The notes: generated by a model not told the origin, from the sequence alone. A stretch of DNA of 64,000 nt from IMGVR_UViG_3300046694_000296:124001-188000; one strand, 5' to 3'. Positions 1 to 64,000 are shown, numbered from the stretch's first letter. Program-made: numbers and translations.

Positions 1-1797
1 GTCCACACGCCGTTCCTCGACGTCGAGGCGATCGCCGAGGGCGTGCTCAAAGACAGCCAGCTGATCCCGGCGCTGAAAACGCGTATCGATCTGGTGGATG
101 CGCCTGAGTCGATCATCGGCTCGGTGAATCAGCGCTTGGCCGACGCGAAGACGAAGCTCTCGGGCGACCTGACGGCCGCAATCGCCAACGAGCAGACGCT
201 CCGACAGGGCGCGGACAACAGCATGGCCGCGCAGATCACGACGCTTGTGTCAGCGAGCAACGCGAACACGGCGGCGATCACCTCCGAGCAGACCGCGCGC
301 ACGACCGCTGATACGGCGCTCTCCACGCGCATCGACACGATTGCGGCCAACACGGGGAACAACACGGCCGCAGTGCAGGCGGAAGCTACCGCGCGCACGA
401 ACGCCGACACGGCGCTCGCCACGCAGATCAACACGGTGGCCGCGGCCTACGGCGTCGATGCGTCGAACCTGTGTGCAAACCCGGTGGCCGCCGGCGGCTC
501 GAACGCGGGCTGGAGCAACAACACGGCAGTGGGCGGCACGACGCTCGACGTCCCGCTGCAGGCGCCCGCGGCCTACGTGTTCAAGCAGAACGTTCGGGAC
601 AACCGCTACACCACGCGCACGGTGCCGGTGACCGGCGGACAGACGCACTATCTGGAGATGCGCGCAGCGACGCCGGTCGCCGCCGTGCCGATCTATCTCG
701 GGCTGCACCTTACCGGCCCGGGCAAGACTGACTTCTACGCCTGGGCGGGCTCGCTCACGGCAACGAGCGCATGGACGCGCGTGGCGGGCACGGTCACGAT
801 CCCCGACGGTTACACGACCGCCGAGCTCTACGTGCTGATTGATTTCGCCGCAGGCTCGGCCAACGACAAGAACCGCTGGTATTACACCGACGTCGAATGG
901 CGCGCCGCCTCGCTCGTGCAGCCGGCAATGGCCGCCATCAGCACCGAGCAAACCGCGCGGGCCTCCGCCGACAGCGCGCTCTCGACCCGTATCGACAGCG
1001 TGAATGCGTCGCTTGGCACGACCAACGCGAACGTGCAGACCGAGATCAACGCCCGCGTGGCGGGGGACAGCGCGAACGCGAGCTCCATCACGCAGATCAA
1101 CTCGACGCTCGGCAGCCATACGGCCTCGATTAGCACCCAGCAAAGCTCGATCAACGGACTGAACGCGCAATACACGGTCAAGATCGACAACAACGGCTGG
1201 GTGAGCGGCTTCGGTCTTGCGTCGTATCCGATCAACGGCGGCTTCGTGAGCGAGTTCGCGGTGCACGCGCAGAAGTTCTCGGTGTGGATTCCCGGCTACC
1301 CGGGCGTTCAGCCGTTCACGATCGGCGTGGTCAACGGCCAGCCCCGCGTCATCATCAGCAGCGCGCTGATCGGCGACGCGTCGATCAACCGCGCGATGAT
1401 CGGCTACGCGCAGGTCAACGAGGAACACGTCGGCTACGCGGCGATCAAGACCGCGCATATCGGCGAAGCGCAGATTGACACCCTGCGCATCGGCGCGAAT
1501 GCAGTCACGACGATGGTGGCCTTCGCCGGCACTGGCAACTGGACGTATCAGTCGAGCGGCGGTCAAGTGGTGGTCATGATCTCGGCCATTTGCGGCACGA
1601 CCGGCGCCGGGCAGACTCCGATTTCAGGCGCGGCTACGGTGACCGTGGGCGGCATTTCGGCAGGCGTGCAAGCGGTCTATACCACGCGCTGCGCTTCCTT
1701 CACTCAGGCTACGCTGGGTGCCGGCGCGTTCGGAGTGAGCGTCACCGCATCCGGCGCCAGCGCTGTCTTTGTAGTCATTCTTGAGGCAAAACGATGA
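1..1797 (+). CDS. Tail tip/host-specificity protein (J-like), C-terminal part; 5' truncated by the window
   Basis: Frame open from base 1; coiled-coil repeats (EQTARxxADxAL), a beta-sandwich carbohydrate-binding-like insert, and the DUF1983-like segment AQYTVKIDNNGWVSGFGL. Confidence 0.8.
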   Translation, partial: VHTPFLDVEAIAEGVLKDSQLIPALKTRIDLVDAPESIIGSVNQRLADAKTKLSGDLTAAIANEQTLRQGADNSMAAQITTLVSASNANTAAITSEQTARTTADTALSTRIDTIAANTGNNTAAVQAEATARTNADTALATQINTVAAAYGVDASNLCANPVAAGGSNAGWSNNTAVGGTTLDVPLQAPAAYVFKQNVRDNRYTTRTVPVTGGQTHYLEMRAATPVAAVPIYLGLHLTGPGKTDFYAWAGSLTATSAWTRVAGTVTIPDGYTTAELYVLIDFAAGSANDKNRWYYTDVEWRAASLVQPAMAAISTEQTARASADSALSTRIDSVNASLGTTNANVQTEINARVAGDSANASSITQINSTLGSHTASISTQQSSINGLNAQYTVKIDNNGWVSGFGLASYPINGGFVSEFAVHAQKFSVWIPGYPGVQPFTIGVVNGQPRVIISSALIGDASINRAMIGYAQVNEEHVGYAAIKTAHIGEAQIDTLRIGANAVTTMVAFAGTGNWTYQSSGGQVVVMISAICGTTGAGQTPISGAATVTVGGISAGVQAVYTTRCASFTQATLGAGAFGVSVTASGASAVFVVILEAKR

Positions 1798-2195
1798 TTG
1801 AAAGCATCATGGCGGCAGCACCGACAGCGGGCTACGTCGATTTCGTGACGGTCGATGCAACGGGCCGCATCCTGAATTCGGCGCACATGCCGGAATCAAT
1901 GTTCAAGATCCAGGTGCCGCCGGATGGCTGCTCGCTGGTGCTCGGTCTGGGCGACCCCGAAACACACTACGTGGCGGGCGGCGCGGTCGCCCCGCGCCCG
2001 GCCTGTCCTGCCGTGCTCGACGGCATGACGCTCACGAACCTGCCCGCGCCGTGCACGATCACCCTCGAAGGGGTCGACTACGCATGCACGGACGACACCT
2101 GTGAGCTTTCGTTCAGCCACGCGGGCGCCTTTTCGGTCAAGGTCACGCCGGCCTGGCCGATGCTCGACGCCACTTTTGAGGTTACGCAAGCATGA
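1794..2195 (+). CDS. Tail-associated hypothetical protein
   Basis: ATGA overlap with the tail tip gene; high-GC codon usage. Confidence 0.7.
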   Translation: MIESIMAAAPTAGYVDFVTVDATGRILNSAHMPESMFKIQVPPDGCSLVLGLGDPETHYVAGGAVAPRPACPAVLDGMTLTNLPAPCTITLEGVDYACTDDTCELSFSHAGAFSVKVTPAWPMLDATFEVTQA

Positions 2196-2380
2196 AGATC
2201 CACCACAAGATCGACGTTGCACCGCGCCGCGCGGCCGACTACATGCCGATCGGCGAGCAGCTGGACGCGCTCATGAAGGGGCTCGCGGCGCTGAAAGAGC
2301 AGGGCGTCGCGCTGCCGCCCGAGACGGTCGCGTGGATCGAGCACTGCCAGAGCGTGAAAGCTGCACACCCGAAAGCCTGA
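2192..2380 (+). CDS. Small tail-associated protein
   Basis: ATGA overlap; Y-P-IGEQLDAL...VKA-HPK motif common in tail-fibre accessory proteins. Confidence 0.7.
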   Translation: MKIHHKIDVAPRRAADYMPIGEQLDALMKGLAALKEQGVALPPETVAWIEHCQSVKAAHPKA

Positions 2381-2451
2381 TTAGTTTGCCTAGTAAGTAA
2401 CCCGTGACTTACAATCGAGGAGATAACAGTCTCTTCGACAAGGGTTCCTGC

Positions 2452-5400
2452 ATGGCTCAGCTCAAGCAAGTTTGCACCGTCACCAACGGCTCGCAGACGG
2501 TAACGGTGATTGGCGTGAATGTGGCTTACCGCATTCGCGCCAACAATATCTTCATGACGTCGCCGGACCTCGTGCCTTATACGGTCGCGAAGGATGCCGA
2601 GTTCGACGGCACGAACACCGTGGTCACGCTCGCGGCGAGCTATCAGGGCGACTCCGGCGCGATGGCGCAGGGCGTCTTCGTCACCGACTTCACCTACCCG
2701 GACAATATCCCGCTCATCAGCCAGGGCGACGTCGGCACGGCCGCGATCTGGACCAAGGCGATGTATCAGCTGCAGGAGATGATCGGCAGCGTGACGCCGG
2801 CGGGCCTGACTGCGTTCATCACCCAGATCAACGCCACGCAGAAGGCGGCAGCCGACGCGCGCGACGCAGCGTTAGCTTCCCAGACCGCCGCGAAGACGAG
2901 CGAGACGAACAGCAAGACCTCCGAGACGAACGCTGCGGCCAGCAAGACGGCGGCGAAGACCTCCGAGACGAATGCCAAGACCTCGGAAACGAATAGCAAG
3001 ACCAGCGAAACGAATAGCGCCGCGAGCGCGAAGGCGAGCGCCGATAGCGCGACCGCATCGGCCAACAGCGCGACCGCATCGGCGGGCTCAGCCACGGCCG
3101 CCGGCACCAGCGAGCGCAATGCCTCGGGCTCGGCCGCAGCAGCCTTGGCTTCGCAGGGCGCGGCGAAGACCAGCGAGACGAATAGCAAGACGAGCGAGAC
3201 GAATGCCTCGGGTTCGGCCGCGGCCGCGCTTGCTTCGCAGGGTGCAGCGAAGACCTCCGAGACGAACGCGAAAACTTCCGAGACAAACGCCAAGACCTCG
3301 GAAACAAATAGCAAGACCAGCGAAACCAACGCGAAGACGTCCGAGACGAATGCCGCGGCATCCGCCGGTGCGGCCGCTGCCGACCGCGCGACGGTGCAGG
3401 GCATCCTCAAGACGATGAACGCGCTGTATCTCGGCAAGAAGGCTTCGGACCCGACGACCGACAACAACGGCGATCCGCTGCAAGTCGGCGCGGAATACTG
3501 GAACGTCACCAAGGCGCTGATGCGCGTCTACACCGCCTCGGGCTGGCGTGATGAAGATGCGGACGCCCAGACGCAGGCCGCGAACGCGACGGCAAGCGCG
3601 TCGGCAGCGGCGGGCTCCGCCGCAGCGGCCTCGACCAGCGCCGCCAATGCCTCGACCAGCGAGCAGAACGCGAAGACGTCCGAGACGAATTCGAAGACCT
3701 CGGAAACGAACGCCAAGACCTCCGAGCAAGCCGCCGCCGCAAGCAAGCAGGCCGCCGCGACCTCAGAAGGCAATGCCAAGACCAGCGAGACGAACGCCAA
3801 GACCAGCGAGCAGAATGCCGCGGCCAGCGCCGCACATGCGGATCAGGTGGCGGCCACGATCGGCAACCCGGTGTCGAAGAACGGCGACACCATGACGGGC
3901 GACCTGTGGGTTGACGGAGCAAAGCTGCAAAGCACCCGCTACGGCACGGGCGGCGCGGTTGTCCTGCGCGGCACAAGTGGCACGCAGGCGTCGCCGACTG
4001 CGCTCGCGGCGGGAAGCCAGTCGGGCATCGTGGCATTCCGCGGCTATGACGGCGCGAATTATCAGGACATGGCCTCCATCGACGCATGGGCGGATGCTGA
4101 CGTCTCTAGCACCGCCTCTGCTGGGCAGCTTCGCTTTTCGACGACGCCAGCGGGTTCTGTCAACAAGACCGAGCGGATGCGCATCACGAGCACGGGACGG
4201 GTGCTCATCGGCACCGTGACCGATGACGGCTCGAACATGCTGCAGGTGGCGGGCAGCGTCGCCATCGGCGGCAACCAGACGTTCACGAACACGACGAACA
4301 GCACCATCGGCTCGATCTCGTCCAGCGCATACGCGGGCGGCCTGTCGATCGAAGCCTTCAACGTTGGCAACACGGCGAAGAAGAACCTGGCGCTCTCGCC
4401 GTGGGGCGGTCGCGTGCTCGTGGGAACGGCAACCGATGACGGCGCGACGCTGTTGCAGGTCAATGGCGCGGGCAAGTTCGCCGGCCAGCTCGTGACGGCG
4501 TATGCGAATCCGATCAACTACCTGAACGACACGAGCGGCAGCGGCGCGGCCGATCTTCGCTTCCAGTCGAACGCGGTGACGCGCTGGAGCATCCAGAAGA
4601 GCTCGGCGAACAACTTCAACCTCGCGCGCTTCGATTCGACCGGCGTGTTCGTCGACAATCCGCTGTCGTTCGCCACGGCAACGGGCATTGGCACGTTCAC
4701 GCAAGTGCCGGTTCATCCGACTGCAGCCGCCTACGACAATGGCACGAACAGCGCGACGACCGCCTTCGTCTATGCGAACGCGATGGGGCTGCGCGCGCCG
4801 CTCGGCGGCTCGGTGGATCTGAACACCATCACCACGTCCGGCGTCTATCACCAGCCGACCAACGCCAACGCGACGACGGCGCTGAACTACCCGACGACGA
4901 ACGCCGGCATGCTTGAGGTCTACACCTCCGGCAGCATGACGTATCAGACCTACACGCGTTATGACACCGGCGTGAAATACACGCGCTCCTATTACAACGG
5001 GACGTGGTATGCGTGGAAGCAGCTGGTGGACACGGCCAACGCATCGACGATCACCGGTGCGACGACGTTCTCCGGCACGACCTCGTTCTCTGGCGCTTCG
5101 ACCTTCACGGGCGGCGTGACCACGAACGCAGCAGCCATCGAAGGCGGCGCGGCCTACAGCACGCTCTACTTCCGCAACGGCGGCAAGGATCGCTGGCAGA
5201 TCTACAAGGACAACGTCGCTGAGTCCACCGGCAACGCTGGCGGCAACTTTGGCATCAACGCGGTCGCAGATAACGGCACGACGTCGTTCCAAGTCCTGAC
5301 GATCAACCGCGCGACCTACCAGATGCAGCTTAACGGCGGTCTGCAGAACAACGGCACCGGCCAGAAGGCGGGCCTGCTGATGCAGAACACGACCGCCTCG

Positions 5401-6888
5401 ACCGGACGCAAGTGGAGCGTCTACTCGAACGACGGCGGCAGTTTCGTCCTCGGCGATGAAACGGCCGGCATTGCGCGTCTCGCGGTGAACAGCAACGGTC
5501 TATTCGGCATGACGGGCGATCTCCAGCTCAATGCCGCAGGCACCACCAACTTCAGCTACCGCCTGTTGTTCGTCAACGGCAGCTATGCGCCGTTCATGCG
5601 CAGTGACAATAACGGCAGCATTCAGGCTATCAACAGCGCGAACACGAACGTCAATCTGACGATTGCGGACAATGGCAACCTGACGGTGCGCGGTGTTGTC
5701 TACAGCCAGATCGGTCAGAACACTTCGTCCGGCGCCTTCCGCACGACGTCTGAAATCGGCGGGGCGTTTGTCGACTGGAGCAACAACCGCACCTTCGCCG
5801 TTCAGGTGGACGCGCCTAACGCCGGCTCGGCCTACGGCGGCATCCGTTGGACTCGCTGGGGCGCTCGTCATCTTGCCGCGATTGACGCCTACGAGGGCGG
5901 TTCTGCAAGCACTCAGCCGACGATCGTGTTCCACATCGGCACCCAGGGAAATGCGTGGACGTTCGGCAATACGGACATCACACGCGGCGCGGGCGGCTAC
6001 GTGTGGGGTTCGTGGAACTTCGACCCGAACTCGAAGCTGAGCACGGGCGGCGGCACGATCACTAACGAGCTGAACGTCTTGTGGAACGGGGATCAGGGCT
6101 ATCAAGGCCGCTTTGGACCCGGCTACGTGAAGCTCGCGCGCTATGACTATGGCGCATACATCGACCTGATGCGCTCGATGAACCAGGACTACCTGTGGCG
6201 CATCCATTACAACATCAACAACGACTATCTGGAGTTCATCCGAAACGGTAACCAGACCGTTTCCTTCAGCCCGGACGGCAACATCTACTCGCCGGCGGCG
6301 GGATGGATGTCAAACAAGGTCAACCGCACTGGCGACACGTTCAGCGGCACGGTGTGGTTCAACGGCGCGACGACCGCCGGCTATACCCAGTTCGGCTACA
6401 TCAACGCAGGCGCGGCATCGACCTACACCGGCGGCACGAACAACGGCACGTTCTCGATTTTCGCGGCCAACATGATCGCGGCCTCGCAGGTGTGGGCCGT
6501 GTCTGACCGACGTCTCAAGACCGACATCGAAGACGTGTCCGAAGACGACGCCGTGCGCTTTGTCGTCGAAGTCGCACCGAAGCGCTACCTCAAGGAAGGC
6601 GTGCGCGAGTGGGGCTATCTCGCGCAGGACGTGGGCAAGTCGATGGATGGCAAGGGCAGCGAACTTGTCACCCTCACCGAGCGCGAAGGCTTGGAAGAAG
6701 AGATCGACGACGACGGCTTCGTCTCGCCGGCCGATCACGCGCTCAACGTCAGCCACAACCAGATCATCCCGATTCACGGCGCGGTGCTTCGCAAGCTCCT
6801 ACGTGAAGCGGATGAACGCGACGCGCTGATGCAGAAGATGATGGCGCGCATCGAGTCGCTTGAAGCGGCACTCTCAAAGGCAGCATGA
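2452..6888 (+). CDS. Long tail fibre with C-terminal intramolecular chaperone (peptidase S74)
   Basis: KTSETNA heptad repeats, repeated GRVLxGTxTDDG modules, DLNTITTSGVY knob-like domain, SDRRLKTDI autocleavage motif and terminal coiled coil; ATG at 2452 preferred over GTG 2404, which lies within the operator/promoter. Confidence 0.88.
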   Translation: MAQLKQVCTVTNGSQTVTVIGVNVAYRIRANNIFMTSPDLVPYTVAKDAEFDGTNTVVTLAASYQGDSGAMAQGVFVTDFTYPDNIPLISQGDVGTAAIWTKAMYQLQEMIGSVTPAGLTAFITQINATQKAAADARDAALASQTAAKTSETNSKTSETNAAASKTAAKTSETNAKTSETNSKTSETNSAASAKASADSATASANSATASAGSATAAGTSERNASGSAAAALASQGAAKTSETNSKTSETNASGSAAAALASQGAAKTSETNAKTSETNAKTSETNSKTSETNAKTSETNAAASAGAAAADRATVQGILKTMNALYLGKKASDPTTDNNGDPLQVGAEYWNVTKALMRVYTASGWRDEDADAQTQAANATASASAAAGSAAAASTSAANASTSEQNAKTSETNSKTSETNAKTSEQAAAASKQAAATSEGNAKTSETNAKTSEQNAAASAAHADQVAATIGNPVSKNGDTMTGDLWVDGAKLQSTRYGTGGAVVLRGTSGTQASPTALAAGSQSGIVAFRGYDGANYQDMASIDAWADADVSSTASAGQLRFSTTPAGSVNKTERMRITSTGRVLIGTVTDDGSNMLQVAGSVAIGGNQTFTNTTNSTIGSISSSAYAGGLSIEAFNVGNTAKKNLALSPWGGRVLVGTATDDGATLLQVNGAGKFAGQLVTAYANPINYLNDTSGSGAADLRFQSNAVTRWSIQKSSANNFNLARFDSTGVFVDNPLSFATATGIGTFTQVPVHPTAAAYDNGTNSATTAFVYANAMGLRAPLGGSVDLNTITTSGVYHQPTNANATTALNYPTTNAGMLEVYTSGSMTYQTYTRYDTGVKYTRSYYNGTWYAWKQLVDTANASTITGATTFSGTTSFSGASTFTGGVTTNAAAIEGGAAYSTLYFRNGGKDRWQIYKDNVAESTGNAGGNFGINAVADNGTTSFQVLTINRATYQMQLNGGLQNNGTGQKAGLLMQNTTASTGRKWSVYSNDGGSFVLGDETAGIARLAVNSNGLFGMTGDLQLNAAGTTNFSYRLLFVNGSYAPFMRSDNNGSIQAINSANTNVNLTIADNGNLTVRGVVYSQIGQNTSSGAFRTTSEIGGAFVDWSNNRTFAVQVDAPNAGSAYGGIRWTRWGARHLAAIDAYEGGSASTQPTIVFHIGTQGNAWTFGNTDITRGAGGYVWGSWNFDPNSKLSTGGGTITNELNVLWNGDQGYQGRFGPGYVKLARYDYGAYIDLMRSMNQDYLWRIHYNINNDYLEFIRNGNQTVSFSPDGNIYSPAAGWMSNKVNRTGDTFSGTVWFNGATTAGYTQFGYINAGAASTYTGGTNNGTFSIFAANMIAASQVWAVSDRRLKTDIEDVSEDDAVRFVVEVAPKRYLKEGVREWGYLAQDVGKSMDGKGSELVTLTEREGLEEEIDDDGFVSPADHALNVSHNQIIPIHGAVLRKLLREADERDALMQKMMARIESLEAALSKAA
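2880..3830 (+). repeat. 21-bp coding tandem repeats (KTSETN[A/S]) in the tail fibre stalk
   Basis: Many copies of aagacc/agc-gagacgaac variants in two blocks (about 2880-3360 and 3640-3830). Confidence 0.85.
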
Positions 6889-7454
6889 CCATGCAGAACT
6901 TCCTCCTCTACGACCCGGCAACGGGCGCAGTCAACGGCGCGATCGCACTCCCCGAGGGGAGTGTTGCGCCGATGTCGAACATGATCGCGTGCACCGCGGA
7001 GCAGTCGGGCGAGGTCGACAGGTGGCGCGTCGATCTGTCGGGCGAGACGCCGGTGCTTGCCGAGATCGACGCCGCGACGCGCCTGAACACGCTCAAGGTG
7101 CAGCTCTCGGCATCCATTGACGCGCAGGTCGCCACCGTCTACTCGAGCTGGATGCGCTTTCAGGCCGAATACGAGTCGCGCGAGGCGGCCGCCCAAGCCT
7201 ACAAGGACGCCGGCTACTCGGGCGACGTCTCCCGGTGGATCTCCGGTTTCTCAGACGCCGCGAACAAGACGCCGCAGGAGGCCGCCGATCTGATTCTCGA
7301 ACAGTCGGTGAGTCTGCGTGGCGCACTCGAGGCGCTCGGCGCGCTACGCATGCGCAAATACGAAGTGCTGATGGCCGCCGATTGCGATGCGGCCGCCGCC
7401 ACGCACGCCTCGATTACCGCGGCGATCAACGCCGTTGCAGCAACCATTCACTGA
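6885..7454 (+). CDS. Tail fibre assembly/accessory protein
   Basis: Overlaps the fibre stop codon; helical C-terminal domain typical of fibre-adjacent chaperones. Confidence 0.65.
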   Translation: MTMQNFLLYDPATGAVNGAIALPEGSVAPMSNMIACTAEQSGEVDRWRVDLSGETPVLAEIDAATRLNTLKVQLSASIDAQVATVYSSWMRFQAEYESREAAAQAYKDAGYSGDVSRWISGFSDAANKTPQEAADLILEQSVSLRGALEALGALRMRKYEVLMAADCDAAAATHASITAAINAVAATIH

Positions 7455-7465
7455 CAGGAGCAGCG

Positions 7466-7936
7466 ATGAAGGTAGCGTTTTTCAAGGGCCGTCACCCGGG
7501 CGTGAAAGGGTGGCTGGGCGTGATGACGAAGTGGTGGACGGAAGGTCTGTATAGCCATGCGGAGCTCGTCGTCGGCAAGACCCCCGACGGCAAGCACATC
7601 TGCTGGAGCTCGACCTTCCTCGACGGCGGCGTGCGCCGCGCGGAGCTCGAGCTGGACCCGGCCGACTGGGACGTGTTTGATCTCCGCACGACGCCCGCGC
7701 AAGAGGCCGCGGCGCTCGCATGGTTCGAAGAGCACAAGGGCTTGCCGTATGACGTGCGCGGCCTCTTCGGCTTCGTGTGGCGCCGGGAAGAGGGCGAGAA
7801 GGAGAAGTGGTTCTGCTCCGAAGCCGTTGCGGCCGCACTCGGCTGGCCCGAAGCCTGGCGGTTCGACCCGAACACGCTCGCCGCGGTCATCAAGCCGATG
7901 GAGATCGACCCGAACTTCGTGGGGGTGCTCGCATGA
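7466..7936 (+). CDS. Permuted papain-like (NlpC/P60, YiiX/YaeF-like) protein
   Basis: YSHAELV...LPYD...WFCSEAVA motifs; GGAG RBS before ATG 7466. Confidence 0.7.
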   Translation: MKVAFFKGRHPGVKGWLGVMTKWWTEGLYSHAELVVGKTPDGKHICWSSTFLDGGVRRAELELDPADWDVFDLRTTPAQEAAALAWFEEHKGLPYDVRGLFGFVWRREEGEKEKWFCSEAVAAALGWPEAWRFDPNTLAAVIKPMEIDPNFVGVLA

Positions 7937-8481
7937 TCTACGTCCTGCTCACGCTGCTCAACCTCGTGTTCACGGGATTCGCCTACGTGCTGGCGCCGGT
8001 GGTCGCCCTCTTCTGCCGCGCCGACGGTTGGCTGCCCAAGTGGCTTGCGTGGTTCCAGACGTTTGACGCCTCGCTCGATGCGGGCTGGCGCGACGGCTAC
8101 TTCCCGGTGACAGGCACGCCGACCGGGCGAGCACGCTGGTGGCTGCGCACGAAGTGGCTATGGCGCAACCCGGCATACGGCTTTTGCTACTGGGCGATCG
8201 GCATCAACTTCGTGCCGGCCGACTGGGAGATCGTCAGCTTCGTGCGGCACGACGACGGCACATGCGACTTCCACGCGCGCACGAAGGACGGCCGCTACTT
8301 CAACCTGATGGCCGCGACGGGCACGAAGCTCGGCTGGAAGGCATGGAACTACTTCGACGGGCTCGATGAGGCCGGACAACCCAAGTGGAAGACATCGCCT
8401 TGGGGCCCGGCCTGGCGCACACCGATCTGCTTCACGCCGGGCAAGGGCTTCTTCGGCGCACTTTCGCGCCTGCGTGGATAA
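7933..8481 (+). CDS. Membrane-anchored phage protein
   Basis: N-terminal hydrophobic helix; WLWRNPAYGF motif; ATGA overlap. Confidence 0.65.
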   Translation: MIYVLLTLLNLVFTGFAYVLAPVVALFCRADGWLPKWLAWFQTFDASLDAGWRDGYFPVTGTPTGRARWWLRTKWLWRNPAYGFCYWAIGINFVPADWEIVSFVRHDDGTCDFHARTKDGRYFNLMAATGTKLGWKAWNYFDGLDEAGQPKWKTSPWGPAWRTPICFTPGKGFFGALSRLRG

Positions 8482-8556
8482 GTAACGACTGACTCACTAT
8501 AATGGGTGACGTGGCATCACAACACGTCACCCCTTTCACCTATCAAGGAGCATCAC

Positions 8557-8901
8557 ATGGCTATCTCGAAAGAAATCGTTCAGGAAGCAACCGGCGTCAC
8601 GCTCGCCCATCACGTCGTCATCAGCGTGACCGCCGACAAGGCCGGTCAGACCGTCACGGGCCAAGTCGCAAGCTACGTCTCGGCAGACGCAAAGGCAGCG
8701 GGCAAGCAGCCGGTGGGTGCACCGGCGTTCATCACGGTGTCGGGCTTGCCGGGCGCCAAGGAAAACGTGTTCTCGTTCTTCGAGAACCAGATCGTCGCGG
8801 CGCAACCGGCCGACGCCGCAAGCCAGCCTTCGGCAGCCTATGCCTTCGGCGGCGCGTCGCGCTACACGTTCGCGGGCGGCAGCGTCGTCGCGGATGCGTG
8901 A
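8557..8901 (+). CDS. Hypothetical protein
   Basis: AAGGAG RBS; upstream TATAAT and operator. Confidence 0.7.
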   Translation: MAISKEIVQEATGVTLAHHVVISVTADKAGQTVTGQVASYVSADAKAAGKQPVGAPAFITVSGLPGAKENVFSFFENQIVAAQPADAASQPSAAYAFGGASRYTFAGGSVVADA

Positions 8902-8987
8902 CAGATAAGTAAGCGGTAGCTTTACAGGGGCGGGCCTCGGCTGTTAACATCGCCCCTGTTTACACCATTCCGCGAGAGAGCGACGGC

Positions 8988-9320
8988 ATGAGTTTCACTG
9001 ACCCAAAAGACCAGGAGAACCTGATGACCATCGCCCGGGAAGTTGCCAAGGCGACCGTTGATGAGATGGGTGCTCGCCTGGACGAGCGCGACAAGAAGCT
9101 GCGCGAGAGCATCGTTGATGACGTGCGCAAGGAGCTGAAGTCCTACTTCGGCGAGCAGAAGCCGTCTGACCACCTGATCGAACACAACCGCATCGCCAAG
9201 TTCCTCACGTGGGTTGACGGCCTCGGCAAGAGCTTCTGGAGCTCGATCATCAGCAACGTGCTTCGCTCGGCCATTACCGGCGCTTTCGCGGTTTTCGTCT
9301 ACACGAAATGGAAGGGCTGA
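8988..9320 (+). CDS. Lysis-region membrane protein (holin/antiholin-like)
   Basis: C-terminal TM segment; first gene of the lysis cluster. Confidence 0.55.
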   Translation: MSFTDPKDQENLMTIAREVAKATVDEMGARLDERDKKLRESIVDDVRKELKSYFGEQKPSDHLIEHNRIAKFLTWVDGLGKSFWSSIISNVLRSAITGAFAVFVYTKWKG

Positions 9321-9325
9321 ACCCC

Positions 9326-9649
9326 ATGCGATTTCTGAACACCCTCAAGACCCTGCTGGACGATCGGCTGGTCATCATGCTGATCCCGGCGCTGTGCATC
9401 CTCGCGACCGACACGCCGGTGCTCTTCAGCCTCGGCTACGCGGTAGCGATCGTGGTTGCCATCGTCGCCGTCGCGCACTCGCTGCGCCTGCTCATCCTGC
9501 CGCACGTGCAGATGGGCGACCTCGTGCGCATGGCCGCATGTGACCCGCTGCCGGCCGCACTCGTGTTTGCCACCGTGCTCGGCTTCATGGGCCTCATCGT
9601 TCACGCGATGGTCGCCTGGATTCAGGCCGCCGCCGGCCATGTTGCCTAA
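9326..9649 (+). CDS. Putative holin
   Basis: About 107 aa with three hydrophobic segments, directly upstream of the endolysin. Confidence 0.65.
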   Translation: MRFLNTLKTLLDDRLVIMLIPALCILATDTPVLFSLGYAVAIVVAIVAVAHSLRLLILPHVQMGDLVRMAACDPLPAALVFATVLGFMGLIVHAMVAWIQAAAGHVA

Positions 9650-10253
9650 GCTCGCATCCCTCTATATCCCCGTGCTCGCAGCGCAGATCACCGCGCTGTG
9701 GCCCGCGATGCCCGCGCCCTCAACGCTCGCCGCACAGGTCGAGCAAGAGACTTGTGTCTCGCTCACGTCTACCCGCTGCTGGAACCCCAAGACCGAGCTC
9801 AAGACGAGCCGGGAATACGGGTTCGGCCTCGGCCAGCTCACCGTCACCCCGAAGTTCAACAACTTCGAGGCGGCGAAGGGCTGGGACAAGAGCCTCAAGG
9901 GCTGGAAGTGGGATGACCGGTTCGATCCGGCCATGCAGCTCAAGGCACTCGTCGCCTACGACCGCAACCTCTTCAACTCGATCAAGTTCGGCGCCACGCC
10001 CGAGGATCGCCTGCAGTTCACCTTCTCCGCCTACAACGGCGGGCTCGGCGGCGTCATCAACGACCGGCACGTGTGCATGGCGACCAAGGGCTGCAACCCC
10101 GACAAGTGGTTCGGCAACGTCGAGAAGACGAGCCTCAAGGCTCGCACGAAGGTGAAGGGCTACGGCCAGAGCTTCTTCGACATCAACCGCGGCTACGTGC
10201 GCTCGATCTGGTTCGACCGCCGCCAGCGCTACCTCTTCATGGACACGAAATGA
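9639..10253 (+). CDS. Endolysin, lytic transglycosylase (SLT family)
   Basis: QVEQET catalytic Glu, GLGQ motif, SAYNGG motif. Confidence 0.85.
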   Translation: MLPKLASLYIPVLAAQITALWPAMPAPSTLAAQVEQETCVSLTSTRCWNPKTELKTSREYGFGLGQLTVTPKFNNFEAAKGWDKSLKGWKWDDRFDPAMQLKALVAYDRNLFNSIKFGATPEDRLQFTFSAYNGGLGGVINDRHVCMATKGCNPDKWFGNVEKTSLKARTKVKGYGQSFFDINRGYVRSIWFDRRQRYLFMDTK

Positions 10254-10846
10254 GAAATGCAGCCATCTACGTGCTCGTCGCCGCACTGATCTTCCTCGCC
10301 GGCTTCGTCGGCGGCATTCACCAGGCACGCGTCAACGCGCTCAAGGACGAGGTGAAGGCACAGGCCATCGTCCACAAGACCGACGCCGTGCACGTTGCCC
10401 AGGCGCAGGCGAAGTCCGCTGCGATCGAGACGAAGGTCGAGCACACCGCTGTGGCCATCGACACCAACAAGGCAGCCATCAAGCAGCGCGTCACCGCCTC
10501 GGTGAAGCGTCAGGCGGCCGCTGTCAACCCCATTCCCACGGAGACACCCGATCATGAAACGCTTTCTGCTGGCCCTGGCTGTGGCTTTTATCTCGACGTT
10601 GGCACTGTGCGCCTGCTCAACGCCAGTCGTGCGGGAACCGCTCTTGATTCCGCCGGCGGCGGCGATGAAGCGCGCGACGCCGCTCCAGCCCTTTGCTTTA
10701 CCGATTTCGTCGACGCCGACCAAGACCTGACACGCCTCTACCTGGATCTGTCCGAGCGCCACGACGCGCTGGTCGATTCGGTTGAGCAGTTCCAGTCCGA
10801 GCAACGCTCCCGGCTCGGCATCAAGGAACCCGCATCGAACGATTGA
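10250..10846 (+). CDS. Rz-like i-spanin
   Basis: N-terminal TM followed by a coiled-coil periplasmic region; follows the endolysin; contains an embedded lipoprotein ORF. Confidence 0.8.
   Translation: MRNAAIYVLVAALIFLAGFVGGIHQARVNALKDEVKAQAIVHKTDAVHVAQAQAKSAAIETKVEHTAVAIDTNKAAIKQRVTASVKRQAAAVNPIPTETPDHETLSAGPGCGFYLDVGTVRLLNASRAGTALDSAGGGDEARDAAPALCFTDFVDADQDLTRLYLDLSERHDALVDSVEQFQSEQRSRLGIKEPASND
10554..10730 (+). CDS. Rz1-like o-spanin lipoprotein embedded in Rz (absent from the ORF track)
   Basis: Translated by hand: MKRFLLALAVAFISTLALCAC-STPVVREPLLIPPAAAMKRATPLQPFALPISSTPTKT; lipobox LCAC, Pro-rich, GGAG RBS, +1 frame. Confidence 0.85.
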   Translation: MKRFLLALAVAFISTLALCACSTPVVREPLLIPPAAAMKRATPLQPFALPISSTPTKT

Positions 10847-10854
10847 GCACCACT

Positions 10855-10879
10855 GGCCCGGCAACACGCTGGGCCTTTT
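10855..10879 (+). terminator. Rho-independent terminator-like hairpin
   Basis: GGCCCGGC-loop-GCTGGGCC followed by TTTT. Confidence 0.55.
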
Positions 10880-10900
10880 CACTTCCGAGGAGCACTACTG

Positions 10901-11635
10901 ATGGCAAAGCAACCTACTCGACGCGCCGAAGCGCGCAACACCAAGCGGCGCGGCGACGCACCCGTCAATGAGCTGGAGATGGAGCAGCGCGTGCCGTTTC
11001 GCGCGCCGCCGCCCCTGGCTCCGAAGACGGACAGCCAGCGCCGCTACATGAATGCCATCAAGCACTTCCAGCTCGTCTTCGGCACGGGGCCGGCCGGCAC
11101 GGGCAAGACCTATATCGCGGGCGCCATCGCCGCGCAGCGCCTTGCTGACAAGGAGATCGAGAAGATCGTCATCACGCGGCCCGCCGTCGATGCTGGCGAA
11201 TCCCTCGGCTTTTTGCCGGGTGAGCTCGAGGAAAAGTATGGCGTCTACATTCAGCCGTTCCGGGACGTGCTCGACGAGCGTCTGGGCAAGAGCTTCGTGG
11301 ACTACCTGCTGCGCACGGGCCGCATCGAGGCCGCACCGCTCGCGTTCATGCGCGGGCGCACGTTCAAGGACTGCGTGGTCGTCTTGGACGAGGCGCAGAA
11401 CACGACACCCACGCAGATGAAGCTCTTCCTCACGCGTATCGGCGAGGGCTGCACGGTGATCGTCAACGGCGACCTCAAGCAGAAGGACATTCCCGGCCCG
11501 AGCGGGCTCGAGGATGCACTCAAGCGCCTGTCGTTCATCCCGAACGTGAAGGTGGTGGAGTTCAGCCGCAAGGACGTCGTGCGATCCGGCCTGGTTCAGG
11601 AGATCGTCGAAGCCTACGAGCAGCAGGCCGCGTGA
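10901..11635 (+). CDS. phoH: PhoH family ATPase
   Basis: GPAGTGKT, GFLPG, RGRTF, LDEAQN, GDLKQ and VRSGLV motifs. Confidence 0.95.
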   Translation: MAKQPTRRAEARNTKRRGDAPVNELEMEQRVPFRAPPPLAPKTDSQRRYMNAIKHFQLVFGTGPAGTGKTYIAGAIAAQRLADKEIEKIVITRPAVDAGESLGFLPGELEEKYGVYIQPFRDVLDERLGKSFVDYLLRTGRIEAAPLAFMRGRTFKDCVVVLDEAQNTTPTQMKLFLTRIGEGCTVIVNGDLKQKDIPGPSGLEDALKRLSFIPNVKVVEFSRKDVVRSGLVQEIVEAYEQQAA

Positions 11636-11819
11636 TGGGAGGCGACGCCAGCTGAAGGAAGGGAGGCGGGTTTAACCCCGTCTCCCGCGCGTTTCTGAGG
11701 AACGAGGAATCACTTGGGGCTTGGAACGTGTTCCCTCTATATATAACCCTTCTTTAACTTCTTTCTATACTGTAACTAGAGACTTACTTTAAATATCAAT
11801 TAGTGAGGAACGCAGGACC

Positions 11820-12518
11820 GTGAACTTACCTCAATGCTTCGGCGACGCGCTCACCCCCGCTGACTGTGAAATGCTGGCCCTGACACGCGTCGATCCCTCG
11901 CTGCGGGCGGCCGAATCGCTGCTCTACAGCCGCAAGTGGTTCGATTTCAGGGCGCTCCACCCCGTGCAAGCCACGTATCGGTTCGCCCACGAATACGCGG
12001 AGAGCGTCAAGCGCGCATATGCCCGCCAGAAAGACATTCGCACGCTCGCGGGCGTGCAGGGTTTCGATGTCGAGAAGCTCTTCGAGAGCCGTGAACTCAG
12101 CGCGATGTGGCGGGCCCGACAGGCGTTCGACGCGATCGGCGTGCGCTATGACTTCGGCCTCGACTTCATCATGAAGCGATTCTGTGAACGCGGCTGGCGC
12201 GTCTTCCCGCGTCCGAACCAGCTGTATGCCGAAGAGGTGATCCTCGATGTGCGCGACGCGTGGCACCGGGAGTGCAAGGCCAAGACGCAACTCGCCCGGC
12301 ACGAGCGGTTCGATGCGCGCAACTACACCGGCCACCCCGACGAGAAAGCCTATCAGGCGTGGCAGGTCGATCAGGTCAAGGCCCGCGGCGGCAACCGCGC
12401 AATGCTGCTCGGACGGCTGCTGCAGGAGAACGTGCTCACCGAAGCGGTGGTGCACGCCGCCTTTGGCGAGGCAATGCTTGCCCAAGCGCGCAAATTCGTA
12501 GTTGCTGCCGATAAGTAA
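11820..12518 (+). CDS. Hypothetical protein upstream of the replication genes
   Basis: Long ORF with consistent codon usage and a preceding promoter-like region. Confidence 0.7.
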   Translation: MNLPQCFGDALTPADCEMLALTRVDPSLRAAESLLYSRKWFDFRALHPVQATYRFAHEYAESVKRAYARQKDIRTLAGVQGFDVEKLFESRELSAMWRARQAFDAIGVRYDFGLDFIMKRFCERGWRVFPRPNQLYAEEVILDVRDAWHRECKAKTQLARHERFDARNYTGHPDEKAYQAWQVDQVKARGGNRAMLLGRLLQENVLTEAVVHAAFGEAMLAQARKFVVAADK

Positions 12519-12532
12519 TTCGTTACTATACT
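12512..12532 (+). promoter_or_regulatory. Operator + -10 box (Hfq-like/dnaB operon)
   Basis: TAAGTAATTCGTTAC-TATACT. Confidence 0.75.
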
Positions 12533-12581
12533 GACTGACAGACGACCTAACGTCTCATTCAATTTCACCCCGGAGCATCAC

Positions 12582-13034
12582 ATGAGCCTCACCCCCGAAC
12601 AAGCCCGTGCAGAACAACTCGCCTATGGTCGCTCGACCCTGCGCGCCAATCCCGATTACCCGCGTCGTATCCAGCAGCCCGAGCGCGCAGGCTACAGCCA
12701 GCGCCCGGTTGCCCCGCGCAAGCCGAACACCGCAGGCCACGACGTCATTCTGAAGGCCATGCAAGAGGGCGGTCAGCGCGCGACGATCGTCACGCAGGGC
12801 GACGGCGTTGCGTTCGAAGGCGTCATCACGGGTCGCGACAAATACACGATCACGCTCAAGACGGCGCATCCCGACGCTGAGCGCGCAGCAGCCGGCGAAA
12901 CGGTTCGCCGCGTGTTCTACAAGTCGGCGATCGAGCAGTTCTGGGGCGAAGAAGTCCGTCGCAACATTCACGACACCGAGCGCGACGAAGAGGGCTTCCG
13001 CTCGCTGGCTGAAATGACCAAGGCGGTGAACTGA
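12582..13034 (+). CDS. Hfq/Sm-like RNA-binding protein
   Basis: HDVILKAMQEGGQRATIV..G..FEGVITGRDKYTITLK...VFYKSAIEQF aligns by eye to Hfq Sm1 and Sm2 (VYKHAISTV). Confidence 0.7.
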   Translation: MSLTPEQARAEQLAYGRSTLRANPDYPRRIQQPERAGYSQRPVAPRKPNTAGHDVILKAMQEGGQRATIVTQGDGVAFEGVITGRDKYTITLKTAHPDAERAAAGETVRRVFYKSAIEQFWGEEVRRNIHDTERDEEGFRSLAEMTKAVN

Positions 13035-14422
13035 TGACTGCAGCCGCACCGACACTTTCTGTGGTGCCGGCGGCGAGCACGGTCGAGGAACCGCCCAAGT
13101 TCAACTTTGACGCGGAGTTCCAGGCCCGCATCGCCGCGCTGACACTGCGCGATTCGACCTTCAACTCGATGGTGGATGGGCTCGTGAAGGCCGACTACTT
13201 CGAGTCGGAGATCGAAGCCTATCTGGTGGGAGCAGCGCTGCGCTACTTCCAGAAATACAAGAAGGCGCCCGCGGGTCTGCCGATTTACGCGATGCTGATC
13301 CGCGACGACATCGACTCGAAGGTGCTGCCGAAGAACCTGGCGACCGCCGCCATCGGTCGGCTCAAGGAGCTCTTCGCCGAAGACATCTCGGATCGCGAGT
13401 TCGTGGTCGATCAGGTTGCCACCTTTGCCCGTCACCAAGCGGTGCAAGAGGCGATGTTCAAGGCGATCCCGATGCTCGACAAGGGCAACTTCGATGCGAT
13501 CTCCACGCTCATGCGTGGCGCGCTCGACGTGGGCGCAACGAGCGGCGACGACGAATACGACTACGGTGCGGAGATCGACACCCGCACGGCCACGCGCTTG
13601 CAGCGCGCCGCCGGCAAGGCACCGCCCACGGGAATCACGACCGGCTACAAGGTGATCGACGAGCTCCTGTTTCACAAGGGCTGGGGTCGCAAGGAGCTGC
13701 AGGTCATTCTCGGCGGCCCGAAAGCGGGCAAGACGACAAGCCTGATCGACTTTGGTCTGAACGCATGGGCCGCAGGCTTCAACGTGCTCTACGCCTCGTG
13801 TGAAGTCGGCAAGGACGTCATCAGCGCCCGGATGGACGCGAACGTCTCGCAGACGCTCTTCAAGGAGCTCGACAGCCACACGCACGAAGTCCGGCAGAAG
13901 GTCGCCGAGCACGTGCAGAAGTGCTTGCGCTCGGACGGCACGCGCTCGGTGTTCAAGGTCCACGAATACCCGACGGGCGGGCTGAAGCCTTCGGAGCTGC
14001 GCCGGCTGCTGGAGCGCTACAAGACCAAAGGCGTCGTGTTCGATCTGGTGATCGTCGACTACGCGGACATCATGTGCCCGGAGCGTCACACCGACAGCGC
14101 CATTGAAAACAGCAAGTCGATCTACGTGGATCTGCGCGGGATCGCCATTCGCGAGAACTGCGCGGTGCTGACGGCCACGCAAGCGAACCGGCTGGGCTCA
14201 AACGCAAACGTCATCAAGGCCGAACACGTCGCAGAAGACTTTAACAAGGTCCGTATTGCTGACCTGATGATCTCGATTAACCGCACCGACGAAGAGCGTG
14301 CAGCGGGCCGTGCCCGGTTGTTCTTTGCGGCATCGCGAAATCAGGAAGGCGAGTTCACACTCGAAATCGAGCAGGCGCTCGACCGCATGAAATTCATCAC
14401 CCGAGTCCTCGGGTTCGTTTAA
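13034..14422 (+). CDS. dnaB: Replicative DNA helicase (DnaB-like)
   Basis: Walker A GGPKAGKT, IVDYAD and ATQANR motifs. Confidence 0.9.
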   Translation: MTAAAPTLSVVPAASTVEEPPKFNFDAEFQARIAALTLRDSTFNSMVDGLVKADYFESEIEAYLVGAALRYFQKYKKAPAGLPIYAMLIRDDIDSKVLPKNLATAAIGRLKELFAEDISDREFVVDQVATFARHQAVQEAMFKAIPMLDKGNFDAISTLMRGALDVGATSGDDEYDYGAEIDTRTATRLQRAAGKAPPTGITTGYKVIDELLFHKGWGRKELQVILGGPKAGKTTSLIDFGLNAWAAGFNVLYASCEVGKDVISARMDANVSQTLFKELDSHTHEVRQKVAEHVQKCLRSDGTRSVFKVHEYPTGGLKPSELRRLLERYKTKGVVFDLVIVDYADIMCPERHTDSAIENSKSIYVDLRGIAIRENCAVLTATQANRLGSNANVIKAEHVAEDFNKVRIADLMISINRTDEERAAGRARLFFAASRNQEGEFTLEIEQALDRMKFITRVLGFV

Positions 14423-14432
14423 GGAGCTGGTT

Positions 14433-14774
14433 GTGAAAGAACGTCCGCTGGTCCTCATCTATTCAAACTGGAACGAGTGTCAGAAATTCCGGCGCGAGCA
14501 CGGGCTCGGCCTTCGTCCGGCCGAAATGAAGGCCGAGAACATGAGGCTCGGGCTCATGGGCCACCGTGACTTCGACTTCATGTTGGTCGACACGGCTCTC
14601 GCGCCGGAGTTGGAAGCGGAGCTCGAGCGCCGCGGGTGCACGCATGTGGTGCCGGTCACGCGCTGGCGCTACCGCATCGCCGACGCCATTGCGAACGCCG
14701 TCGAATGGGTTTTCGATCGAATGATGGCCTTCCTAGATGTGCCGCGCACCAAGCGCGTGCGGGTGATGAAGTGA
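14433..14774 (+). CDS. Hypothetical protein
   Basis: AAGGAG RBS and GTG start; GTGA overlap with the primase. Confidence 0.6.
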   Translation: MKERPLVLIYSNWNECQKFRREHGLGLRPAEMKAENMRLGLMGHRDFDFMLVDTALAPELEAELERRGCTHVVPVTRWRYRIADAIANAVEWVFDRMMAFLDVPRTKRVRVMK

Positions 14775-15868
14775 ACGACGACCTCGGCGAGCTCCTCGAG
14801 CGCGTAGACATGGCTGCATACCTCGACCGCGAGGGCGTCTCCTATCGGGAGACGCACGGACGGTCGGGGGCACAGCTCAACATTCGGGAGTGCCCGCTGT
14901 GCGGCAATAGCGACTGGAAGGTCTACGTCAATGCCGAGTCGGGCGTCGGGAACTGCTTTGCAGGCTCGCACCCCGCAGAGGAGCGGTTCTTCACCAAATA
15001 CAAGTTCATCCGCGCACACCTCGGCTCGCCGGTCGGCGGCAAGGTGGTCGATCACATTCGTGTGTTCGCGCGTGAAATGGGCTGGCGGCCCGCGCGTCGC
15101 GTCTCAGCCAAGGTCGAGAACGCACCGGGCGCATGGGAGCTTCCCGCGCACGTCACGCTGCCGCACAACGGGCAGAACATGCCGTATCTGGAGAATCGCG
15201 GGATCGACGCGGAGCTCGCCGCATATTTTCACCTCGGCTACTGTCCGAACGGGGCGAGCTTCCGATTCTTGTCTGAGCGCGGCTGGGCCACGCAGGACTG
15301 GTCGCGTCGCATCCTGATCCCGGTCTACGACCTCGATGGCAAGATCGCGACCTTCCAAGGGCGCGACGTCACGGGTCGGGCCGAAAAGAAATACCTGTTC
15401 CCGCCGGGCATCGACGGCTCGGGCGTGCACCTCTTCAATGGGCTCAACGTCCGTGACACGAAGCGTATCGTGGTGGGTGAGGGCGCATTCGACGTGGCTG
15501 CGACCAAGATCGCGCTCGATGGCGACGCCGAGCTGCGCGACGTGGTGCCGGTGGGCACGTTCGGCAAACATCTGTCCTCGGGCAGCGAGAACAGCCAGCT
15601 CGCGAAGTTCCAGACGCTCAAGGAGCGCGGTGTCGAAGAGGTGACCTTCCTCTGGGACGGCGAAGTCCAGGCGACCGACGACGCGATCAAGGCGGGCCTG
15701 ATGCTCAAGTCAGTCGGCTTTCGCGTGCGCGTCGCGATGTTGCCGCCGGGCAAGGATCCAAACGAAGTGTCTGCTGACGTGGTGCGCGCCGCCTTCTATC
15801 AGGCGAAGCTGCTCGACCGGAAGTCGGCGCTGGAGATCATGACGCTTCGTCGCAAGCTGAACGGATAA
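14771..15868 (+). CDS. DNA primase (Zn-binding + TOPRIM)
   Basis: CPLC Zn finger, YLENRGI, FQGR, GEGAFD, WDGE and KDPNE motifs. Confidence 0.9.
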   Translation: MNDDLGELLERVDMAAYLDREGVSYRETHGRSGAQLNIRECPLCGNSDWKVYVNAESGVGNCFAGSHPAEERFFTKYKFIRAHLGSPVGGKVVDHIRVFAREMGWRPARRVSAKVENAPGAWELPAHVTLPHNGQNMPYLENRGIDAELAAYFHLGYCPNGASFRFLSERGWATQDWSRRILIPVYDLDGKIATFQGRDVTGRAEKKYLFPPGIDGSGVHLFNGLNVRDTKRIVVGEGAFDVAATKIALDGDAELRDVVPVGTFGKHLSSGSENSQLAKFQTLKERGVEEVTFLWDGEVQATDDAIKAGLMLKSVGFRVRVAMLPPGKDPNEVSADVVRAAFYQAKLLDRKSALEIMTLRRKLNG

Positions 15869-15886
15869 GTCACCCGTTACTATACT
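15866..15886 (+). promoter_or_regulatory. Operator + -10 box
   Basis: TAAGTCACCCGTTAC-TATACT. Confidence 0.75.
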
Positions 15887-15917
15887 GTTAGATAATCGTT
15901 CAATCAGGGAGGGCGCA

Positions 15918-16409
15918 ATGGCTGAGTTCAAGGTGACGCGCCGGTTTGCAGAGCATCGAGGTGGCACGAAGGCGTATCAGATTTTCGAAGTGCAGTGCGA
16001 AACGAACGTCGCCATCGTTCTCCAATACGGCAAGTTCAGCACCGGCTCGGACCCCGTGTCGATGGGTGGCTCAGTCAGCATCGAGGGCGTCTATGGGCAA
16101 CGGCAGGCGCGGGGCGTCGCCGATCGCAAGCAGACCGAGAAGATGCGACGTGGCTATGACGGATGGACCGAAGACACGTTCACGGCCGCCGACGAAGCCT
16201 CGTTCAAGGACGTGCTCAAGAAGCTGTGGGGCGACCGTAAGGCCGAGCAGGTTTTCGCTCGCGTCTCAAAGGGCATGGTGACTGCCTCGACCGACCCGCA
16301 ACCATCCGAACCCCCGCCAGAAGTCGATCCCGAAAATGATGATGAGGGCGACACGAAAGCGCCCGTAATCGAAATCGAACAATCCTCGCCCGAATGGGGC
16401 AGCTGGTAG
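15918..16409 (+). CDS. WGR-like domain protein with C-terminal GSW tag
   Basis: KAYQI...QYGK...EKMRRGY resembles the WGR domain; acidic tail ending SPEWGSW. Confidence 0.6.
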   Translation: MAEFKVTRRFAEHRGGTKAYQIFEVQCETNVAIVLQYGKFSTGSDPVSMGGSVSIEGVYGQRQARGVADRKQTEKMRRGYDGWTEDTFTAADEASFKDVLKKLWGDRKAEQVFARVSKGMVTASTDPQPSEPPPEVDPENDDEGDTKAPVIEIEQSSPEWGSW

Positions 16410-16418
16410 GAGAGAGCA

Positions 16419-17057
16419 ATGACCACCGAAGTAGCGAATCCGATTTTGCCGCCGTCCGTGTCTGCCGATGCGAAGCGCAACGCCTTCTACACGAAGTGCC
16501 CGGAGCAGCAGTCGACCAAGCCGTATGCGATGTGCCAATACATCGCGGCGAATCAGAGTGACGCCTCGCTCAAGACGCTCTACGCCGATTGCATGGCGGC
16601 GATTCACCGCGGCCGCTGCGTCGCGGTCGATATGAAGGCGGAGGAGCAGCTGAAGGGCCAAGCGATCTACTTCATCGAGCGCGTGAAGGGCGCCGCAGTG
16701 GTTGCTGCGCAAACCGCCTGGACATCGCCGCTCACGCTGAAGGCGAACCGTGCGCGTCGCGAGTATGCCGCGCCGGTCGCGGCCCCGGCGCCCGCACCCA
16801 AGAAGCCCGTATTCGAGTTCGACGGCAACATCTACGCCGCCGCGCTCAACGCCGCTGTGAAGAAGGAATCGAATGCAACTAACGATCCTGCTCCGCAGCC
16901 GAAGGTGACGCCCGTCGCTGTTGCGCCGGTCGCACCGACCCCGGCCGTCAAGCCGGTAGCCGCACCGACCATTCAAGTAAACCTCACGCGCCGCGCAGGG
17001 GAGTCGCCGCTCGACTTCGCCCGGCGGCTGCGCGCATCACAGGGAGCACAGGCATGA
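16419..17057 (+). CDS. Hypothetical protein (Cys-containing N-domain, Pro/Ala-rich C-part)
   Basis: RBS GGAG; four spaced Cys. Confidence 0.7.
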   Translation: MTTEVANPILPPSVSADAKRNAFYTKCPEQQSTKPYAMCQYIAANQSDASLKTLYADCMAAIHRGRCVAVDMKAEEQLKGQAIYFIERVKGAAVVAAQTAWTSPLTLKANRARREYAAPVAAPAPAPKKPVFEFDGNIYAAALNAAVKKESNATNDPAPQPKVTPVAVAPVAPTPAVKPVAAPTIQVNLTRRAGESPLDFARRLRASQGAQA

Positions 17058-17356
17058 CCAAGACCTACAAGCCGTTCAAGCTGCTGGAGACAGGCGAGAA
17101 GTTCATCGACCTCGACACCGGCGTGCTCTGCATGAAGATCGGCGGCATCGACAACCAAGGTAACGCGATGCACCTGTCGGCCGGCTACGACATCTTCCAT
17201 CGCACGAAGATCGGTGCAGTCGCACTGCAGCCGTTCAAGGCACACGGCCGCGATTATCCGGTCGGCGCGGTGCTCGCATTCGATGAAAAAGAAGCCGTTG
17301 AAATCCCGCCTTTCCTGGATTTCAAGGCGGTCGAACAACTTCAAACACAAGGGTAA
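17054..17356 (+). CDS. Hypothetical protein
   Basis: ATGA overlap, GGAG RBS. Confidence 0.7.
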   Translation: MTKTYKPFKLLETGEKFIDLDTGVLCMKIGGIDNQGNAMHLSAGYDIFHRTKIGAVALQPFKAHGRDYPVGAVLAFDEKEAVEIPPFLDFKAVEQLQTQG

Positions 17357-17363
17357 GTAACAC

Positions 17364-18773
17364 ATGACTTCCGCCGTAATGACCAGCTGCCAGGCGTTCA
17401 ACGTGATCGAGAAAATCGCCGCGACCTCCAGCAAGAACGACAAGCAGGCGATGGTGAAGCAGTTCCTCGCCTTCGACACCTTCAAGCGCGTGCTCGTCGC
17501 CGCACTCGACCCACTCGTGACCTACGGCATGCAGCAAGTGCCCGATCGCCTACCCAACACAGCACCGGGCGCCAACACCTTCGAGAACGCTGGAATCTGG
17601 GAGACGCTCGACCAGCTGCGGCTGCGCAATCTCACCGGCAACGCCGCGCGCGACGAAGTGCAGCGCTTGATGACCTTCCTCACGCCCGAGTCGGCCGAGC
17701 TCTTCAAGCGGATCTTGCGCAAGGATCTGCGCGCGGGCTTCTCCGAATCGACCGTCAACAAGGCATGGAAGGGGCTCATCCGCGAGTTCCCCTACATGCG
17801 CTGCGCGCTCCTGAAGGACGCGAAGCTCGACACGTGGACGTGGGAAGCGGGCGTGATCTCGCAGGAGAAGGCCGACGGCATGTTCATGAACATCGACCAC
17901 GAGGAGGGCGGGGTGGTGCGCATGACGAGCCGACAGGGCACGCCGTTTGATGTCGAGACGTTCGGCGTCTTCGCCGACCATGTGCGTGCGATGTTCCCTG
18001 CCGGCACGCAGACGCACGGCGAAATGCTCGTGGTGGTCAACGGCGAAATCGCCCCGCGCGAAATCAGCAACGGTATCCTGAACCGCGTGGCGGCGGGCGG
18101 CCAGTTCTCGCATGCCGAGACACCGCGGTTCTTCGCGTGGGATCAAATCCCGCTGGCCGTGGTCGCGCCGAAGGGCAAATACGAAGTCGGGTATCGCGAG
18201 CGTCTGAAGGCGATGGTCAAAGGCATGACGAACGGCCCGCGTGCACTCGGCATCCAGAGCGCGATGATTCAGGTCATTCCGACGAAGGTGGTCAAGTCGC
18301 TGGAAGAGGCGATGACTCACTATCGCGATCTGCTGGCCCAAGGCAAGGAAGGCACGATCATCAAGAACGGGGCCGCGACGTGGAAGGACGGCACGAGCAA
18401 GGAGCAGATCAAGCTCAAGCTCGAGGTGGACGTCGATTTGAAGGTGATCGCCATTGCGCCGGGCCGTGTGGGCACGAAGAACGAAGGCCGCGCTGGCGCT
18501 TTCACCTGCGAGACGTCCGAGGGCGGGCTGCGCGTCGATGTGACGGTGAAGAACGAGGCGCTACGCGATGAGGTCGATGCCAACCCCGAGAAGTTCATCG
18601 GTGGGATCATTGCAGTGCGCGCGAACGCGGTGATGAAGCCGAGCGAGAGCAACGACCGGCATAGCCTGTTTTTGCCGCGCATGGTCGAAGCAGGGCTTCG
18701 CCTCGACAAGAGCGAGCCGGATACGCTCACGCAAGTCATCGCGCAGTTCGACGCGGCAGTGAAGGGGGCATAA
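17364..18773 (+). CDS. lig: ATP-dependent DNA ligase
   Basis: EKADG adenylation motif, HGEM, EGTIIK, KLK and SLFLPR motifs. Confidence 0.92.
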   Translation: MTSAVMTSCQAFNVIEKIAATSSKNDKQAMVKQFLAFDTFKRVLVAALDPLVTYGMQQVPDRLPNTAPGANTFENAGIWETLDQLRLRNLTGNAARDEVQRLMTFLTPESAELFKRILRKDLRAGFSESTVNKAWKGLIREFPYMRCALLKDAKLDTWTWEAGVISQEKADGMFMNIDHEEGGVVRMTSRQGTPFDVETFGVFADHVRAMFPAGTQTHGEMLVVVNGEIAPREISNGILNRVAAGGQFSHAETPRFFAWDQIPLAVVAPKGKYEVGYRERLKAMVKGMTNGPRALGIQSAMIQVIPTKVVKSLEEAMTHYRDLLAQGKEGTIIKNGAATWKDGTSKEQIKLKLEVDVDLKVIAIAPGRVGTKNEGRAGAFTCETSEGGLRVDVTVKNEALRDEVDANPEKFIGGIIAVRANAVMKPSESNDRHSLFLPRMVEAGLRLDKSEPDTLTQVIAQFDAAVKGA

Positions 18774-18995
18774 GTGGAGCAGCTGACTCTTCCTGCGATC
18801 CTCGCCGCGTCGCCGGCGCCCTGGCGCTCGCAGGTCAACTTCGACGGCATGGGCGGCTGCCGCATGCTCGATGCGAACAACGCCGAAGTGCCGCTGCTGT
18901 CGATCATCGCGTTCGCGGGCATTCTCACCGCGACGATCGCCATGCAAAAAGCATCGAAGGCGTCGCAACCGACCGAAGCGCAGCCCAGCGCATAA
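18774..18995 (+). CDS. Hypothetical protein
   Basis: Abuts the ligase; followed by a terminator. Confidence 0.55.
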   Translation: MEQLTLPAILAASPAPWRSQVNFDGMGGCRMLDANNAEVPLLSIIAFAGILTATIAMQKASKASQPTEAQPSA

Positions 18996-19020
18996 CGCGC
19001 GCAGTGCGTTGCCTCACCGA

Positions 19021-19044
19021 GCCCGGCCAAAGCGCCGGGCTTTT
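19021..19044 (+). terminator. Rho-independent terminator
   Basis: GCCCGGC-loop-GCCGGGC-TTTT. Confidence 0.7.
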
Positions 19045-19100
19045 GTCGTTGCGCTCGGGTTTACCGGGGCCGTATCATATGCGGATCACCGGAGAGGGCA

Positions 19101-19499
19101 ATGGCCTACAAGAATTTCACGCTCGGCGACCTGCGCACGCTGCTCGCGCCGCTATCGAATACGCGCAAGCAAGCAGTGCTCTACACGCTCGACACTCACG
19201 GCACGCTCGACCACACGATGATCCTCGGGTGGAAAGAAGCGCTGCGCACGCCCGCGAGCGAGTTCGCAAAGGACATCGTTCGCGCACAGCCGCGCCACCT
19301 GCGACTGGATTACGTCTTCTGGGAGTATCACGAAAGCGGGCAAGCTGCACCCTTGTTCGGGCTAGAGGACAGCGTGCGGGAGCTGGCAATGGGGCGCGGT
19401 TTTGACGAGCTGCAGGCACTCTACGATCGCATGATCTGGATCGACAGCAGGGTGGAGGCCGAGCATTTCGTTACAACCATCCTGAAGGAACTGGCGTGA
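19101..19499 (+). CDS. Hypothetical protein
   Basis: GGAG RBS, ATG start. Confidence 0.65.
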   Translation: MAYKNFTLGDLRTLLAPLSNTRKQAVLYTLDTHGTLDHTMILGWKEALRTPASEFAKDIVRAQPRHLRLDYVFWEYHESGQAAPLFGLEDSVRELAMGRGFDELQALYDRMIWIDSRVEAEHFVTTILKELA

Positions 19500-19542
19500 G
19501 GGATTGCTAAAATCGCCAGTTCCCGCAATTGAAGGAACTGGA

Positions 19543-19857
19543 ATGGCACCGAATTCACCGCAGTCACTTGAGGAGATGCGCGAACAGCTGGCGCGCTTGC
19601 AGGAAGCAATCAAAGAGGCCGAGGTCCACCAGCGCGAACAGGCGATGGGTCAGATTCAGGAGTTGATGTATAAGAACAGCATCACGCTCGAAGACCTCCA
19701 GCAAGCGATGACGCCGGCAAAGAAGAAGGGCAAGCAGAAAGGCAAGGCTGCCGCGAAATACCGCGACCCCGAGACAGGGCAGGAATGGAGCGGGATGGGC
19801 AAGCCGCCCGCGTGGATCAGAGATAAGGACCGCGACCAGTTCTTGATCGCGGCTTAG
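19543..19857 (+). CDS. hns: H-NS family nucleoid-associated protein
   Basis: N-terminal coiled coil; C-terminal KYRDPETGQEWSGMGKPPAWI domain. Confidence 0.88.
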   Translation: MAPNSPQSLEEMREQLARLQEAIKEAEVHQREQAMGQIQELMYKNSITLEDLQQAMTPAKKKGKQKGKAAAKYRDPETGQEWSGMGKPPAWIRDKDRDQFLIAA

Positions 19858-19858
19858 A

Positions 19859-20137
19859 TCAGGGGTATTGCTGGCGAGTATGCACGACGTTCACCACGTC
19901 GATGCGATCTGGCAGGGCCCGGAACACCAGAATGTAGTTTCGCGTGACGACGAGCTCCTGCGTGCCCGGCAGCCGACCCTCTTTGAATCTGACGCTCGCC
20001 TGTGCGACGTAGAGCGCCGCATCGTCGATCTGTTTTCGCAGGCTGACGGCGGCGCGGTAGTCGTATATAGAGACGTGGCGAACAATTGCTTTGACATCAG
20101 CCCGCGCTGCGCGGCTCCAGTGAACGGATCGAGTCAT
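19859..20137 (-). CDS. RelE/ParE family toxin
   Basis: VHWSRAARAD...GRLPGTQELVV..NYILVF....I.VVNVVHTRQQYP. Confidence 0.85.
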   Translation of the reverse strand: MTRSVHWSRAARADVKAIVRHVSIYDYRAAVSLRKQIDDAALYVAQASVRFKEGRLPGTQELVVTRNYILVFRALPDRIDVVNVVHTRQQYP

Positions 20138-20328
20138 CGGCTGTGACGTTTCTCCGCTTCACGAAGGATCTCGTCGAGCTCATCCATTACGACCGAGTGC
20201 GGGACCGTTTCGCCGCGCTCGATCTCATCTAGTCCTTCCTGCACCTTCTTGCGGAACCACGCATCGTAGGAGTCAGCTTCTTCCTGCGTGTCATGGTCGT
20301 AGATTAGGGGGTCGAGCTTGGTGGTCAT
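20134..20328 (-). CDS. Antitoxin (PaaA2/stability-determinant-like)
   Basis: Acidic 64 aa, SYDAWFRKKVQEGL..VPHSVVM; overlaps the toxin start. Confidence 0.82.
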   Translation of the reverse strand: MTTKLDPLIYDHDTQEEADSYDAWFRKKVQEGLDEIERGETVPHSVVMDELDEILREAEKRHSR

Positions 20329-20515
20329 AAAGCCTCCGAATTCATCCCTTCATCATAGCGCGCGCGCCCTTGGCGCGTCACCGCGCATAGCGATTGACAT
20401 AATAAGCATTAACACCCGTTTTAGCGCCAGAAAGCCTGACGCGATTTGATCTTCCCCGGAAACGGCGATTAAACGCTTCACTGCTAATACGGATTAGCAG
20501 ACAAGGGTTTCGCCG

Positions 20516-20767
20516 CTAGGTGTCGCTCATGATCTTGGCAAGGCCCGGGTAATAGACGTCGCAGCGCTCGCTCCAGGCGGGCGACGCGCGCCGTGGACAG
20601 TCTGCCAGCTCACCGGCAAGGTCGGTCATGGCGAAGTCGGCACCGAGGCGCGCGACGAGCTTTGCCAGCTGATAGCGCCCGCGCCGCTCGCACCGGGTGC
20701 AGGCGAGCTCGATGTGGCTCACGCGTGCGGCGACCTCACCGAGCGGGACAGCGCCGTCTCTTTTCAT
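20516..20767 (-). CDS. Hypothetical Cys-containing protein
   Basis: CxxC...C...C pattern. Confidence 0.6.
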   Translation of the reverse strand: MKRDGAVPLGEVAARVSHIELACTRCERRGRYQLAKLVARLGADFAMTDLAGELADCPRRASPAWSERCDVYYPGLAKIMSDT

Positions 20768-20776
20768 CGCCGCACC

Positions 20777-21007
20777 TCAGTAGTTGCTGTCCAGCCAGGC
20801 TCTTGCCCAAGAGATCGCGCGGTCGTTCGCCGCGGCCTCGGTGTCGTAATAGCCAATGTCGAAGAAGTGGAAAATTTCGCCCTCGTCTTCGTCTTCCCAC
20901 GGGCCGCGCTCGACCTCAACCCACGCGTGCCAGAGGAAGTTACGACACTCGGGAAACGACCGAATCGTCCACTCGCGATGTTCCACCTTCATTGACGGCT
21001 GTTTCAA
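20777..21007 (-). CDS. Hypothetical protein
   Basis: Co-directional with neighbours; plausible composition. Confidence 0.55.
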   Translation of the reverse strand: MKQPSMKVEHREWTIRSFPECRNFLWHAWVEVERGPWEDEDEGEIFHFFDIGYYDTEAAANDRAISWARAWLDSNY

Positions 21008-21024
21008 CGTTTCCCTCCACAGGC

Positions 21025-21047
21025 TTATCCACGGGTGCTGTGGATAA
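21025..21047. promoter_or_regulatory. Pair of inverted DnaA boxes
   Basis: TTATCCACG (21025) and TGTGGATAA (21039, perfect TTATCCACA on the minus strand). Confidence 0.7.
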
Positions 21048-21112
21048 GCAAGGTGCGTGCGTGACAGACCGGTAGTTGCATTTTGCCAATCCCGCGCGAA
21101 TAAACAGGGGCA

Positions 21113-22087
21113 CTAGAACGATTTGGTCACACGCGGCACGCTTGTCAGGCTCGGCGACAGGAGCAGTCCCGATTGCGTCGCCTCGACCCTAGCGTGCGGA
21201 TAGACCTCAAGCACCTGCCCGAGAGAGCGCTTGAGCACCTCGCGGAATTTGCGATGCCGCTCGGCCTCGCTGCCGAACTGCAGGCGCAACACCTCCCACG
21301 GCACGGTCGTCGGCCGACGCAGCGCGAACATGCGATAGGTCAGCCAGCAATACAGGTCGATCGACATAGGCGACTGCCGCAGCGCGCGCAAGGCCCGCAG
21401 ATCGACCGGCACCGGATGCTGCGTGACCTCATTGAAGAACCGGGATGAGAGCGTGACCGTGCTTTGCCATAGGCCCGCTTGATCGGGCCGCTGCTTTGAC
21501 CACCACAGGTTCATCTCGTCGGCGACCGTGAACTTGCCGCTGCCGAAGTCCTGCCCTGCTCCGCTCGTGATGATCGCCATGTCGGCCGCGAAAAGACGCT
21601 TCATCATCTCGCGCAGCCGCGTGATCGAGCCGTTCTTGCCACCGGAGTGCGAGGTGACGCCGATGGAGTTCATGAACTCGGAGAGCGTGTCGCCCAGCAC
21701 GATGCGAGGCTCCTTCGTGCGAACGGCCTCCGTCGACAACCACGCCAGCAGCAGGCGCGGGATCGTCCCATAGGGATAGCCCATGCTGCGCGCCTTGGTA
21801 GGATCGTGCGGGTGTTCGGGGTCCGCTTCGTAGCCCGGCTTGATGATGAGCATAGCCTCGCCCATCCCGCGGCCCCAGAACGGTAGTGCCCGGTCGGGCT
21901 CGCGATATGGCAGCGTCGCCTGCACCAACGCCCGGCCGAGAAAGCCAGCCATGCCAGCGGCGACCGCATCTTCCTGGTCAATCGCCTGAGCCTCTTCGAG
22001 CAGGCGCGCGGTGACGTTGCCATGCGGCACACCGCCCTTGCGCTTATTCTTCTCCCGCTCGACCAGATCACCCACGACGCCCTCCAC
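21113..22087 (-). CDS. repA: Plasmid replication initiator RepA (RepA_C family)
   Basis: LVQATLPY, GYPYGTIPRLLLAWL, PVPVDL and DLYCWL motifs; flanked by iterons; true start may be GTG 22075. Confidence 0.88.
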   Translation of the reverse strand: MEGVVGDLVEREKNKRKGGVPHGNVTARLLEEAQAIDQEDAVAAGMAGFLGRALVQATLPYREPDRALPFWGRGMGEAMLIIKPGYEADPEHPHDPTKARSMGYPYGTIPRLLLAWLSTEAVRTKEPRIVLGDTLSEFMNSIGVTSHSGGKNGSITRLREMMKRLFAADMAIITSGAGQDFGSGKFTVADEMNLWWSKQRPDQAGLWQSTVTLSSRFFNEVTQHPVPVDLRALRALRQSPMSIDLYCWLTYRMFALRRPTTVPWEVLRLQFGSEAERHRKFREVLKRSLGQVLEVYPHARVEATQSGLLLSPSLTSVPRVTKSF

Positions 22088-22125
22088 GAATTCGGCGCAT
22101 TAGACCGTAAACTTTGCGCCGCGTC

Positions 22126-22289
22126 GCGCATAGATGGGGGCGCTTGTAACAATCCACAAAGTCCTGTGGATTAGGGCGGTTATCAACAAATAAATGGGGG
22201 CGCGCCAGCGAATAGATGGGGGCGCTCGAACGAATAGCTGGGGGCGGCTGGCGAATAAATGGGGGCGCGTGACGAATAAACAGGGGCGT
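22126..22289 (+). repeat. Iteron array (six 18-bp repeats, consensus RCGAATARAYGGGGGCGC) with DnaA-box-like sites; probable oriV
   Basis: Copies at 22126, 22186, 22208, 22230, 22251, 22272 (21-22 bp periodicity); DnaA-like boxes 22151-22188; AT-rich tract follows. Confidence 0.88.
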
Positions 22290-22464
22290 TTTTGCTTCCA
22301 ACCCATTGAAACGAAAAGCGAAAACATCGCCTCTAGTATTGCTTTTAGTGTTTACGTTTACTCATAGTTGCTAGTAGAGCAGCCCGCTTCTGTGGACAAC
22401 TGCGTTGCCCACCATACGCGAGCCGCCCACGAGCGACGGAGAGATATTGCCGAGTCAAAACCGA

Positions 22465-22508
22465 CCGCCCCTATTTATTCGCTACGGGGTGCGCCCCCGT
22501 TTATTCGT
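22465..22508 (-). repeat. Two inverted iterons
   Basis: Reverse-complement copies of the iteron consensus at 22465-22482 and 22491-22508. Confidence 0.8.
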
Positions 22509-22883
22509 TCAGTCCATCCCGAGGCGCTTCTTCTCACGTGCGACCGCAACGCGCAGCGCTTCGGCGATGAAGTCGTTCTTGGTCTGCCCAGTGGCAAAGC
22601 AGATCAGGTTCAAATCCTCTTTGAGCGCGGGCGGGATACGCACTGGCTGCTGCACGGGTGCCTCTTTTTTCGGGCGCATCGCGCGCAGGGCTGACAGGTC
22701 AAGCTTGGTGCCGTGCGCCCTACTCTCCTCGGCGGCCGGCGCTGGCGCCTGTGCTTCTGGCGGCGCGATCGGTCGCACATTGTCAGCGGGCGGTGCCGTG
22801 GTCACCGCAGCCACCTCGCTCTTCAGTGCGCCCAGAATGGCGCTACGGCCCTTCGGCGCGCTCATCACGTCGTCTTTGCTCAT
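22509..22883 (-). CDS. Partition partner protein (ParG/RHH-like centromere binding)
   Basis: Overlaps the parA stop; flexible N-terminus and C-terminal PVRIPPALKEDL..KNDFIAEAL ribbon-helix-helix pattern. Confidence 0.7.
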   Translation of the reverse strand: MSKDDVMSAPKGRSAILGALKSEVAAVTTAPPADNVRPIAPPEAQAPAPAAEESRAHGTKLDLSALRAMRPKKEAPVQQPVRIPPALKEDLNLICFATGQTKNDFIAEALRVAVAREKKRLGMD

Positions 22884-23551
22884 GATCCGAATGCTCCCAG
22901 ATAGGTGTCTTTCATCTCGTTCGCGGCAGCGGCATCCCACCACTCGCCGGTCAGCTCGGTGACGCCCTTGCCTTGCGCCAAGGCGAACTTGTAGCTCTCG
23001 CGCGAGGCGATCAGATGCTTCATGAGGGGTAGCCGATCCTTGAACGCCTCCATCTGCTTGAGCATGGATTTGGTCATGCGCTTGCGCTTGTCGGCCTGAT
23101 TGAGCACGACCCGCACGTCAATCTTCTTGGTGTATGTGCCGAGAAGCTCGTGGAGATCAGGCACGGTGTCGAGATCCGCCGGCGACGGGATGAGCGGCGC
23201 GATGACCTTCTCTGCCACTGCCAGCCCGTAGCGAAACCCGTCCGAGTCCTTGCCGCCGACGTCGATGAACACGTCGTCATACTCGTCGACCAGGCGGCCA
23301 AGAATGTCAGCGAACTCCTCTTCCGTCAGGCGCTTCTCTCGCGGCCAACGCTCAACGTGGACCTGGGACAACTCGGGATGCTCCGCGCGGCGCAAGGCCC
23401 ACTTTGTCGTGGTGCCCTGCCCGTCCAGATCGAATACCGCGACACGTCGGTCGAGAGATGCGCGGATAACGACCAAGTTTTGCGTAATGGTTGATTTGCC
23501 GACACCACCCTTCTCTGTTCCCACCATAAATACGTCCTTGATTACGGACAT
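22880..23551 (-). CDS. parA: ParA family partition ATPase (type Ib)
   Basis: KGGVGKST deviant Walker A, DLDGQ and IDVGG motifs. Confidence 0.92.
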   Translation of the reverse strand: MSVIKDVFMVGTEKGGVGKSTITQNLVVIRASLDRRVAVFDLDGQGTTTKWALRRAEHPELSQVHVERWPREKRLTEEEFADILGRLVDEYDDVFIDVGGKDSDGFRYGLAVAEKVIAPLIPSPADLDTVPDLHELLGTYTKKIDVRVVLNQADKRKRMTKSMLKQMEAFKDRLPLMKHLIASRESYKFALAQGKGVTELTGEWWDAAAANEMKDTYLGAFGS

Positions 23552-23650
23552 CGCAGCCTCGCTGGCTATTGTGATTGCCGCGTAGCGTAATCCAAAGAGG
23601 ACAGTTCCTCAAGTAACTTCTCAAGTGTGGGATGACGTGGCGTAGGTTGC

Positions 23651-23685
23651 TATCTTGATACCAATCTTGATACCAACATACCAAC
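23651..23685. repeat. Direct repeats TCTTGATACCAA upstream of parA; candidate centromere/autoregulatory site
   Basis: tatcttgataccaatcttgataccaacataccaac; near-identical copy at 53607-53640. Confidence 0.55.
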
Positions 23686-23781
23686 GGCGTGAGTTGCGTC
23701 GCAACGAACCTAGCGACCTAGCGAACGAGCCAGCAAGCGAGGCAGGGAGGGGCAGGAGAAGGTAGTTCGGTCGATGCCAAG

Positions 23782-23808
23782 AAAAAGCCCACGCTAGAAC
23801 GTGGGCTT
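23782..23808 (-). terminator. Terminator of the repressor gene
   Basis: AAGCCCACG-loop-CGTGGGCTT with a T-tract on the minus strand. Confidence 0.7.
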
Positions 23809-23847
23809 CAGATGGAGCGAGATTGCTTCAACGGAGTCTCCCGGGCA

Positions 23848-24303
23848 TTACACCTTGTCAGTGCGCTTGCCATATTCCTTCAACACACCGCGGATAGCTG
23901 TGTTGAACTTCGGGTCGTCAAAGTCGAGGTCGGCGGTGCCGGCTTCTTCCAATGCTAGGCGCTCGAACTCTCGTTGCGTGCGGGTGACGAAACGGTCGCC
24001 CAGGATCTCTTCGATCACCTTCCATGCATCCGGCATGTATTCGGTCATCACCATGCGCAAGAGGTTCGCCGGGTCCAGACCTAGCACGATTGCCATTGCG
24101 CGGACCTTGTTGACCGGCAGCTTCGTCTTGCCTTGCCGGAAGAGGGTGACGATGTTTCGGTTGCTGTAGCCGAGCGCCTCGCAGATTTCTGTCTGCGTCT
24201 TGCCGCTCAGGTCGATCACTTGACCGAGGTATTCGGCCACGCTCAGTTGCTTGGCAGGGTGTCGCTTTGCTTTCACTTCCGGTGCTGCTGCCTTTGCATT
24301 CAT
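23848..24303 (-). CDS. XRE-family HTH regulator, probable prophage repressor
   Basis: KTQTEICEALGY..NIVTLFRQGKTKLP HTH; divergent from the early operon with several operators between them. Confidence 0.8.
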   Translation of the reverse strand: MNAKAAAPEVKAKRHPAKQLSVAEYLGQVIDLSGKTQTEICEALGYSNRNIVTLFRQGKTKLPVNKVRAMAIVLGLDPANLLRMVMTEYMPDAWKVIEEILGDRFVTRTQREFERLALEEAGTADLDFDDPKFNTAIRGVLKEYGKRTDKV

Positions 24304-24322
24304 GGTTGCGCCCTCTCTATTG

Positions 24323-24510
24323 TTAGTAAACAGTAACTCACATATTTGGCGGGAAGATTGGTAACCGCTAACTTCCCTCGATGCATTCGATTATAGACGT
24401 AAAAATTGCATGCCAAACAGAGATCGAAGCCGAGCGTGGTGGCGATATGCGCTGGCGAAGACGTATCGCGTGCGGTTGCGCACACTACAATATAAGTCAC
24501 AGCTTACGTA
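24323..24510. promoter_or_regulatory. Divergent promoter region with three operator copies
   Basis: Operator cores at 24326, 24361 and 24496; TACAAT at 24486. Confidence 0.65.
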
Positions 24511-24550
24511 ACAGAACGAAAACGTTCAAACCAAACCGAGGAGTAGGAAC

Positions 24551-24790
24551 ATGCTGCAGAACATGACCATCGTGCCCGTCAGCCAAGATCAGGCGATCGT
24601 TATTCTGGCCGAGACGACCGAGACGGGAAGCACGCTGGACGGGGGTTCTGTGCAGACGACCGTCTGCCGACACCCGCTGATTGGCGAGTTGGTCCTCATT
24701 CAGAACGCGATCGACGCCTCCGCCGTGGTGCTCGATCGCGCGCAGGTTCCCGCGCTAAGTGATTGGTTACATCCAAGCGCTGCTCATTGA
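24551..24790 (+). CDS. Hypothetical protein (first early gene)
   Basis: Strong RBS GAGGAG/AGGA; ATG start. Confidence 0.65.
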   Translation: MLQNMTIVPVSQDQAIVILAETTETGSTLDGGSVQTTVCRHPLIGELVLIQNAIDASAVVLDRAQVPALSDWLHPSAAH

Positions 24791-24862
24791 CGCCAAGAAG
24801 CGGTCGGTAGACTTAGGTCAGTCGAATACAACCGTTGTTTTTTCTCAATAGGGGAACCGCCA

Positions 24863-27202
24863 ATGAAAGTTAACAACCGCGTCCTGGTCATGCGTGAGGC
24901 AATCACGAAGATCGTGCCGATGTTAACTCAACGCTCGGTGAAGGTAACGCAGCAAGGCACGCAAGCGTTCGTCGAGTATCACGGGACGACGCTGGAAGTT
25001 AAGCGCGTGAACCTGCCGTATATCCCCGAAGACGCCAGCGACCAGCTGCTCGACGCGACGCAGGGCTTCCTCGACCACGAGGTCGGCCACGTTCTGTTCA
25101 CGGAGCAGAAGTTCGTCAAGAAGGCCGCGAAGCTCCAGGTGCACTCGCTGCACAACATGATCGAGGACACCTTCGTCGAGCGGAAGATGGGCGAGAAATT
25201 CCCCGGTTGCGGATCGAACCTGACCCGCATGCACGGTTTCTTCCTGACCGAGTGGATCGACACGCAGCTCAAGGAGAAGCCCGAGCATGCCGCCGCGATT
25301 CTGATGGTCTGCGCGATTCGTGCATGGGCGGGCCAGCCCGCCTTCGTCGGCTACATGAAAGACAAGTGGTCGATGATGGAAGACGTCGTGAACCGGCTCG
25401 GTGCCGACTTCCCGAAGATGATCCGGGGCGTCAACAGCAGCGAAGCGGGCCTGAAGGTCGCGATCGAAGCGAAGAAGCGTCTCACGCCGAAGCCGCAACC
25501 GAAAGCACCGACGCCGCCGACGCCTCCGCAGCCGGCACCGCCCGAGCCGCCGAAAGCTGAAGAGCCGCAGCCGTCCGACGACGAGAACGCGAAGAACGGC
25601 GCGGAGCAAAGCAGCGGCGAGTCGCACGATGACGCCGACGACAAAGAGCCGCAGCAACCGAACGATATGCCCAACCTCACCGACGAGGAGCCCGAGCAGA
25701 GCGCATCCAGCGCCCCGCAGCCGGAGGGTGACGACGAGGACGAGGACGAGCTCGACGACGCTGAAGGTGAGGAAGATCGGGAGCCGGAAGGTGAGCCCGA
25801 ACAGGAGCAGCCCGCACCTGCGCCGGGCGACGAAGAGGACGACGACGCAGAGGATACCGAGAGCCCGCTGGACGTCAACGAGCCGGACGACGACCTCGAC
25901 GACGAGGACGAGGACACCAGCACCGAGCAGGACGACGAGGGTGACAACGCGGGCGGTGGCATGTCGGGCGAAGAGGCCGACAACGACCATGACGTCGGCG
26001 ACGAAGAGGGCGCACCGAGCGGTGGCGGCGACGGTCTGCCCGGTGGCGAAGAGTCGGGCGACACCGCCGAGAGCGATGCGGGCGACGCGGGCGGCCAGGA
26101 CGAGAACGGAGCGGGCCAGCAAGACGCGGGCGACGAAGAGGGGCACGGCACGCCCGAAGCAGGCGAGGGCGATCAGCCGATCGAGCGCGATCCGAACGAC
26201 GATCGCGACTTCTTCAAGGAGTTCGAAGACGCTGACGTGAAGGAGTTCGACGAGGCGGCCGCCGAAGCACTCTCGAAACAAGCGGTCGAGGCTGCGCGCG
26301 GTGCGGACTACATCGTGTTCACCCGCGACGAGGACGTCCTCGAAGTGCTGGACGTGCCCGATGCGTTCGGGCAGGAGGAAGTCACCCGAATGCAGAGCAA
26401 GGTGGACCACATGATCGGGCCGCTGCAGAAAGATTTGCAGCGCGCTATCGCGGCGCGTTCTGCAGCAATCTGGACGGGCGGGCACCGGCGCGGCCAGCTG
26501 CACGGCGCATCACTCGCCCGCGTGCTCACCGGCCGCGACGACGTGTTCAGGCAGAAGCAGGTGTCCCGCACGAAGGACGTCGCGGTGTCGCTCCTCGTCG
26601 ATGCGTCCGGCTCGATGTGGGAGCACGACAAGATTCGCGTCGCCACTTATGCCGCGTATGCGCTCTCGGCGGTGCTCGACAACATCGGCATCACCAACGA
26701 GGTGCTCGCCTTCAGCACGAAGGAGCTGAGCTTCCCGGCAATGTCGGCGATGCACAAAGAGGCAAGCGAGCACGGCCTCAAATACTCGCGGGGCGCCGCG
26801 CTCGATATGCGCATCCTGAAGTCCTACGCCGAGCGCATGACGCCGCTCGTGCGCCGACGCTTCGCGTTGCTCGCGGGTGCTAACGCAATGCTGCAAGAGA
26901 ACGTCGATGGCGAGAGCGTGCAGATCGCGAATCACCGTCTCCAGCAGCAGCGCGCGACGCGCAAGGTGATGATGGTGCTCTCGGATGGGATGCCTGCGTG
27001 CGATGGGCGTCGCAGCCCGGTCCTCGCGTCGCACCTGAAAGAGGTAGTGCGACAGATCGAAAAGCGCGGCACCGACGTCGTAGCGCTCGGCATTCTCGAC
27101 CCTTCGGTGAAACAGTTCTACGACCGCGCGCTGGTCCTCAATTCGGTGGCAGAGCTGCCCGGCGTCGTGATGAAGGAGCTGCACCGACTCCTCGTGCAGT
27201 GA
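24863..27202 (+). CDS. CobT-like VWA-domain protein with a long acidic linker
   Basis: N-terminal DHEVGH metallopeptidase-like motif; C-terminal MIDAS DASGSM...SDGMP; adjacent to a CobS-like ATPase. Confidence 0.85.
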   Translation: MKVNNRVLVMREAITKIVPMLTQRSVKVTQQGTQAFVEYHGTTLEVKRVNLPYIPEDASDQLLDATQGFLDHEVGHVLFTEQKFVKKAAKLQVHSLHNMIEDTFVERKMGEKFPGCGSNLTRMHGFFLTEWIDTQLKEKPEHAAAILMVCAIRAWAGQPAFVGYMKDKWSMMEDVVNRLGADFPKMIRGVNSSEAGLKVAIEAKKRLTPKPQPKAPTPPTPPQPAPPEPPKAEEPQPSDDENAKNGAEQSSGESHDDADDKEPQQPNDMPNLTDEEPEQSASSAPQPEGDDEDEDELDDAEGEEDREPEGEPEQEQPAPAPGDEEDDDAEDTESPLDVNEPDDDLDDEDEDTSTEQDDEGDNAGGGMSGEEADNDHDVGDEEGAPSGGGDGLPGGEESGDTAESDAGDAGGQDENGAGQQDAGDEEGHGTPEAGEGDQPIERDPNDDRDFFKEFEDADVKEFDEAAAEALSKQAVEAARGADYIVFTRDEDVLEVLDVPDAFGQEEVTRMQSKVDHMIGPLQKDLQRAIAARSAAIWTGGHRRGQLHGASLARVLTGRDDVFRQKQVSRTKDVAVSLLVDASGSMWEHDKIRVATYAAYALSAVLDNIGITNEVLAFSTKELSFPAMSAMHKEASEHGLKYSRGAALDMRILKSYAERMTPLVRRRFALLAGANAMLQENVDGESVQIANHRLQQQRATRKVMMVLSDGMPACDGRRSPVLASHLKEVVRQIEKRGTDVVALGILDPSVKQFYDRALVLNSVAELPGVVMKELHRLLVQ

Positions 27203-27242
27203 GGCGTTTACGCCACGCGGGCAAATCTGCCTGCATAGGATA

Positions 27243-27284
27243 GTAAGCGGTGACTTGACGCGTCCGTGAGTAACCGCTTACTAT
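27243..27284 (+). promoter_or_regulatory. Promoter with two operators (cobS-like operon)
   Basis: GTAAGCGGTGAC, TTGACG (-35), GTAACCGCTTAC, TACTAT. Confidence 0.7.
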
Positions 27285-27339
27285 TTCACCTGTAGCGAAT
27301 GCAAACCAATTTCAATTTTTCTCTGCATCGGAGGATTCA

Positions 27340-28551
27340 ATGAGCGATACCGGCGACAAGATCACTTGCCAGGAGTGCGGCGCGCTAACCCACGCGATTC
27401 AGCTCCACCTGCCGGATGCCCACCCGGGCATGACTCTCGCCGACTATCAGGCGAAATACCCCGAAGCACCGATCCTCTCCAAGCGCGCTCAAGCTGAACT
27501 CGAACGCCAGCGCGCAGCAAAAGCTGCCGCAGCTGCACCCGTGACCGCCGCGATGGCGGGCGGTGCTGTGCCCGCTAATGTGATCGCGCTGAACCCCGAA
27601 GGCAAGACGACCGCCACGCTGCACGACACGTTCGGCTTGCTCGACGGTCACGGTAAGCCGGTGCCCGCAGCGCTCAATTCGCGCAAGGGTCCGATCGAAA
27701 TCACCGTGTTCGCCTCGCCGCGTGACGCCGATATGGTGCCGGCGATCGACCCCGGCTTCATCTTCGATATCGAAAACCTGCGCAACGCGATCATGGCGCT
27801 CGAACTCCGCAAGAACCTCTACGTGTGGGGTCACGCCGGAACGGGCAAGACGACGCTCATCGAACAGATCATGGCGCGCACCGGGCGGCCGGTGATTCGC
27901 GTGCAGCACTCGATCGGCACCGAAGAGTCGCACGTCCTCGGTCAGTGGGTGGTGCGCGGCGGTCAGACCGAGTTTCAACCGGGCCTGCTCCCGCTCGCGA
28001 TGCGCAACGGCTGGACCTACCTCGCCGACGAATACGACTTCGGTAACCCCGCGGTCCTCGCCGTGTATCAACCGATCCTCGAACCGGGCAAGAGCCTCGT
28101 CATCAAGGACGCACCCGACGAGTGGCGTGTGGTGAAACCGCACGAGAACTTCCGCTTCGTCGCAACGGGCAACACGAACGGTTCCGGTGACGACACGGGC
28201 CTCTATCAAGGCACGCAGATTCAGAACGCCGCGAACTATGACCGTTTCGGCATGGTGCTCGAGGCGACCTACATGCAGCCGGAGCTCGAGTCGGCGATTC
28301 TGGTGCAGCGCAGCCGGATTCAGAAGAAGAACGCCGATCAGCTGGTGGACTTCGCGAACCGCGTGCGCGAAGCCTATAAGAACAAGGAGATCGCGAGCAC
28401 CATCTCGCCGCGATGCCTGATCGACGCGGCCGACATCGGTCTGCGACGCGCGAACTGGCGCTTGGGCGTGACGCTCTCCTTCATCAACAAGCTCTCTGCG
28501 GTGGACCGCGCTGTCGTTGACGGCGTTGCATCGCGAATTCTCGACAAGTAA
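27340..28551 (+). CDS. CobS-like MoxR AAA+ ATPase with an N-terminal C2H2-like finger
   Basis: GHAGTGKT, LADEYD, ATGNTNG and DRF motifs; N-terminal CQEC...H...H. Confidence 0.88.
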   Translation: MSDTGDKITCQECGALTHAIQLHLPDAHPGMTLADYQAKYPEAPILSKRAQAELERQRAAKAAAAAPVTAAMAGGAVPANVIALNPEGKTTATLHDTFGLLDGHGKPVPAALNSRKGPIEITVFASPRDADMVPAIDPGFIFDIENLRNAIMALELRKNLYVWGHAGTGKTTLIEQIMARTGRPVIRVQHSIGTEESHVLGQWVVRGGQTEFQPGLLPLAMRNGWTYLADEYDFGNPAVLAVYQPILEPGKSLVIKDAPDEWRVVKPHENFRFVATGNTNGSGDDTGLYQGTQIQNAANYDRFGMVLEATYMQPELESAILVQRSRIQKKNADQLVDFANRVREAYKNKEIASTISPRCLIDAADIGLRRANWRLGVTLSFINKLSAVDRAVVDGVASRILDK

Positions 28552-28576
28552 CCTAGTAAGTAACGGATTACCAATC

Positions 28577-29215
28577 ATGCTGCAATCGGCCCAATCGACT
28601 ATCAATACCCGCACCTCGACCCGCTACGAGGACCACACCGGCATGCTGCACAAACTCGCAAAGCGCGGCTGGGGCCGATTGCAGGAGGCAGGGCTCGACG
28701 TGACCTACGAGGACGTCTACCAGCATATGTGCGAGAGCTTCGTGAAGTGCCAGTCCACCTACAAGGTCGACACCGGCTTCTCGTTCTCGGCGTATTACGG
28801 TCGCTCGATCTGGAACAACTTCAACCACTGGGCCGAGCGCCAGATCGAGGAGAAGCATACGCTTGGCCTCGTCTCGGTCGAGAGCCTGTGCGGCAGCGAC
28901 GACGAAGGCGAAACCGACGTGTTCGAATTCATCGAGCAAGAGGACGACGAAGAGACGCCTGAAGACCGGCTCGCCGCGCGTCAGGAGTCGCACCGGCTTG
29001 CCCGCATGCTCTCGGACGATGCCAAGCGCATGGTCGCGCTGCTCGCGCACCAGACCCCGGCGCTCGAACAGTGGATGGACGAGCGCAACGCGCGCATGTT
29101 GAAAAAGACCTACCAAATCAACCTGTGGCTCATTGGCGAGTTCCTGGGTTTCGAGCGCAAGAAGGTGAGTCGCCTGCGCCTGGAGCTGGAGCGCGTCTAC
29201 GGCGTGGAGCTGTGA
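28577..29215 (+). CDS. Sigma-70-like phage transcription factor
   Basis: EDVYQ...Y..DTGFSFSAYY...IWN resembles sigma region 2; C-terminal HTH-like segment. Confidence 0.55.
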   Translation: MLQSAQSTINTRTSTRYEDHTGMLHKLAKRGWGRLQEAGLDVTYEDVYQHMCESFVKCQSTYKVDTGFSFSAYYGRSIWNNFNHWAERQIEEKHTLGLVSVESLCGSDDEGETDVFEFIEQEDDEETPEDRLAARQESHRLARMLSDDAKRMVALLAHQTPALEQWMDERNARMLKKTYQINLWLIGEFLGFERKKVSRLRLELERVYGVEL

Positions 29216-29829
29216 TGAGCCACCCGAGCTGCTTCGGGCTGCCGTCGGTGTTCACCGCGAGCACGCAGACCTGCACGGCGTGCGCCTCGCGCAGCGAATG
29301 CGTGAGCGCCTGCTATTCGATGCTCGTCTCGCTCTCGGACAAGATCGACGTGACGGCCCCGCTCGCGCAGCTAGAGCGCACGGCCCGCGTCGTGACCGCG
29401 CAGTCGATACCCGCGCACGCGGTCGCAACGACGATCGCGGCGCCCGCGCCCGCCGCAGTGCAGGTGAACCTGGCGCACGGTGAGCGCGAGCATGACCTTC
29501 TTACGAGCCTGCCTGTGCGGGTGCAAAAGGTGATGCGCCCGCTTCTCAAGCGCGGCGGGGATGCCCGCGCACGCCTTGCGCTCGCGAAAGGGCAGAACCC
29601 CTTCGACGGGCGCGGCCCGCAGTGGTTGCGCCTTGCCGGTGAAAAGCTCCTCGCCGGCAGCTTCACCAAGGGCGAGCTGCGGCACGCCTACATCAACGAA
29701 TACGGCTGGTCGGAGTCGACCGCCTTCTCGCGCGTGTCCATCGTCGTGTCGGTGATTCCGGCGTTGCGTCTGGGCCGCGTCAGGGGCGACACGGTGCTTC
29801 GTGCGCCGACGCTCGCCCGGGATCATTGA
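29215..29829 (+). CDS. Hypothetical protein with a Cys cluster
   Basis: PSCFG...CTAC...ECVSAC; TGATG coupling. Confidence 0.7.
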   Translation: MSHPSCFGLPSVFTASTQTCTACASRSECVSACYSMLVSLSDKIDVTAPLAQLERTARVVTAQSIPAHAVATTIAAPAPAAVQVNLAHGEREHDLLTSLPVRVQKVMRPLLKRGGDARARLALAKGQNPFDGRGPQWLRLAGEKLLAGSFTKGELRHAYINEYGWSESTAFSRVSIVVSVIPALRLGRVRGDTVLRAPTLARDH

Positions 29830-29860
29830 AGCATCAACCCATTCACCGCAGGAGCTCAAG

Positions 29861-32800
29861 TTGAATATCAAGCACCTCCTGTCCGCGCGCAGCGATTTCT
29901 CGCTCGGGGAGTCCACCTTGCAGGTCGGCACCCTGATCGACACCGCGAAGGCGCAGGGCTATGAGACGGTCGCCCTCGTGGACAACATGACCATCTCCAA
30001 CATGGTCGCGTTCACCGACAAGGCGAAGAAAGCGGGGATCAAGCCGATCGTGGGCTGCACGATTCGCATGGTCGACGATCCGACCTACCGCAAGCCGCCG
30101 AAGGCGTCGGGTGAGGTCGAGCGTCCGAACCCGCTCGTCATGCTCAAGGTCTACGCCAAGACCGACGCGGGCCTGCGCAGCCTCATGAAGCTGCTCTCCA
30201 AGGGAAACAGCCCGGAATACTTCTACTACCACTCGCGCGTGGGCCTCGAGGACGTGCTGCAGCTGGAGGAGTGCGCGGTGAGCACGGGCGACTTCTATGG
30301 CCTGTTCCATCACAAGCGCTGGGAGGAGATCGCATACCGGCTAAGCGAAAAGTTCGGCCGCGACTTCTGCGTCGAATTCGTGCCCGGCGGCACGCCGCTG
30401 CACAAGACGCTCAACAAGCTCGCGCTCCTTTGCCACGACCGCTTCATTTCGACGCCGATCGGCACCTGGCCCGCGCTCTATGCGACCGACGATCAAGCCG
30501 ACAGCCTCGACGTGCTGCGCGCGATTCTCGGCAACAACAAGATGACCGACAGGTGGCTCAACAAGCCCTACCTGCGCAACTTCTCGATCCGCGCGCCGGG
30601 CGATCTGGTGCGCGCGCTCGTCGCGGAAGGCTTGCCCGCGAAGGAGATCATCAACGGCAACCAGGCGCTTGTCGATTCGTGCACGTTCGAATTCAAGAAG
30701 CTCGAGCCGTGTCTGCCGAAGATGGCCGACGACGAGTTTCTGGCGCTGGTCGAGCAGGTCAAGAAAGGCTGGGCGCAGCGCTTCGCCGCGCCCGTGCTCG
30801 GGCATCAGCCCGCGCCCGAAGAGCTGCCGCAATACAAAGCGCGCCTCGCTTACGAACTGGACGTGCTGCGCAAGATGGGCTTCTCGGGCTACTTCCTGCT
30901 GGTGCAGCACATCGTGCAGTGGAGCAAGCAAAACGGCATTCTGGTCGGCCCCGGCCGCGGTTCGGTAGGTGGGAGCCTCGTCGCCTATCTGATGGGAATC
31001 ACTGACGTCGATCCGATCCGCTTCAACCTGCTGTTCGAGCGTTTCATCAATCCTGAGCGTCTTGACTTGCCCGACGCCGACCTCGACTTTATGTCCAAGC
31101 GCCGGCATGAGGTGATCGACTACATCGCCGAGCACTTCGGGCGCGAGAACGTCGCGGGCGTGTCCAACTACAACACGATGGGCGCCGCGGGCGTGATGCG
31201 CGATACCTCGCGCGTGCACGAACTCAACCCGTTCGACTACGCCTGCTCGAAGCAGATGGAAAAGCAGCACGGGGTTTCCCTCTCGCTGGAAGAGTCCGCT
31301 GCGATCGTGCCGGAGATCGACAAGTTCAAGGGCCAGTTTGCCGGCATCTGGAAGCATATGGTCAACCTCGAAGGCGCGGCGCGCGGGCTCGGGCAGCACG
31401 CCGCCGGTGTGATCGTCGCGGGTGAGCCGATCATCAACCGCGCCGTGGTCGAGACACGCACCGGCGGGCCGGTGTGCAATTGGGACAAGCGCACGGTCGA
31501 GGACTTCGGGCTCATCAAGATGGACATCTTGGGCCTGACCAACCTCGACGTGATGAAGCTCGCGGCCGACTACATCAAGGAGCGACACGGCAAGTCGATC
31601 GACTTCCTGCGTCTGCCGCTCGATGACAAGAAGGTGATGGAGGCATTCGGGCGGGGCGACACCACGGGCGTGTTCCAGTTCGAGTCGCCCGGCATGCGTC
31701 GGTTGCTGCGCGAGATGGCGCTCGCGGGTCCGGTGACCTTCGACGACCTCGTGGCGGTGGTCGCGCTCTATCGTCCGGGTCCGCTCGACGCGGGTCTGTG
31801 CGACGACTACGTGGCGATCAAGCAAGGGTCCAAGCAACCCTACTACGAGCACCCGAACATGGCGCCCGCGCTGAAGGACACCTACGGGGTGATCGTGTAT
31901 CAGGAGCAGGTGATGCAGATCGCGCGGGACTTGGCGGGCTTCACGATGGCCGGCGCCGACCACCTGCGTAAAGCGATGGGCAAGAAGGACAAGGAGAAGA
32001 TGGCCGAGATGCGCCAGAAGTGGGTCGATGGCTGTATGACGCACTCAGGCATGTCCGAAGGCACGGCGCACGCGCTCTTTGACAAGATCGAAGTGTTCGC
32101 CGGCTACGCCTTCAACAAGTCGCACTCGGTGGAATATGCGGTGATTTCATTCTGGACGATGTGGCTCAAGTGCTACTACCCGGCCGAATACTTCGCCGCC
32201 TCGCTCACCGAAATCGACAAAGAAGAGAAGCGCGAACCGCTCGTGCAGGACGCGCGGCGCATGGGCATGCAGGTCTTGCCACCCGACATCAACCATTCGA
32301 GCGCACGGGTAGAGATCGTGGGCGAGGACAAGCTCTACGCCCCGTTCCAGGCGCTCAAGGGTCTGTCCGAGAAGGCTGCGGGCTACATCGTCGATGCGCG
32401 CAACAAGTGGGGCAAGCCCTTTGCCAACCGCACCGACCTCGACGCGGCACTGAAGGCGGCGGAATACTCGGGCCGGCACATCAACCAGAGCGTGAAGGAC
32501 AAGCTGGTGCTCATTGGTGCCTTCGCCGAGTGCGAGGGCGACAAGGTGCCCGCCATGCACCCCGATCGGCTGAAAAACCGCATCGAGCTTCTGCCAGGTT
32601 TCACGGTCGATACTGTGAAAGCTGATCGAACGCTCAACGCTGAGCACCTTGCCTTGCTGCAACTGGTGCGCATCGGTGAGGAGACGCGCTCATGCGAGAA
32701 GTGTTCGCTCAAGGGCGGCTGTCACCCGATGCCGCGCATCGGTAAGACGCCGAAGTTCATGGTGGTGTCCGACAACCCGAACTGGCAGGAGGAGAAGGCG

Positions 32801-33205
32801 GGCAAGCTGCTCGAAGGCGACAACGCGAAGCTCGTCATCAACGCACTGAAGGAAGCGGGGCTCTCGGCGCAGGACGGCTATTTCACCACGCTGGTGAAGT
32901 CGGGCAAGCCGAAGGAGCAGAAGACGCTCACCAACGAGCAGATAAATGCGTGTAGCCAATATCTGCAGCGTGAGCTTGAAGTCCTCAAGCCACCAGTCAT
33001 CGTAACGCTCGGCTCAAATGCCGCCCGTTTCTTCGCGCCGACTGTAAAGGGTGGATCAATGGAGTTGGCTGGGAAAGTTATCTTCGATCCAAAGCGCGAT
33101 GCGTCGATTGTGTTCGGGATCAATCCGGGTCAAATCTTCCACGATCCGGGCAAGTATGCGGTCCTTCAGACGGTGGCAGCAAAAGTAGCTGATTTGGTCA
33201 GTTGA
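29861..33205 (+). CDS. dnaE: DNA polymerase III alpha (DnaE) with a C-terminal uracil-DNA-glycosylase-family domain
   Basis: PHP domain, GRGSVGGS, PDADLDF, KMDILGL, GVFQFES and FNKSHS motifs; C-terminus CEKCSL...FMVVSDNP...C..YL.RE...KP..IVTLG. Confidence 0.93.
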   Translation: MNIKHLLSARSDFSLGESTLQVGTLIDTAKAQGYETVALVDNMTISNMVAFTDKAKKAGIKPIVGCTIRMVDDPTYRKPPKASGEVERPNPLVMLKVYAKTDAGLRSLMKLLSKGNSPEYFYYHSRVGLEDVLQLEECAVSTGDFYGLFHHKRWEEIAYRLSEKFGRDFCVEFVPGGTPLHKTLNKLALLCHDRFISTPIGTWPALYATDDQADSLDVLRAILGNNKMTDRWLNKPYLRNFSIRAPGDLVRALVAEGLPAKEIINGNQALVDSCTFEFKKLEPCLPKMADDEFLALVEQVKKGWAQRFAAPVLGHQPAPEELPQYKARLAYELDVLRKMGFSGYFLLVQHIVQWSKQNGILVGPGRGSVGGSLVAYLMGITDVDPIRFNLLFERFINPERLDLPDADLDFMSKRRHEVIDYIAEHFGRENVAGVSNYNTMGAAGVMRDTSRVHELNPFDYACSKQMEKQHGVSLSLEESAAIVPEIDKFKGQFAGIWKHMVNLEGAARGLGQHAAGVIVAGEPIINRAVVETRTGGPVCNWDKRTVEDFGLIKMDILGLTNLDVMKLAADYIKERHGKSIDFLRLPLDDKKVMEAFGRGDTTGVFQFESPGMRRLLREMALAGPVTFDDLVAVVALYRPGPLDAGLCDDYVAIKQGSKQPYYEHPNMAPALKDTYGVIVYQEQVMQIARDLAGFTMAGADHLRKAMGKKDKEKMAEMRQKWVDGCMTHSGMSEGTAHALFDKIEVFAGYAFNKSHSVEYAVISFWTMWLKCYYPAEYFAASLTEIDKEEKREPLVQDARRMGMQVLPPDINHSSARVEIVGEDKLYAPFQALKGLSEKAAGYIVDARNKWGKPFANRTDLDAALKAAEYSGRHINQSVKDKLVLIGAFAECEGDKVPAMHPDRLKNRIELLPGFTVDTVKADRTLNAEHLALLQLVRIGEETRSCEKCSLKGGCHPMPRIGKTPKFMVVSDNPNWQEEKAGKLLEGDNAKLVINALKEAGLSAQDGYFTTLVKSGKPKEQKTLTNEQINACSQYLQRELEVLKPPVIVTLGSNAARFFAPTVKGGSMELAGKVIFDPKRDASIVFGINPGQIFHDPGKYAVLQTVAAKVADLVS

Positions 33206-33248
33206 GCCTCACTATACTCGGTAGCGTCTAGTAAGTAACAGGTGACAT

Positions 33249-33746
33249 ATGGAACAGTGGAAAGACGTCGTTGGCTACGAAGGGCGCTATCAGGTATCGG
33301 ATCTCGGCAATGTGCGCAGCTTGCCGAATGCAACACGCTCGGGGGTCCGGCTTTTGGCGCTCAACACATTTCGCAACGGCTACAAATACGTGAACCTCTA
33401 TCGAGGCACGTCAAAGAAGGAGAAGTGGCTCGTGCACATGCTGGTCGCGCAGGCATTTATTGGCTCTGCACCGGTCGGGCAAGAAGTTCGGCACCGCGAC
33501 GGCGTGCGCGGGAACTGCGCGCTTACCAACCTATGTTACGGAACGCGAGTAGAGAACCAAGCAGATCGGATCGAGCATGGGACGTCTAATCAAGGCGTTA
33601 GGCATCCCCGCGCCAGGCTCGTAGAGACGCAAGTATTGGAGATTAGAAACTCCAATGAGATCGCTTCAACATTAGCAGCAAAGTATTCAGTTTCAGAGTC
33701 GCTGATCCACCAGATCAAGCGATGCCAAGTATGGCGACACATTTAA
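33249..33746 (+). CDS. NUMOD4-HNH homing endonuclease
   Basis: EQWKDVVGYEGRYQVSDLGNVRS (NUMOD4); VHMLVA..F...VRHRDG...N...NL (HNH); lower GC than neighbours. Confidence 0.9.
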   Translation: MEQWKDVVGYEGRYQVSDLGNVRSLPNATRSGVRLLALNTFRNGYKYVNLYRGTSKKEKWLVHMLVAQAFIGSAPVGQEVRHRDGVRGNCALTNLCYGTRVENQADRIEHGTSNQGVRHPRARLVETQVLEIRNSNEIASTLAAKYSVSESLIHQIKRCQVWRHI

Positions 33747-33762
33747 CACTCAAGGAACGAAC

Positions 33763-34419
33763 ATGACAACTGACACCTTCTCCGTCGAGGAAATCGGCGC
33801 AATCGTCGGCGATATCGAGAACCCGCCCGTCGGCGGCACGAACGCAGCTGCCACCGCGCCCACTGTCGCCGCCTCCGCCAACGCACCGGCCGCGCAGCCT
33901 GCGGCAACCGTCTCGGGCCTGAAGGTCTTCGTGGATGCCGACCAGCTGAAGAAGGATCTGGCGGTCAACCCGAACGATCTGGACGACGCGGTGACCAGCC
34001 AAGCGCCGATGTTCGTGCACTACGCGCAGCAAGCCGCGTATGCGCGCCGCCAGTATGAGAAGAGCAAGCTCGCCGCTGAGATCATGGAAAGCCAGCTCGA
34101 TAGCGCCTGGCGCAAGAAGCTCGCGGAAGACGGCGGCAAGGTGACCGAGAAGATGGTCGAGAACGCCGTGAAGGCCGATCCGCGCTATGCGAAGGCACAC
34201 AATCAGGTGATCGAGGCCCGGGCGCTCTTTGACATCGCGAACGACGCGCGTGAAGCCTATATGCAGCGCAAGGACATGATCGTGCAGGTGTCGGTCGATC
34301 GCCGTCGCGAGCGCGAAGGGCAGATGCGCATTCTCGCGGCGAAGGAAGGCGAGAACGCAACGCAGTCGGGCCGTGAAGCCGCGCTCGCCGCAGAAGCCGC
34401 GCGCCGCCAAGCCGCCTGA
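33763..34419 (+). CDS. UvsY-like recombination mediator (putative)
   Basis: LKKDL.VN..DL...helical..V.AD pattern similar to T4 UvsY; located next to SSB and RecA. Confidence 0.5.
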   Translation: MTTDTFSVEEIGAIVGDIENPPVGGTNAAATAPTVAASANAPAAQPAATVSGLKVFVDADQLKKDLAVNPNDLDDAVTSQAPMFVHYAQQAAYARRQYEKSKLAAEIMESQLDSAWRKKLAEDGGKVTEKMVENAVKADPRYAKAHNQVIEARALFDIANDAREAYMQRKDMIVQVSVDRRREREGQMRILAAKEGENATQSGREAALAAEAARRQAA

Positions 34420-34448
34420 CAGGATCTTTTAACTTTTGCGTGGTCCGG

Positions 34449-34469
34449 TGAGTCACCCGTTACTATACT
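34449..34469 (+). promoter_or_regulatory. Operator + -10 box (ssb)
   Basis: TGAGTCACCCGTTAC-TATACT. Confidence 0.75.
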
Positions 34470-34568
34470 TAAGAGGGCAGGGTGAGACGGTGAAGCGAGA
34501 GCACACCGGATCGTCCGCAAAACCTGTGACTTACGACCTAAAAACTTCTGACTAAGGAAAACGAAACT

Positions 34569-35576
34569 ATGTCTACTGCTCAACTGATGGAACTGCTTGC
34601 GAAGCGCAAGGCTGCAACGGGCGGCGCAAAAACGATCAAGCCGAAGGCTGGTCGCAACCGCTACCGCATCCTCCCGGGCTGGCGCACCAACGGCGACCCG
34701 ACGTTCTTCCACGACTTCGGTCAGCACTTCATCAAGGACGCAGCGGGTCAGGTGAAGGCAGTCTACATCTGTGCGGACAAGACCTTCGGTCGTCCGTGCG
34801 AGGTGTGCGACGCGGTGGCACAAGGCATCGCCGCATCGACCGATGACGTGACGAAAAAGCGCATCGAGGAAGCGAAGTCGAGCGGCCGCGTGTTGCTCAA
34901 CGTCCTCGAGCTCGACGGCACGCAGCCGACGGTGCCGCAGATCCTCGAAGTCGCGCCCTCGGTGTTCAACGGCAAGAAGGGCGTCGGCGGCATCATCGCG
35001 CTGTTCGACGAATGGCCCAACATGCTCGATCCGAACACCGGCCACGACATCATCGTCGAGAAGTCGGGCTCGGGCCTCGACACCGCCTACAGCGTGCAGA
35101 TCGCGGGCTCCTCGAAGCCGGTCCCAGCCGAAGCGCTCACGAAGCTGGTTGACCTCGACGCCTACGTGATGCAGGAAAACGCGCAAGCGCAGCAGCGTGC
35201 ACTCGCCTCGGTTCGCGCCGTCGCAGGTCTGCCTGCTCCGACGCAGACCTACGCACCGGCAGCCCTGCCGCCGGGCGCAGCGAACGCCTACACCGCGCAA
35301 GAGCCGGCACCGTGGGAAGCCGACGACACGCTCGACATCGGCTCGTTGTCGAACCCGGTAGCGGCCGCAGCAGTGGCCCAGCCGGTCGCAGCACCGGCAC
35401 CGGCACCGGCGGCGCCCGCAGCAACCGTGGAAGTCGCAGCAGCGGTCGCAGCGGTTGCTACGCAGCCGGTCGCAGCAGCCGCTCCCGCAGCGGTGGCCCA
35501 GCCCGTAGCCGCAGCCGCCCCGGCAGCAGCAGGCACGGGTGACCCGGAGCTCGACGCTCTGCTCGCGGGCCTGTAA
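34569..35576 (+). CDS. Single-stranded DNA-binding protein (gp32-like)
   Basis: RYRILP, H..C...C..C Zn site, DPNTGHDI motif, flexible tail ending ELDALLAGL. Confidence 0.7.
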   Translation: MSTAQLMELLAKRKAATGGAKTIKPKAGRNRYRILPGWRTNGDPTFFHDFGQHFIKDAAGQVKAVYICADKTFGRPCEVCDAVAQGIAASTDDVTKKRIEEAKSSGRVLLNVLELDGTQPTVPQILEVAPSVFNGKKGVGGIIALFDEWPNMLDPNTGHDIIVEKSGSGLDTAYSVQIAGSSKPVPAEALTKLVDLDAYVMQENAQAQQRALASVRAVAGLPAPTQTYAPAALPPGAANAYTAQEPAPWEADDTLDIGSLSNPVAAAAVAQPVAAPAPAPAAPAATVEVAAAVAAVATQPVAAAAPAAVAQPVAAAAPAAAGTGDPELDALLAGL

Positions 35577-35597
35577 TCGAAGCCTGATGTAACGACC

Positions 35598-35626
35598 AGC
35601 GGCGAGGCTCACCCCTCGCCGCTTTT
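35598..35626 (+). terminator. Rho-independent terminator
   Basis: AGCGGCGAGG-loop-CCTCGCCGCT-TTT. Confidence 0.75.
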
Positions 35627-35644
35627 CAATGAGAGGTTTCGATA

Positions 35645-36586
35645 GTGGCAAAGAACACCATCCTCGTCGACGGCAACAGCATCGGGCGAGCCTCGCACAA
35701 GGGCACCGTGCTGACCGTGGGTAGCTTCCAGACGCAAGCCATCTTCGGCTTCGTGCGCTCAATGGGCGCGCTCTACCGCGACTACCCCGCCTTCAACGCG
35801 TCGTTTGTCCTGTGGGACGGCAGGGCCGATCATCGCTATGCGATCTACCCCGACTACAAGTTGAAGCGCGCAGAGGCGATGAGCGACCCGGAAGTGAAAG
35901 CCGACAAAGAGGCATACAACGCGCAGCTGCCGTTCATCAAGAAGGCGCTCGACATGCTCGGCGTGCCGCAGATGGTCAATTCGGCGCTCGAAGCTGACGA
36001 CCTCGCGGGCTACTTCGTGCCGCGTCTGACGAAGACGGGCAAGGTGCTACTCGTCACGGGCGACTCAGACTGGTGGCAGCTCGTCGGCCCTGACTGCGAT
36101 TGGTTTGATCCTCGCAAAGCGGGAATGTATGTGTCGATCGCCGACTTCTTCCAGAAGACGGGCTACTTCACCCCGGACGAATACATCGAGGGCAAGGCGC
36201 TGATCGGGGATTCGACCGACGACATTCCGCCGGCCGGTGGCATCGGCAAGAAGGGCGCACCCGAATTCATGGCGCAGTTCCGCTCGATGGAGAAGTTCCG
36301 CGCGCTCTGTGACTCGGGCGAGTTCCAGCCAAAGCTCAAGAAGCACGTCGAGCTGTGGAAGGGCGAGAGCCGCCGCAACTGGGACAGGAACATGCAGCTG
36401 ATGGACCTGCGCAACGCGCCCGCACCGGACCCGGCCAAGACGACGATCATCCCGGGCACGCTCAACGAGGATGGGTTTCGCGCGCTGTGTGAGCGCCTTG
36501 CATTTCGGTCGATTCTTGCGCAATGGGATCACTTCATGAACCCATTTCGCCAACGCTACGAGGCGCGTCTCGCACGCGCCGCCTGA
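35645..36586 (+). CDS. 5'-3' exonuclease / flap endonuclease
   Basis: LVDGNS, YPDYK..R, EADDL, TGDSD, GDSTDDIP and GIGKK motifs. Confidence 0.92.
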   Translation: MAKNTILVDGNSIGRASHKGTVLTVGSFQTQAIFGFVRSMGALYRDYPAFNASFVLWDGRADHRYAIYPDYKLKRAEAMSDPEVKADKEAYNAQLPFIKKALDMLGVPQMVNSALEADDLAGYFVPRLTKTGKVLLVTGDSDWWQLVGPDCDWFDPRKAGMYVSIADFFQKTGYFTPDEYIEGKALIGDSTDDIPPAGGIGKKGAPEFMAQFRSMEKFRALCDSGEFQPKLKKHVELWKGESRRNWDRNMQLMDLRNAPAPDPAKTTIIPGTLNEDGFRALCERLAFRSILAQWDHFMNPFRQRYEARLARAA

Positions 36587-36598
36587 AGGACACAGAAC

Positions 36599-36853
36599 AT
36601 GGACGACATTGTGATTGAAAAGAACGTCCCGCCGCCGAAGGCAGGACACGGTTCATGGGGCAGCGTGCTTGCCCGCATGGAGATCAACGACTCGTTCGTC
36701 GCCGACGACGAGAAGGCAGCACGCGGGGCGATTCGCGTCGCGGCCGCGCGCCAGAACATTCACCTGACGATCCGCAAAGAAGTGGACGCAGCCGGCAAAC
36801 CCGTTGAAGGAAAGATGCGCGTGTGGCGCATCGCAAAGGAGCAAGCAGAATGA
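36599..36853 (+). CDS. Hypothetical small DNA-binding-like protein
   Basis: IEKNVPPP...MEINDSF...RVWR pattern. Confidence 0.65.
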   Translation: MDDIVIEKNVPPPKAGHGSWGSVLARMEINDSFVADDEKAARGAIRVAAARQNIHLTIRKEVDAAGKPVEGKMRVWRIAKEQAE

Positions 36854-37899
36854 GCGCAGCAGACGATCTGGCAAAAGCAATCCTGGGCGCGGTGGGCGCC
36901 AACGACGACGAGCTGGAGGTGCCCGGCTACATCGACACTGGCTATGAGCCGCTGAACGAGATCTTGACCGGCGACCCGAAGAACGGCGGCATCCCGATTG
37001 GGCGCATCGTCGAAATCTTCGGCCCGTCGAGCTCCGGTAAGACGTGGCTCGCGACGCAGATCATGGTCGCCGCACAGAAGGCGGGCGGGGTGTCGATGTT
37101 CATGGACCACGAACTGACGTTCCAGCAGCCGTTTGCGGAGCGCAGCGGCCTGAACCCGCAGTTCCCGTTCTTCATTTACAAGCGCCCGCCGACGTGGGAA
37201 GAGTCCAACACGCTCGCGCTGCAAGCCGCTGAAGCGATCCGCAAGAGCAAGAAGCTCGACCCGCTGGCGCCCATCGTGTGCGTGTTCGATTCGGTCGCCG
37301 CGATGATCCCGAAGTCCGTCTGGGAGAAGGGCATCGGCGAATACTCGATGAACGACACGACGGCGCTCGCGCGGGTGTCCTCGACGACGATCAAGGCGGT
37401 CAACCAGAAGGCGGCAGAGTTCAACCTGACCATCGTCTACCTGAACCAGATCCGCACGAAACCCGGCGTGGTCTACGGTGACCCGACCACGACGCCGGGC
37501 GGCTCGTCCTTCGAGTTCTACGCGACGATGCGCCTCGCGCTCGGCAAGAAGTTCATCCGTGCGAAGGTCAACGGCAAGGACGAGATCGTCGGACAGCTGA
37601 TGGGCATCGAGACGAAGAAGAACAAGCTCTCGCGGCCGCGTCAGGAAGTCGACCTGCGCCTGCAGTTCGAGGACGACGGCATGACGAAGGTGAACCTCAC
37701 GCTCTCGCTGCTGGACTACGCGGTCGCCACGGGCAAGCTGAAGAAGCTCTCCACGGGCCGCATCGAGTGGGTCAATGGTTCGAGCTACCCGCCGGGCCAG
37801 CTCGCCGACATGATCGACAAGGGCGGCCTGAAGCCGGTCTTGCTGAACATTCTCTACCCGGCGCACTACCCGGCAGTCACGCCCGCTGCCGCAGCCTAA
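36850..37899 (+). CDS. recA: RecA/UvsX recombinase
   Basis: GRIVEIFGPSSSGKT, DSVAAM, NQIR, TTPGG and KNK motifs. Confidence 0.93.
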   Translation: MSAADDLAKAILGAVGANDDELEVPGYIDTGYEPLNEILTGDPKNGGIPIGRIVEIFGPSSSGKTWLATQIMVAAQKAGGVSMFMDHELTFQQPFAERSGLNPQFPFFIYKRPPTWEESNTLALQAAEAIRKSKKLDPLAPIVCVFDSVAAMIPKSVWEKGIGEYSMNDTTALARVSSTTIKAVNQKAAEFNLTIVYLNQIRTKPGVVYGDPTTTPGGSSFEFYATMRLALGKKFIRAKVNGKDEIVGQLMGIETKKNKLSRPRQEVDLRLQFEDDGMTKVNLTLSLLDYAVATGKLKKLSTGRIEWVNGSSYPPGQLADMIDKGGLKPVLLNILYPAHYPAVTPAAAA

Positions 37900-37952
37900 G
37901 AAATCGCCGTCCCTATACTCGAAAGCAAGTCAAACGAGTATGGGGACAAGCG

Positions 37953-38309
37953 ATGGAACAACACGTGATCGAATTTGCGCCGCCGGCCGAAGGGCTCGAC
38001 GGCGTTTTGCCATTCAACACCTTTCGCCTCGGGCGCGTGTGGCATGAGCGTCTGAAAACGGGCGACGAGGTGTTCCTCATGTGGGCGAAGAAGATGCAGG
38101 TGTTCGCCCGCGCCCGCGTCGGTGCCGTCTACAAGGGGAAGCTACGCGAGCTCGCCAATGAGCATGCGCGCTTCAACCACAACCAGCTTGCGCTGGACGT
38201 CTCAGGTGCCCCGGATCGTCTGATGGTGAACATGACGAAGCGCTACGGGCCGCACCTCATTCACGACAATAAGCTCGCAACGTGCATTTATTTACAGAGG
38301 ATCGAATGA
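37953..38309 (+). CDS. Hypothetical protein (ASCH/PUA-like)
   Basis: NTFR.G......GD.V pattern. Confidence 0.5.
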   Translation: MEQHVIEFAPPAEGLDGVLPFNTFRLGRVWHERLKTGDEVFLMWAKKMQVFARARVGAVYKGKLRELANEHARFNHNQLALDVSGAPDRLMVNMTKRYGPHLIHDNKLATCIYLQRIE

Positions 38310-38557
38310 TCGACATTCCAATCGAACTACCCCCACTTTGGAAAGCCTCGCGCTATGACAACGACTGTGTGCTGATCGAAGCGCCGCACGGCGCAGTCAC
38401 CATCAACGTGAAGGAACGCTCCTACGTGTATGGGACCATGCGCCCGCGCCGCACGGTGCTCGGCGTGGACGTCTATCGTGGGCGCGACTGGCGCAAATAC
38501 CTGTTCGAAGATGCTGTCGAATGTCTCTGGCGATATTCGGAGCTGTCGCATGGCTAA
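38306..38557 (+). CDS. Hypothetical protein
   Basis: ATGA coupling in the operon. Confidence 0.6.
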   Translation: MIDIPIELPPLWKASRYDNDCVLIEAPHGAVTINVKERSYVYGTMRPRRTVLGVDVYRGRDWRKYLFEDAVECLWRYSELSHG

Positions 38558-38753
38558 GAACGCATCGCCGGAAGAAGTTGCGCGCCACAACGACGTCACG
38601 CGCCAGGTCATCATCGGCACGCTCTGCGAGGCGGGGCTCACCTCCACCGTGTCCGTCAGACTCGCGCGGGAAATCATGGACGTTATCGCGCGTCGCGGCT
38701 ACGAGCCGCAGATTCTCGGGCTGAACCAACTCAAGAACGGGAAGAGGATCTGA
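38550..38753 (+). CDS. Hypothetical protein
   Basis: GGAG RBS; coupled to neighbours. Confidence 0.6.
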   Translation: MAKNASPEEVARHNDVTRQVIIGTLCEAGLTSTVSVRLAREIMDVIARRGYEPQILGLNQLKNGKRI

Positions 38754-39196
38754 TGGCTGAGCTGAAGGTCAAGGAGTGGAAACCGTCACCCTGCGGCAAG
38801 TATCAGTCGGCGCAGGTCAAGAAGGGCCACAACCTCTACGGCGAGATCCGCAAATACACGAACGGCATGAGCATCTACTGGGCCTTCAGGAAGCCCGACG
38901 AGGTGTTCGTGGAGCTTGACGCCTGGGCGATCGACACCGAGACGATCTCCGTGATGAAGAGCCGGCGCGTCACCCACATCGGCATCCTCGTCTCGAACGG
39001 CGACCAATACCTGACGCGCATCGAGACGATGACCGACAAGGACAAAGGTGCGGTCGTCCTCAACTACACCACCCATCGCGGCGCACGCGGCAAGTTCGGC
39101 GCCCGGCAGTGGTATCTGCCGCGCAGCCAGTTCGTGCAGCAACTCGCGCCGCCCGAGTCCACCATCGAGCAGATGAAGATCAAAGGACGAAGATAA
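38753..39196 (+). CDS. Hypothetical protein
   Basis: TGATG coupling; good codon usage. Confidence 0.7.
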   Translation: MAELKVKEWKPSPCGKYQSAQVKKGHNLYGEIRKYTNGMSIYWAFRKPDEVFVELDAWAIDTETISVMKSRRVTHIGILVSNGDQYLTRIETMTDKDKGAVVLNYTTHRGARGKFGARQWYLPRSQFVQQLAPPESTIEQMKIKGRR

Positions 39197-39252
39197 GTAA
39201 GCCGTTACGTGTTTGCTACAATCGGTCATTCTGAAATGAGGGAACCAACACG

Positions 39253-39660
39253 ATGATTCTAGCCACAGCGCTTTTATGCCTGACCATGAATGTTTACTTC
39301 GAGGCCCGCGACCAACCGATTGCCGGGCAATACGCAGTCGCCGCCGTCACCATGAACCGCGCGGCCGACGATCCGAAACAGGTCTGCGATGTGGTGATGC
39401 AGCCGCATCAATTCAGCTGGACCGATAAGCTCCTCCAGCGCGACGAAGTGGGCTGGAAGCTGCGCAAGGCCGGCGTGCCCAAGGACGACTTCGCATGGGC
39501 TATGGCAAGCCGAGTCGCCTTCAACACGCTCAATGGCCACAAGATCGACGCCACGCACGGCGCGACCTACTATCACACGAAGGAAGTGCGCCCCGCGTGG
39601 CGCAAGCAATTCATCCACGCAGTGACGATCGGCGACCACGTTTTTTATCGCGTAACGTAA
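39253..39660 (+). CDS. Cell wall hydrolase (SleB/Hydrolase_2)
   Basis: CL..NVYFEAR....GQ.AVA.V.MNR...QFSW...GATYYH...IGDHVFY. Confidence 0.9.
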   Translation: MILATALLCLTMNVYFEARDQPIAGQYAVAAVTMNRAADDPKQVCDVVMQPHQFSWTDKLLQRDEVGWKLRKAGVPKDDFAWAMASRVAFNTLNGHKIDATHGATYYHTKEVRPAWRKQFIHAVTIGDHVFYRVT

Positions 39661-39678
39661 GCAACGCGTTACTATACT
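39658..39678 (+). promoter_or_regulatory. Operator + -10 box
   Basis: TAAGCAACGCGTTAC-TATACT. Confidence 0.7.
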
Positions 39679-39731
39679 ATCACCTGTAGCGAACAAGTTT
39701 CACCCTATCAACCACTCAGGAGTCACCTCGC

Positions 39732-40277
39732 ATGTCCATCTCGTCGTTCTTCTCCAAGCTGTTCACACACGTATTCACGTGGGGCTTCCTGCTCTACGGT
39801 CTGCTCGCCCCGGCGCATGGCTACGAAAACCTCGCTGTGTTCTCGGTCGGCATGATCTCGCTGATGTCGCTCATCGGCACGCTCGTGAGTGGCGGCATCG
39901 CCTCGGTCGACGTTCCGGGCAGTCGCTTCGGGAAGATCGCCTTCAAGCTGTTCCAGTGGTCATCCATGTTCCTGGTCATTGCGCTGGCTGAGCATGGGCA
40001 CTTCATATCGGCAGCGCTGCTGACGCTCAACTTCTTCGTCCATGACGCCGCATACCGCGCCTTCCGTGCACGAGAGAAAGCCATCAAGCAGATGCTCAGG
40101 GAGTTCGCCGACGAGATGAAAGCCTACGACCAGCAGGTTGCGGCCGACGTCCAGCGTGCCAACGACGAGTATCGCGACGAGAAGCCGACAACGGTGAAGG
40201 CAGATCCGAAAGCCCCGCGTGACCCCGCCTTCGGTTACCCGTTCACCCCGCACGACATCGCCGCGACCAGCGCGTAA
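39732..40277 (+). CDS. Membrane protein
   Basis: About four hydrophobic segments; own promoter and operator. Confidence 0.7.
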   Translation: MSISSFFSKLFTHVFTWGFLLYGLLAPAHGYENLAVFSVGMISLMSLIGTLVSGGIASVDVPGSRFGKIAFKLFQWSSMFLVIALAEHGHFISAALLTLNFFVHDAAYRAFRAREKAIKQMLREFADEMKAYDQQVAADVQRANDEYRDEKPTTVKADPKAPRDPAFGYPFTPHDIAATSA

Positions 40278-40375
40278 CGCATCACCAGCAGTAGAAACAG
40301 GGGCCGCGTGCCCCTGTTCAGCTTCCAGACATCGGTCAGCACAATGACCGTATCAAATTGAAAACGAGGGAAACC

Positions 40376-41443
40376 ATGCAGCCATATGGGCTTCTGAGCG
40401 ACACACACCTGCACGAATGGAGCGCGTTTGCGCAGACCGGCGACGATCTGGTCAACACCCGCCTCAAGACCATCCAAGACGAGTTCTACCGCTGCGCCGA
40501 CGAGACGAAGAAGGCGGGCGGCGACACCGTGTATCACGGCGGTGATCTGTTTCATGTGCGCGGGTCGGTTACGCCGCCCGTGCTGAATACGACGCTCGCA
40601 ATGTTCGCGCGTATCTACCGCGAGCTTGGCGTGAAGTTTCGCCTGCTCCCGGGCAATCACGACCTGACACACAAGCACAGCAACGCAGTTGGCAATGCGG
40701 TCGAAGCGATGCGCAGCGATTGGGTGGAGGTCGGCCACGACGTGCAGATCCACGAGGACCACAACGTTGTGATGGTGCCCTGGATCGAGCGTGTCGAAGA
40801 CCTGAAGGCAAAGCTCGTCGAAATCCGCGACGACATCGGCAGCATCTCCCCTGGCTCGCTCAGCAACTCCGACCTCATCATCCATGCGCCGATCGACGGC
40901 GTGATCGCAGGTCTGCCCGACCACGGCCTGACCGGGGCGTGGCTCGCGGAGCTCGGCTTCAAGCGTGTCTTCTCGGGCCACTACCACGCGCACAAGGAAA
41001 TCGTGCCCGGCAAGGTGTGGTCGATCGGTGCCTCGACACATCAAACATGGGGCGATACGGGCACGAAGGCGGGCTTCCTCATCGTCGGCGAGAACGATGT
41101 CAAGTGGCACTGCTCGCGGGCGCCGCACTTTGTGGACATCGAAGCGGGCATGGACCCGAGCGAGGTGGCGCTGCGCTGCGACGGAAATTACGTCCGCGTC
41201 AAAGTCAGCAACGCCAAGCCGAGCGAGGTCACTGCGATCCGTGACGCGCTCACGAAGCACGGCGCGCTCGGGGTGAGCGTCAATGTCGTGAAGACGCCGA
41301 CCACGGGCCGCGCATCGACGAGCACAGTGAAAGCGGGCGCATCGCTTGAGGTGCAGGTGACGGATTACGTGAAGGCCGGCAGCTTCGAGCATGCCGATTT
41401 GGTTGCGCAGGGCGCAATCGCAGTTCTCGCGGAGGCAGTGTAA
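40376..41443 (+). CDS. SbcD/Mre11-like nuclease
   Basis: SDTH, GDLFH, GNHD and GHYH metallophosphoesterase motifs; adjacent to an SbcC-like gene. Confidence 0.88.
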   Translation: MQPYGLLSDTHLHEWSAFAQTGDDLVNTRLKTIQDEFYRCADETKKAGGDTVYHGGDLFHVRGSVTPPVLNTTLAMFARIYRELGVKFRLLPGNHDLTHKHSNAVGNAVEAMRSDWVEVGHDVQIHEDHNVVMVPWIERVEDLKAKLVEIRDDIGSISPGSLSNSDLIIHAPIDGVIAGLPDHGLTGAWLAELGFKRVFSGHYHAHKEIVPGKVWSIGASTHQTWGDTGTKAGFLIVGENDVKWHCSRAPHFVDIEAGMDPSEVALRCDGNYVRVKVSNAKPSEVTAIRDALTKHGALGVSVNVVKTPTTGRASTSTVKAGASLEVQVTDYVKAGSFEHADLVAQGAIAVLAEAV

Positions 41444-43405
41444 ATGGAGATTCTTAAACTACGAGCGGTCAACTTCCTGACGCTCGGTGACTCGGGCGAC
41501 CTGCTGCTCAAGGACCGCGGTTTGGTCCTGATTCAAGGCGTCAACAACGACGACCCGTCCGCGATCTCGAACGGTGCGGGCAAGAGCTCCATCGCCGACG
41601 CGCTGTGCTGGGCGCTTTACGGCACCACCGCACGCGAAGAGTCGGGCGATTCCGTCATCAACAAGAAGGCGAAGAAGGGCACCTACGTGTCGGTGATCCT
41701 GCAAGACGGCGAGACGGTTTACGACATTCGCCGCCACCGCAAGGACAAGCAGTTCAAGAACGCGACCACGATCACGCGCTGGAACCCGGCCGCCGAGTAT
41801 GAGAACGGTGCGCAGGGCGAGCGCATCGAGAAGGGCACCGAGAAGGAGATCCAGCTGCAGATCAATGAGATCGTCGGCTGCAACTACGACGTGTTCAAGT
41901 CGGCCATCTACGCCGGCCAGGAGGATATGCCCGACCTGCCGAAGATGACCGACAAGCCGCTCAAGATGCTCATCGAGAAGGCGTCGGGCATCGAACGACT
42001 GGAGTCGGCCTACACGATTGCGAACCGTAAGCACGACGAGGCAAAGGCGGCGGTCGAATCGGTCAACACGAAGATCGCGCTGCTGGAGAACCAGATCGTC
42101 AACTGGAAAGTGTCGCTCGCGAACGCCGAGGTCAAGCACAAGGAGTTCGAGGACAACCGCCCGGTCACGCAGCAATACTTCCTGAAGGAAGCTGAGACGA
42201 TCGCCGCGTGTCTGAAAGACAACTTCGCGAAGTTCCAGGCGGTCGGCGAGGCTGCACTGATCGAGGAGCGCGACAAGCTGCAAGCGATCCTCGCAGATCA
42301 CAGCAAGTTCACGACCGAAGCACGCGCGCTGCATGGCGTCGCGGTGCAGGCCGAATCAAGCCTCGCTGCGTGGAACCGCAGCTATGAAATGCAGCGGGCC
42401 GACATGTTGCGCGCGGTGGAAGCCGTGAAGAATGCCCCCGCAGCGATGGCGAAGCCCTGCACCGAATGTGGCAAGCCGCATACCGCCGAAGAGCTGGACG
42501 AGTTCGTCGCACACCAGACCAAGCGCGCGAAGGAGTTGGCAGCGCAGGTAGCGACGGTTCAGGCGACGGTGACCGAGCATCAGAACGACCACGCCGCGAA
42601 GCTGCGCGCGTATGAGGATTTCCTGAAGACGATTCCCGACGTGTCGGCTACGAGCACGCGGCTCGCCGAGGTCAACAAGAGCCTCGCCTACGCGGCCGCC
42701 CTGCGCAGCGCCGTGCAGCGCGACAAGCAGAACTACGACCGCATGAAGGAAGAGGCGGCGAAGGCGCTCACGACCGTCAACCCGCACCAGTCCGCGATCG
42801 ACTTGGGCCGGGAGAACGTGGGCAAGTGCGAGCAGGCGATCGACAAGCTCAAGGCTGACGCGGCCGAGCTCATCAAGGCGGTCGAAGTCGCGGCGAGCGT
42901 CGCGAAGGTGTTCAGCCCCGGTGGCGTGCGTGCGCAGATCCTCGATACGGTCACGCCGTTCCTGAACGATCGCACCAGCGACTACCTGTCGGCGCTCTCC
43001 GACGGGAACATCAGCGCCGTGTGGTCGACACTGAGCACGACCGCGAAGGGCGAGCTCCGCGAGAAATTCAACATCGAGGTCGAGAACGCCACCGGTGCTG
43101 AGTCGTTCGGTGGTCTGTCGGGCGGGGAAAAGCGCAAGGTCAGGCTCGCGACGATGCTCGCGCTGCAAGACTTGGTGGCCTCCCGCGCGACCAAGCCGAT
43201 CAACCTGTGGCTCGGCGACGAGATTGACGATGCGCTCGACGCAGCGGGCCTCGAACGGCTCATGACCGTGCTGGAGCAGAAGGCGCGCGAGAAGGGAACC
43301 GTGCTGATTATCAGCCACGAAAGCCTCGCCGATTGGGTGGATCAGGTCTGCACCGTCACGAAGGAAGGCGGGCAATCGACCGTGACCGGAGCGCTCTGCG
43401 CATGA
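41444..43405 (+). CDS. SbcC/Rad50-like ATPase
   Basis: NGAGKS, CTEC zinc hook, LSGGE signature, DE and ISH motifs. Confidence 0.92.
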   Translation: MEILKLRAVNFLTLGDSGDLLLKDRGLVLIQGVNNDDPSAISNGAGKSSIADALCWALYGTTAREESGDSVINKKAKKGTYVSVILQDGETVYDIRRHRKDKQFKNATTITRWNPAAEYENGAQGERIEKGTEKEIQLQINEIVGCNYDVFKSAIYAGQEDMPDLPKMTDKPLKMLIEKASGIERLESAYTIANRKHDEAKAAVESVNTKIALLENQIVNWKVSLANAEVKHKEFEDNRPVTQQYFLKEAETIAACLKDNFAKFQAVGEAALIEERDKLQAILADHSKFTTEARALHGVAVQAESSLAAWNRSYEMQRADMLRAVEAVKNAPAAMAKPCTECGKPHTAEELDEFVAHQTKRAKELAAQVATVQATVTEHQNDHAAKLRAYEDFLKTIPDVSATSTRLAEVNKSLAYAAALRSAVQRDKQNYDRMKEEAAKALTTVNPHQSAIDLGRENVGKCEQAIDKLKADAAELIKAVEVAASVAKVFSPGGVRAQILDTVTPFLNDRTSDYLSALSDGNISAVWSTLSTTAKGELREKFNIEVENATGAESFGGLSGGEKRKVRLATMLALQDLVASRATKPINLWLGDEIDDALDAAGLERLMTVLEQKAREKGTVLIISHESLADWVDQVCTVTKEGGQSTVTGALCA

Positions 43406-43920
43406 GCGCGCGAAACAAGAAGTCCAGCGTGCTCGACGACCTTGTGGCGAGCGCCACCCAGTTCACACGATATGAGGAGAATCGAAGCATGACACTCGAT
43501 GCCAAGCAGAAGGCAGCAGACGAGATAGCCGCACGCATTAACAGCGGGCTGCGCGGACACGGACGCACGTCGTTCAAGCTCACCGGCCCGGCGCAACTGA
43601 CCATCAAGACGCGCCAGTCGCAATACAAGAAGAAGGCATTCTTGGGCGACGAGGAGATGGCGCTCACCAGCGCATACGCGGGCAAGCGCGGCGACGTGAT
43701 CGCGGTGTTCAAGAACAACGTGCCGACCGAATACGCCTACATCGAAATTCCGCTGATGGAAGCGCGCGAGCGACTGAGTGGCTTTTCAGATTTCATTGCG
43801 GCGCTCAACATCGAGGACTTCGACAAGATCGTCGATGGCATCGAGCAGGGTATCGCGCAGGCAGCCGCCGTCGAGCGCGAAGAGGCAATGGCAGAATCCC
43901 CCGAGTTTGGTAGCTGGTAA
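43402..43920 (+). CDS. Hypothetical protein with C-terminal GSW tag
   Basis: Ends ESPEFGSW; alternative start 43489 with GAGGAG RBS. Confidence 0.7.
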   Translation: MSARNKKSSVLDDLVASATQFTRYEENRSMTLDAKQKAADEIAARINSGLRGHGRTSFKLTGPAQLTIKTRQSQYKKKAFLGDEEMALTSAYAGKRGDVIAVFKNNVPTEYAYIEIPLMEARERLSGFSDFIAALNIEDFDKIVDGIEQGIAQAAAVEREEAMAESPEFGSW

Positions 43921-43932
43921 AAGGAAAGGAAC

Positions 43933-44499
43933 ATGAAACTCAAGTTGGTCGGCTTGGACCCGAGCCTCACAAATACGGGCATCGCGATCATGGAATACGA
44001 CACCGACACGTGCGCGCTGTCGGTTGCGAAGCTCCATCTGGTCGAGACGGAAAACCAGAAGGGCAAGCAGGTGCGCCAGAACTCTGACGACCTGCGTCGC
44101 TGTCGCGAGATCGTCGCGGGCATGCGCGCCGCGTGCGACGGCGCGCTCTTCGCCATCTCTGAAGTGCCCACGGGCGCGCAGAGCGCCCGGGCAGCGCTCG
44201 CATTCGGTATGGTCATCGGCATGCTCGCGACGCTGCCTGTGCCGCTCATTCAGGTCACGCCGACCGAGGTGAAGCTCGCCGCAGTCGGGCACCGCCAGGC
44301 CGCGAAGGAGGAAATGATCGAGTGGGCGATGGGCCGGCACCCGAACGCGGGCTGGCTCACGAAGAAGGTCAAGGGCGTGGTTTCCCCGGTCGCCAAGAAC
44401 GAACACTTGGCCGATGCGGTCGCGGTCGTCGAGGCTGGAATTCTGACCGACCAGTTCAAGCAAGCCGTCGCCATGCTGTCGTTCGCGAAGGCAGCTTGA
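43933..44499 (+). CDS. RuvC-like Holliday junction resolvase
   Basis: VGLDPSLTNTG, SE, PTEVK, K.EM and HLADA motifs. Confidence 0.85.
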   Translation: MKLKLVGLDPSLTNTGIAIMEYDTDTCALSVAKLHLVETENQKGKQVRQNSDDLRRCREIVAGMRAACDGALFAISEVPTGAQSARAALAFGMVIGMLATLPVPLIQVTPTEVKLAAVGHRQAAKEEMIEWAMGRHPNAGWLTKKVKGVVSPVAKNEHLADAVAVVEAGILTDQFKQAVAMLSFAKAA

Positions 44500-44632
44500 G
44501 CGCGCAAGCGCTCTGCCTACCTATACTGAAAAGGGAAGAGGTCGCAAGGGCGACTTATTTTTTGGCTTTGCTGTAGAGTAACCGCTGACTTACAATCTCT
44601 TCCCCCTCTCCGAACGAACCCGAGAAACACTG

Positions 44633-46909
44633 ATGAACGTGATTAAGCGTGACGGCTCAAGCGAGCCGCTGGACATTGCCAAGATTCAAAAATGCGTCGA
44701 ATGGGCCTGTGCGGGCCTGAACGTGTCGCAGTCCGAGCTCGAGACGAGCGTCGGCGACATGCTCTTCGACGGCATGAGCACCCAAGACATTCACCGCGCG
44801 ACGATTCTCGCCGCCGCGGGCCTGATCTCCCTCGCTGCACCGGACTACACGTTCGTCGCTGCGCGCCTCTTGAAGCAGCAGATCTTCAAGGAATCGGTCG
44901 GCTCGATCAACTACCCGCACCTGTCTGAATACGTGGGCGCAGCGGTCGCTGCCGAGAAGCTGACGCCTGAGCTGACGGATGGCCGCTTCGACCTGGAAAA
45001 GCTCAACGACGCCATCGTGCCGGACCGCGACTACCAGTTCGACTATCTGGGCCTGCAAACGCTCGCCGATCGCTACTTCATCCGTGAGACGCCCGACGGC
45101 CGCATCATGGAGATGCCGCAGCACTTCTTCATGCGCTGCGCGATGGGCCTGGCCCTGCGCGAAGACAACCCGACCGCCCGGGCCATCGAGTTCTACACGG
45201 TCCTGTCGAGCTTCGAATTCATCAACTCTACCCCGACGCTGTTCAACTCGGCGACGCTGCACCAGCAAATGTCGTCCTGCTACGGCAACCGCGTGGGCGA
45301 CTCCATCGTGTCGGACCCGGGCGCGCACCCCTACGACTCGATCTACGGCGCGATCACCGAATGCGCGCTGCTGTCGAAGTATGCCGGTGGCATCGGCACC
45401 GACTGGACGCCTGTGCGCGGCAAGAACAGCCACATCAAGGGCACCAACGGGAAGTCCTCGGGCGTCGTGCCTTACCTGAAGGTCTACAACGACACCGCGG
45501 TCGCCGTGAACCAAGGCGGCAAGCGCAAGGGCTCGTTCGCGCCGTATCTGGAGACGTGGCACCCGGACCTGCCGGCCTTCCTGCAACTGCGTAAGAACAC
45601 GGGCGACGAGCACGCCCGCGCGCACGACATTTTCCCGGCGAACTGGATTCCCGACCTCTTCATGGAGCGCGTCGAGCAGAAGGGCAAGTGGCACTTCTTC
45701 GATCCGCACCAGCACCCGGACCTGCACGAGCTGCACGGCGACGCCTTCAAGGCCCGCTACGAGGAGCTGGAAGCACAGGGCGCATACGTGGGCGAGGTCG
45801 AAGCGCTCTCGCTCTGGAAGGATATGCTGACCGCCTTGTTCGAGACGGGCAACCCGTGGATGACGTGGAAGGACGAGATGAATCGTCGCAACCCGCAAAG
45901 CCACGTCGGGGTGATCCACAACTCGAACCTGTGCACGGAGATCGCACTGAACAACTCGGACACCGAGACGTTCGTGTGCAACCTCGGCAGCGTGAACGTC
46001 GCCAAGGTCAACCCGTTCGACCATCCCGAGCGCTTCGCCGAAGTCGTCGCGACCGCGATGCGGATGCTCGACAACGTGATCGACATCAACTTCTACCCGA
46101 GCGACCGCGCCGCCGAGTCGAACCTGAAGCACCGTCCGGTGGGCCTGGGCCTCATGGGCATGACCGACCTCATGGCGCAAAAGGGCATCGACTGGGAGTC
46201 GGAAGCGTGTCTCCAGTTCAACGACGAGCTGCTGGAAGGGCTCTCGTATTGGGCGATTCACGCCTCGGTGGGCCTCGCGATTCAGCGCGGCGCATACAGC
46301 ACGTTCGCCGGCTCGAAGTGGTCGCAGGGCATCCTGCCGATCGACACGGCACGTGACCAGACGACCAGCGGCAAATACAACTGGGACTACCTGCGCTTCG
46401 CCGTGAAGGCTTACGGCATGCGCAACTGCAACACGATGGCGATTGCGCCGACCGCGACCATCAGCAACATCATCGGCGTGACGCCGTGCATCGAGCCGAA
46501 CTTCGAACTGTTCTTCTCCAAGAAGAACATGGGCGGCAAGTTCCTCGTGCTGGCACCGTCGCTGCGCTACGCGGCACCGGGCTACACGGTCAAGACCTGC
46601 TTCGATATCGACCCGGACTGGATCGTCAAGGCCGCCGCGCGACGCCAGAAGTGGATCGACCAAGCCCAGAGCACGAACATCTGGATCAAGGCGGGCACGA
46701 AGGGCAAGCGCCTGTCGGAGATCTACATCATGGCGTGGAAGCTTGGCCTGAAGACGACCTACTACCTGCGCAGCCAGTCGGCAGAGGAAGCACAGAAGCC
46801 GGCCGATCACGCCGTCGATGCGCTCGCGCCCGCAGTCGATGTGATGGAGCAAGACGTCTCGGCGGGCCTGTGCTCGATCGAGAACCCCGATTGCACGTCC
46901 TGCCAATAA
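44633..46909 (+). CDS. nrdA: Ribonucleotide reductase class I alpha subunit
   Basis: ATP-cone VIKRDG, SNLCTEI, CNLGS, APTATIS, KTTYY and C-terminal CxxC. Confidence 0.96.
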   Translation: MNVIKRDGSSEPLDIAKIQKCVEWACAGLNVSQSELETSVGDMLFDGMSTQDIHRATILAAAGLISLAAPDYTFVAARLLKQQIFKESVGSINYPHLSEYVGAAVAAEKLTPELTDGRFDLEKLNDAIVPDRDYQFDYLGLQTLADRYFIRETPDGRIMEMPQHFFMRCAMGLALREDNPTARAIEFYTVLSSFEFINSTPTLFNSATLHQQMSSCYGNRVGDSIVSDPGAHPYDSIYGAITECALLSKYAGGIGTDWTPVRGKNSHIKGTNGKSSGVVPYLKVYNDTAVAVNQGGKRKGSFAPYLETWHPDLPAFLQLRKNTGDEHARAHDIFPANWIPDLFMERVEQKGKWHFFDPHQHPDLHELHGDAFKARYEELEAQGAYVGEVEALSLWKDMLTALFETGNPWMTWKDEMNRRNPQSHVGVIHNSNLCTEIALNNSDTETFVCNLGSVNVAKVNPFDHPERFAEVVATAMRMLDNVIDINFYPSDRAAESNLKHRPVGLGLMGMTDLMAQKGIDWESEACLQFNDELLEGLSYWAIHASVGLAIQRGAYSTFAGSKWSQGILPIDTARDQTTSGKYNWDYLRFAVKAYGMRNCNTMAIAPTATISNIIGVTPCIEPNFELFFSKKNMGGKFLVLAPSLRYAAPGYTVKTCFDIDPDWIVKAAARRQKWIDQAQSTNIWIKAGTKGKRLSEIYIMAWKLGLKTTYYLRSQSAEEAQKPADHAVDALAPAVDVMEQDVSAGLCSIENPDCTSCQ

Positions 46910-46917
46910 CCTGAAGG

Positions 46918-46939
46918 AAGGGCCGGGCAACCGGCCCTT
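46918..46939 (+). terminator. Hairpin after nrdA
   Basis: AAGGGCCGG-GCAA-CCGGCCCTT. Confidence 0.5.
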
Positions 46940-46946
46940 GTCACCT

Positions 46947-47207
46947 ATGAGCAATGTCATCGACCTCGGCGCCCGACGCGCCGCCAAGCAAGCGCCCGCA
47001 CCTGTTGTCGAAGAAGCGCCGCTGCCGGCCGCCATGCAACAGGCGATCGAGCAGAACTTCGCGCAGATCGGATTTGCGCACTCGCTCGTCGGCCAGGCGC
47101 TTCACTTCTACGCCAATCAGGGCTTCGATCATGGTCAGCACGCACGCGTTGCGCTCGCGGCGATGAACGGCGCTCTCGAACTCGTTCCCGGAGAAACACA
47201 AGCATGA
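46947..47207 (+). CDS. Hypothetical protein
   Basis: MSNVIDL..RR start; ATGA overlap with nrdB. Confidence 0.65.
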   Translation: MSNVIDLGARRAAKQAPAPVVEEAPLPAAMQQAIEQNFAQIGFAHSLVGQALHFYANQGFDHGQHARVALAAMNGALELVPGETQA

Positions 47208-48196
47208 AAACCGCCGCACAGATTATCAACGAACGCCGGCTGGCCTTCGGCCCGAAGTCGGAGCTGATGGCGATCTCGCCCGCCAAGCACAAGTGGGCGC
47301 GCGACATCTGGCGTCAGATGAAAGCGAACAACTGGGACTTGCACGAGACGGATCTGACCGAGGACGGCCCGTGCTGGCGCAGCGGCCGCATGACCGAAGG
47401 GGAGAAGTTCGCCTACGAGAGCGCGCTCGCATTCGCCTCGAACCTCGATGGGTTCCAGCTGCACTCGCTCGCCAACGTCGAGGCGTGCATCACCTCGCCC
47501 GAGGTGGAGATGTGCATCAAGCGCCAGATGTATGAAGAGGCGCTGCACGTCGACGCCTACAGCGAGATGGTCGAGACGATCAGCTCCGATCCGATGAGCG
47601 TCTACATGCGTTTCGAGCGCGACGGCATGCTCGCAGCGAAGAACGAGCACATCCTCGAGCAAAACCATATTCTGAAAGCAGAGCAGACGCCCGCACAGTT
47701 CGCCCGCGCCATCGTCGCGAACATTGCGCTGGAGGGCATCTACTTCTATAGCGCGTTCCTGGTGTTCTACGCGCTCGCACGCAACGGGAAGATGACCGGC
47801 TCGGCCGACAGCGTGAAGCTGATCCACCGCGACGAGCGCACGCACCTCGGCCTCTTCAAGAAGATGCACGAGACGTTCATGGCCGAGAACCCGGAGGTCT
47901 ACGACGCGCAGTTCTGGGCCGACGCAGAGGCGATCCTGAAGGGCGCGGTGGATCTCGAAGCAGCATGGGGCGGCTACATCGTCAGCAAGGGCATGCTGGG
48001 CCTCACGCCGAAGATCATCACCGAGTTCCTGCAGACGACGGCGAACGAACACGCGGTCGATATCGGCCTGGCGCCCCTGTTTCCCGGCGTCAAAGACCCG
48101 GTGCCGTGGTTCGGCCCGTTCTCGCGCGGCGAAGAGTCCAACTTCTTCGAGGCCAAGGTCGGGGACTATGCCGTGGGCACGCTCGACTGGGATTAA
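47204..48196 (+). CDS. nrdB: Ribonucleotide reductase class Ia beta subunit
   Basis: LDG, EEALH..AY, LEGIYFYSAF, RDERTH and NFFE motifs. Confidence 0.95.
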   Translation: MKTAAQIINERRLAFGPKSELMAISPAKHKWARDIWRQMKANNWDLHETDLTEDGPCWRSGRMTEGEKFAYESALAFASNLDGFQLHSLANVEACITSPEVEMCIKRQMYEEALHVDAYSEMVETISSDPMSVYMRFERDGMLAAKNEHILEQNHILKAEQTPAQFARAIVANIALEGIYFYSAFLVFYALARNGKMTGSADSVKLIHRDERTHLGLFKKMHETFMAENPEVYDAQFWADAEAILKGAVDLEAAWGGYIVSKGMLGLTPKIITEFLQTTANEHAVDIGLAPLFPGVKDPVPWFGPFSRGEESNFFEAKVGDYAVGTLDWD

Positions 48197-48210
48197 TTCG
48201 CCGTAACGTA

Positions 48211-48231
48211 TAAGTCACGCGTTACTATACT
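48211..48231 (+). promoter_or_regulatory. Operator + -10 box
   Basis: TAAGTCACGCGTTAC-TATACT. Confidence 0.75.
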
Positions 48232-48275
48232 GTCACCTAACGCCCGGGCAACCGGGCATTACCTGAAGGAAGAGC

Positions 48276-48704
48276 ATGAGAAAGAAACTGATGTGCCTGT
48301 TGAGTGTCGCCGCGCTGTTCGTTGTCACCGCGCTTGCGTTGACCAGCTGCGGCCACCGCGACGACTACGCCTATCCGCAAGCACCGGCGGTCGCCCAAGC
48401 GCCTGTCATCCAGCAAGCGCCCGCGTATGTCGCGCCGCCGGTCACGGTCGTGCAAGCCGCGCCTGCCCATGACGGTTTCCTCACCGGGATGCTGATGGGC
48501 CACCTGATGTCGGGCGGCGGCACACAGAACCACTATTACCACCCGCCTGCGCCCGCGTATCACCCGGCGCCCGTGGTGCGCAACACAACGATCGTCCAGC
48601 GCAACACGACTATCGTGCGACCGGCGGTTGCGGCACCACGCGCCGGGGCATACGTGTATCGCCCATCCCGCCCGAGCAGCTTCGGCTCGTTCAAACGTCG
48701 ATAG
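48276..48704 (+). CDS. Putative lipoprotein (Pro-rich)
   Basis: Signal peptide with lipobox LTSC; GFLTGMLMGHLM motif; basic tail. Confidence 0.7.
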   Translation: MRKKLMCLLSVAALFVVTALALTSCGHRDDYAYPQAPAVAQAPVIQQAPAYVAPPVTVVQAAPAHDGFLTGMLMGHLMSGGGTQNHYYHPPAPAYHPAPVVRNTTIVQRNTTIVRPAVAAPRAGAYVYRPSRPSSFGSFKRR

Positions 48705-48833
48705 TCGCGCCAGAAGTCTGATTTGAGAATGTCGGTCGGGCGCAATGCCCGACCCAATCGAGAGGTTCCATTGACGTCGCACACCGGACCGGTGGCGAGC
48801 TCAATGCAGTCTTTCAACGAGGAGTAACCACAC

Positions 48834-49706
48834 ATGATCGAAGTCAATGGCAAGAACTGCCGCGTGCGCGTCATTGCGCACAGCGTCCCGGATTTTCGCG
48901 ACAACGCGAAGGAAATCTTTACGCTGGAGTTGCGTTACTGGCGGGCGGTGCATTCCGAGCTTATGACGCACCGCGACTTCAGCCGCAACGCCGGCTCGTC
49001 GCGAGCGATCCCGGTCGCCAAGATGATCGAGCAGGTCCGCAACGACCCGGCCGGCCCGCTGCATTGGGGCAAGAACCAGCCCGGCATGAAAGCGCAAGAA
49101 GAACTCACGCTTGACCAGCAGGAGCACGCGAAGATCATTTGGCGCGACGCGGCGAACGCAGCGGCCGACTACGCTCAGCAGATGATGGATCTCGGGCTGC
49201 ACAAGCAAGTCGCCAACCGGGCTCTTGAGCCGTATCAGTGGATCAACGTGCTCGTCACCTCGACGGAATGGGACAACTGGTTCAATCTGCGCGCGCACGC
49301 CGACGCCCAGCCCGAGATTCAAGACCTCGCCTACACCATGCGCGACGCGATGGAGCAGAGCACGCCGGTCAAGCGCGGCATCAAGCGCGACAGCGAAAAC
49401 GGGTGGCACCTGCCGTATGTGCTTGACAGCGAGCGCGAATTCATTCGCCTCGACGTGCTCAAGAAGCTCTCGACGGCCCGCTGCGCGCGCCTGTCCTATG
49501 AGCCCTTTGACGGCAACGCGGCGATCGAGAAGGAGATCGAGCGCTACAACCTACTGGTCGGCAGCGAGCCGCTGCACGCATCGCCCACTGAGCACCAAGC
49601 CTGCCCGCTGCCGGCCGGCTCGGATCAAAGCCGCAACTTCCGGGGTTGGCACCAGTATCGCGTGAACGTCGAGGCAGACGCTTATCTGGCGAAGCGCGCA
49701 GCGTAA
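48834..49706 (+). CDS. thyX: FAD-dependent thymidylate synthase (ThyX-like, phage type)
   Basis: ELMTHRDFSRNAGSSRAIP, HKQVANR.LEP, LR...AQPEI and HASPTEH motifs. Confidence 0.82.
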   Translation: MIEVNGKNCRVRVIAHSVPDFRDNAKEIFTLELRYWRAVHSELMTHRDFSRNAGSSRAIPVAKMIEQVRNDPAGPLHWGKNQPGMKAQEELTLDQQEHAKIIWRDAANAAADYAQQMMDLGLHKQVANRALEPYQWINVLVTSTEWDNWFNLRAHADAQPEIQDLAYTMRDAMEQSTPVKRGIKRDSENGWHLPYVLDSEREFIRLDVLKKLSTARCARLSYEPFDGNAAIEKEIERYNLLVGSEPLHASPTEHQACPLPAGSDQSRNFRGWHQYRVNVEADAYLAKRAA

Positions 49707-49713
49707 TGCAACG

Positions 49714-49753
49714 GTAACGGGTTGCCTCACTATACTGATAAGTAACCCGTTAC
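49714..49753 (+). promoter_or_regulatory. -10 box flanked by two operators
   Basis: GTAACGGGTTGC, TATACT (49731), TAAGTAACCCGTTAC. Confidence 0.75.
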
Positions 49754-49791
49754 ACACGGTTAAAACGAAACCTCTACAGGAGCAACACCTC

Positions 49792-50472
49792 ATGACCGAA
49801 GCCGCAAACATGAACACGATGGACAACACGACCTACCACGCTGAAGTCCTGTCGACCGAATCGAAGCCCGACGCGATCAACTTCGGCCCGGCGACGCTGA
49901 TGATGGCGCTGAACCTCGCCGTGCAAGCGGGCAACCTGCTCGACCAGATCAAGCGCGCCGTGTTCTACGGCAAGGACATCGACCCGCAGATCGCCGGCCA
50001 GGCGCTGCAAGCGATTCCTGCGATGGCGAACGACATCAAGTTCCCGCTCGCGACGGATCGCTACCGCGACCCGCGCGACGCCGATTTCTACAACAGCATC
50101 GACCCGAAGGCGAAGGAAATCCTGTCGCTGCATGGCGTGGACGTGCGCCTGCTGCACGCGGCCCTCGGTCGCTTTACCGAGTCCACCGAGTTCATCGAGG
50201 CGCTGGTCCCGACGTTCTTCGGTCAGGTGTTCGACAAGGTGAACGGTCTGGAAGAAATCGGCGACGGCCGCTGGTATGACGAGATTGCGCTCGACGCACT
50301 CGGCTACACCGCGGAGCAGTGCAACTTCACGAACATCAAGAAGCTGAAGGACAAGAAGGCGGGCCGCTACCAGAAGGGCGCGTTCGATCCGAACGCTGCA
50401 GTGGATCGTGACACGACCGCCGAGCGCGCACTGCTCGAAGCGGGCGCGGCCACCGAAGCACAGGCGGCGTAA
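49792..50472 (+). CDS. MazG-like nucleotide pyrophosphohydrolase
   Basis: RLLHAALG..ES.E...EEIGD..WY...NI.KL. Confidence 0.7.
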   Translation: MTEAANMNTMDNTTYHAEVLSTESKPDAINFGPATLMMALNLAVQAGNLLDQIKRAVFYGKDIDPQIAGQALQAIPAMANDIKFPLATDRYRDPRDADFYNSIDPKAKEILSLHGVDVRLLHAALGRFTESTEFIEALVPTFFGQVFDKVNGLEEIGDGRWYDEIALDALGYTAEQCNFTNIKKLKDKKAGRYQKGAFDPNAAVDRDTTAERALLEAGAATEAQAA

Positions 50473-51099
50473 GTGATTGGGCTTGCAGGTTCGCAAAGAA
50501 CGGGCAAGTCCACGCTCGCGAAGGCGTATGCGGAGGAGTCGGGGGTGAAGTTCATCGCCACCGGCGCTTCGGCCACCTTCGCGCGTCTTGGACTGGATCC
50601 AAAGAAGGACTACGACTTCGCGACGCGCCTGCGCACACAGCGTGAAATTCTCGCCGACTGCGACCGGCTCTATGACAGCGCAGGGGTGCGCTTCATCACC
50701 GACCGCACGCCGATCGACTTTCTCGGTTACACGCTCGCCGATGTCACACGCGAGAACGTGCGCGGGAAGCTCGAAGTGGAGCTGCAGCGCTACGTTGACG
50801 ATTGCTACGCCTGTGCGAATAAGCACTTCACCGTGCTCATCCTCGTGCAGCCGGGCATCGCGCTCGTCGAGGCAGAAGGCAAGGCGCCGGCAAGTCCGTC
50901 GTATATGGCGCACGTGAACGCGCTGATGCTGGGCCTGATGGCTGACGAAGCACTGCAAGCCGACCACTACAAGATTCCGCGCCGGGCCATCGAGCTCGAG
51001 ATTCGGATCAGCGCGGTCGAGGAAGCAGTGCGGAAGTCAGCGCAGCGCCACGTCGCGAAGATGGAGCGATTGCACGAAGACGGGCTGGTGCTGCACTAG
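50473..51099 (+). CDS. P-loop nucleotide kinase (AAA_28/dNMP kinase-like)
   Basis: GSQRTGKST; ITDRTPID..GY. Confidence 0.75.
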   Translation: MIGLAGSQRTGKSTLAKAYAEESGVKFIATGASATFARLGLDPKKDYDFATRLRTQREILADCDRLYDSAGVRFITDRTPIDFLGYTLADVTRENVRGKLEVELQRYVDDCYACANKHFTVLILVQPGIALVEAEGKAPASPSYMAHVNALMLGLMADEALQADHYKIPRRAIELEIRISAVEEAVRKSAQRHVAKMERLHEDGLVLH

Positions 51100-51167
51100 C
51101 CAAAAGAGGGAACCGACAATATCAATCAGTCGGTTCCCTTTCAAAACAACGAATTAGAGGACATTCC

Positions 51168-51794
51168 ATGACCACTCAGAACGTCAAGCTGACGAATCAC
51201 GCCCGCGACCAGATCATCCAGAACGCCCTGCACGGCGCGTTTGAAAAGGAGCGCAAGGCGAACAAGGCTCGTCTGACCAAGCTCGCCGACAAGTGCTATC
51301 GCTCGACGGTCAGCGTTGCGACCGAGAAGGCTGCCCGCCAGGCGCCCGACGACTTCCTGTATCTGTGCAACGTGATCTCGCGCATCTACTTCCGCGATGC
51401 GGAGCTGCGTCGGAACATGGACACGGCCTACGATGTGGAGCTCTCGCGTGCCGTCCCGTTCCCGGGCCGTCATACCACGCTGACCATCGAGTCCAAAGAG
51501 CTGCATGCCGAGTATGTGGAGATCATGCGAGTGGAGCGCGAGCTGGACCAGAAGCACAACGACCTCGCGGAAAGCCTCAAGCGCACGGTCTACAGCACGT
51601 CCTCGCTCAAGAAGCTGATAGAGATGTGGCCGGAGGTCGAGAACTTCCTGCCCGCCTCCGTCACCGCACCGAAGCCCATGCTTCCGGCGCTGCCCGTCGG
51701 CGATCTGAACAATGCGCTGCGCGCCGCCGGGGTCAAGGTCGGTGTCATCGTCACGCCGAAAGCAACCGGCGGCCTTGTAGCGGTGGCAGCATGA
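51168..51794 (+). CDS. Nmad5-like protein (nucleotide modification associated domain)
   Basis: KLT...RD.I...A N-terminus and S.KKL.E.WPE...LP C-terminal motif. Confidence 0.6.
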   Translation: MTTQNVKLTNHARDQIIQNALHGAFEKERKANKARLTKLADKCYRSTVSVATEKAARQAPDDFLYLCNVISRIYFRDAELRRNMDTAYDVELSRAVPFPGRHTTLTIESKELHAEYVEIMRVERELDQKHNDLAESLKRTVYSTSSLKKLIEMWPEVENFLPASVTAPKPMLPALPVGDLNNALRAAGVKVGVIVTPKATGGLVAVAA

Positions 51795-52219
51795 GCGACC
51801 ACCCGACGATCCGCGAGGAACTGGAGCGCAAGGTCACGGAAGAGGTCGAGCGCGTGTTCCTCGCCGTGCGCAGCGGCAAGATGAGCACCTACGGCTACCA
51901 CCAGGCGCTCGAAGGGCTCTGGGGCGGTGTGGCGGGGCTCGTCTCGAAGGAGTCGATGGAACTCATCACGCAGGCCCGCCGCGAGCATACGGCCGCGCCG
52001 AACATGACGCTGCGCACGGTCATCGTGATCGGTGAGGCGGTCGCCAGCGTGAAGTGGATGGTCGGCAGCGACACGGTTGCGACCATGATTAAGAAGCCCG
52101 GCGCGCAGCCGCAGGTGGTCACGCGCACGGTCGAGGACAACAGCCCGTTGTCGGCGTTGAAATACTACGCGGCAGCGGCCAAGAAGTTCCGGGACATGCC
52201 CGGAGCGGTGGAGTTTTGA
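51791..52219 (+). CDS. Hypothetical protein
   Basis: ATGA coupling. Confidence 0.65.
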   Translation: MSDHPTIREELERKVTEEVERVFLAVRSGKMSTYGYHQALEGLWGGVAGLVSKESMELITQARREHTAAPNMTLRTVIVIGEAVASVKWMVGSDTVATMIKKPGAQPQVVTRTVEDNSPLSALKYYAAAAKKFRDMPGAVEF

Positions 52220-52221
52220 CC

Positions 52222-52530
52222 ATGACGAACGAACGGAAGAAAGAGATCGAGGCGATCGGCGACCAGGAATGGCGACAGATGATGAACGAGGTGGACGTCG
52301 CCGATGGGTTGAGGCCCGAGCGGCGGATTTTCACCATCATGCCGAGCGTGAAGCAGAACATTTCGTTCTTCGGCGCAGCGCACGAGACGATCCTCTACGT
52401 CACGGAGGAGGGCGAGTTCAACTGGTGCGCGAACCCGGAGGAGGCGATCCTCGCGATGGAGGCGGCCGGCACGAACAAGCCGATTGCCGCGCTGCTGCGT
52501 CGTTTGCGCGATTACGAGAATCAAGTTTGA
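52222..52530 (+). CDS. Hypothetical protein
   Basis: GGAG RBS. Confidence 0.65.
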   Translation: MTNERKKEIEAIGDQEWRQMMNEVDVADGLRPERRIFTIMPSVKQNISFFGAAHETILYVTEEGEFNWCANPEEAILAMEAAGTNKPIAALLRRLRDYENQV

Positions 52531-52551
52531 GCTCCAATCGCTCACGCTTAC

Positions 52552-52574
52552 TATACTGGTAAGTAACACGTTAC
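52552..52574 (+). promoter_or_regulatory. -10 box + operator
   Basis: TATACT-GG-TAAGTAACACGTTAC. Confidence 0.75.
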
Positions 52575-52597
52575 CAACCAACTATTACAGAGGGAAC

Positions 52598-53065
52598 ATG
52601 ACCACCACGATTTCGGCGATGCGACTCGACGTCGCCAACCTCGTCAAGCGCGCAGACGAACTGCCGTTCAAGCGCGACGAGGACTTGCTCTTCACGATCC
52701 TGGGCGAGCTCCAGAACCGCAGCGACGCGCAGAAGCAGGAAGTCTTCGCGCAGTCGCGCAAAGGCGGCGGGGTGTTTCTCTTCGAGAGCAAGAACTTCCC
52801 GGGCCACATCGCCGAATACATTCCCGGCATCGTCGAGACGGACAGCATTTCATGCCTGTTCACGCCGCACCCGATGCTCGCCGAAGCGCGTCTGGTGCTC
52901 AAGTTCCGCGAGGAGCTGATCGAAGCCATCGAGCGCGTGCAGCAAGCCGCGCCGGGCTCGCTCAAGAAGGCCGACCCGGGCCGCAGCCGCGCGGTGTTCC
53001 TCAACGAGATGTCCACGCTGCAGCTCGCCGACACCCTGCGCGAACTGGGCCGCGTGAAGCTGTAA
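52598..53065 (+). CDS. Hypothetical protein
   Basis: Own promoter and operator; GAGGG RBS. Confidence 0.7.
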   Translation: MTTTISAMRLDVANLVKRADELPFKRDEDLLFTILGELQNRSDAQKQEVFAQSRKGGGVFLFESKNFPGHIAEYIPGIVETDSISCLFTPHPMLAEARLVLKFREELIEAIERVQQAAPGSLKKADPGRSRAVFLNEMSTLQLADTLRELGRVKL

Positions 53066-53133
53066 AGCCAAGAACCCGAAAATCCCCGCCGAGCGGGGAG
53101 CGATTTTCCACCACCTATAAGGATCACCCGATC

Positions 53134-53556
53134 ATGGCAAACCTCATCAAGCGCGTCGTCAAGGCTCAATACGAAACCACGGACGGCCAAGTGTTCGAAG
53201 ACAAAGCGGAAGCGGTCAAGCATCAGGCCGATCTGGACCGTGTGCGCAAGGTCGCCGAGCTCGTCGACACGAAGGCGGGGCTCTACGCGGCGACCGTCAC
53301 CCGCAACGGCGATTCGGTCATCGAGCACTGGGGCACCTTCGACTTCGGCAGCATCGCCCGCTTCATCATCGACAACGCCGACGCGCTGCGCGAGATCCTG
53401 CCGAAGCGCGCCAAGAGCATCCAAGTCGTGCCGGCCGAGCCTATTCCCGCGAGCGAACTGATCGACCCCGCCACGCCGCAGACCGCGGAAGAGGCGCTGC
53501 TGCCCTACAACCCGGTCCTGAACGCCGCGCCGCCGGTCGCGATGCTGAACGTCTAA
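53134..53556 (+). CDS. Hypothetical protein
   Basis: YETTDGQVFEDK.EA motif common in phage small proteins. Confidence 0.7.
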   Translation: MANLIKRVVKAQYETTDGQVFEDKAEAVKHQADLDRVRKVAELVDTKAGLYAATVTRNGDSVIEHWGTFDFGSIARFIIDNADALREILPKRAKSIQVVPAEPIPASELIDPATPQTAEEALLPYNPVLNAAPPVAMLNV

Positions 53557-53653
53557 GCGACCCACCGCAGCAGCACCAATCCGAACGGGCGCCATCGAGC
53601 GCCCGTTATCTTGATAGGTATCTTGATACCAAAATACCAGTGACGAGGACACT

Positions 53654-54097
53654 ATGAGCAACGAGCCGAACTTCGAACTGTTGAAGGACGCATACGAGAT
53701 TGTCGACGGCATTCCGGCCGAGAATTTCAACCTGAACCAGTGGCGCAAGAAAGACCGCGGTATGAGCTGCGGCACGATCGCCTGCGCGGCCGGCTGGCTC
53801 TCGCTGCACCCGAAGTTTCAGGCACTCGGGCTTGGCTACCGGGACTTCGGCATTGAGGGCTATCAAGTCACGTTTGGCGACGAATATCACTTCGCAGCGC
53901 TCGCCGAGCTCTTCAACATCGGCAACACACAAGCACACGTTCTGTTCGGATCGGCGCATGAGTTCGAACCCGAGGAACACAAAGCTGAGTTCCTCAAGCG
54001 CGTGCGTGTCTTCCTGCAGAGGCACGGGCAACTGAAGGAGCAGATCGTGCGGCGCGAGCGCCATCGGACTGTCGTGCAGCGGAGTCTCACGCGATGA
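53654..54097 (+). CDS. Hypothetical protein
   Basis: CGTIACAAGW motif; GAGG RBS. Confidence 0.7.
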   Translation: MSNEPNFELLKDAYEIVDGIPAENFNLNQWRKKDRGMSCGTIACAAGWLSLHPKFQALGLGYRDFGIEGYQVTFGDEYHFAALAELFNIGNTQAHVLFGSAHEFEPEEHKAEFLKRVRVFLQRHGQLKEQIVRRERHRTVVQRSLTR

Positions 54098-54672
54098 GCC
54101 GTATCTTCTTCACCGCCGACACCCACTTCGGGCATCGCAAGGCGATCGGCTTCGAGAACCGCGCGTTCGAATCCGTCGAGGAGATGGACGAAAAGCTGAT
54201 CGAGAACTGGAACGAGGCGGTCGGGCGGGGCGACACCATCTACCACCTCGGCGACCTGTCGTTCTCCAATGCCGAGCGCACCATCGAGATCGTGCGCCGG
54301 CTCAACGGGCAAAAGCACTGGATCGTGGGCAACCACGACAAGGCGCTCGCCAAGAAGCCCGACCTCGCGCGGCTGTTCAACACGGTCGGCCCGCTCAAGG
54401 AGATCAAAGTCGATGACCCGGATGCCCGCGCCGGCGGCAAGCAACGCATCATCATGTGCCACTTCCCGCTCCTGACGTGGAACTGCGCGCATTACGGCGC
54501 GTGGATGCTGCACGGGCACTCACACGGCCACATGCGCTACCCGGTTTCGATGCGCATCATGGACGTGGGCGTCGATCCCAACTGGCTTGCGCCGGTCAGC
54601 TACGAGAACGTCAAGCGCTTCATGGCAGACAAGGAATACGTCGCGCTCGACCAGCATCAAGAGCGCTCCTAG
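54094..54672 (+). CDS. Calcineurin-like metallophosphoesterase
   Basis: ADTHFGH, HLGD, GNHD, HFP, HGHSH and DVGVD motifs. Confidence 0.9.
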   Translation: MSRIFFTADTHFGHRKAIGFENRAFESVEEMDEKLIENWNEAVGRGDTIYHLGDLSFSNAERTIEIVRRLNGQKHWIVGNHDKALAKKPDLARLFNTVGPLKEIKVDDPDARAGGKQRIIMCHFPLLTWNCAHYGAWMLHGHSHGHMRYPVSMRIMDVGVDPNWLAPVSYENVKRFMADKEYVALDQHQERS

Positions 54673-54676
54673 TCGG

Positions 54677-55147
54677 TCACGTCCGAAGCTTGTCGAGCAC
54701 GGTCGCAGCGTTGCAGGACGCCTCATCAACGTCGACGGTGAAGCGTTCAAGCTCATCCTCGGGCCATCTCATATCGCTGATTGCCTTCTTCGACGAACCC
54801 TGATAGTTGAGGATCTGATCACCGTTCGTGTCCGTAATAGGGTGTGCGTGAATAAGCGCATTCCGTTGGTGTATCAACGCCCCGAATTCCACACATACGG
54901 CATTCAGTTCGTCTTTCGAAACGCGCGTGAAATCTGTCCGACTGTCGATGACCGATTGCAGCTTCTTGGCGACATCGCCGGACATGATCGGCTTTCCGCG
55001 AGAGTAGGTCGAAACGAAGCCGGGGTTCAAATACTCGATGATGTAAATAATGGTCCACTCGTAGTAAGCGAACAAGTAGACGGCGGTCCCCAAGCGAGCG
55101 GTGTAGCTCGGATCGAACGGTGTGCGCAATTCAAGGTTTGATGCCAT
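54677..55147 (-). CDS. HEPN-like protein (moron, antisense to the operon)
   Basis: Lower GC; all-helical with LG..V..F..YE and RNALIH (R-x4-H) motif. Confidence 0.5.
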   Translation of the reverse strand: MASNLELRTPFDPSYTARLGTAVYLFAYYEWTIIYIIEYLNPGFVSTYSRGKPIMSGDVAKKLQSVIDSRTDFTRVSKDELNAVCVEFGALIHQRNALIHAHPITDTNGDQILNYQGSSKKAISDMRWPEDELERFTVDVDEASCNAATVLDKLRT

Positions 55148-55281
55148 TGCTGCCTCATAGCAGTTGAAAGCAGCGATGCTAGCGAGTTCCTGCGTCGAAC
55201 ACAAACTCCAAAATGTATACGCAGCGGGCCGACCAGCGCTCACTATACTGAGTAACAGGTAACTTATTTATTGAGGTGTGT

Positions 55282-55863
55282 ATGACCCGAATCGCGGGCC
55301 TTGACCTAGAAACCACGGGCCTTGACCAGTCGGCCGGACATCGGATCATCGAAGTCGCGGTGACGCTCCACGAGCTCGAAACCGAGCGCTTCCTGGGCAA
55401 ATACGTCCAGCGTATCAACCCGCAGCGTGCCATCGACCCCGATGCGCAGCGCGTGCACGGGATCACCTTCGAGCAGCTGGCGCACGAGCCGACGTGGGAA
55501 CAGGTCGCGCCGAACGTCCACCGCGTGCTCTCTGCGGTGCGCTACATGGCCGGGCACAACATCATCGGCTTCGACTGGCCGTTCCTCTCAGGCGAGTTCA
55601 AGCGCATCGGCATGGCGGTCCCCGAGCTGGAGCTCATCGACACGATGGTGGACGCCCGCTGGGCGACGCCGCTGGGCAAGCTCCCGAATCTCTCGGAGCT
55701 CTGTTTTGCCACCGGTATCGAGTATGACCCGAGCCAAGCACACGGCGCCCTATACGACATCGACGTAAACATGAATGCGTATTTCGCCGCGCGTCGCATG
55801 GGCTTCTTCGGCCCGCAAATCGTTCAACCCGTTCCCGCAATCGTGGAGGAAGCAACAGCATGA
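55282..55863 (+). CDS. DnaQ-like DEDDh 3'-5' exonuclease
   Basis: DLETTG, HRIIE, GHN..FD, IDT and H.ALYD motifs. Confidence 0.9.
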   Translation: MTRIAGLDLETTGLDQSAGHRIIEVAVTLHELETERFLGKYVQRINPQRAIDPDAQRVHGITFEQLAHEPTWEQVAPNVHRVLSAVRYMAGHNIIGFDWPFLSGEFKRIGMAVPELELIDTMVDARWATPLGKLPNLSELCFATGIEYDPSQAHGALYDIDVNMNAYFAARRMGFFGPQIVQPVPAIVEEATA

Positions 55864-56075
55864 ATGAAACCCGAAAGATGATTCCAGTCATGGTGACTCG
55901 GAACTTCGAAGTTCGCCCATGCGTGGACGCGCCGCCGACTTTGACTCTTTCAAAGGGCGACGTCATTCACGTTGATGCCGATATGCACGCCAGCGATTCG
56001 AAGCTGGTGTTCGCGGTCGGGCCGACAGGTCGCCAGTTCCCGATGGCGAAGATTGCATATCAGGTGGCGTCATGA
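55860..56075 (+). CDS. Hypothetical protein
   Basis: ATGA coupling on both sides. Confidence 0.6.
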   Translation: MNETRKMIPVMVTRNFEVRPCVDAPPTLTLSKGDVIHVDADMHASDSKLVFAVGPTGRQFPMAKIAYQVAS

Positions 56076-56650
56076 GCCGCATCAAAGTCATCGTGAAGGG
56101 CCAGTCCGGCAGCGGTCACCACCGCACCGCAGAGGCGATCTTCGCCATGCTCGACAGCAAGGGCGCAAACATTCGCGTGGACAGCGGCGACGCCGTGCTG
56201 CGCACCGGTTACGCCACTATGTTCAATGCCAGGGGCCTGCGCGTGAAGTTGAAGGTCGTGCAAGAGCCGCGCGAGGAGGTGCCTGTGCGCGCGGCCGACG
56301 AGCCATGCAGGTGCAAGACGCTGGGCGACTGGAATGGCAATCATCACCCCTTGTGCGACGGCGAGGTGATGATGGCGGTGAACGAGGAAGAGGCTCGCTA
56401 CATTCTGACCCGCCGCGGGCAGAAGATGACCCACTACAGCGTGCATCAGGACAAGGAAGGCCGGTTCTACTACTGGTCGTGGGGCCGACAGCCGGCGGGC
56501 GAACTGCTCAACCAGATCGCCGACATCAACCCGGTGATCGCGGCGAAGAAGTTCCTCACGATCTACCTGCCGTGCGATCCGGCGAGTTGGGGCAGCTGCA
56601 TCCAGCCCAAGCGCAAGGATGGACAGCCGATCGTGGGCGAGACATGCTAG
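56072..56650 (+). CDS. Hypothetical protein
   Basis: Coupled ORF with good codon usage. Confidence 0.6.
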   Translation: MSRIKVIVKGQSGSGHHRTAEAIFAMLDSKGANIRVDSGDAVLRTGYATMFNARGLRVKLKVVQEPREEVPVRAADEPCRCKTLGDWNGNHHPLCDGEVMMAVNEEEARYILTRRGQKMTHYSVHQDKEGRFYYWSWGRQPAGELLNQIADINPVIAAKKFLTIYLPCDPASWGSCIQPKRKDGQPIVGETC

Positions 56651-57354
56651 TCAGCGTGTTCGCCGACGCATCATTCGACCCTAACACGCGTGCCGGCGGC
56701 TTCGGCTGCTGGATGAAGTCTCAGCGCGGCGGCCACTCAGCGGGCGGGCCGTTCAAGTCCCGGGCGCGCAATAGCGGCATCGCCGAAATGATGGCGTGCC
56801 TGAATGCGGCGCACCTTGCGTTCGTGCATCAGGTTGCCTTCCCGGGCGACGAGCTCCTCATCCAGACCGATTGCCAGGCCGCGATCCTTGCATTCGAGGG
56901 CAAGCGGGCTCTGCAAGAGGACGAGAAGATCATCGCGGATGGCATGGCGACCATCGCGCAGATCAAGCAAGCGCGCATTCGTTTCCGCCACGTCAAGGGG
57001 CACACGAAGGGCGATCAGCCTCGCTTGTGGGTGAATAATCATTGCGACGCACTCGCAAAGCAGGGCAGACGCGAAGCGCTTGCCCTGCACAAAACGCAGT
57101 CCTTGCCGAACCTGATCGAGGTGCCAGCGCGCCGCGTCAAGAGCGAGGACGAGCGTTCGCAAAAGCGCGCTGCGCGAAAGCACGCTAGGATGGCGGATCA
57201 AAATAACCGCCGTGCATTCGCTTTCGGCTTTAATAACAAGGAGAATCATTCGCATGTGGGCACCGGCGTTTCACCAATACCGCTTCGGCAAGAACAAGAG
57301 CTGGCTCAACAGCCTGTGGCTGGGCACGATCTGGGCGTTTCTCACGCTGCCTGA
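56644..57354 (+). CDS. Ribonuclease HI-like protein
   Basis: FADAS, AEMMA, TDC, HVKGH and N..CDALA motifs. Confidence 0.85.
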   Translation: MLVSVFADASFDPNTRAGGFGCWMKSQRGGHSAGGPFKSRARNSGIAEMMACLNAAHLAFVHQVAFPGDELLIQTDCQAAILAFEGKRALQEDEKIIADGMATIAQIKQARIRFRHVKGHTKGDQPRLWVNNHCDALAKQGRREALALHKTQSLPNLIEVPARRVKSEDERSQKRAARKHARMADQNNRRAFAFGFNNKENHSHVGTGVSPIPLRQEQELAQQPVAGHDLGVSHAA

Positions 57355-57532
57355 GATCCTGCTGTTCAACCTGCTGGTCCCCGCAATTGCTCACCCGAAG
57401 GTGGCGCATTTACGGCTGCTCTCGACGCTTGCGCTCCTCATCAAGCTGCCCGTCTTAGGTATGCTGGGTCGGGTGACCTCGGAAGACGTGAGCATTGAGG
57501 AATTAACCAAGCGTCTGAAATCGGTCCAATGA
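57254..57532 (+). CDS. Small membrane protein
   Basis: AAGGAG RBS; two hydrophobic segments; overlaps the RNase H tail. Confidence 0.5.
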   Translation: MWAPAFHQYRFGKNKSWLNSLWLGTIWAFLTLPEILLFNLLVPAIAHPKVAHLRLLSTLALLIKLPVLGMLGRVTSEDVSIEELTKRLKSVQ

Positions 57533-57648
57533 CCAGTCTGTAGAGTCTGAATTTGCAATTGGTTGCACAGGGAAAGCGCAGAGGCGCTTTTATTTTCCCT
57601 GTGTGTGTAAGTAATGCCTTACTCATACTATACTGAGTGGAGAGGCTA

Positions 57649-57876
57649 ATGAGAACGCCGCGAAAGAGCTACCGCATCTATGGCCGCGCCCCGCGCCACG
57701 GTAGTTTCAAGGCAATGGATATGCATAATATGATTCAAGCGTCTCGGATAAGTAAAGCAACAACTTACTGGGACCGCACCGAAGCTGAGGCAAAGAAGCT
57801 GAAGGCTTGGGTGGATGAGTTGAATGCTGAGAAAACTGGCTGGTTGTATGAATTGAGGGAGGTAAAGGACAAATGA
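57649..57876 (+). CDS. Hypothetical protein (low GC)
   Basis: Follows operator and TATACT; GGAGAGG RBS. Confidence 0.6.
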   Translation: MRTPRKSYRIYGRAPRHGSFKAMDMHNMIQASRISKATTYWDRTEAEAKKLKAWVDELNAEKTGWLYELREVKDK

Positions 57877-58691
57877 AGTGTCCTCACTGTGGTTCCGAGG
57901 GTCGAATTCACGTCCAAGTGTCTTTGAGTGCACCCGGAAGCATGTATCGACAGTTCTCCAAGCAGAATTTGCGGAGCAAAGAGGTCCACCTCCAAGGTGT
58001 TCTTTGGGAAACGACGGACTTTATCTGCGAGAGCAAGGACTGCGGTCGCGTCACCAACGGATACGGCAACTACGTCTCGAAGCTCAAGGAGCGGGTCGAC
58101 GAGCTGGAAGCGCAGCTGGCCGCGCTCGCCGCCTACGCCACCGCCGCCAACCCGATGACCGAGGAGGGCGACCGGGTGGCAAACGGCCGCTCACGACTGC
58201 GCGAAGCGTATTGCAAGCAGCAGCCGCTTCCGGTGCCCGACCAGATGGCGCTGGTGTTCCGCGCGGACCTTATGCGCGTCGAGAACCAGAACATGCAATA
58301 CGCCACGCATCGTCGATTCCTGATGGAGCGCGAGGATGCGATCAAGCACGCGATCGGCGACTACTACATGGCGCTCGACCTGCGCGCGCACGGCAGCGTC
58401 GCGGCCGGCGACGCCCTCGCCAAGATCCAGAACGTGCTCGGCATGCGCTGGAAGCAGAACGAAGAACTCACGCGCCGCCTCGGTGAAGCCGCGCAGACTG
58501 CCGCAGTGCCGCCCATGCTCGAAGGCACGTGGCTCATCACGCAGGGCAACGGCCGCCAATACACGGTGCACAGCAGCGCCAAAGCGAACATCGCGCGTGA
58601 CTGCGGTTACACGGTCGAAGAGATCCGTCGCGACGCCGAGAGCGCACCGGGACAATCGAATCAATGCATCACCACGGGGAACCAAGCATGA
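57873..58691 (+). CDS. Hypothetical mosaic protein with an N-terminal Zn ribbon
   Basis: CPHC...C....C; ATGA coupling. Confidence 0.65.
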   Translation: MKCPHCGSEGRIHVQVSLSAPGSMYRQFSKQNLRSKEVHLQGVLWETTDFICESKDCGRVTNGYGNYVSKLKERVDELEAQLAALAAYATAANPMTEEGDRVANGRSRLREAYCKQQPLPVPDQMALVFRADLMRVENQNMQYATHRRFLMEREDAIKHAIGDYYMALDLRAHGSVAAGDALAKIQNVLGMRWKQNEELTRRLGEAAQTAAVPPMLEGTWLITQGNGRQYTVHSSAKANIARDCGYTVEEIRRDAESAPGQSNQCITTGNQA

Positions 58692-59233
58692 AAACGCAGC
58701 AGCAAAGCGCCTTCGACGCGCTCAAGAAGCAGCTCCACGACGACGAGGATATGGCGTGGGCCTGGCACTGCAACATCGCGATGGCCGTCTACGACACTAC
58801 GCAGCCGGCGGTCGATCACCACAACAAGCACCGCTTCGCCAACGAGGGGGCCGCGCGCACGCTGAGCCGTCTGTTCGACGTGGATATGACGAAGCATCCG
58901 CATTGGGAGGATATGAAGGCGGGCTGGGCGATCCTCGACCAGCAGCGCGCCGCCCTTCGCGCGCCGGAAGAGGGCGAGGTGTGGCTGCACCGCAAGGGTG
59001 ACCGCTACACGGTGATCGGCACGACCGACGCGCCCGATGCCGGGAAGGCCGACAAGTTCCCGCGCGTGGTGTTCTACCGCGGCCCGGACGGTCGGAAGTG
59101 GTCGCGCCCGCTCTTGAGCTTCCTCGAGTCCTTCACGCTGGTGCCGGTGGAAACGCAACCCGGCTCGCCCAACTTCGACGGCGCAGAAGCCTACGAAGCG
59201 CATCTGCGCGCCACCGCGGGAGCGCAGGCATGA
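58688..59233 (+). CDS. DUF1653-like domain protein
   Basis: HRKGDRYTVIG...VVFYRG..G.KWSRP...F. Confidence 0.65.
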   Translation: MKTQQQSAFDALKKQLHDDEDMAWAWHCNIAMAVYDTTQPAVDHHNKHRFANEGAARTLSRLFDVDMTKHPHWEDMKAGWAILDQQRAALRAPEEGEVWLHRKGDRYTVIGTTDAPDAGKADKFPRVVFYRGPDGRKWSRPLLSFLESFTLVPVETQPGSPNFDGAEAYEAHLRATAGAQA

Positions 59234-59463
59234 AGCTCACCCCGTGGTTCCCGCCGGACACGAAGCCTGTCCGTCCCGGCATTTACATGGTGGAGGCGAC
59301 TAACCTCTGGTGGCGCTATTGGGACGGCGAACGCTGGCACTTTGGGGTGAGTGTTTCGGAAGAAGTGCCCGCTCCGACACGCGCCTCGAAATGGAATATC
59401 GCGCCGAATCAGAACGTCGCGTGGCGCGGCTGCGCAGAGGAGCAACCATGCCTGAGCTCCTGA
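59230..59463 (+). CDS. Hypothetical phage protein
   Basis: LTPWFP...KPVRPG.Y...WDG.W...WRG motif. Confidence 0.7.
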   Translation: MKLTPWFPPDTKPVRPGIYMVEATNLWWRYWDGERWHFGVSVSEEVPAPTRASKWNIAPNQNVAWRGCAEEQPCLSS

Positions 59464-59687
59464 CCGACGAAGAGATCGAGGCGATCACCCGCGCCGCCTA
59501 CACGGGCGGTAAGGGCGATCCCGAGCGCGACGTGCGCCGCCTGCTCATGCACACGGAAGTGCAGGGCGGGGCGCTCAAGGCTGTGGACGAGTTCTTCGCC
59601 ATGCGTGAGAAGGAACTCGGCAGCCTGTCCAAAGAAGCCGCAAGCGTGCACAAGCTGGTGCGCGCAGCACGGGGGATCAAGGAATGA
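59448..59687 (+). CDS. Hypothetical protein
   Basis: GAGGAG RBS. Confidence 0.65.
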   Translation: MPELLTDEEIEAITRAAYTGGKGDPERDVRRLLMHTEVQGGALKAVDEFFAMREKELGSLSKEAASVHKLVRAARGIKE

Positions 59688-60079
59688 CCGACGAGCAGAA
59701 AACGCAGCTGGAAGCGATCGTCGCGTGCCGGCCCGACTTCCTGCTGCATCACATCGAGCACGACACCAACTACGACGCCAAGCTGCTGAAGAAGGTGTTC
59801 GAGCTGGCGAAGGAGCGCGCGAACGCGCTGCTGGAGAGGGACGCGCTCTACACGATGGGTCAGATGCGCGACTACGCGCTTGGGTTCCACGAGTTGCGGG
59901 TCGGGGAACTGCGAGTCGATGCCGAGCGGTATCGACTCGTGCGGCAGGGCAAGGCGTTGACTGTGCGCGTGCCCGTGAAAGACAAGCAGATCATCTACTA
60001 CCTCGCGGACAAGCCTGAGCCGGGCTTTCCCGAAGCCTATGACGCCGCGGTGGACGCGGCGCGAGGGGTATCGCGATGA
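59684..60079 (+). CDS. Hypothetical protein
   Basis: ATGA coupling; DAERYR motif. Confidence 0.65.
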   Translation: MTDEQKTQLEAIVACRPDFLLHHIEHDTNYDAKLLKKVFELAKERANALLERDALYTMGQMRDYALGFHELRVGELRVDAERYRLVRQGKALTVRVPVKDKQIIYYLADKPEPGFPEAYDAAVDAARGVSR

Positions 60080-60273
60080 GGATCACGATCACCACCGCGC
60101 CGGCCCGCCGTAAGCCGCAGGTGGGCGACCGCAAGCTCATCAACGGCGTGGTCCACGTTCGCAAGCTGAAGCATTGCCGGGACGCGTATGGGCGCGTCAT
60201 CGGCGTCGACAAAACAGGCGGGCGCTATCACTACGAGTGGGCGCCGGTCGTCACGCAGGAGAAGGCAGCATGA
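60076..60273 (+). CDS. Hypothetical protein
   Basis: ATGA coupling. Confidence 0.6.
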   Translation: MRITITTAPARRKPQVGDRKLINGVVHVRKLKHCRDAYGRVIGVDKTGGRYHYEWAPVVTQEKAA

Positions 60274-60815
60274 TGACGTTGCAGCAGTTCTATCTGACGA
60301 AGATCGCGGAAGAGGCGGCGGAAGTCGCCAAGATCGCGTTGAAGGCGCAGCAATTCGGGTTGACCGAGGTTCAACCCGGGCGCGAAGCGAGCAATGCCGA
60401 GCGCATGTATGCGGAGCTCAATGACCTGAACGCGATGGTGCTGGAACTCAACCGCGTCGGCTTCGGGCAGTTCTACTACCAAGCCAATCACGCGGCGATG
60501 TCCGTGAAGATGCAGAAATGCGAGAAGTATCTCGGCTACTCACGCTCGCTGGGCCTGGTCGAGCAGCCGCAGCCGGTATCGCTCGAATACGTCGAAGGCA
60601 TGATGGAGTCGATGAACATGGAGCTCGCGGTCGAGACGTCCCTGCGCGAAGAAGTGACGTTCAACGGCCACACCGCCGTCGTCGAGCAACGCTATGACAG
60701 CCAGGAGCGCCGCTACGGCCAGTGGATCATCGACGGGCTGGAGATGGACTACTACAAGGCGGTCGTCGCGCTGATGAAGCCGAAGGTGGTGCACACCGAG
60801 CAGGTGGCGGCGTGA
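60270..60815 (+). CDS. MazG-like domain protein
   Basis: KIAEEAAEV...K...FG...ELNDL. Confidence 0.55.
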   Translation: MMTLQQFYLTKIAEEAAEVAKIALKAQQFGLTEVQPGREASNAERMYAELNDLNAMVLELNRVGFGQFYYQANHAAMSVKMQKCEKYLGYSRSLGLVEQPQPVSLEYVEGMMESMNMELAVETSLREEVTFNGHTAVVEQRYDSQERRYGQWIIDGLEMDYYKAVVALMKPKVVHTEQVAA

Positions 60816-61225
60816 GCGACGGCGAGGCATTGCGGCGCGAATTGAAGGCGGGCGATCAAATCATCGCGACGGATATCGCCTTTTTCAGACACGCGCCGGA
60901 TAAGCAATCGCAGCACATTGGCGATCTGCTGATGGTCAACAACCCGCGTATCGGCGACGCTGTTGGCGGTGTGTCGCTGAACAACCGGCCGGGCGAGTCG
61001 AGCCGAATCGGGCTAGGCAGCTCGCTGGTGGTCGGCAAGTTTCGTCGAGCAACACCCGACGACCCCGGCTACTTGGCAACCCGCGAGCAGTGGTTCGCCA
61101 TCAAGAACTTGGAGATCGAGAAGCTGCAAGCTCGGCTATGGGCGAAGGGAGTGGATTTTTGGGCCGTTCTCTCAGTCGCAGTTTTGCTGGCTGTTTGTCT
61201 GGTCACGAAAGGCAGTGTCCAATGA
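60812..61225 (+). CDS. Hypothetical protein with C-terminal TM
   Basis: GTGA coupling; hydrophobic C-terminus. Confidence 0.55.
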   Translation: MSDGEALRRELKAGDQIIATDIAFFRHAPDKQSQHIGDLLMVNNPRIGDAVGGVSLNNRPGESSRIGLGSSLVVGKFRRATPDDPGYLATREQWFAIKNLEIEKLQARLWAKGVDFWAVLSVAVLLAVCLVTKGSVQ

Positions 61226-61572
61226 GACTCCTAATCTGCGGCGGCCGAGACTTTGAGAACCTGCCGTGGGCATTCGAGAAGCTCGATGCGTTCCGGCGGG
61301 CCAATGCGGTCACGGTGGTGATCCACGGTGATGCGCGAGGTGCCGACACCATCGGGGGAAAATGGGCTGACACGCGCGGGATACCGGTCGAAAAGTATCC
61401 CGCCGACTGGGCCCGCCTCCGCAACGCAGCGGGGCCGGCTCGCAACGCGCAGATGCTCCGCGAGGGCAAGCCCGATCACGTGTTCGTGCTGCCGGGAGGA
61501 CGGGGCACTGCGAACATGGTCATTCAGGCAAAGGAGGCGGGCGTGCCGATTACGTTCGCGAAGGGATTATGA
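61222..61572 (+). CDS. YspA/SLOG-family (DUF2493-like) protein
   Basis: LLICGGRDF, IHGDARGAD, ADW...AGPARN..M and PGGRGT..M motifs. Confidence 0.85.
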   Translation: MRLLICGGRDFENLPWAFEKLDAFRRANAVTVVIHGDARGADTIGGKWADTRGIPVEKYPADWARLRNAAGPARNAQMLREGKPDHVFVLPGGRGTANMVIQAKEAGVPITFAKGL

Positions 61573-61745
61573 GCCTCAAGCACGAGAACGATCCAGTGAT
61601 GAACATCATCGCGCCGGAGGACATTCCGACCGAGTGCGTGCACAACGGATGCGGCGCGCGCACGACGCTCATCGAAACACACGCCAACTACACGCACGAG
61701 GAATGCGTCATGTGCGGGCAGCAGTATCACGTCTATCAGGACTGA
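61569..61745 (+). CDS. Small zinc-ribbon protein (58 aa, absent from the ORF track)
   Basis: Hand translation MSLKHENDPVMNIIAPEDIPTECVHNGCGARTTLIETHANYTHEECVMCGQQYHVYQD; ATGA coupling; fills the gap exactly. Confidence 0.7.
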   Translation: MSLKHENDPVMNIIAPEDIPTECVHNGCGARTTLIETHANYTHEECVMCGQQYHVYQD

Positions 61746-61748
61746 ACC

Positions 61749-62234
61749 ATGAGCAAGGACAAGACCGCCTACGTGAGCCGCGAAGGGCATCGACTCCAGA
61801 GGGTCGAGTGGCAACGCCTGCGTGCCGACAACGCCTACCGCACGGTTCGGGCGTTCGAGAACGACACGATTGGCGTGACCGCCGAGTGGGTGGGTATCGG
61901 CCAGAATCCGCAGACCGTGCCGCCCCAGCACTGGAAGCTCTACCGCCTGACGGTCGAGAACATCGTGCGCGCCGACGCAGAAGGGAATCCGCTGCCGGTG
62001 CCGCGCCGCACGGTCGATCCAAGCCTCACGCGCGACTTTCGCACCGAGCAGGAAGCGATCGACGCCTACGAAGACGCACTGGTGCGTTTCGGTGGTTGTG
62101 AGTGGTTGCCCGCGCCCGACGGCGCGACTGGCCCGCTCTTTGTCGAGCACGGCAACAAGTTGCAGGTGGGCGAAAGCAAGATCGACGTGCGCGAGCTGGC
62201 CGATGACGTCGCGGACCTCGCCGGGAGCTGGTGA
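61749..62234 (+). CDS. Hypothetical protein with C-terminal GSW tag
   Basis: Ends DVADLAGSW. Confidence 0.75.
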   Translation: MSKDKTAYVSREGHRLQRVEWQRLRADNAYRTVRAFENDTIGVTAEWVGIGQNPQTVPPQHWKLYRLTVENIVRADAEGNPLPVPRRTVDPSLTRDFRTEQEAIDAYEDALVRFGGCEWLPAPDGATGPLFVEHGNKLQVGESKIDVRELADDVADLAGSW

Positions 62235-62482
62235 TGACGGAATGCGATGAAGTCGCCGAAGGGATGCGCGACGATTTTCTCGGCTGGATTCGCGCCGAAG
62301 AGCGCGAGTTGTCGCACTACGCGGCGCGCAGATTCGTGACCGCGCAGATGCCCGACGAGACACCGACGATCCGCGATGACGTGTCCTTGAGCCTCTTCGC
62401 CATCGCGCGGGTGCATGTGCACGACCACACGATGCGCCAGAAGATCGCTGAGATGGACAGTCCGATGGCCGGGAGTTGGTGA
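62234..62482 (+). CDS. GSW-tag paralog 1
   Basis: TGATG coupling; ends DSPMAGSW. Confidence 0.75.
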   Translation: MTECDEVAEGMRDDFLGWIRAEERELSHYAARRFVTAQMPDETPTIRDDVSLSLFAIARVHVHDHTMRQKIAEMDSPMAGSW

Positions 62483-62742
62483 TGGCACGGGATCGCAGCG
62501 GGGAAGCCCGGCGGTGGGTGCCGTCGTTCGCACAGTGGCTCGTCGAGAACAAGATGGAGCTCGATGGGTATGCCGCCTACATCTATGCGCGCAAGGTCGT
62601 CGTGCCGGATAGCGGCCGTCAATACCAGAAAGAGATCGGCGTGGCACTGCTCAAGCTGGCGCAGCAGGAATACGAAGTCGAGGCTCAGAAGCGAGAGCGC
62701 GACGAGGAGATGGCGAGCAACCCATTGGCCGGGAGTTGGTGA
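62482..62742 (+). CDS. GSW-tag paralog 2
   Basis: TGATG coupling; ends SNPLAGSW. Confidence 0.75.
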   Translation: MARDRSGEARRWVPSFAQWLVENKMELDGYAAYIYARKVVVPDSGRQYQKEIGVALLKLAQQEYEVEAQKRERDEEMASNPLAGSW

Positions 62743-63011
62743 TGGCAGAAGCCTCAAGAATCACTGCCGCGAACATGCTTCATGATTTCATGCGCTGGCT
62801 CGCGAAGGAAGGCTATGTGGTGGACGCCCTCGCGGCGCGCGAGTTCGTTGCCAAGCGACTACCGCACCAGTCCATCGACTATCGCATGAGCGTCGTCCAC
62901 AAGCTGCTCGAACTGGCGGAACGGGAAGCGAAGAAGGCGCGCGAGCAGCACGAGGCATCGCCGCCTCAAGATGAAGATTCAGCCGGCAGCCCATTGGCGG
63001 GTAGCTGGTAA
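62742..63011 (+). CDS. GSW-tag paralog 3
   Basis: TGATG coupling; ends GSPLAGSW. Confidence 0.75.
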   Translation: MAEASRITAANMLHDFMRWLAKEGYVVDALAAREFVAKRLPHQSIDYRMSVVHKLLELAEREAKKAREQHEASPPQDEDSAGSPLAGSW

Positions 63012-63038
63012 CGGTTTGTCCATGAGTGGTTGGTTTTC

Positions 63039-63066
63039 AGGGGCGCCTTTGGGCGCCTCTTTTTTT
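63039..63066 (+). terminator. Rho-independent terminator
   Basis: AGGGGCGCC-loop-GGCGCCTCT followed by a T-tract. Confidence 0.8.
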
Positions 63067-63324
63067 GCCTCCAGCGCGCAGCCAAGCCTCGCGTGCTATT
63101 CGCGCGCCCGCACGCATTCCCTGTTAGCAAAAACGCATCCGAGATGCGAGTGCCGGGGCCAAAGACCCGTCTTTAAAGTCTCTCTTGTCGCGACGCACTA
63201 AGCGACGCGAGACAGGGAAGGGCAAAACGGTCCAGCACCATGCGATACGCGCCTTCTCCCGGTCGTGAAAATTGAAACCAGCGCGAACACAGCGCAAACC
63301 AATCTCACTCAGGAGAAATACGCC

Positions 63325-64000
63325 ATGTCCAAGAAAGCCAACGCCTCGAAGAAGTCCCTCGTCGTCAACATGATCGGTGCCGCCGAAGCCGCACCGATGG
63401 ACGCTGATCTCGCAGCGCTCCTGAACGTGCTCGAAGTGCCGGGCGCTGCCGACGCAAGCGCGCCGACCATCGAGGTGATCGAGCAAGCCAATGCGCCGGT
63501 CATCGAAGCCGGGGGCGACATCATCGAGTCCGCTGATGTCGAAACGCTCGACCTGTCCGAGTCGCTTGCTGCGCTCGAAGACAGCGCGCCGATCATTGCG
63601 CTGCCTGAGCTGCTGCCCGAGACGCCTGCGGTGATCGAAATCCCCGCCGAAGTCCTCGCGGGTGGTGAATCCGCTGAGCTCGACGCGGTGCTCGCCAGCA
63701 TCGAGGTGCAAAACAGCTACGCCGCAGCGCCCACGGGTGACGTCGATCCGACGATCGAAGCCGCGACCGAACAAGAAGTCGCAGCCGCCACCGAAGAGCT
63801 GCCCGCGGTCGCCGCAGAGCCGGACGAAGAAGCGGGTGCCGCAGCGGGCGCTGCGCCTGCGAAGACCCGCACGCCGCGCGTGCACTACGCCAACAAGACC
63901 GATCGCATCAAAGCGCGCCTCGGTGCGAAGTTGGGCGACTACCTCGTCCTCGAACTCGCAGACGCCGAGCTCGACGGTGACGCCTTGAAAGCGAAGCAGG
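63325..64000 (+). CDS. Acidic, Ala/Glu-rich hypothetical protein; 3' truncated by the window
   Basis: AGGAG RBS, ATG 63325 (MSKKANASKKSLVVNMIG...), no stop seen before the window end. Confidence 0.75.
   Translation, partial: MSKKANASKKSLVVNMIGAAEAAPMDADLAALLNVLEVPGAADASAPTIEVIEQANAPVIEAGGDIIESADVETLDLSESLAALEDSAPIIALPELLPETPAVIEIPAEVLAGGESAELDAVLASIEVQNSYAAAPTGDVDPTIEAATEQEVAAATEELPAVAAEPDEEAGAAAGAAPAKTRTPRVHYANKTDRIKARLGAKLGDYLVLELADAELDGDALKAKQ

What the first reader, a model, noticed from the sequence alone, without database searches (positions are those of the whole stretch)
61749..63011. Tandem cassette-like array of GSW-tagged genes joined by a repeat that is at once tag, RBS, stop and start
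Seen: the junction GCCGGGAG(C/T)TGGTGATG recurs at about 62220, 62468 and 62728 (the last two share TGGCCGGGAGTTGGTGATGGCA), with a terminal variant CCATTGGCGGGTAGCTGGTAA at 62991. It encodes A-G-S-W-stop, supplies a GGGAG Shine-Dalgarno and overlaps the next ATG (TGATG). The last three ORFs are diverged paralogs (DDFLGWIRAEERELSHYAARRFV / PSFAQWLVENKMELDGYAAYIYA / HDFMRWLAKEGYVVDALAAREFV), and the array ends at a strong terminator. Inference: a modular, expandable array in which recombination at the junction could add or swap variable bodies onto a constant tag, such as diversified anti-defence or host-takeover adaptors.
Basis: partly seen in the sequence, partly recalled or inferred. Interest (0 to 1): 0.78.

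Follow-up and report, generated by a model that had tools for sequence, protein, structure and literature searches.

The report
Shared GSW tail on phage proteins
Four neighbouring phage genes end in the same short tail (…A-G-S-W), and this tail is a tag found across a whole group of ~110-kb phages, on 5–16 otherwise unrelated proteins per genome; it is probably a docking peptide for one partner that is still unknown.

Summary
Four head-to-tail genes (61749-63011) all end in AGSW. Three junctions share GCCGGGAGYTGGTGATG (0 expected by chance), and a strong terminator follows.

The tail is selected at the protein level. Genes with no overlapping downstream start keep AGSW but lose the Shine-Dalgarno and change the stop codon. 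One relative even uses a TCC serine codon.

The tail is not specific to the array. Two dispersed genes in the replication and recombination modules carry …SPEWGSW and …SPEFGSW. Of 148 distant relatives of the first array gene, 138 end in W.

Cultured relatives carry their own versions on 7-16 proteins:
- Stenotrophomonas phage ANB28: YGxW
- Pseudomonas phage nickie: FGxWA
- Rhizobium phage RHEph10: NPxFGRF

These tailed proteins include BRCT, WGR and dCMP-deaminase proteins.

Array content differs among relatives, from 1 to about 10 tailed genes, and the breakpoints lie at the junction.

Best reading: the tail is a disordered acidic C-terminal docking motif for one common, unidentified receptor. 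Its codons have secondarily been used for translational coupling and as short recombination repeats.

It fits no known motif (β-clamp, SSB tail, ssrA). I rate it a new variant of a known kind, of fairly high interest.

The parts
61222..61572 (+). SLOG/YspA-family gene upstream of the array (context marker)
   Evidence: PF10686 YAcAr, E 9e-19. The same family precedes the expanded array in L038 and the arrays in L002, L005, L006 and L008.
61569..61745 (+). 58-aa Cys-rich small gene directly before the array
   Evidence: ORF. Conserved at this position in copy A, L002 and L005.
61749..62234 (+). F1: the conserved first gene of the array, 161 aa, ends ...DLAGSW
   Evidence: 13 close homologs all end in AGSW. 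233 clusters at 50% identity match the profile, and 138 of the 148 inspected end in W. AF2 model pLDDT 83.5, with a folded body (about residues 1-130) and a low-confidence tail (149-161, pLDDT <50). dN/dS 0.30 between the two copies in the record.
62220..62236 (+). Junction 1: GCC GGG AGC TGG TGA overlapping ATG (tail codons, GGGAG Shine-Dalgarno, stop, start)
62234..62482 (+). S2: small three-helix paralog, 82 aa, ends ...SPMAGSW
   Evidence: dN/dS 0.12 between copies A and B.
62468..62484 (+). Junction 2 (left copy of the 22-29-nt direct repeat flanking S3)
62482..62742 (+). S3: paralog, 86 aa, ends ...NPLAGSW; present here and in L001, absent in L006
62728..62744 (+). Junction 3 (right copy of the direct repeat flanking S3)
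62742..63011 (+). S4: paralog, 89 aa, ends ...SPLAGSW
   Evidence: AF2 model pLDDT 85: three helices (2-23, 29-39, 45-72), then a low-confidence acidic tail. Ortholog in L006.
62991..63011 (+). Terminal tail variant GCG GGT AGC TGG TAA: same peptide, no Shine-Dalgarno, no overlapping start
63039..63070 (+). Intrinsic terminator closing the array
   Evidence: Conserved after the different last gene of copy A and in L006.
15918..16409 (+). F3: dispersed tailed gene directly after the DnaG-like primase, 163 aa, ends ...SSPEWGSW (GGC AGC TGG TAG, with a separate downstream Shine-Dalgarno)
   Evidence: Orthologs in G004 and G005 end ...LPEWGTW. The last 13 residues are identical between copies A and B, although the bodies are only 40% identical.
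43333..43920 (+). F4: dispersed tailed gene between the SbcC-like and RuvC-like genes, ends ...SPEFGSW (start codon uncertain)
   Evidence: Ortholog in G004 ends ...DPAFGSW. A RHEph10 homolog ends ...NPNFGRF.

Best explanation
...A-G-S-W-COOH is the local version of a C-terminal short linear motif, roughly (acidic, disordered linker)-[N/S/D]-P-x-[F/Y/W/A]-G-x-[W/F]-COOH. The motif is characteristic of a clade of ~105-120-kb phages that encode a DnaE-type polymerase. It is attached to many unrelated protein bodies: 7-8 per ~108-kb genome copy here and 7-16 in cultured relatives. It most likely docks all of them onto one common receptor, in the way clamp-binding or PIP motifs tether many proteins to one hub. 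The tailed genes in conserved positions sit in the replication and recombination modules, and three tailed proteins of relatives carry WGR, BRCT or dCMP-deaminase domains. The receptor is therefore most likely part of the phage DNA-metabolism machinery (inferred). The array at 61749-63011 is a cluster of accessory tailed genes: one conserved first gene (F1) followed by three paralogous three-helix proteins. Inside the array, the tail codons were fixed as GGG-AGY-TGG-TGA-TG, which also gives a Shine-Dalgarno and a stop/start overlap for translational coupling. The resulting 17-29-nt direct repeats are the points at which genes are lost, gained or replaced. Shown: the motif exists, is conserved at the protein level, is clade-wide and has lineage-specific versions; the array varies; the codon choice differs between overlapping and terminal tails. 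Inferred: the docking function, a single receptor, and recombination at the repeat.
For: Selection on the peptide: tails with no overlapping start use GGC/GGT/GGA, AGC/AGT/ACT and TAA/TAG, and L004 uses TCC for Ser, yet all keep G-[S/T]-W. Enrichment: 10 G[ST]W ends against 0.24 expected. With a loose pattern counted over all ORFs: 15, 16, 9, 8 and 6 tails against 1.8-2.9 expected in ANB28, nickie, RHEph10 and own copies B and A. Unrelated bodies: no BLASTP similarity among F1, S, F3, F4 or among the L038 array proteins once tails are removed. The tail is the most conserved part: all 13 close F1 homologs end in AGSW; 120 of 148 representatives end G-x-W and 138 of 148 end in W; F3 keeps its last 13 residues while its dN/dS is 0.78. 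One version per genome: AGSW/FGSW/WGSW here, YGxW in ANB28, FGxWA in nickie, NPxFGRF in RHEph10. A homologous or equally placed protein carries the local version: F4 and RHE_56287; the gene after the primase and the gene after SbcC in nickie. Flexible tail: pLDDT below or around 50 for the last 13-17 residues of F1 and S4, on well-folded bodies. Tailed proteins with Pfam hits: WGR (2.6e-15), BRCT twice, dCMP deaminase. Context: F3 follows the primase and F4 lies between SbcC and RuvC. Array variation at the junction.
Against: No receptor was identified and no binding was tested. The genome holds no recognisable sliding clamp (DnaN, gp45, PCNA families). The tail does not fit the β-clamp motif (PMC11139829). 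The bodies of the array proteins have no informative homolog or fold match, so their link to DNA metabolism rests on neighbours and on a few tailed proteins in other phages. In nickie, one more residue (A/S/G) usually follows the W or F, so a free carboxylate on the aromatic residue is not universal. My impression that F3 is WGR-like was not supported by profile comparison. Counts in related contigs are not phylogenetically independent.
Confidence: 0.55

Rival explanations
1. The tail is a C-terminal degron. A host or phage protease or adaptor recognises ...ΦG-x-W-COOH, so that a set of early and replication-phase proteins is removed on schedule.
For: The tail is exposed, disordered and at the very C-terminus, and is shared by unrelated proteins, as with ssrA-type tags. 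Many tailed genes are small genes in early-type regions.
Against: It does not resemble the known bacterial C-terminal degrons (ssrA ...LAA and others; my own knowledge). It sits on conserved core proteins and on an enzyme (dCMP deaminase), and it is the most conserved part of a 233-cluster family. That degree of conservation is unusual for a simple instability signal. No protease gene was seen near the tailed genes.
Confidence: 0.15
2. The tail is a packaging signal that loads proteins into the capsid or virion for co-injection. This would be analogous to the encapsulin cargo-loading peptides that bind HK97-fold shells, or to the C-terminal tryptophan of McdB that binds carboxysome shells.
For: Cargo peptides and McdB also use short C-terminal motifs with a hydrophobic or tryptophan anchor (PMC8359340).
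Against: The tailed genes lie in the replication, recombination and small-gene regions, not in the structural module. The tailed proteins include a dCMP deaminase and BRCT and WGR proteins, which are unlikely capsid cargo. No virion proteome was examined.
Confidence: 0.1
3. The shared peptide is a by-product of nucleotide-level constraints: a Shine-Dalgarno plus stop/start overlap repeated by duplication of the junction.
For: At internal junctions the same 17 nt encode the tail, the Shine-Dalgarno, the stop and the start. GGG is used at all 12 such junctions.
Against: Ten of the 12 tails without an overlapping start lose GGGAG, and most of these change the stop codon, yet all keep G-[S/T]-W. 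F3 and F4 have separate downstream Shine-Dalgarno sequences. L004 switches the Ser codon family. The same peptide logic appears with unrelated codons in ANB28, nickie, RHEph10 and L038.
Confidence: 0.02
4. The array is a site-specific cassette system (integron-like), with the junction acting as a recombination site for a dedicated recombinase.
For: Gene-sized units are present, absent or replaced exactly at the junction. The junction is a conserved 17-29-nt repeat.
Against: There is no inverted-repeat or attC-like structure at the junctions. No integrase gene was noted beside the array among the ORFs and called genes listed there. The units are coding sequences that overlap by one base, not promoterless cassettes with their own sites. 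Short-homology recombination by the phage RecA-like, SbcCD and RuvC genes is sufficient.
Confidence: 0.03

Closest known systems
β-clamp binding motif (CBM) and PCNA PIP-box: hub-docking short linear motifs
   Same: A short, often C-terminal peptide in a disordered, negatively charged context. It is shared by many unrelated DNA-metabolism proteins that compete for one pocket, and the free C-terminal carboxylate can contribute (PMC11139829).
   Different: The sequence does not fit Qφx[L/M][F/L] or Qφx[L/M]x[F/L]. There is no Gln, Gly is nearly invariant at -2, and the terminal residue is Trp, which weakens clamp binding when it replaces Phe. No clamp gene is recognisable in the phage.
Acidic C-terminal tails ending in an aromatic residue: bacterial SSB-Ct (...DDDIPF) and T7 gp2.5/gp4 (terminal Phe)
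   Same: A disordered acidic tail with a terminal aromatic residue is used for protein-protein contacts at the replisome (my own knowledge; Marintcheva 2006 is cited in PMC8359340).
   Different: In those systems one hub protein carries the tail and many partners have the pocket. Here many proteins carry the tail, which implies the reverse arrangement. The phage's own SSB-like protein (window 34569-35576) ends differently.
T4 gp45 clamp partners (gp43, gp33, gp55 C-terminal tails)
   Same: A phage-encoded hub that recruits several phage proteins through similar hydrophobic C-terminal tails (my own knowledge, not tested here).
   Different: No gp45-like or clamp-loader gene was detected. The motif sequences were not compared with any tool.
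McdB invariant C-terminal tryptophan; encapsulin cargo-loading peptides
   Same: A conserved C-terminal Trp or short hydrophobic motif on otherwise very divergent, partly disordered proteins is used to bind a shell (PMC8359340).
   Different: Different sequence context (McdB ends V/I-W-P-D). There is no microcompartment or encapsulin here, and the tailed proteins are DNA-metabolism and early-region proteins.
ssrA-type C-terminal degradation tags
   Same: A common C-terminal peptide on unrelated proteins.
   Different: Here the tail is genetically encoded on each gene rather than added during translation. There is no ...LAA-like ending, and the tail is conserved over a large family.
Integron gene-cassette arrays
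   Same: Tandem gene-sized units with a repeated boundary sequence, and content that varies among relatives.
   Different: No attC-like structure was found and no integrase was noted in the gene lists beside the array. The boundary lies inside coding sequence, and the units are translationally coupled.

Membership tests
β-clamp binding motif (CBM) | Sequence Qφx[L/M][F/L] or Qφx[L/M]x[F/L] (PMC11139829) | tested here: not met
   Tails read D-L-A-G-S-W, S-P-[LM]-A-G-S-W and S-P-E-[FW]-G-S-W. There is no Gln and no L/M at the required position, and Trp is disfavoured at the last position.
β-clamp binding motif (CBM) | Binds the hydrophobic pocket of DnaN | not testable with these tools
   No complex prediction or binding assay was available. 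The phage has no DnaN-family gene.
SSB C-terminal tip | Acidic tail ending D-D-D-I-P-F on an OB-fold SSB (my own knowledge) | tested here: not met
   The tails end G-[ST]-W. The carriers are not SSBs: F1 has an α+β fold and S4 is a three-helix domain. The phage protein matching phrog_1192 (SSB) ends ...ALLAGL.
ssrA-like degron | C-terminal ...(Y)ALAA/LAA recognised by ClpXP/SspB (my own knowledge) | tested here: not met
   No tail ends in AA or LAA. Proteolysis itself was not testable.
Integron cassette array | attC-type imperfect inverted repeats at cassette boundaries | tested here: not met
   No inverted repeats in 61700-63100.
Integron cassette array | An adjacent IntI integrase | not tested
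   No recombinase stood out among the ORFs and called genes listed around the array here or in L002-L008, but no integrase family search was run.
Translationally coupled operon (stop/start overlap with an internal Shine-Dalgarno) | A Shine-Dalgarno 5-9 nt upstream of a start codon that overlaps the preceding stop | tested here: met
   GGGAG lies 6 nt before the ATG of TGATG at 62234, 62482 and 62742. The rare GGG codon is used at 12 of 12 such junctions against 2 of 12 other tails. Expression itself was not tested.
Paralogous gene family (S2, S3, S4) | Profile-level similarity of the bodies, independent of the shared tail | tested here: met
   hhalign with the last 10 residues removed: probability 96% (S2-S4), 84% (S3-S4), 80% (S2-S3).
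Clade-wide C-terminal tail motif (defined here) | [F/Y/W/A/aliphatic]-G-x-[W/F] at or one residue from the C-terminus, enriched over internal frequency, on unrelated bodies, in one version per genome | tested here: met
   enrichment in five genomes; unrelated bodies; lineage-specific versions.
WGR-domain protein (for F3, window 15918-16409) | Match to Pfam PF05406, or to a protein that matches it | tested here: not met
   No Pfam hit for F3. hhalign of the F3 family against the RHEph10 WGR protein gives probability <1%. Only the position after the primase is shown to be shared (with nickie); I did not check the neighbours of the RHEph10 WGR gene.

The most novel reading that the evidence does not exclude
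The tail is the address label of a phage-encoded recruitment system that has not been described. One receptor, conserved in this clade, gathers up to about 16 proteins per genome at the phage's replication and repair site, and expandable arrays of small tailed genes act as exchangeable adaptors. These proteins include DNA-end sensors (WGR, BRCT) and nucleotide-metabolism enzymes. The receptor could be one of the unannotated conserved genes next to the primase or the polymerase. It could also be the CobS/CobT-like MoxR-VWA pair, whose role in phages is unexplained. Because each lineage has its own version of the tail, tail and receptor would be co-evolving.
Probability: 0.3. Interest if true: 0.85.

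Novelty: new variant of a known kind. Interest (0 to 1): 0.72.

Why it matters
A single easily recognised C-terminal peptide links 5-16 proteins of unknown function per genome in a large, poorly studied group of soil and plant-associated phages. This group has cultured members on Stenotrophomonas, Pseudomonas syringae and Rhizobium. If the tail is a docking motif, one pull-down with a synthetic peptide would identify the receptor. That would assign a common cellular context to hundreds of protein families that currently have no annotation (F1 alone has 233 clusters at 50% identity). It would also give a bacterial-virus example of a hub-and-motif network whose motif changes in concert between lineages. 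Finally, it shows how a functional peptide can be co-opted as a translational-coupling signal and as a recombination repeat that lets a gene array grow and shrink.

Tried and rejected
**Searches that found nothing**
- Pfam and PHROGs on F1, S2-S4, F3 and F4 gave no family.
- PDB sequence and profile searches gave nothing.
- ESM Atlas feature search gave no usable lead.
- blastn of the region against the phage and plasmid collections gave no match.
- Literature searches for a 'GSW motif' or for shared phage C-terminal motifs found nothing. Later searches gave only analogies.
- Pfam on ten tailed nickie proteins gave nothing.

**Fold searches**
- Foldseek of the F1 model found nothing significant in the PDB. 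In AlphaFold DB and BFVD it found only uncharacterised proteins, with one weak NTF2-family name.
- The S4 three-helix model gave only insignificant matches, to a ribosomal protein.

**Ideas rejected**
- A phage-encoded sliding clamp as receptor: DnaN, gp45 and PCNA families are all absent.
- F3 as a WGR protein: not supported by profile comparison.

**Checks that were uninformative or mostly chance**
- An exact-pattern scan of IMG/VR with the junction gave 55 stretches. Most were chance out-of-frame hits; only those in contigs whose CheckV completeness estimates imply ~108-110-kb genomes ended real tailed ORFs.
- Laying metagenome contigs on the array showed the phage in several rhizosphere samples, but the contigs were too fragmented to reveal cassette variants. 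One 36-nt joint near the S4 stop was left uninterpreted.

**Tool availability**

Full report
**1. The observation.** Window 61749-63011 holds four same-strand ORFs of 161, 82, 86 and 89 aa, and each ends in A-G-S-W-stop. The 17-mer GCCGGGAGYTGGTGATG occurs at 62220, 62468 and 62728 and nowhere else in the window, even with two mismatches; none is expected by chance. With the terminal variant at 62986-63014 these form one 29-nt direct-repeat family. At the three internal junctions GGGAG lies 6 nt before an ATG whose A is the last base of the TGA stop. A hairpin with a 9-bp stem followed by a T-run lies at 63039-63060. The description is correct in every point.

**2. Selection acts on the peptide.**
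- The last gene encodes the same A-G-S-W with GCG GGT AGC TGG TAA. It has no GGGAG and no overlapping start.
- Across the record and its close relatives, 12 of 12 tails followed by an overlapping start use GGG for Gly. Only 2 of 12 other tails do, and those two sit where a foreign gene has replaced the downstream paralogs. GGG supplies only 10% of Gly codons in confident genes.
- One relative (L004) encodes the Ser with TCC rather than AGY.
- The peptide is therefore the conserved object, and the Shine-Dalgarno is a codon choice made where a downstream gene needs it.
- F1 and S2 are under purifying selection between the two copies in the record (dN/dS 0.30 and 0.12).

**3. The tail is not confined to the array.**
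- The window lies in a 215,656-bp virus record. This record is a head-to-tail pair of two diverged ~108-kb genomes.
- Ten ORFs in the record end in GSW, against 0.24 expected.
- Besides the array, these are a 163-aa protein directly after the DnaG-like primase (window 15918-16409...SSPEWGSW) and a protein between the SbcC-like and RuvC-like genes (window 43333-43920...SPEFGSW). Both have different codons, different stop codons and a separate downstream Shine-Dalgarno.
- A further conserved protein outside the window ends ...RWGGW.
- With tails removed, F1, the S family, F3 and F4 share no detectable similarity.

**4. The tail is clade-wide and comes in lineage-specific versions.** By the PolIIIα-UDG protein, the nearest cultured phages are Rhizobium phages of the RHEph10 type, Pseudomonas phage nickie and Stenotrophomonas phage ANB28. 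They are 108-122 kb and 43-45% identical, and nickie has the same gene order. I fetched the whole genomes.
- ANB28 has nine consecutive small genes ending ...YG-x-W (the last ends ...DSIW), plus at least three dispersed genes with Φ-G-x-W ends. Two more, ending ...EQGSW and ...QKGDW, keep only G-x-W. Two array members are BRCT proteins, and the ...QKGDW gene is a dCMP-deaminase-domain protein.
- nickie has about 15 proteins ending ...[F/I/M/A]-G-x-[W/F] plus one extra A, S or G. These include the genes after the primase and after SbcC.
- RHEph10 has seven proteins ending ...NP-x-F-G-R-F or close variants. One is a WGR-domain protein and one is homologous to F4.
- A metagenomic relative (L038) has about ten tailed genes in 4.7 kb downstream of the same SLOG gene that precedes the array here. 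Its tails include EDGGSW, SDFGTW, NPEFGSW, DPEWGAW and EDLGTW.
- Even with a deliberately loose pattern counted over all ORFs, every genome is enriched: 15, 16, 9, 8 and 6 observed against 1.8-2.9 expected.
- A profile of F1 finds 233 clusters at 50% identity. Of 148 inspected, 120 end G-x-W and 138 end in W. Two of these were traced to their contigs: both have an RNase_T-type exonuclease gene just upstream, and one lies on a 107-kb contig.
- The general form is an acidic stretch, often N/S/D-P, one or two residues, an aromatic or small hydrophobic residue, Gly, any residue, then Trp or Phe at or next to the C-terminus.

**5. Structure.** AF2 models built from family alignments give well-folded bodies. 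F1 is an α+β domain (pLDDT 83.5) and S4 is a three-helix domain (pLDDT 85). In both, the last 13-17 residues have low confidence. This fits a flexible, exposed tail. Fold searches gave no function for either body.

**6. The array as a variable cluster.** F1 is constant, and what follows it differs among relatives:

| Source | Genes after F1 |
|---|---|
| Window and L001 | S2-S3-S4 |
| L006 | S2-S4 |
| L002 | S2 only |
| Copy A and L007 | S2, then an Adhesin_E-like secreted protein |
| L003 | a T4 Y07C-like gene, then an S paralog |
| L005 and L008 | a Y07C-like gene alone |
| L004 | two unrelated small genes |

- In each case the similarity breaks at TGGTGA(TG).
- S3 is flanked by 22-29-nt direct repeats. 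A crossover between them would give exactly the L006 arrangement.
- S2, S3 and S4 are paralogs even with the tail removed.
- The phage encodes RecA-like, SbcCD and RuvC functions. Nothing integron-like is present.
The breakpoint evidence is comparative, not mechanistic.

**7. What the tail does.**
- Four properties are the signature of a docking motif for a single receptor that co-evolves with it: many unrelated carriers, an exposed acidic tail with an aromatic anchor, one version per genome that changes in concert between lineages, and retention on homologous or equally placed core proteins. I put this at about 0.55.
- The location of the conserved tailed genes (after the primase, after SbcC) and the WGR, BRCT and dCMP-deaminase domains in relatives point to DNA replication, repair and nucleotide metabolism. 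This step is inferred.
- The receptor is unknown. No clamp family is detectable in the genome. The tail fails the published β-clamp motif definition, in which Trp at the last position weakens binding.
- Alternatives are a degron (0.15) and a virion-loading signal (0.10). A pure nucleotide-level by-product and a site-specific cassette system are essentially excluded.
- My early impression that F3 is WGR-like was not confirmed.

**8. Comparison with known systems, and novelty.**
- In logic the tail resembles clamp-binding and PIP motifs and the T4 gp45 partner tails.
- In chemistry it resembles the acidic tails with an aromatic end of SSB and T7 gp2.5.
- In its invariant C-terminal Trp it resembles McdB.
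- It is a member of none of these by sequence.
- I found no description of it in the searchable literature.
- I rate it a new variant of a known kind (a hub-docking C-terminal motif). What is unusual is the tandem arrays of tailed genes and the dual use of the tail codons.

**9. Source.** The record comes from rhizosphere metagenomes. S-family fragments occur in Caballeronia genomes, which suggests a host in the Burkholderiaceae.

Noticed in passing
whole record G000 (window = G000:C1:124001-188000): The 215,656-bp 'genome' is two diverged (~75-90% identical) ~108-kb phage genomes joined head to tail and closed by a 127-bp end overlap. A 105-kb monomer whose F1 and four-gene array match copy B (F1 99% identical) exists separately (L001). 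This is likely a co-assembly chimera of two co-occurring strains, or a heterodimeric concatemer.
   Followed up: partly
genome 75985-76377 (copy A, outside the window); L007 4595-4987; L009 8529-8921: A ~130-aa protein with a signal peptide replaces S3-S4 between the S2 stop and the shared terminator in copy A and L007; the L007 and L009 homologs hit Pfam Adhesin_E (PF16747). It looks like a typical moron insertion at the array's end.
   Followed up: partly
L009 (Caballeronia turbans contig FCOD02000003.1) 8001-8246: A bacterial chromosome carries an S2-like gene whose tail is broken (...SPMAGI), next to the Adhesin_E-like gene and a few kb from integrase, resolvase and ParB/RepB genes. A second fragment lies in Caballeronia sp. 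LZ029. This points to Caballeronia or its relatives as hosts.
   Followed up: partly
window 29801-33205: A DnaE-type PolIII α subunit is fused at its C-terminus to a uracil-DNA-glycosylase domain. The RHEph10 annotation notes the same fusion.
   Followed up: no
window 24863-28551: A CobT-like (VWA) and CobS-like (MoxR AAA+) gene pair lies in the replication module with no CobN seen beside it. The pair is conserved in nickie, and its role in phages is unexplained.
   Followed up: no
window 15918-16409 versus genome 31569-32045: The F3 body evolves fast between the two copies (40% identity, dN/dS 0.78), while its last 13 residues are identical.
   Followed up: partly
protein P0124: A 1,119-aa protein matches part of the F1 profile (positions ~99-136) in 12 separate stretches, so a segment of F1 seems to exist as a tandem repeat elsewhere.
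   Followed up: no
window 62971-63008: In one rhizosphere run (X5), a contig skips or replaces 36 nt just before the S4 stop. This would alter or remove the tail in a variant strain. The evidence is a single contig at relaxed identity.
   Followed up: no
window 19859-20328 (-) and 22880-23551 (-): A small gene pair that looks RelE/ParE-like by eye, and a ParA/MinD-like ATPase with a Walker-A start, lie between the ligase and the CobT gene. These are possible plasmid-like maintenance functions. They were read from ORF translations only.
   Followed up: no
L003 4474-4704, L005 4483-4713, L008 3925-4122: In three relatives, a T4 Y07C-family gene (PF26894) with no tail starts at the F1 TGATG junction in place of S2. 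The junction can therefore drive translation of an unrelated gene.
   Followed up: partly
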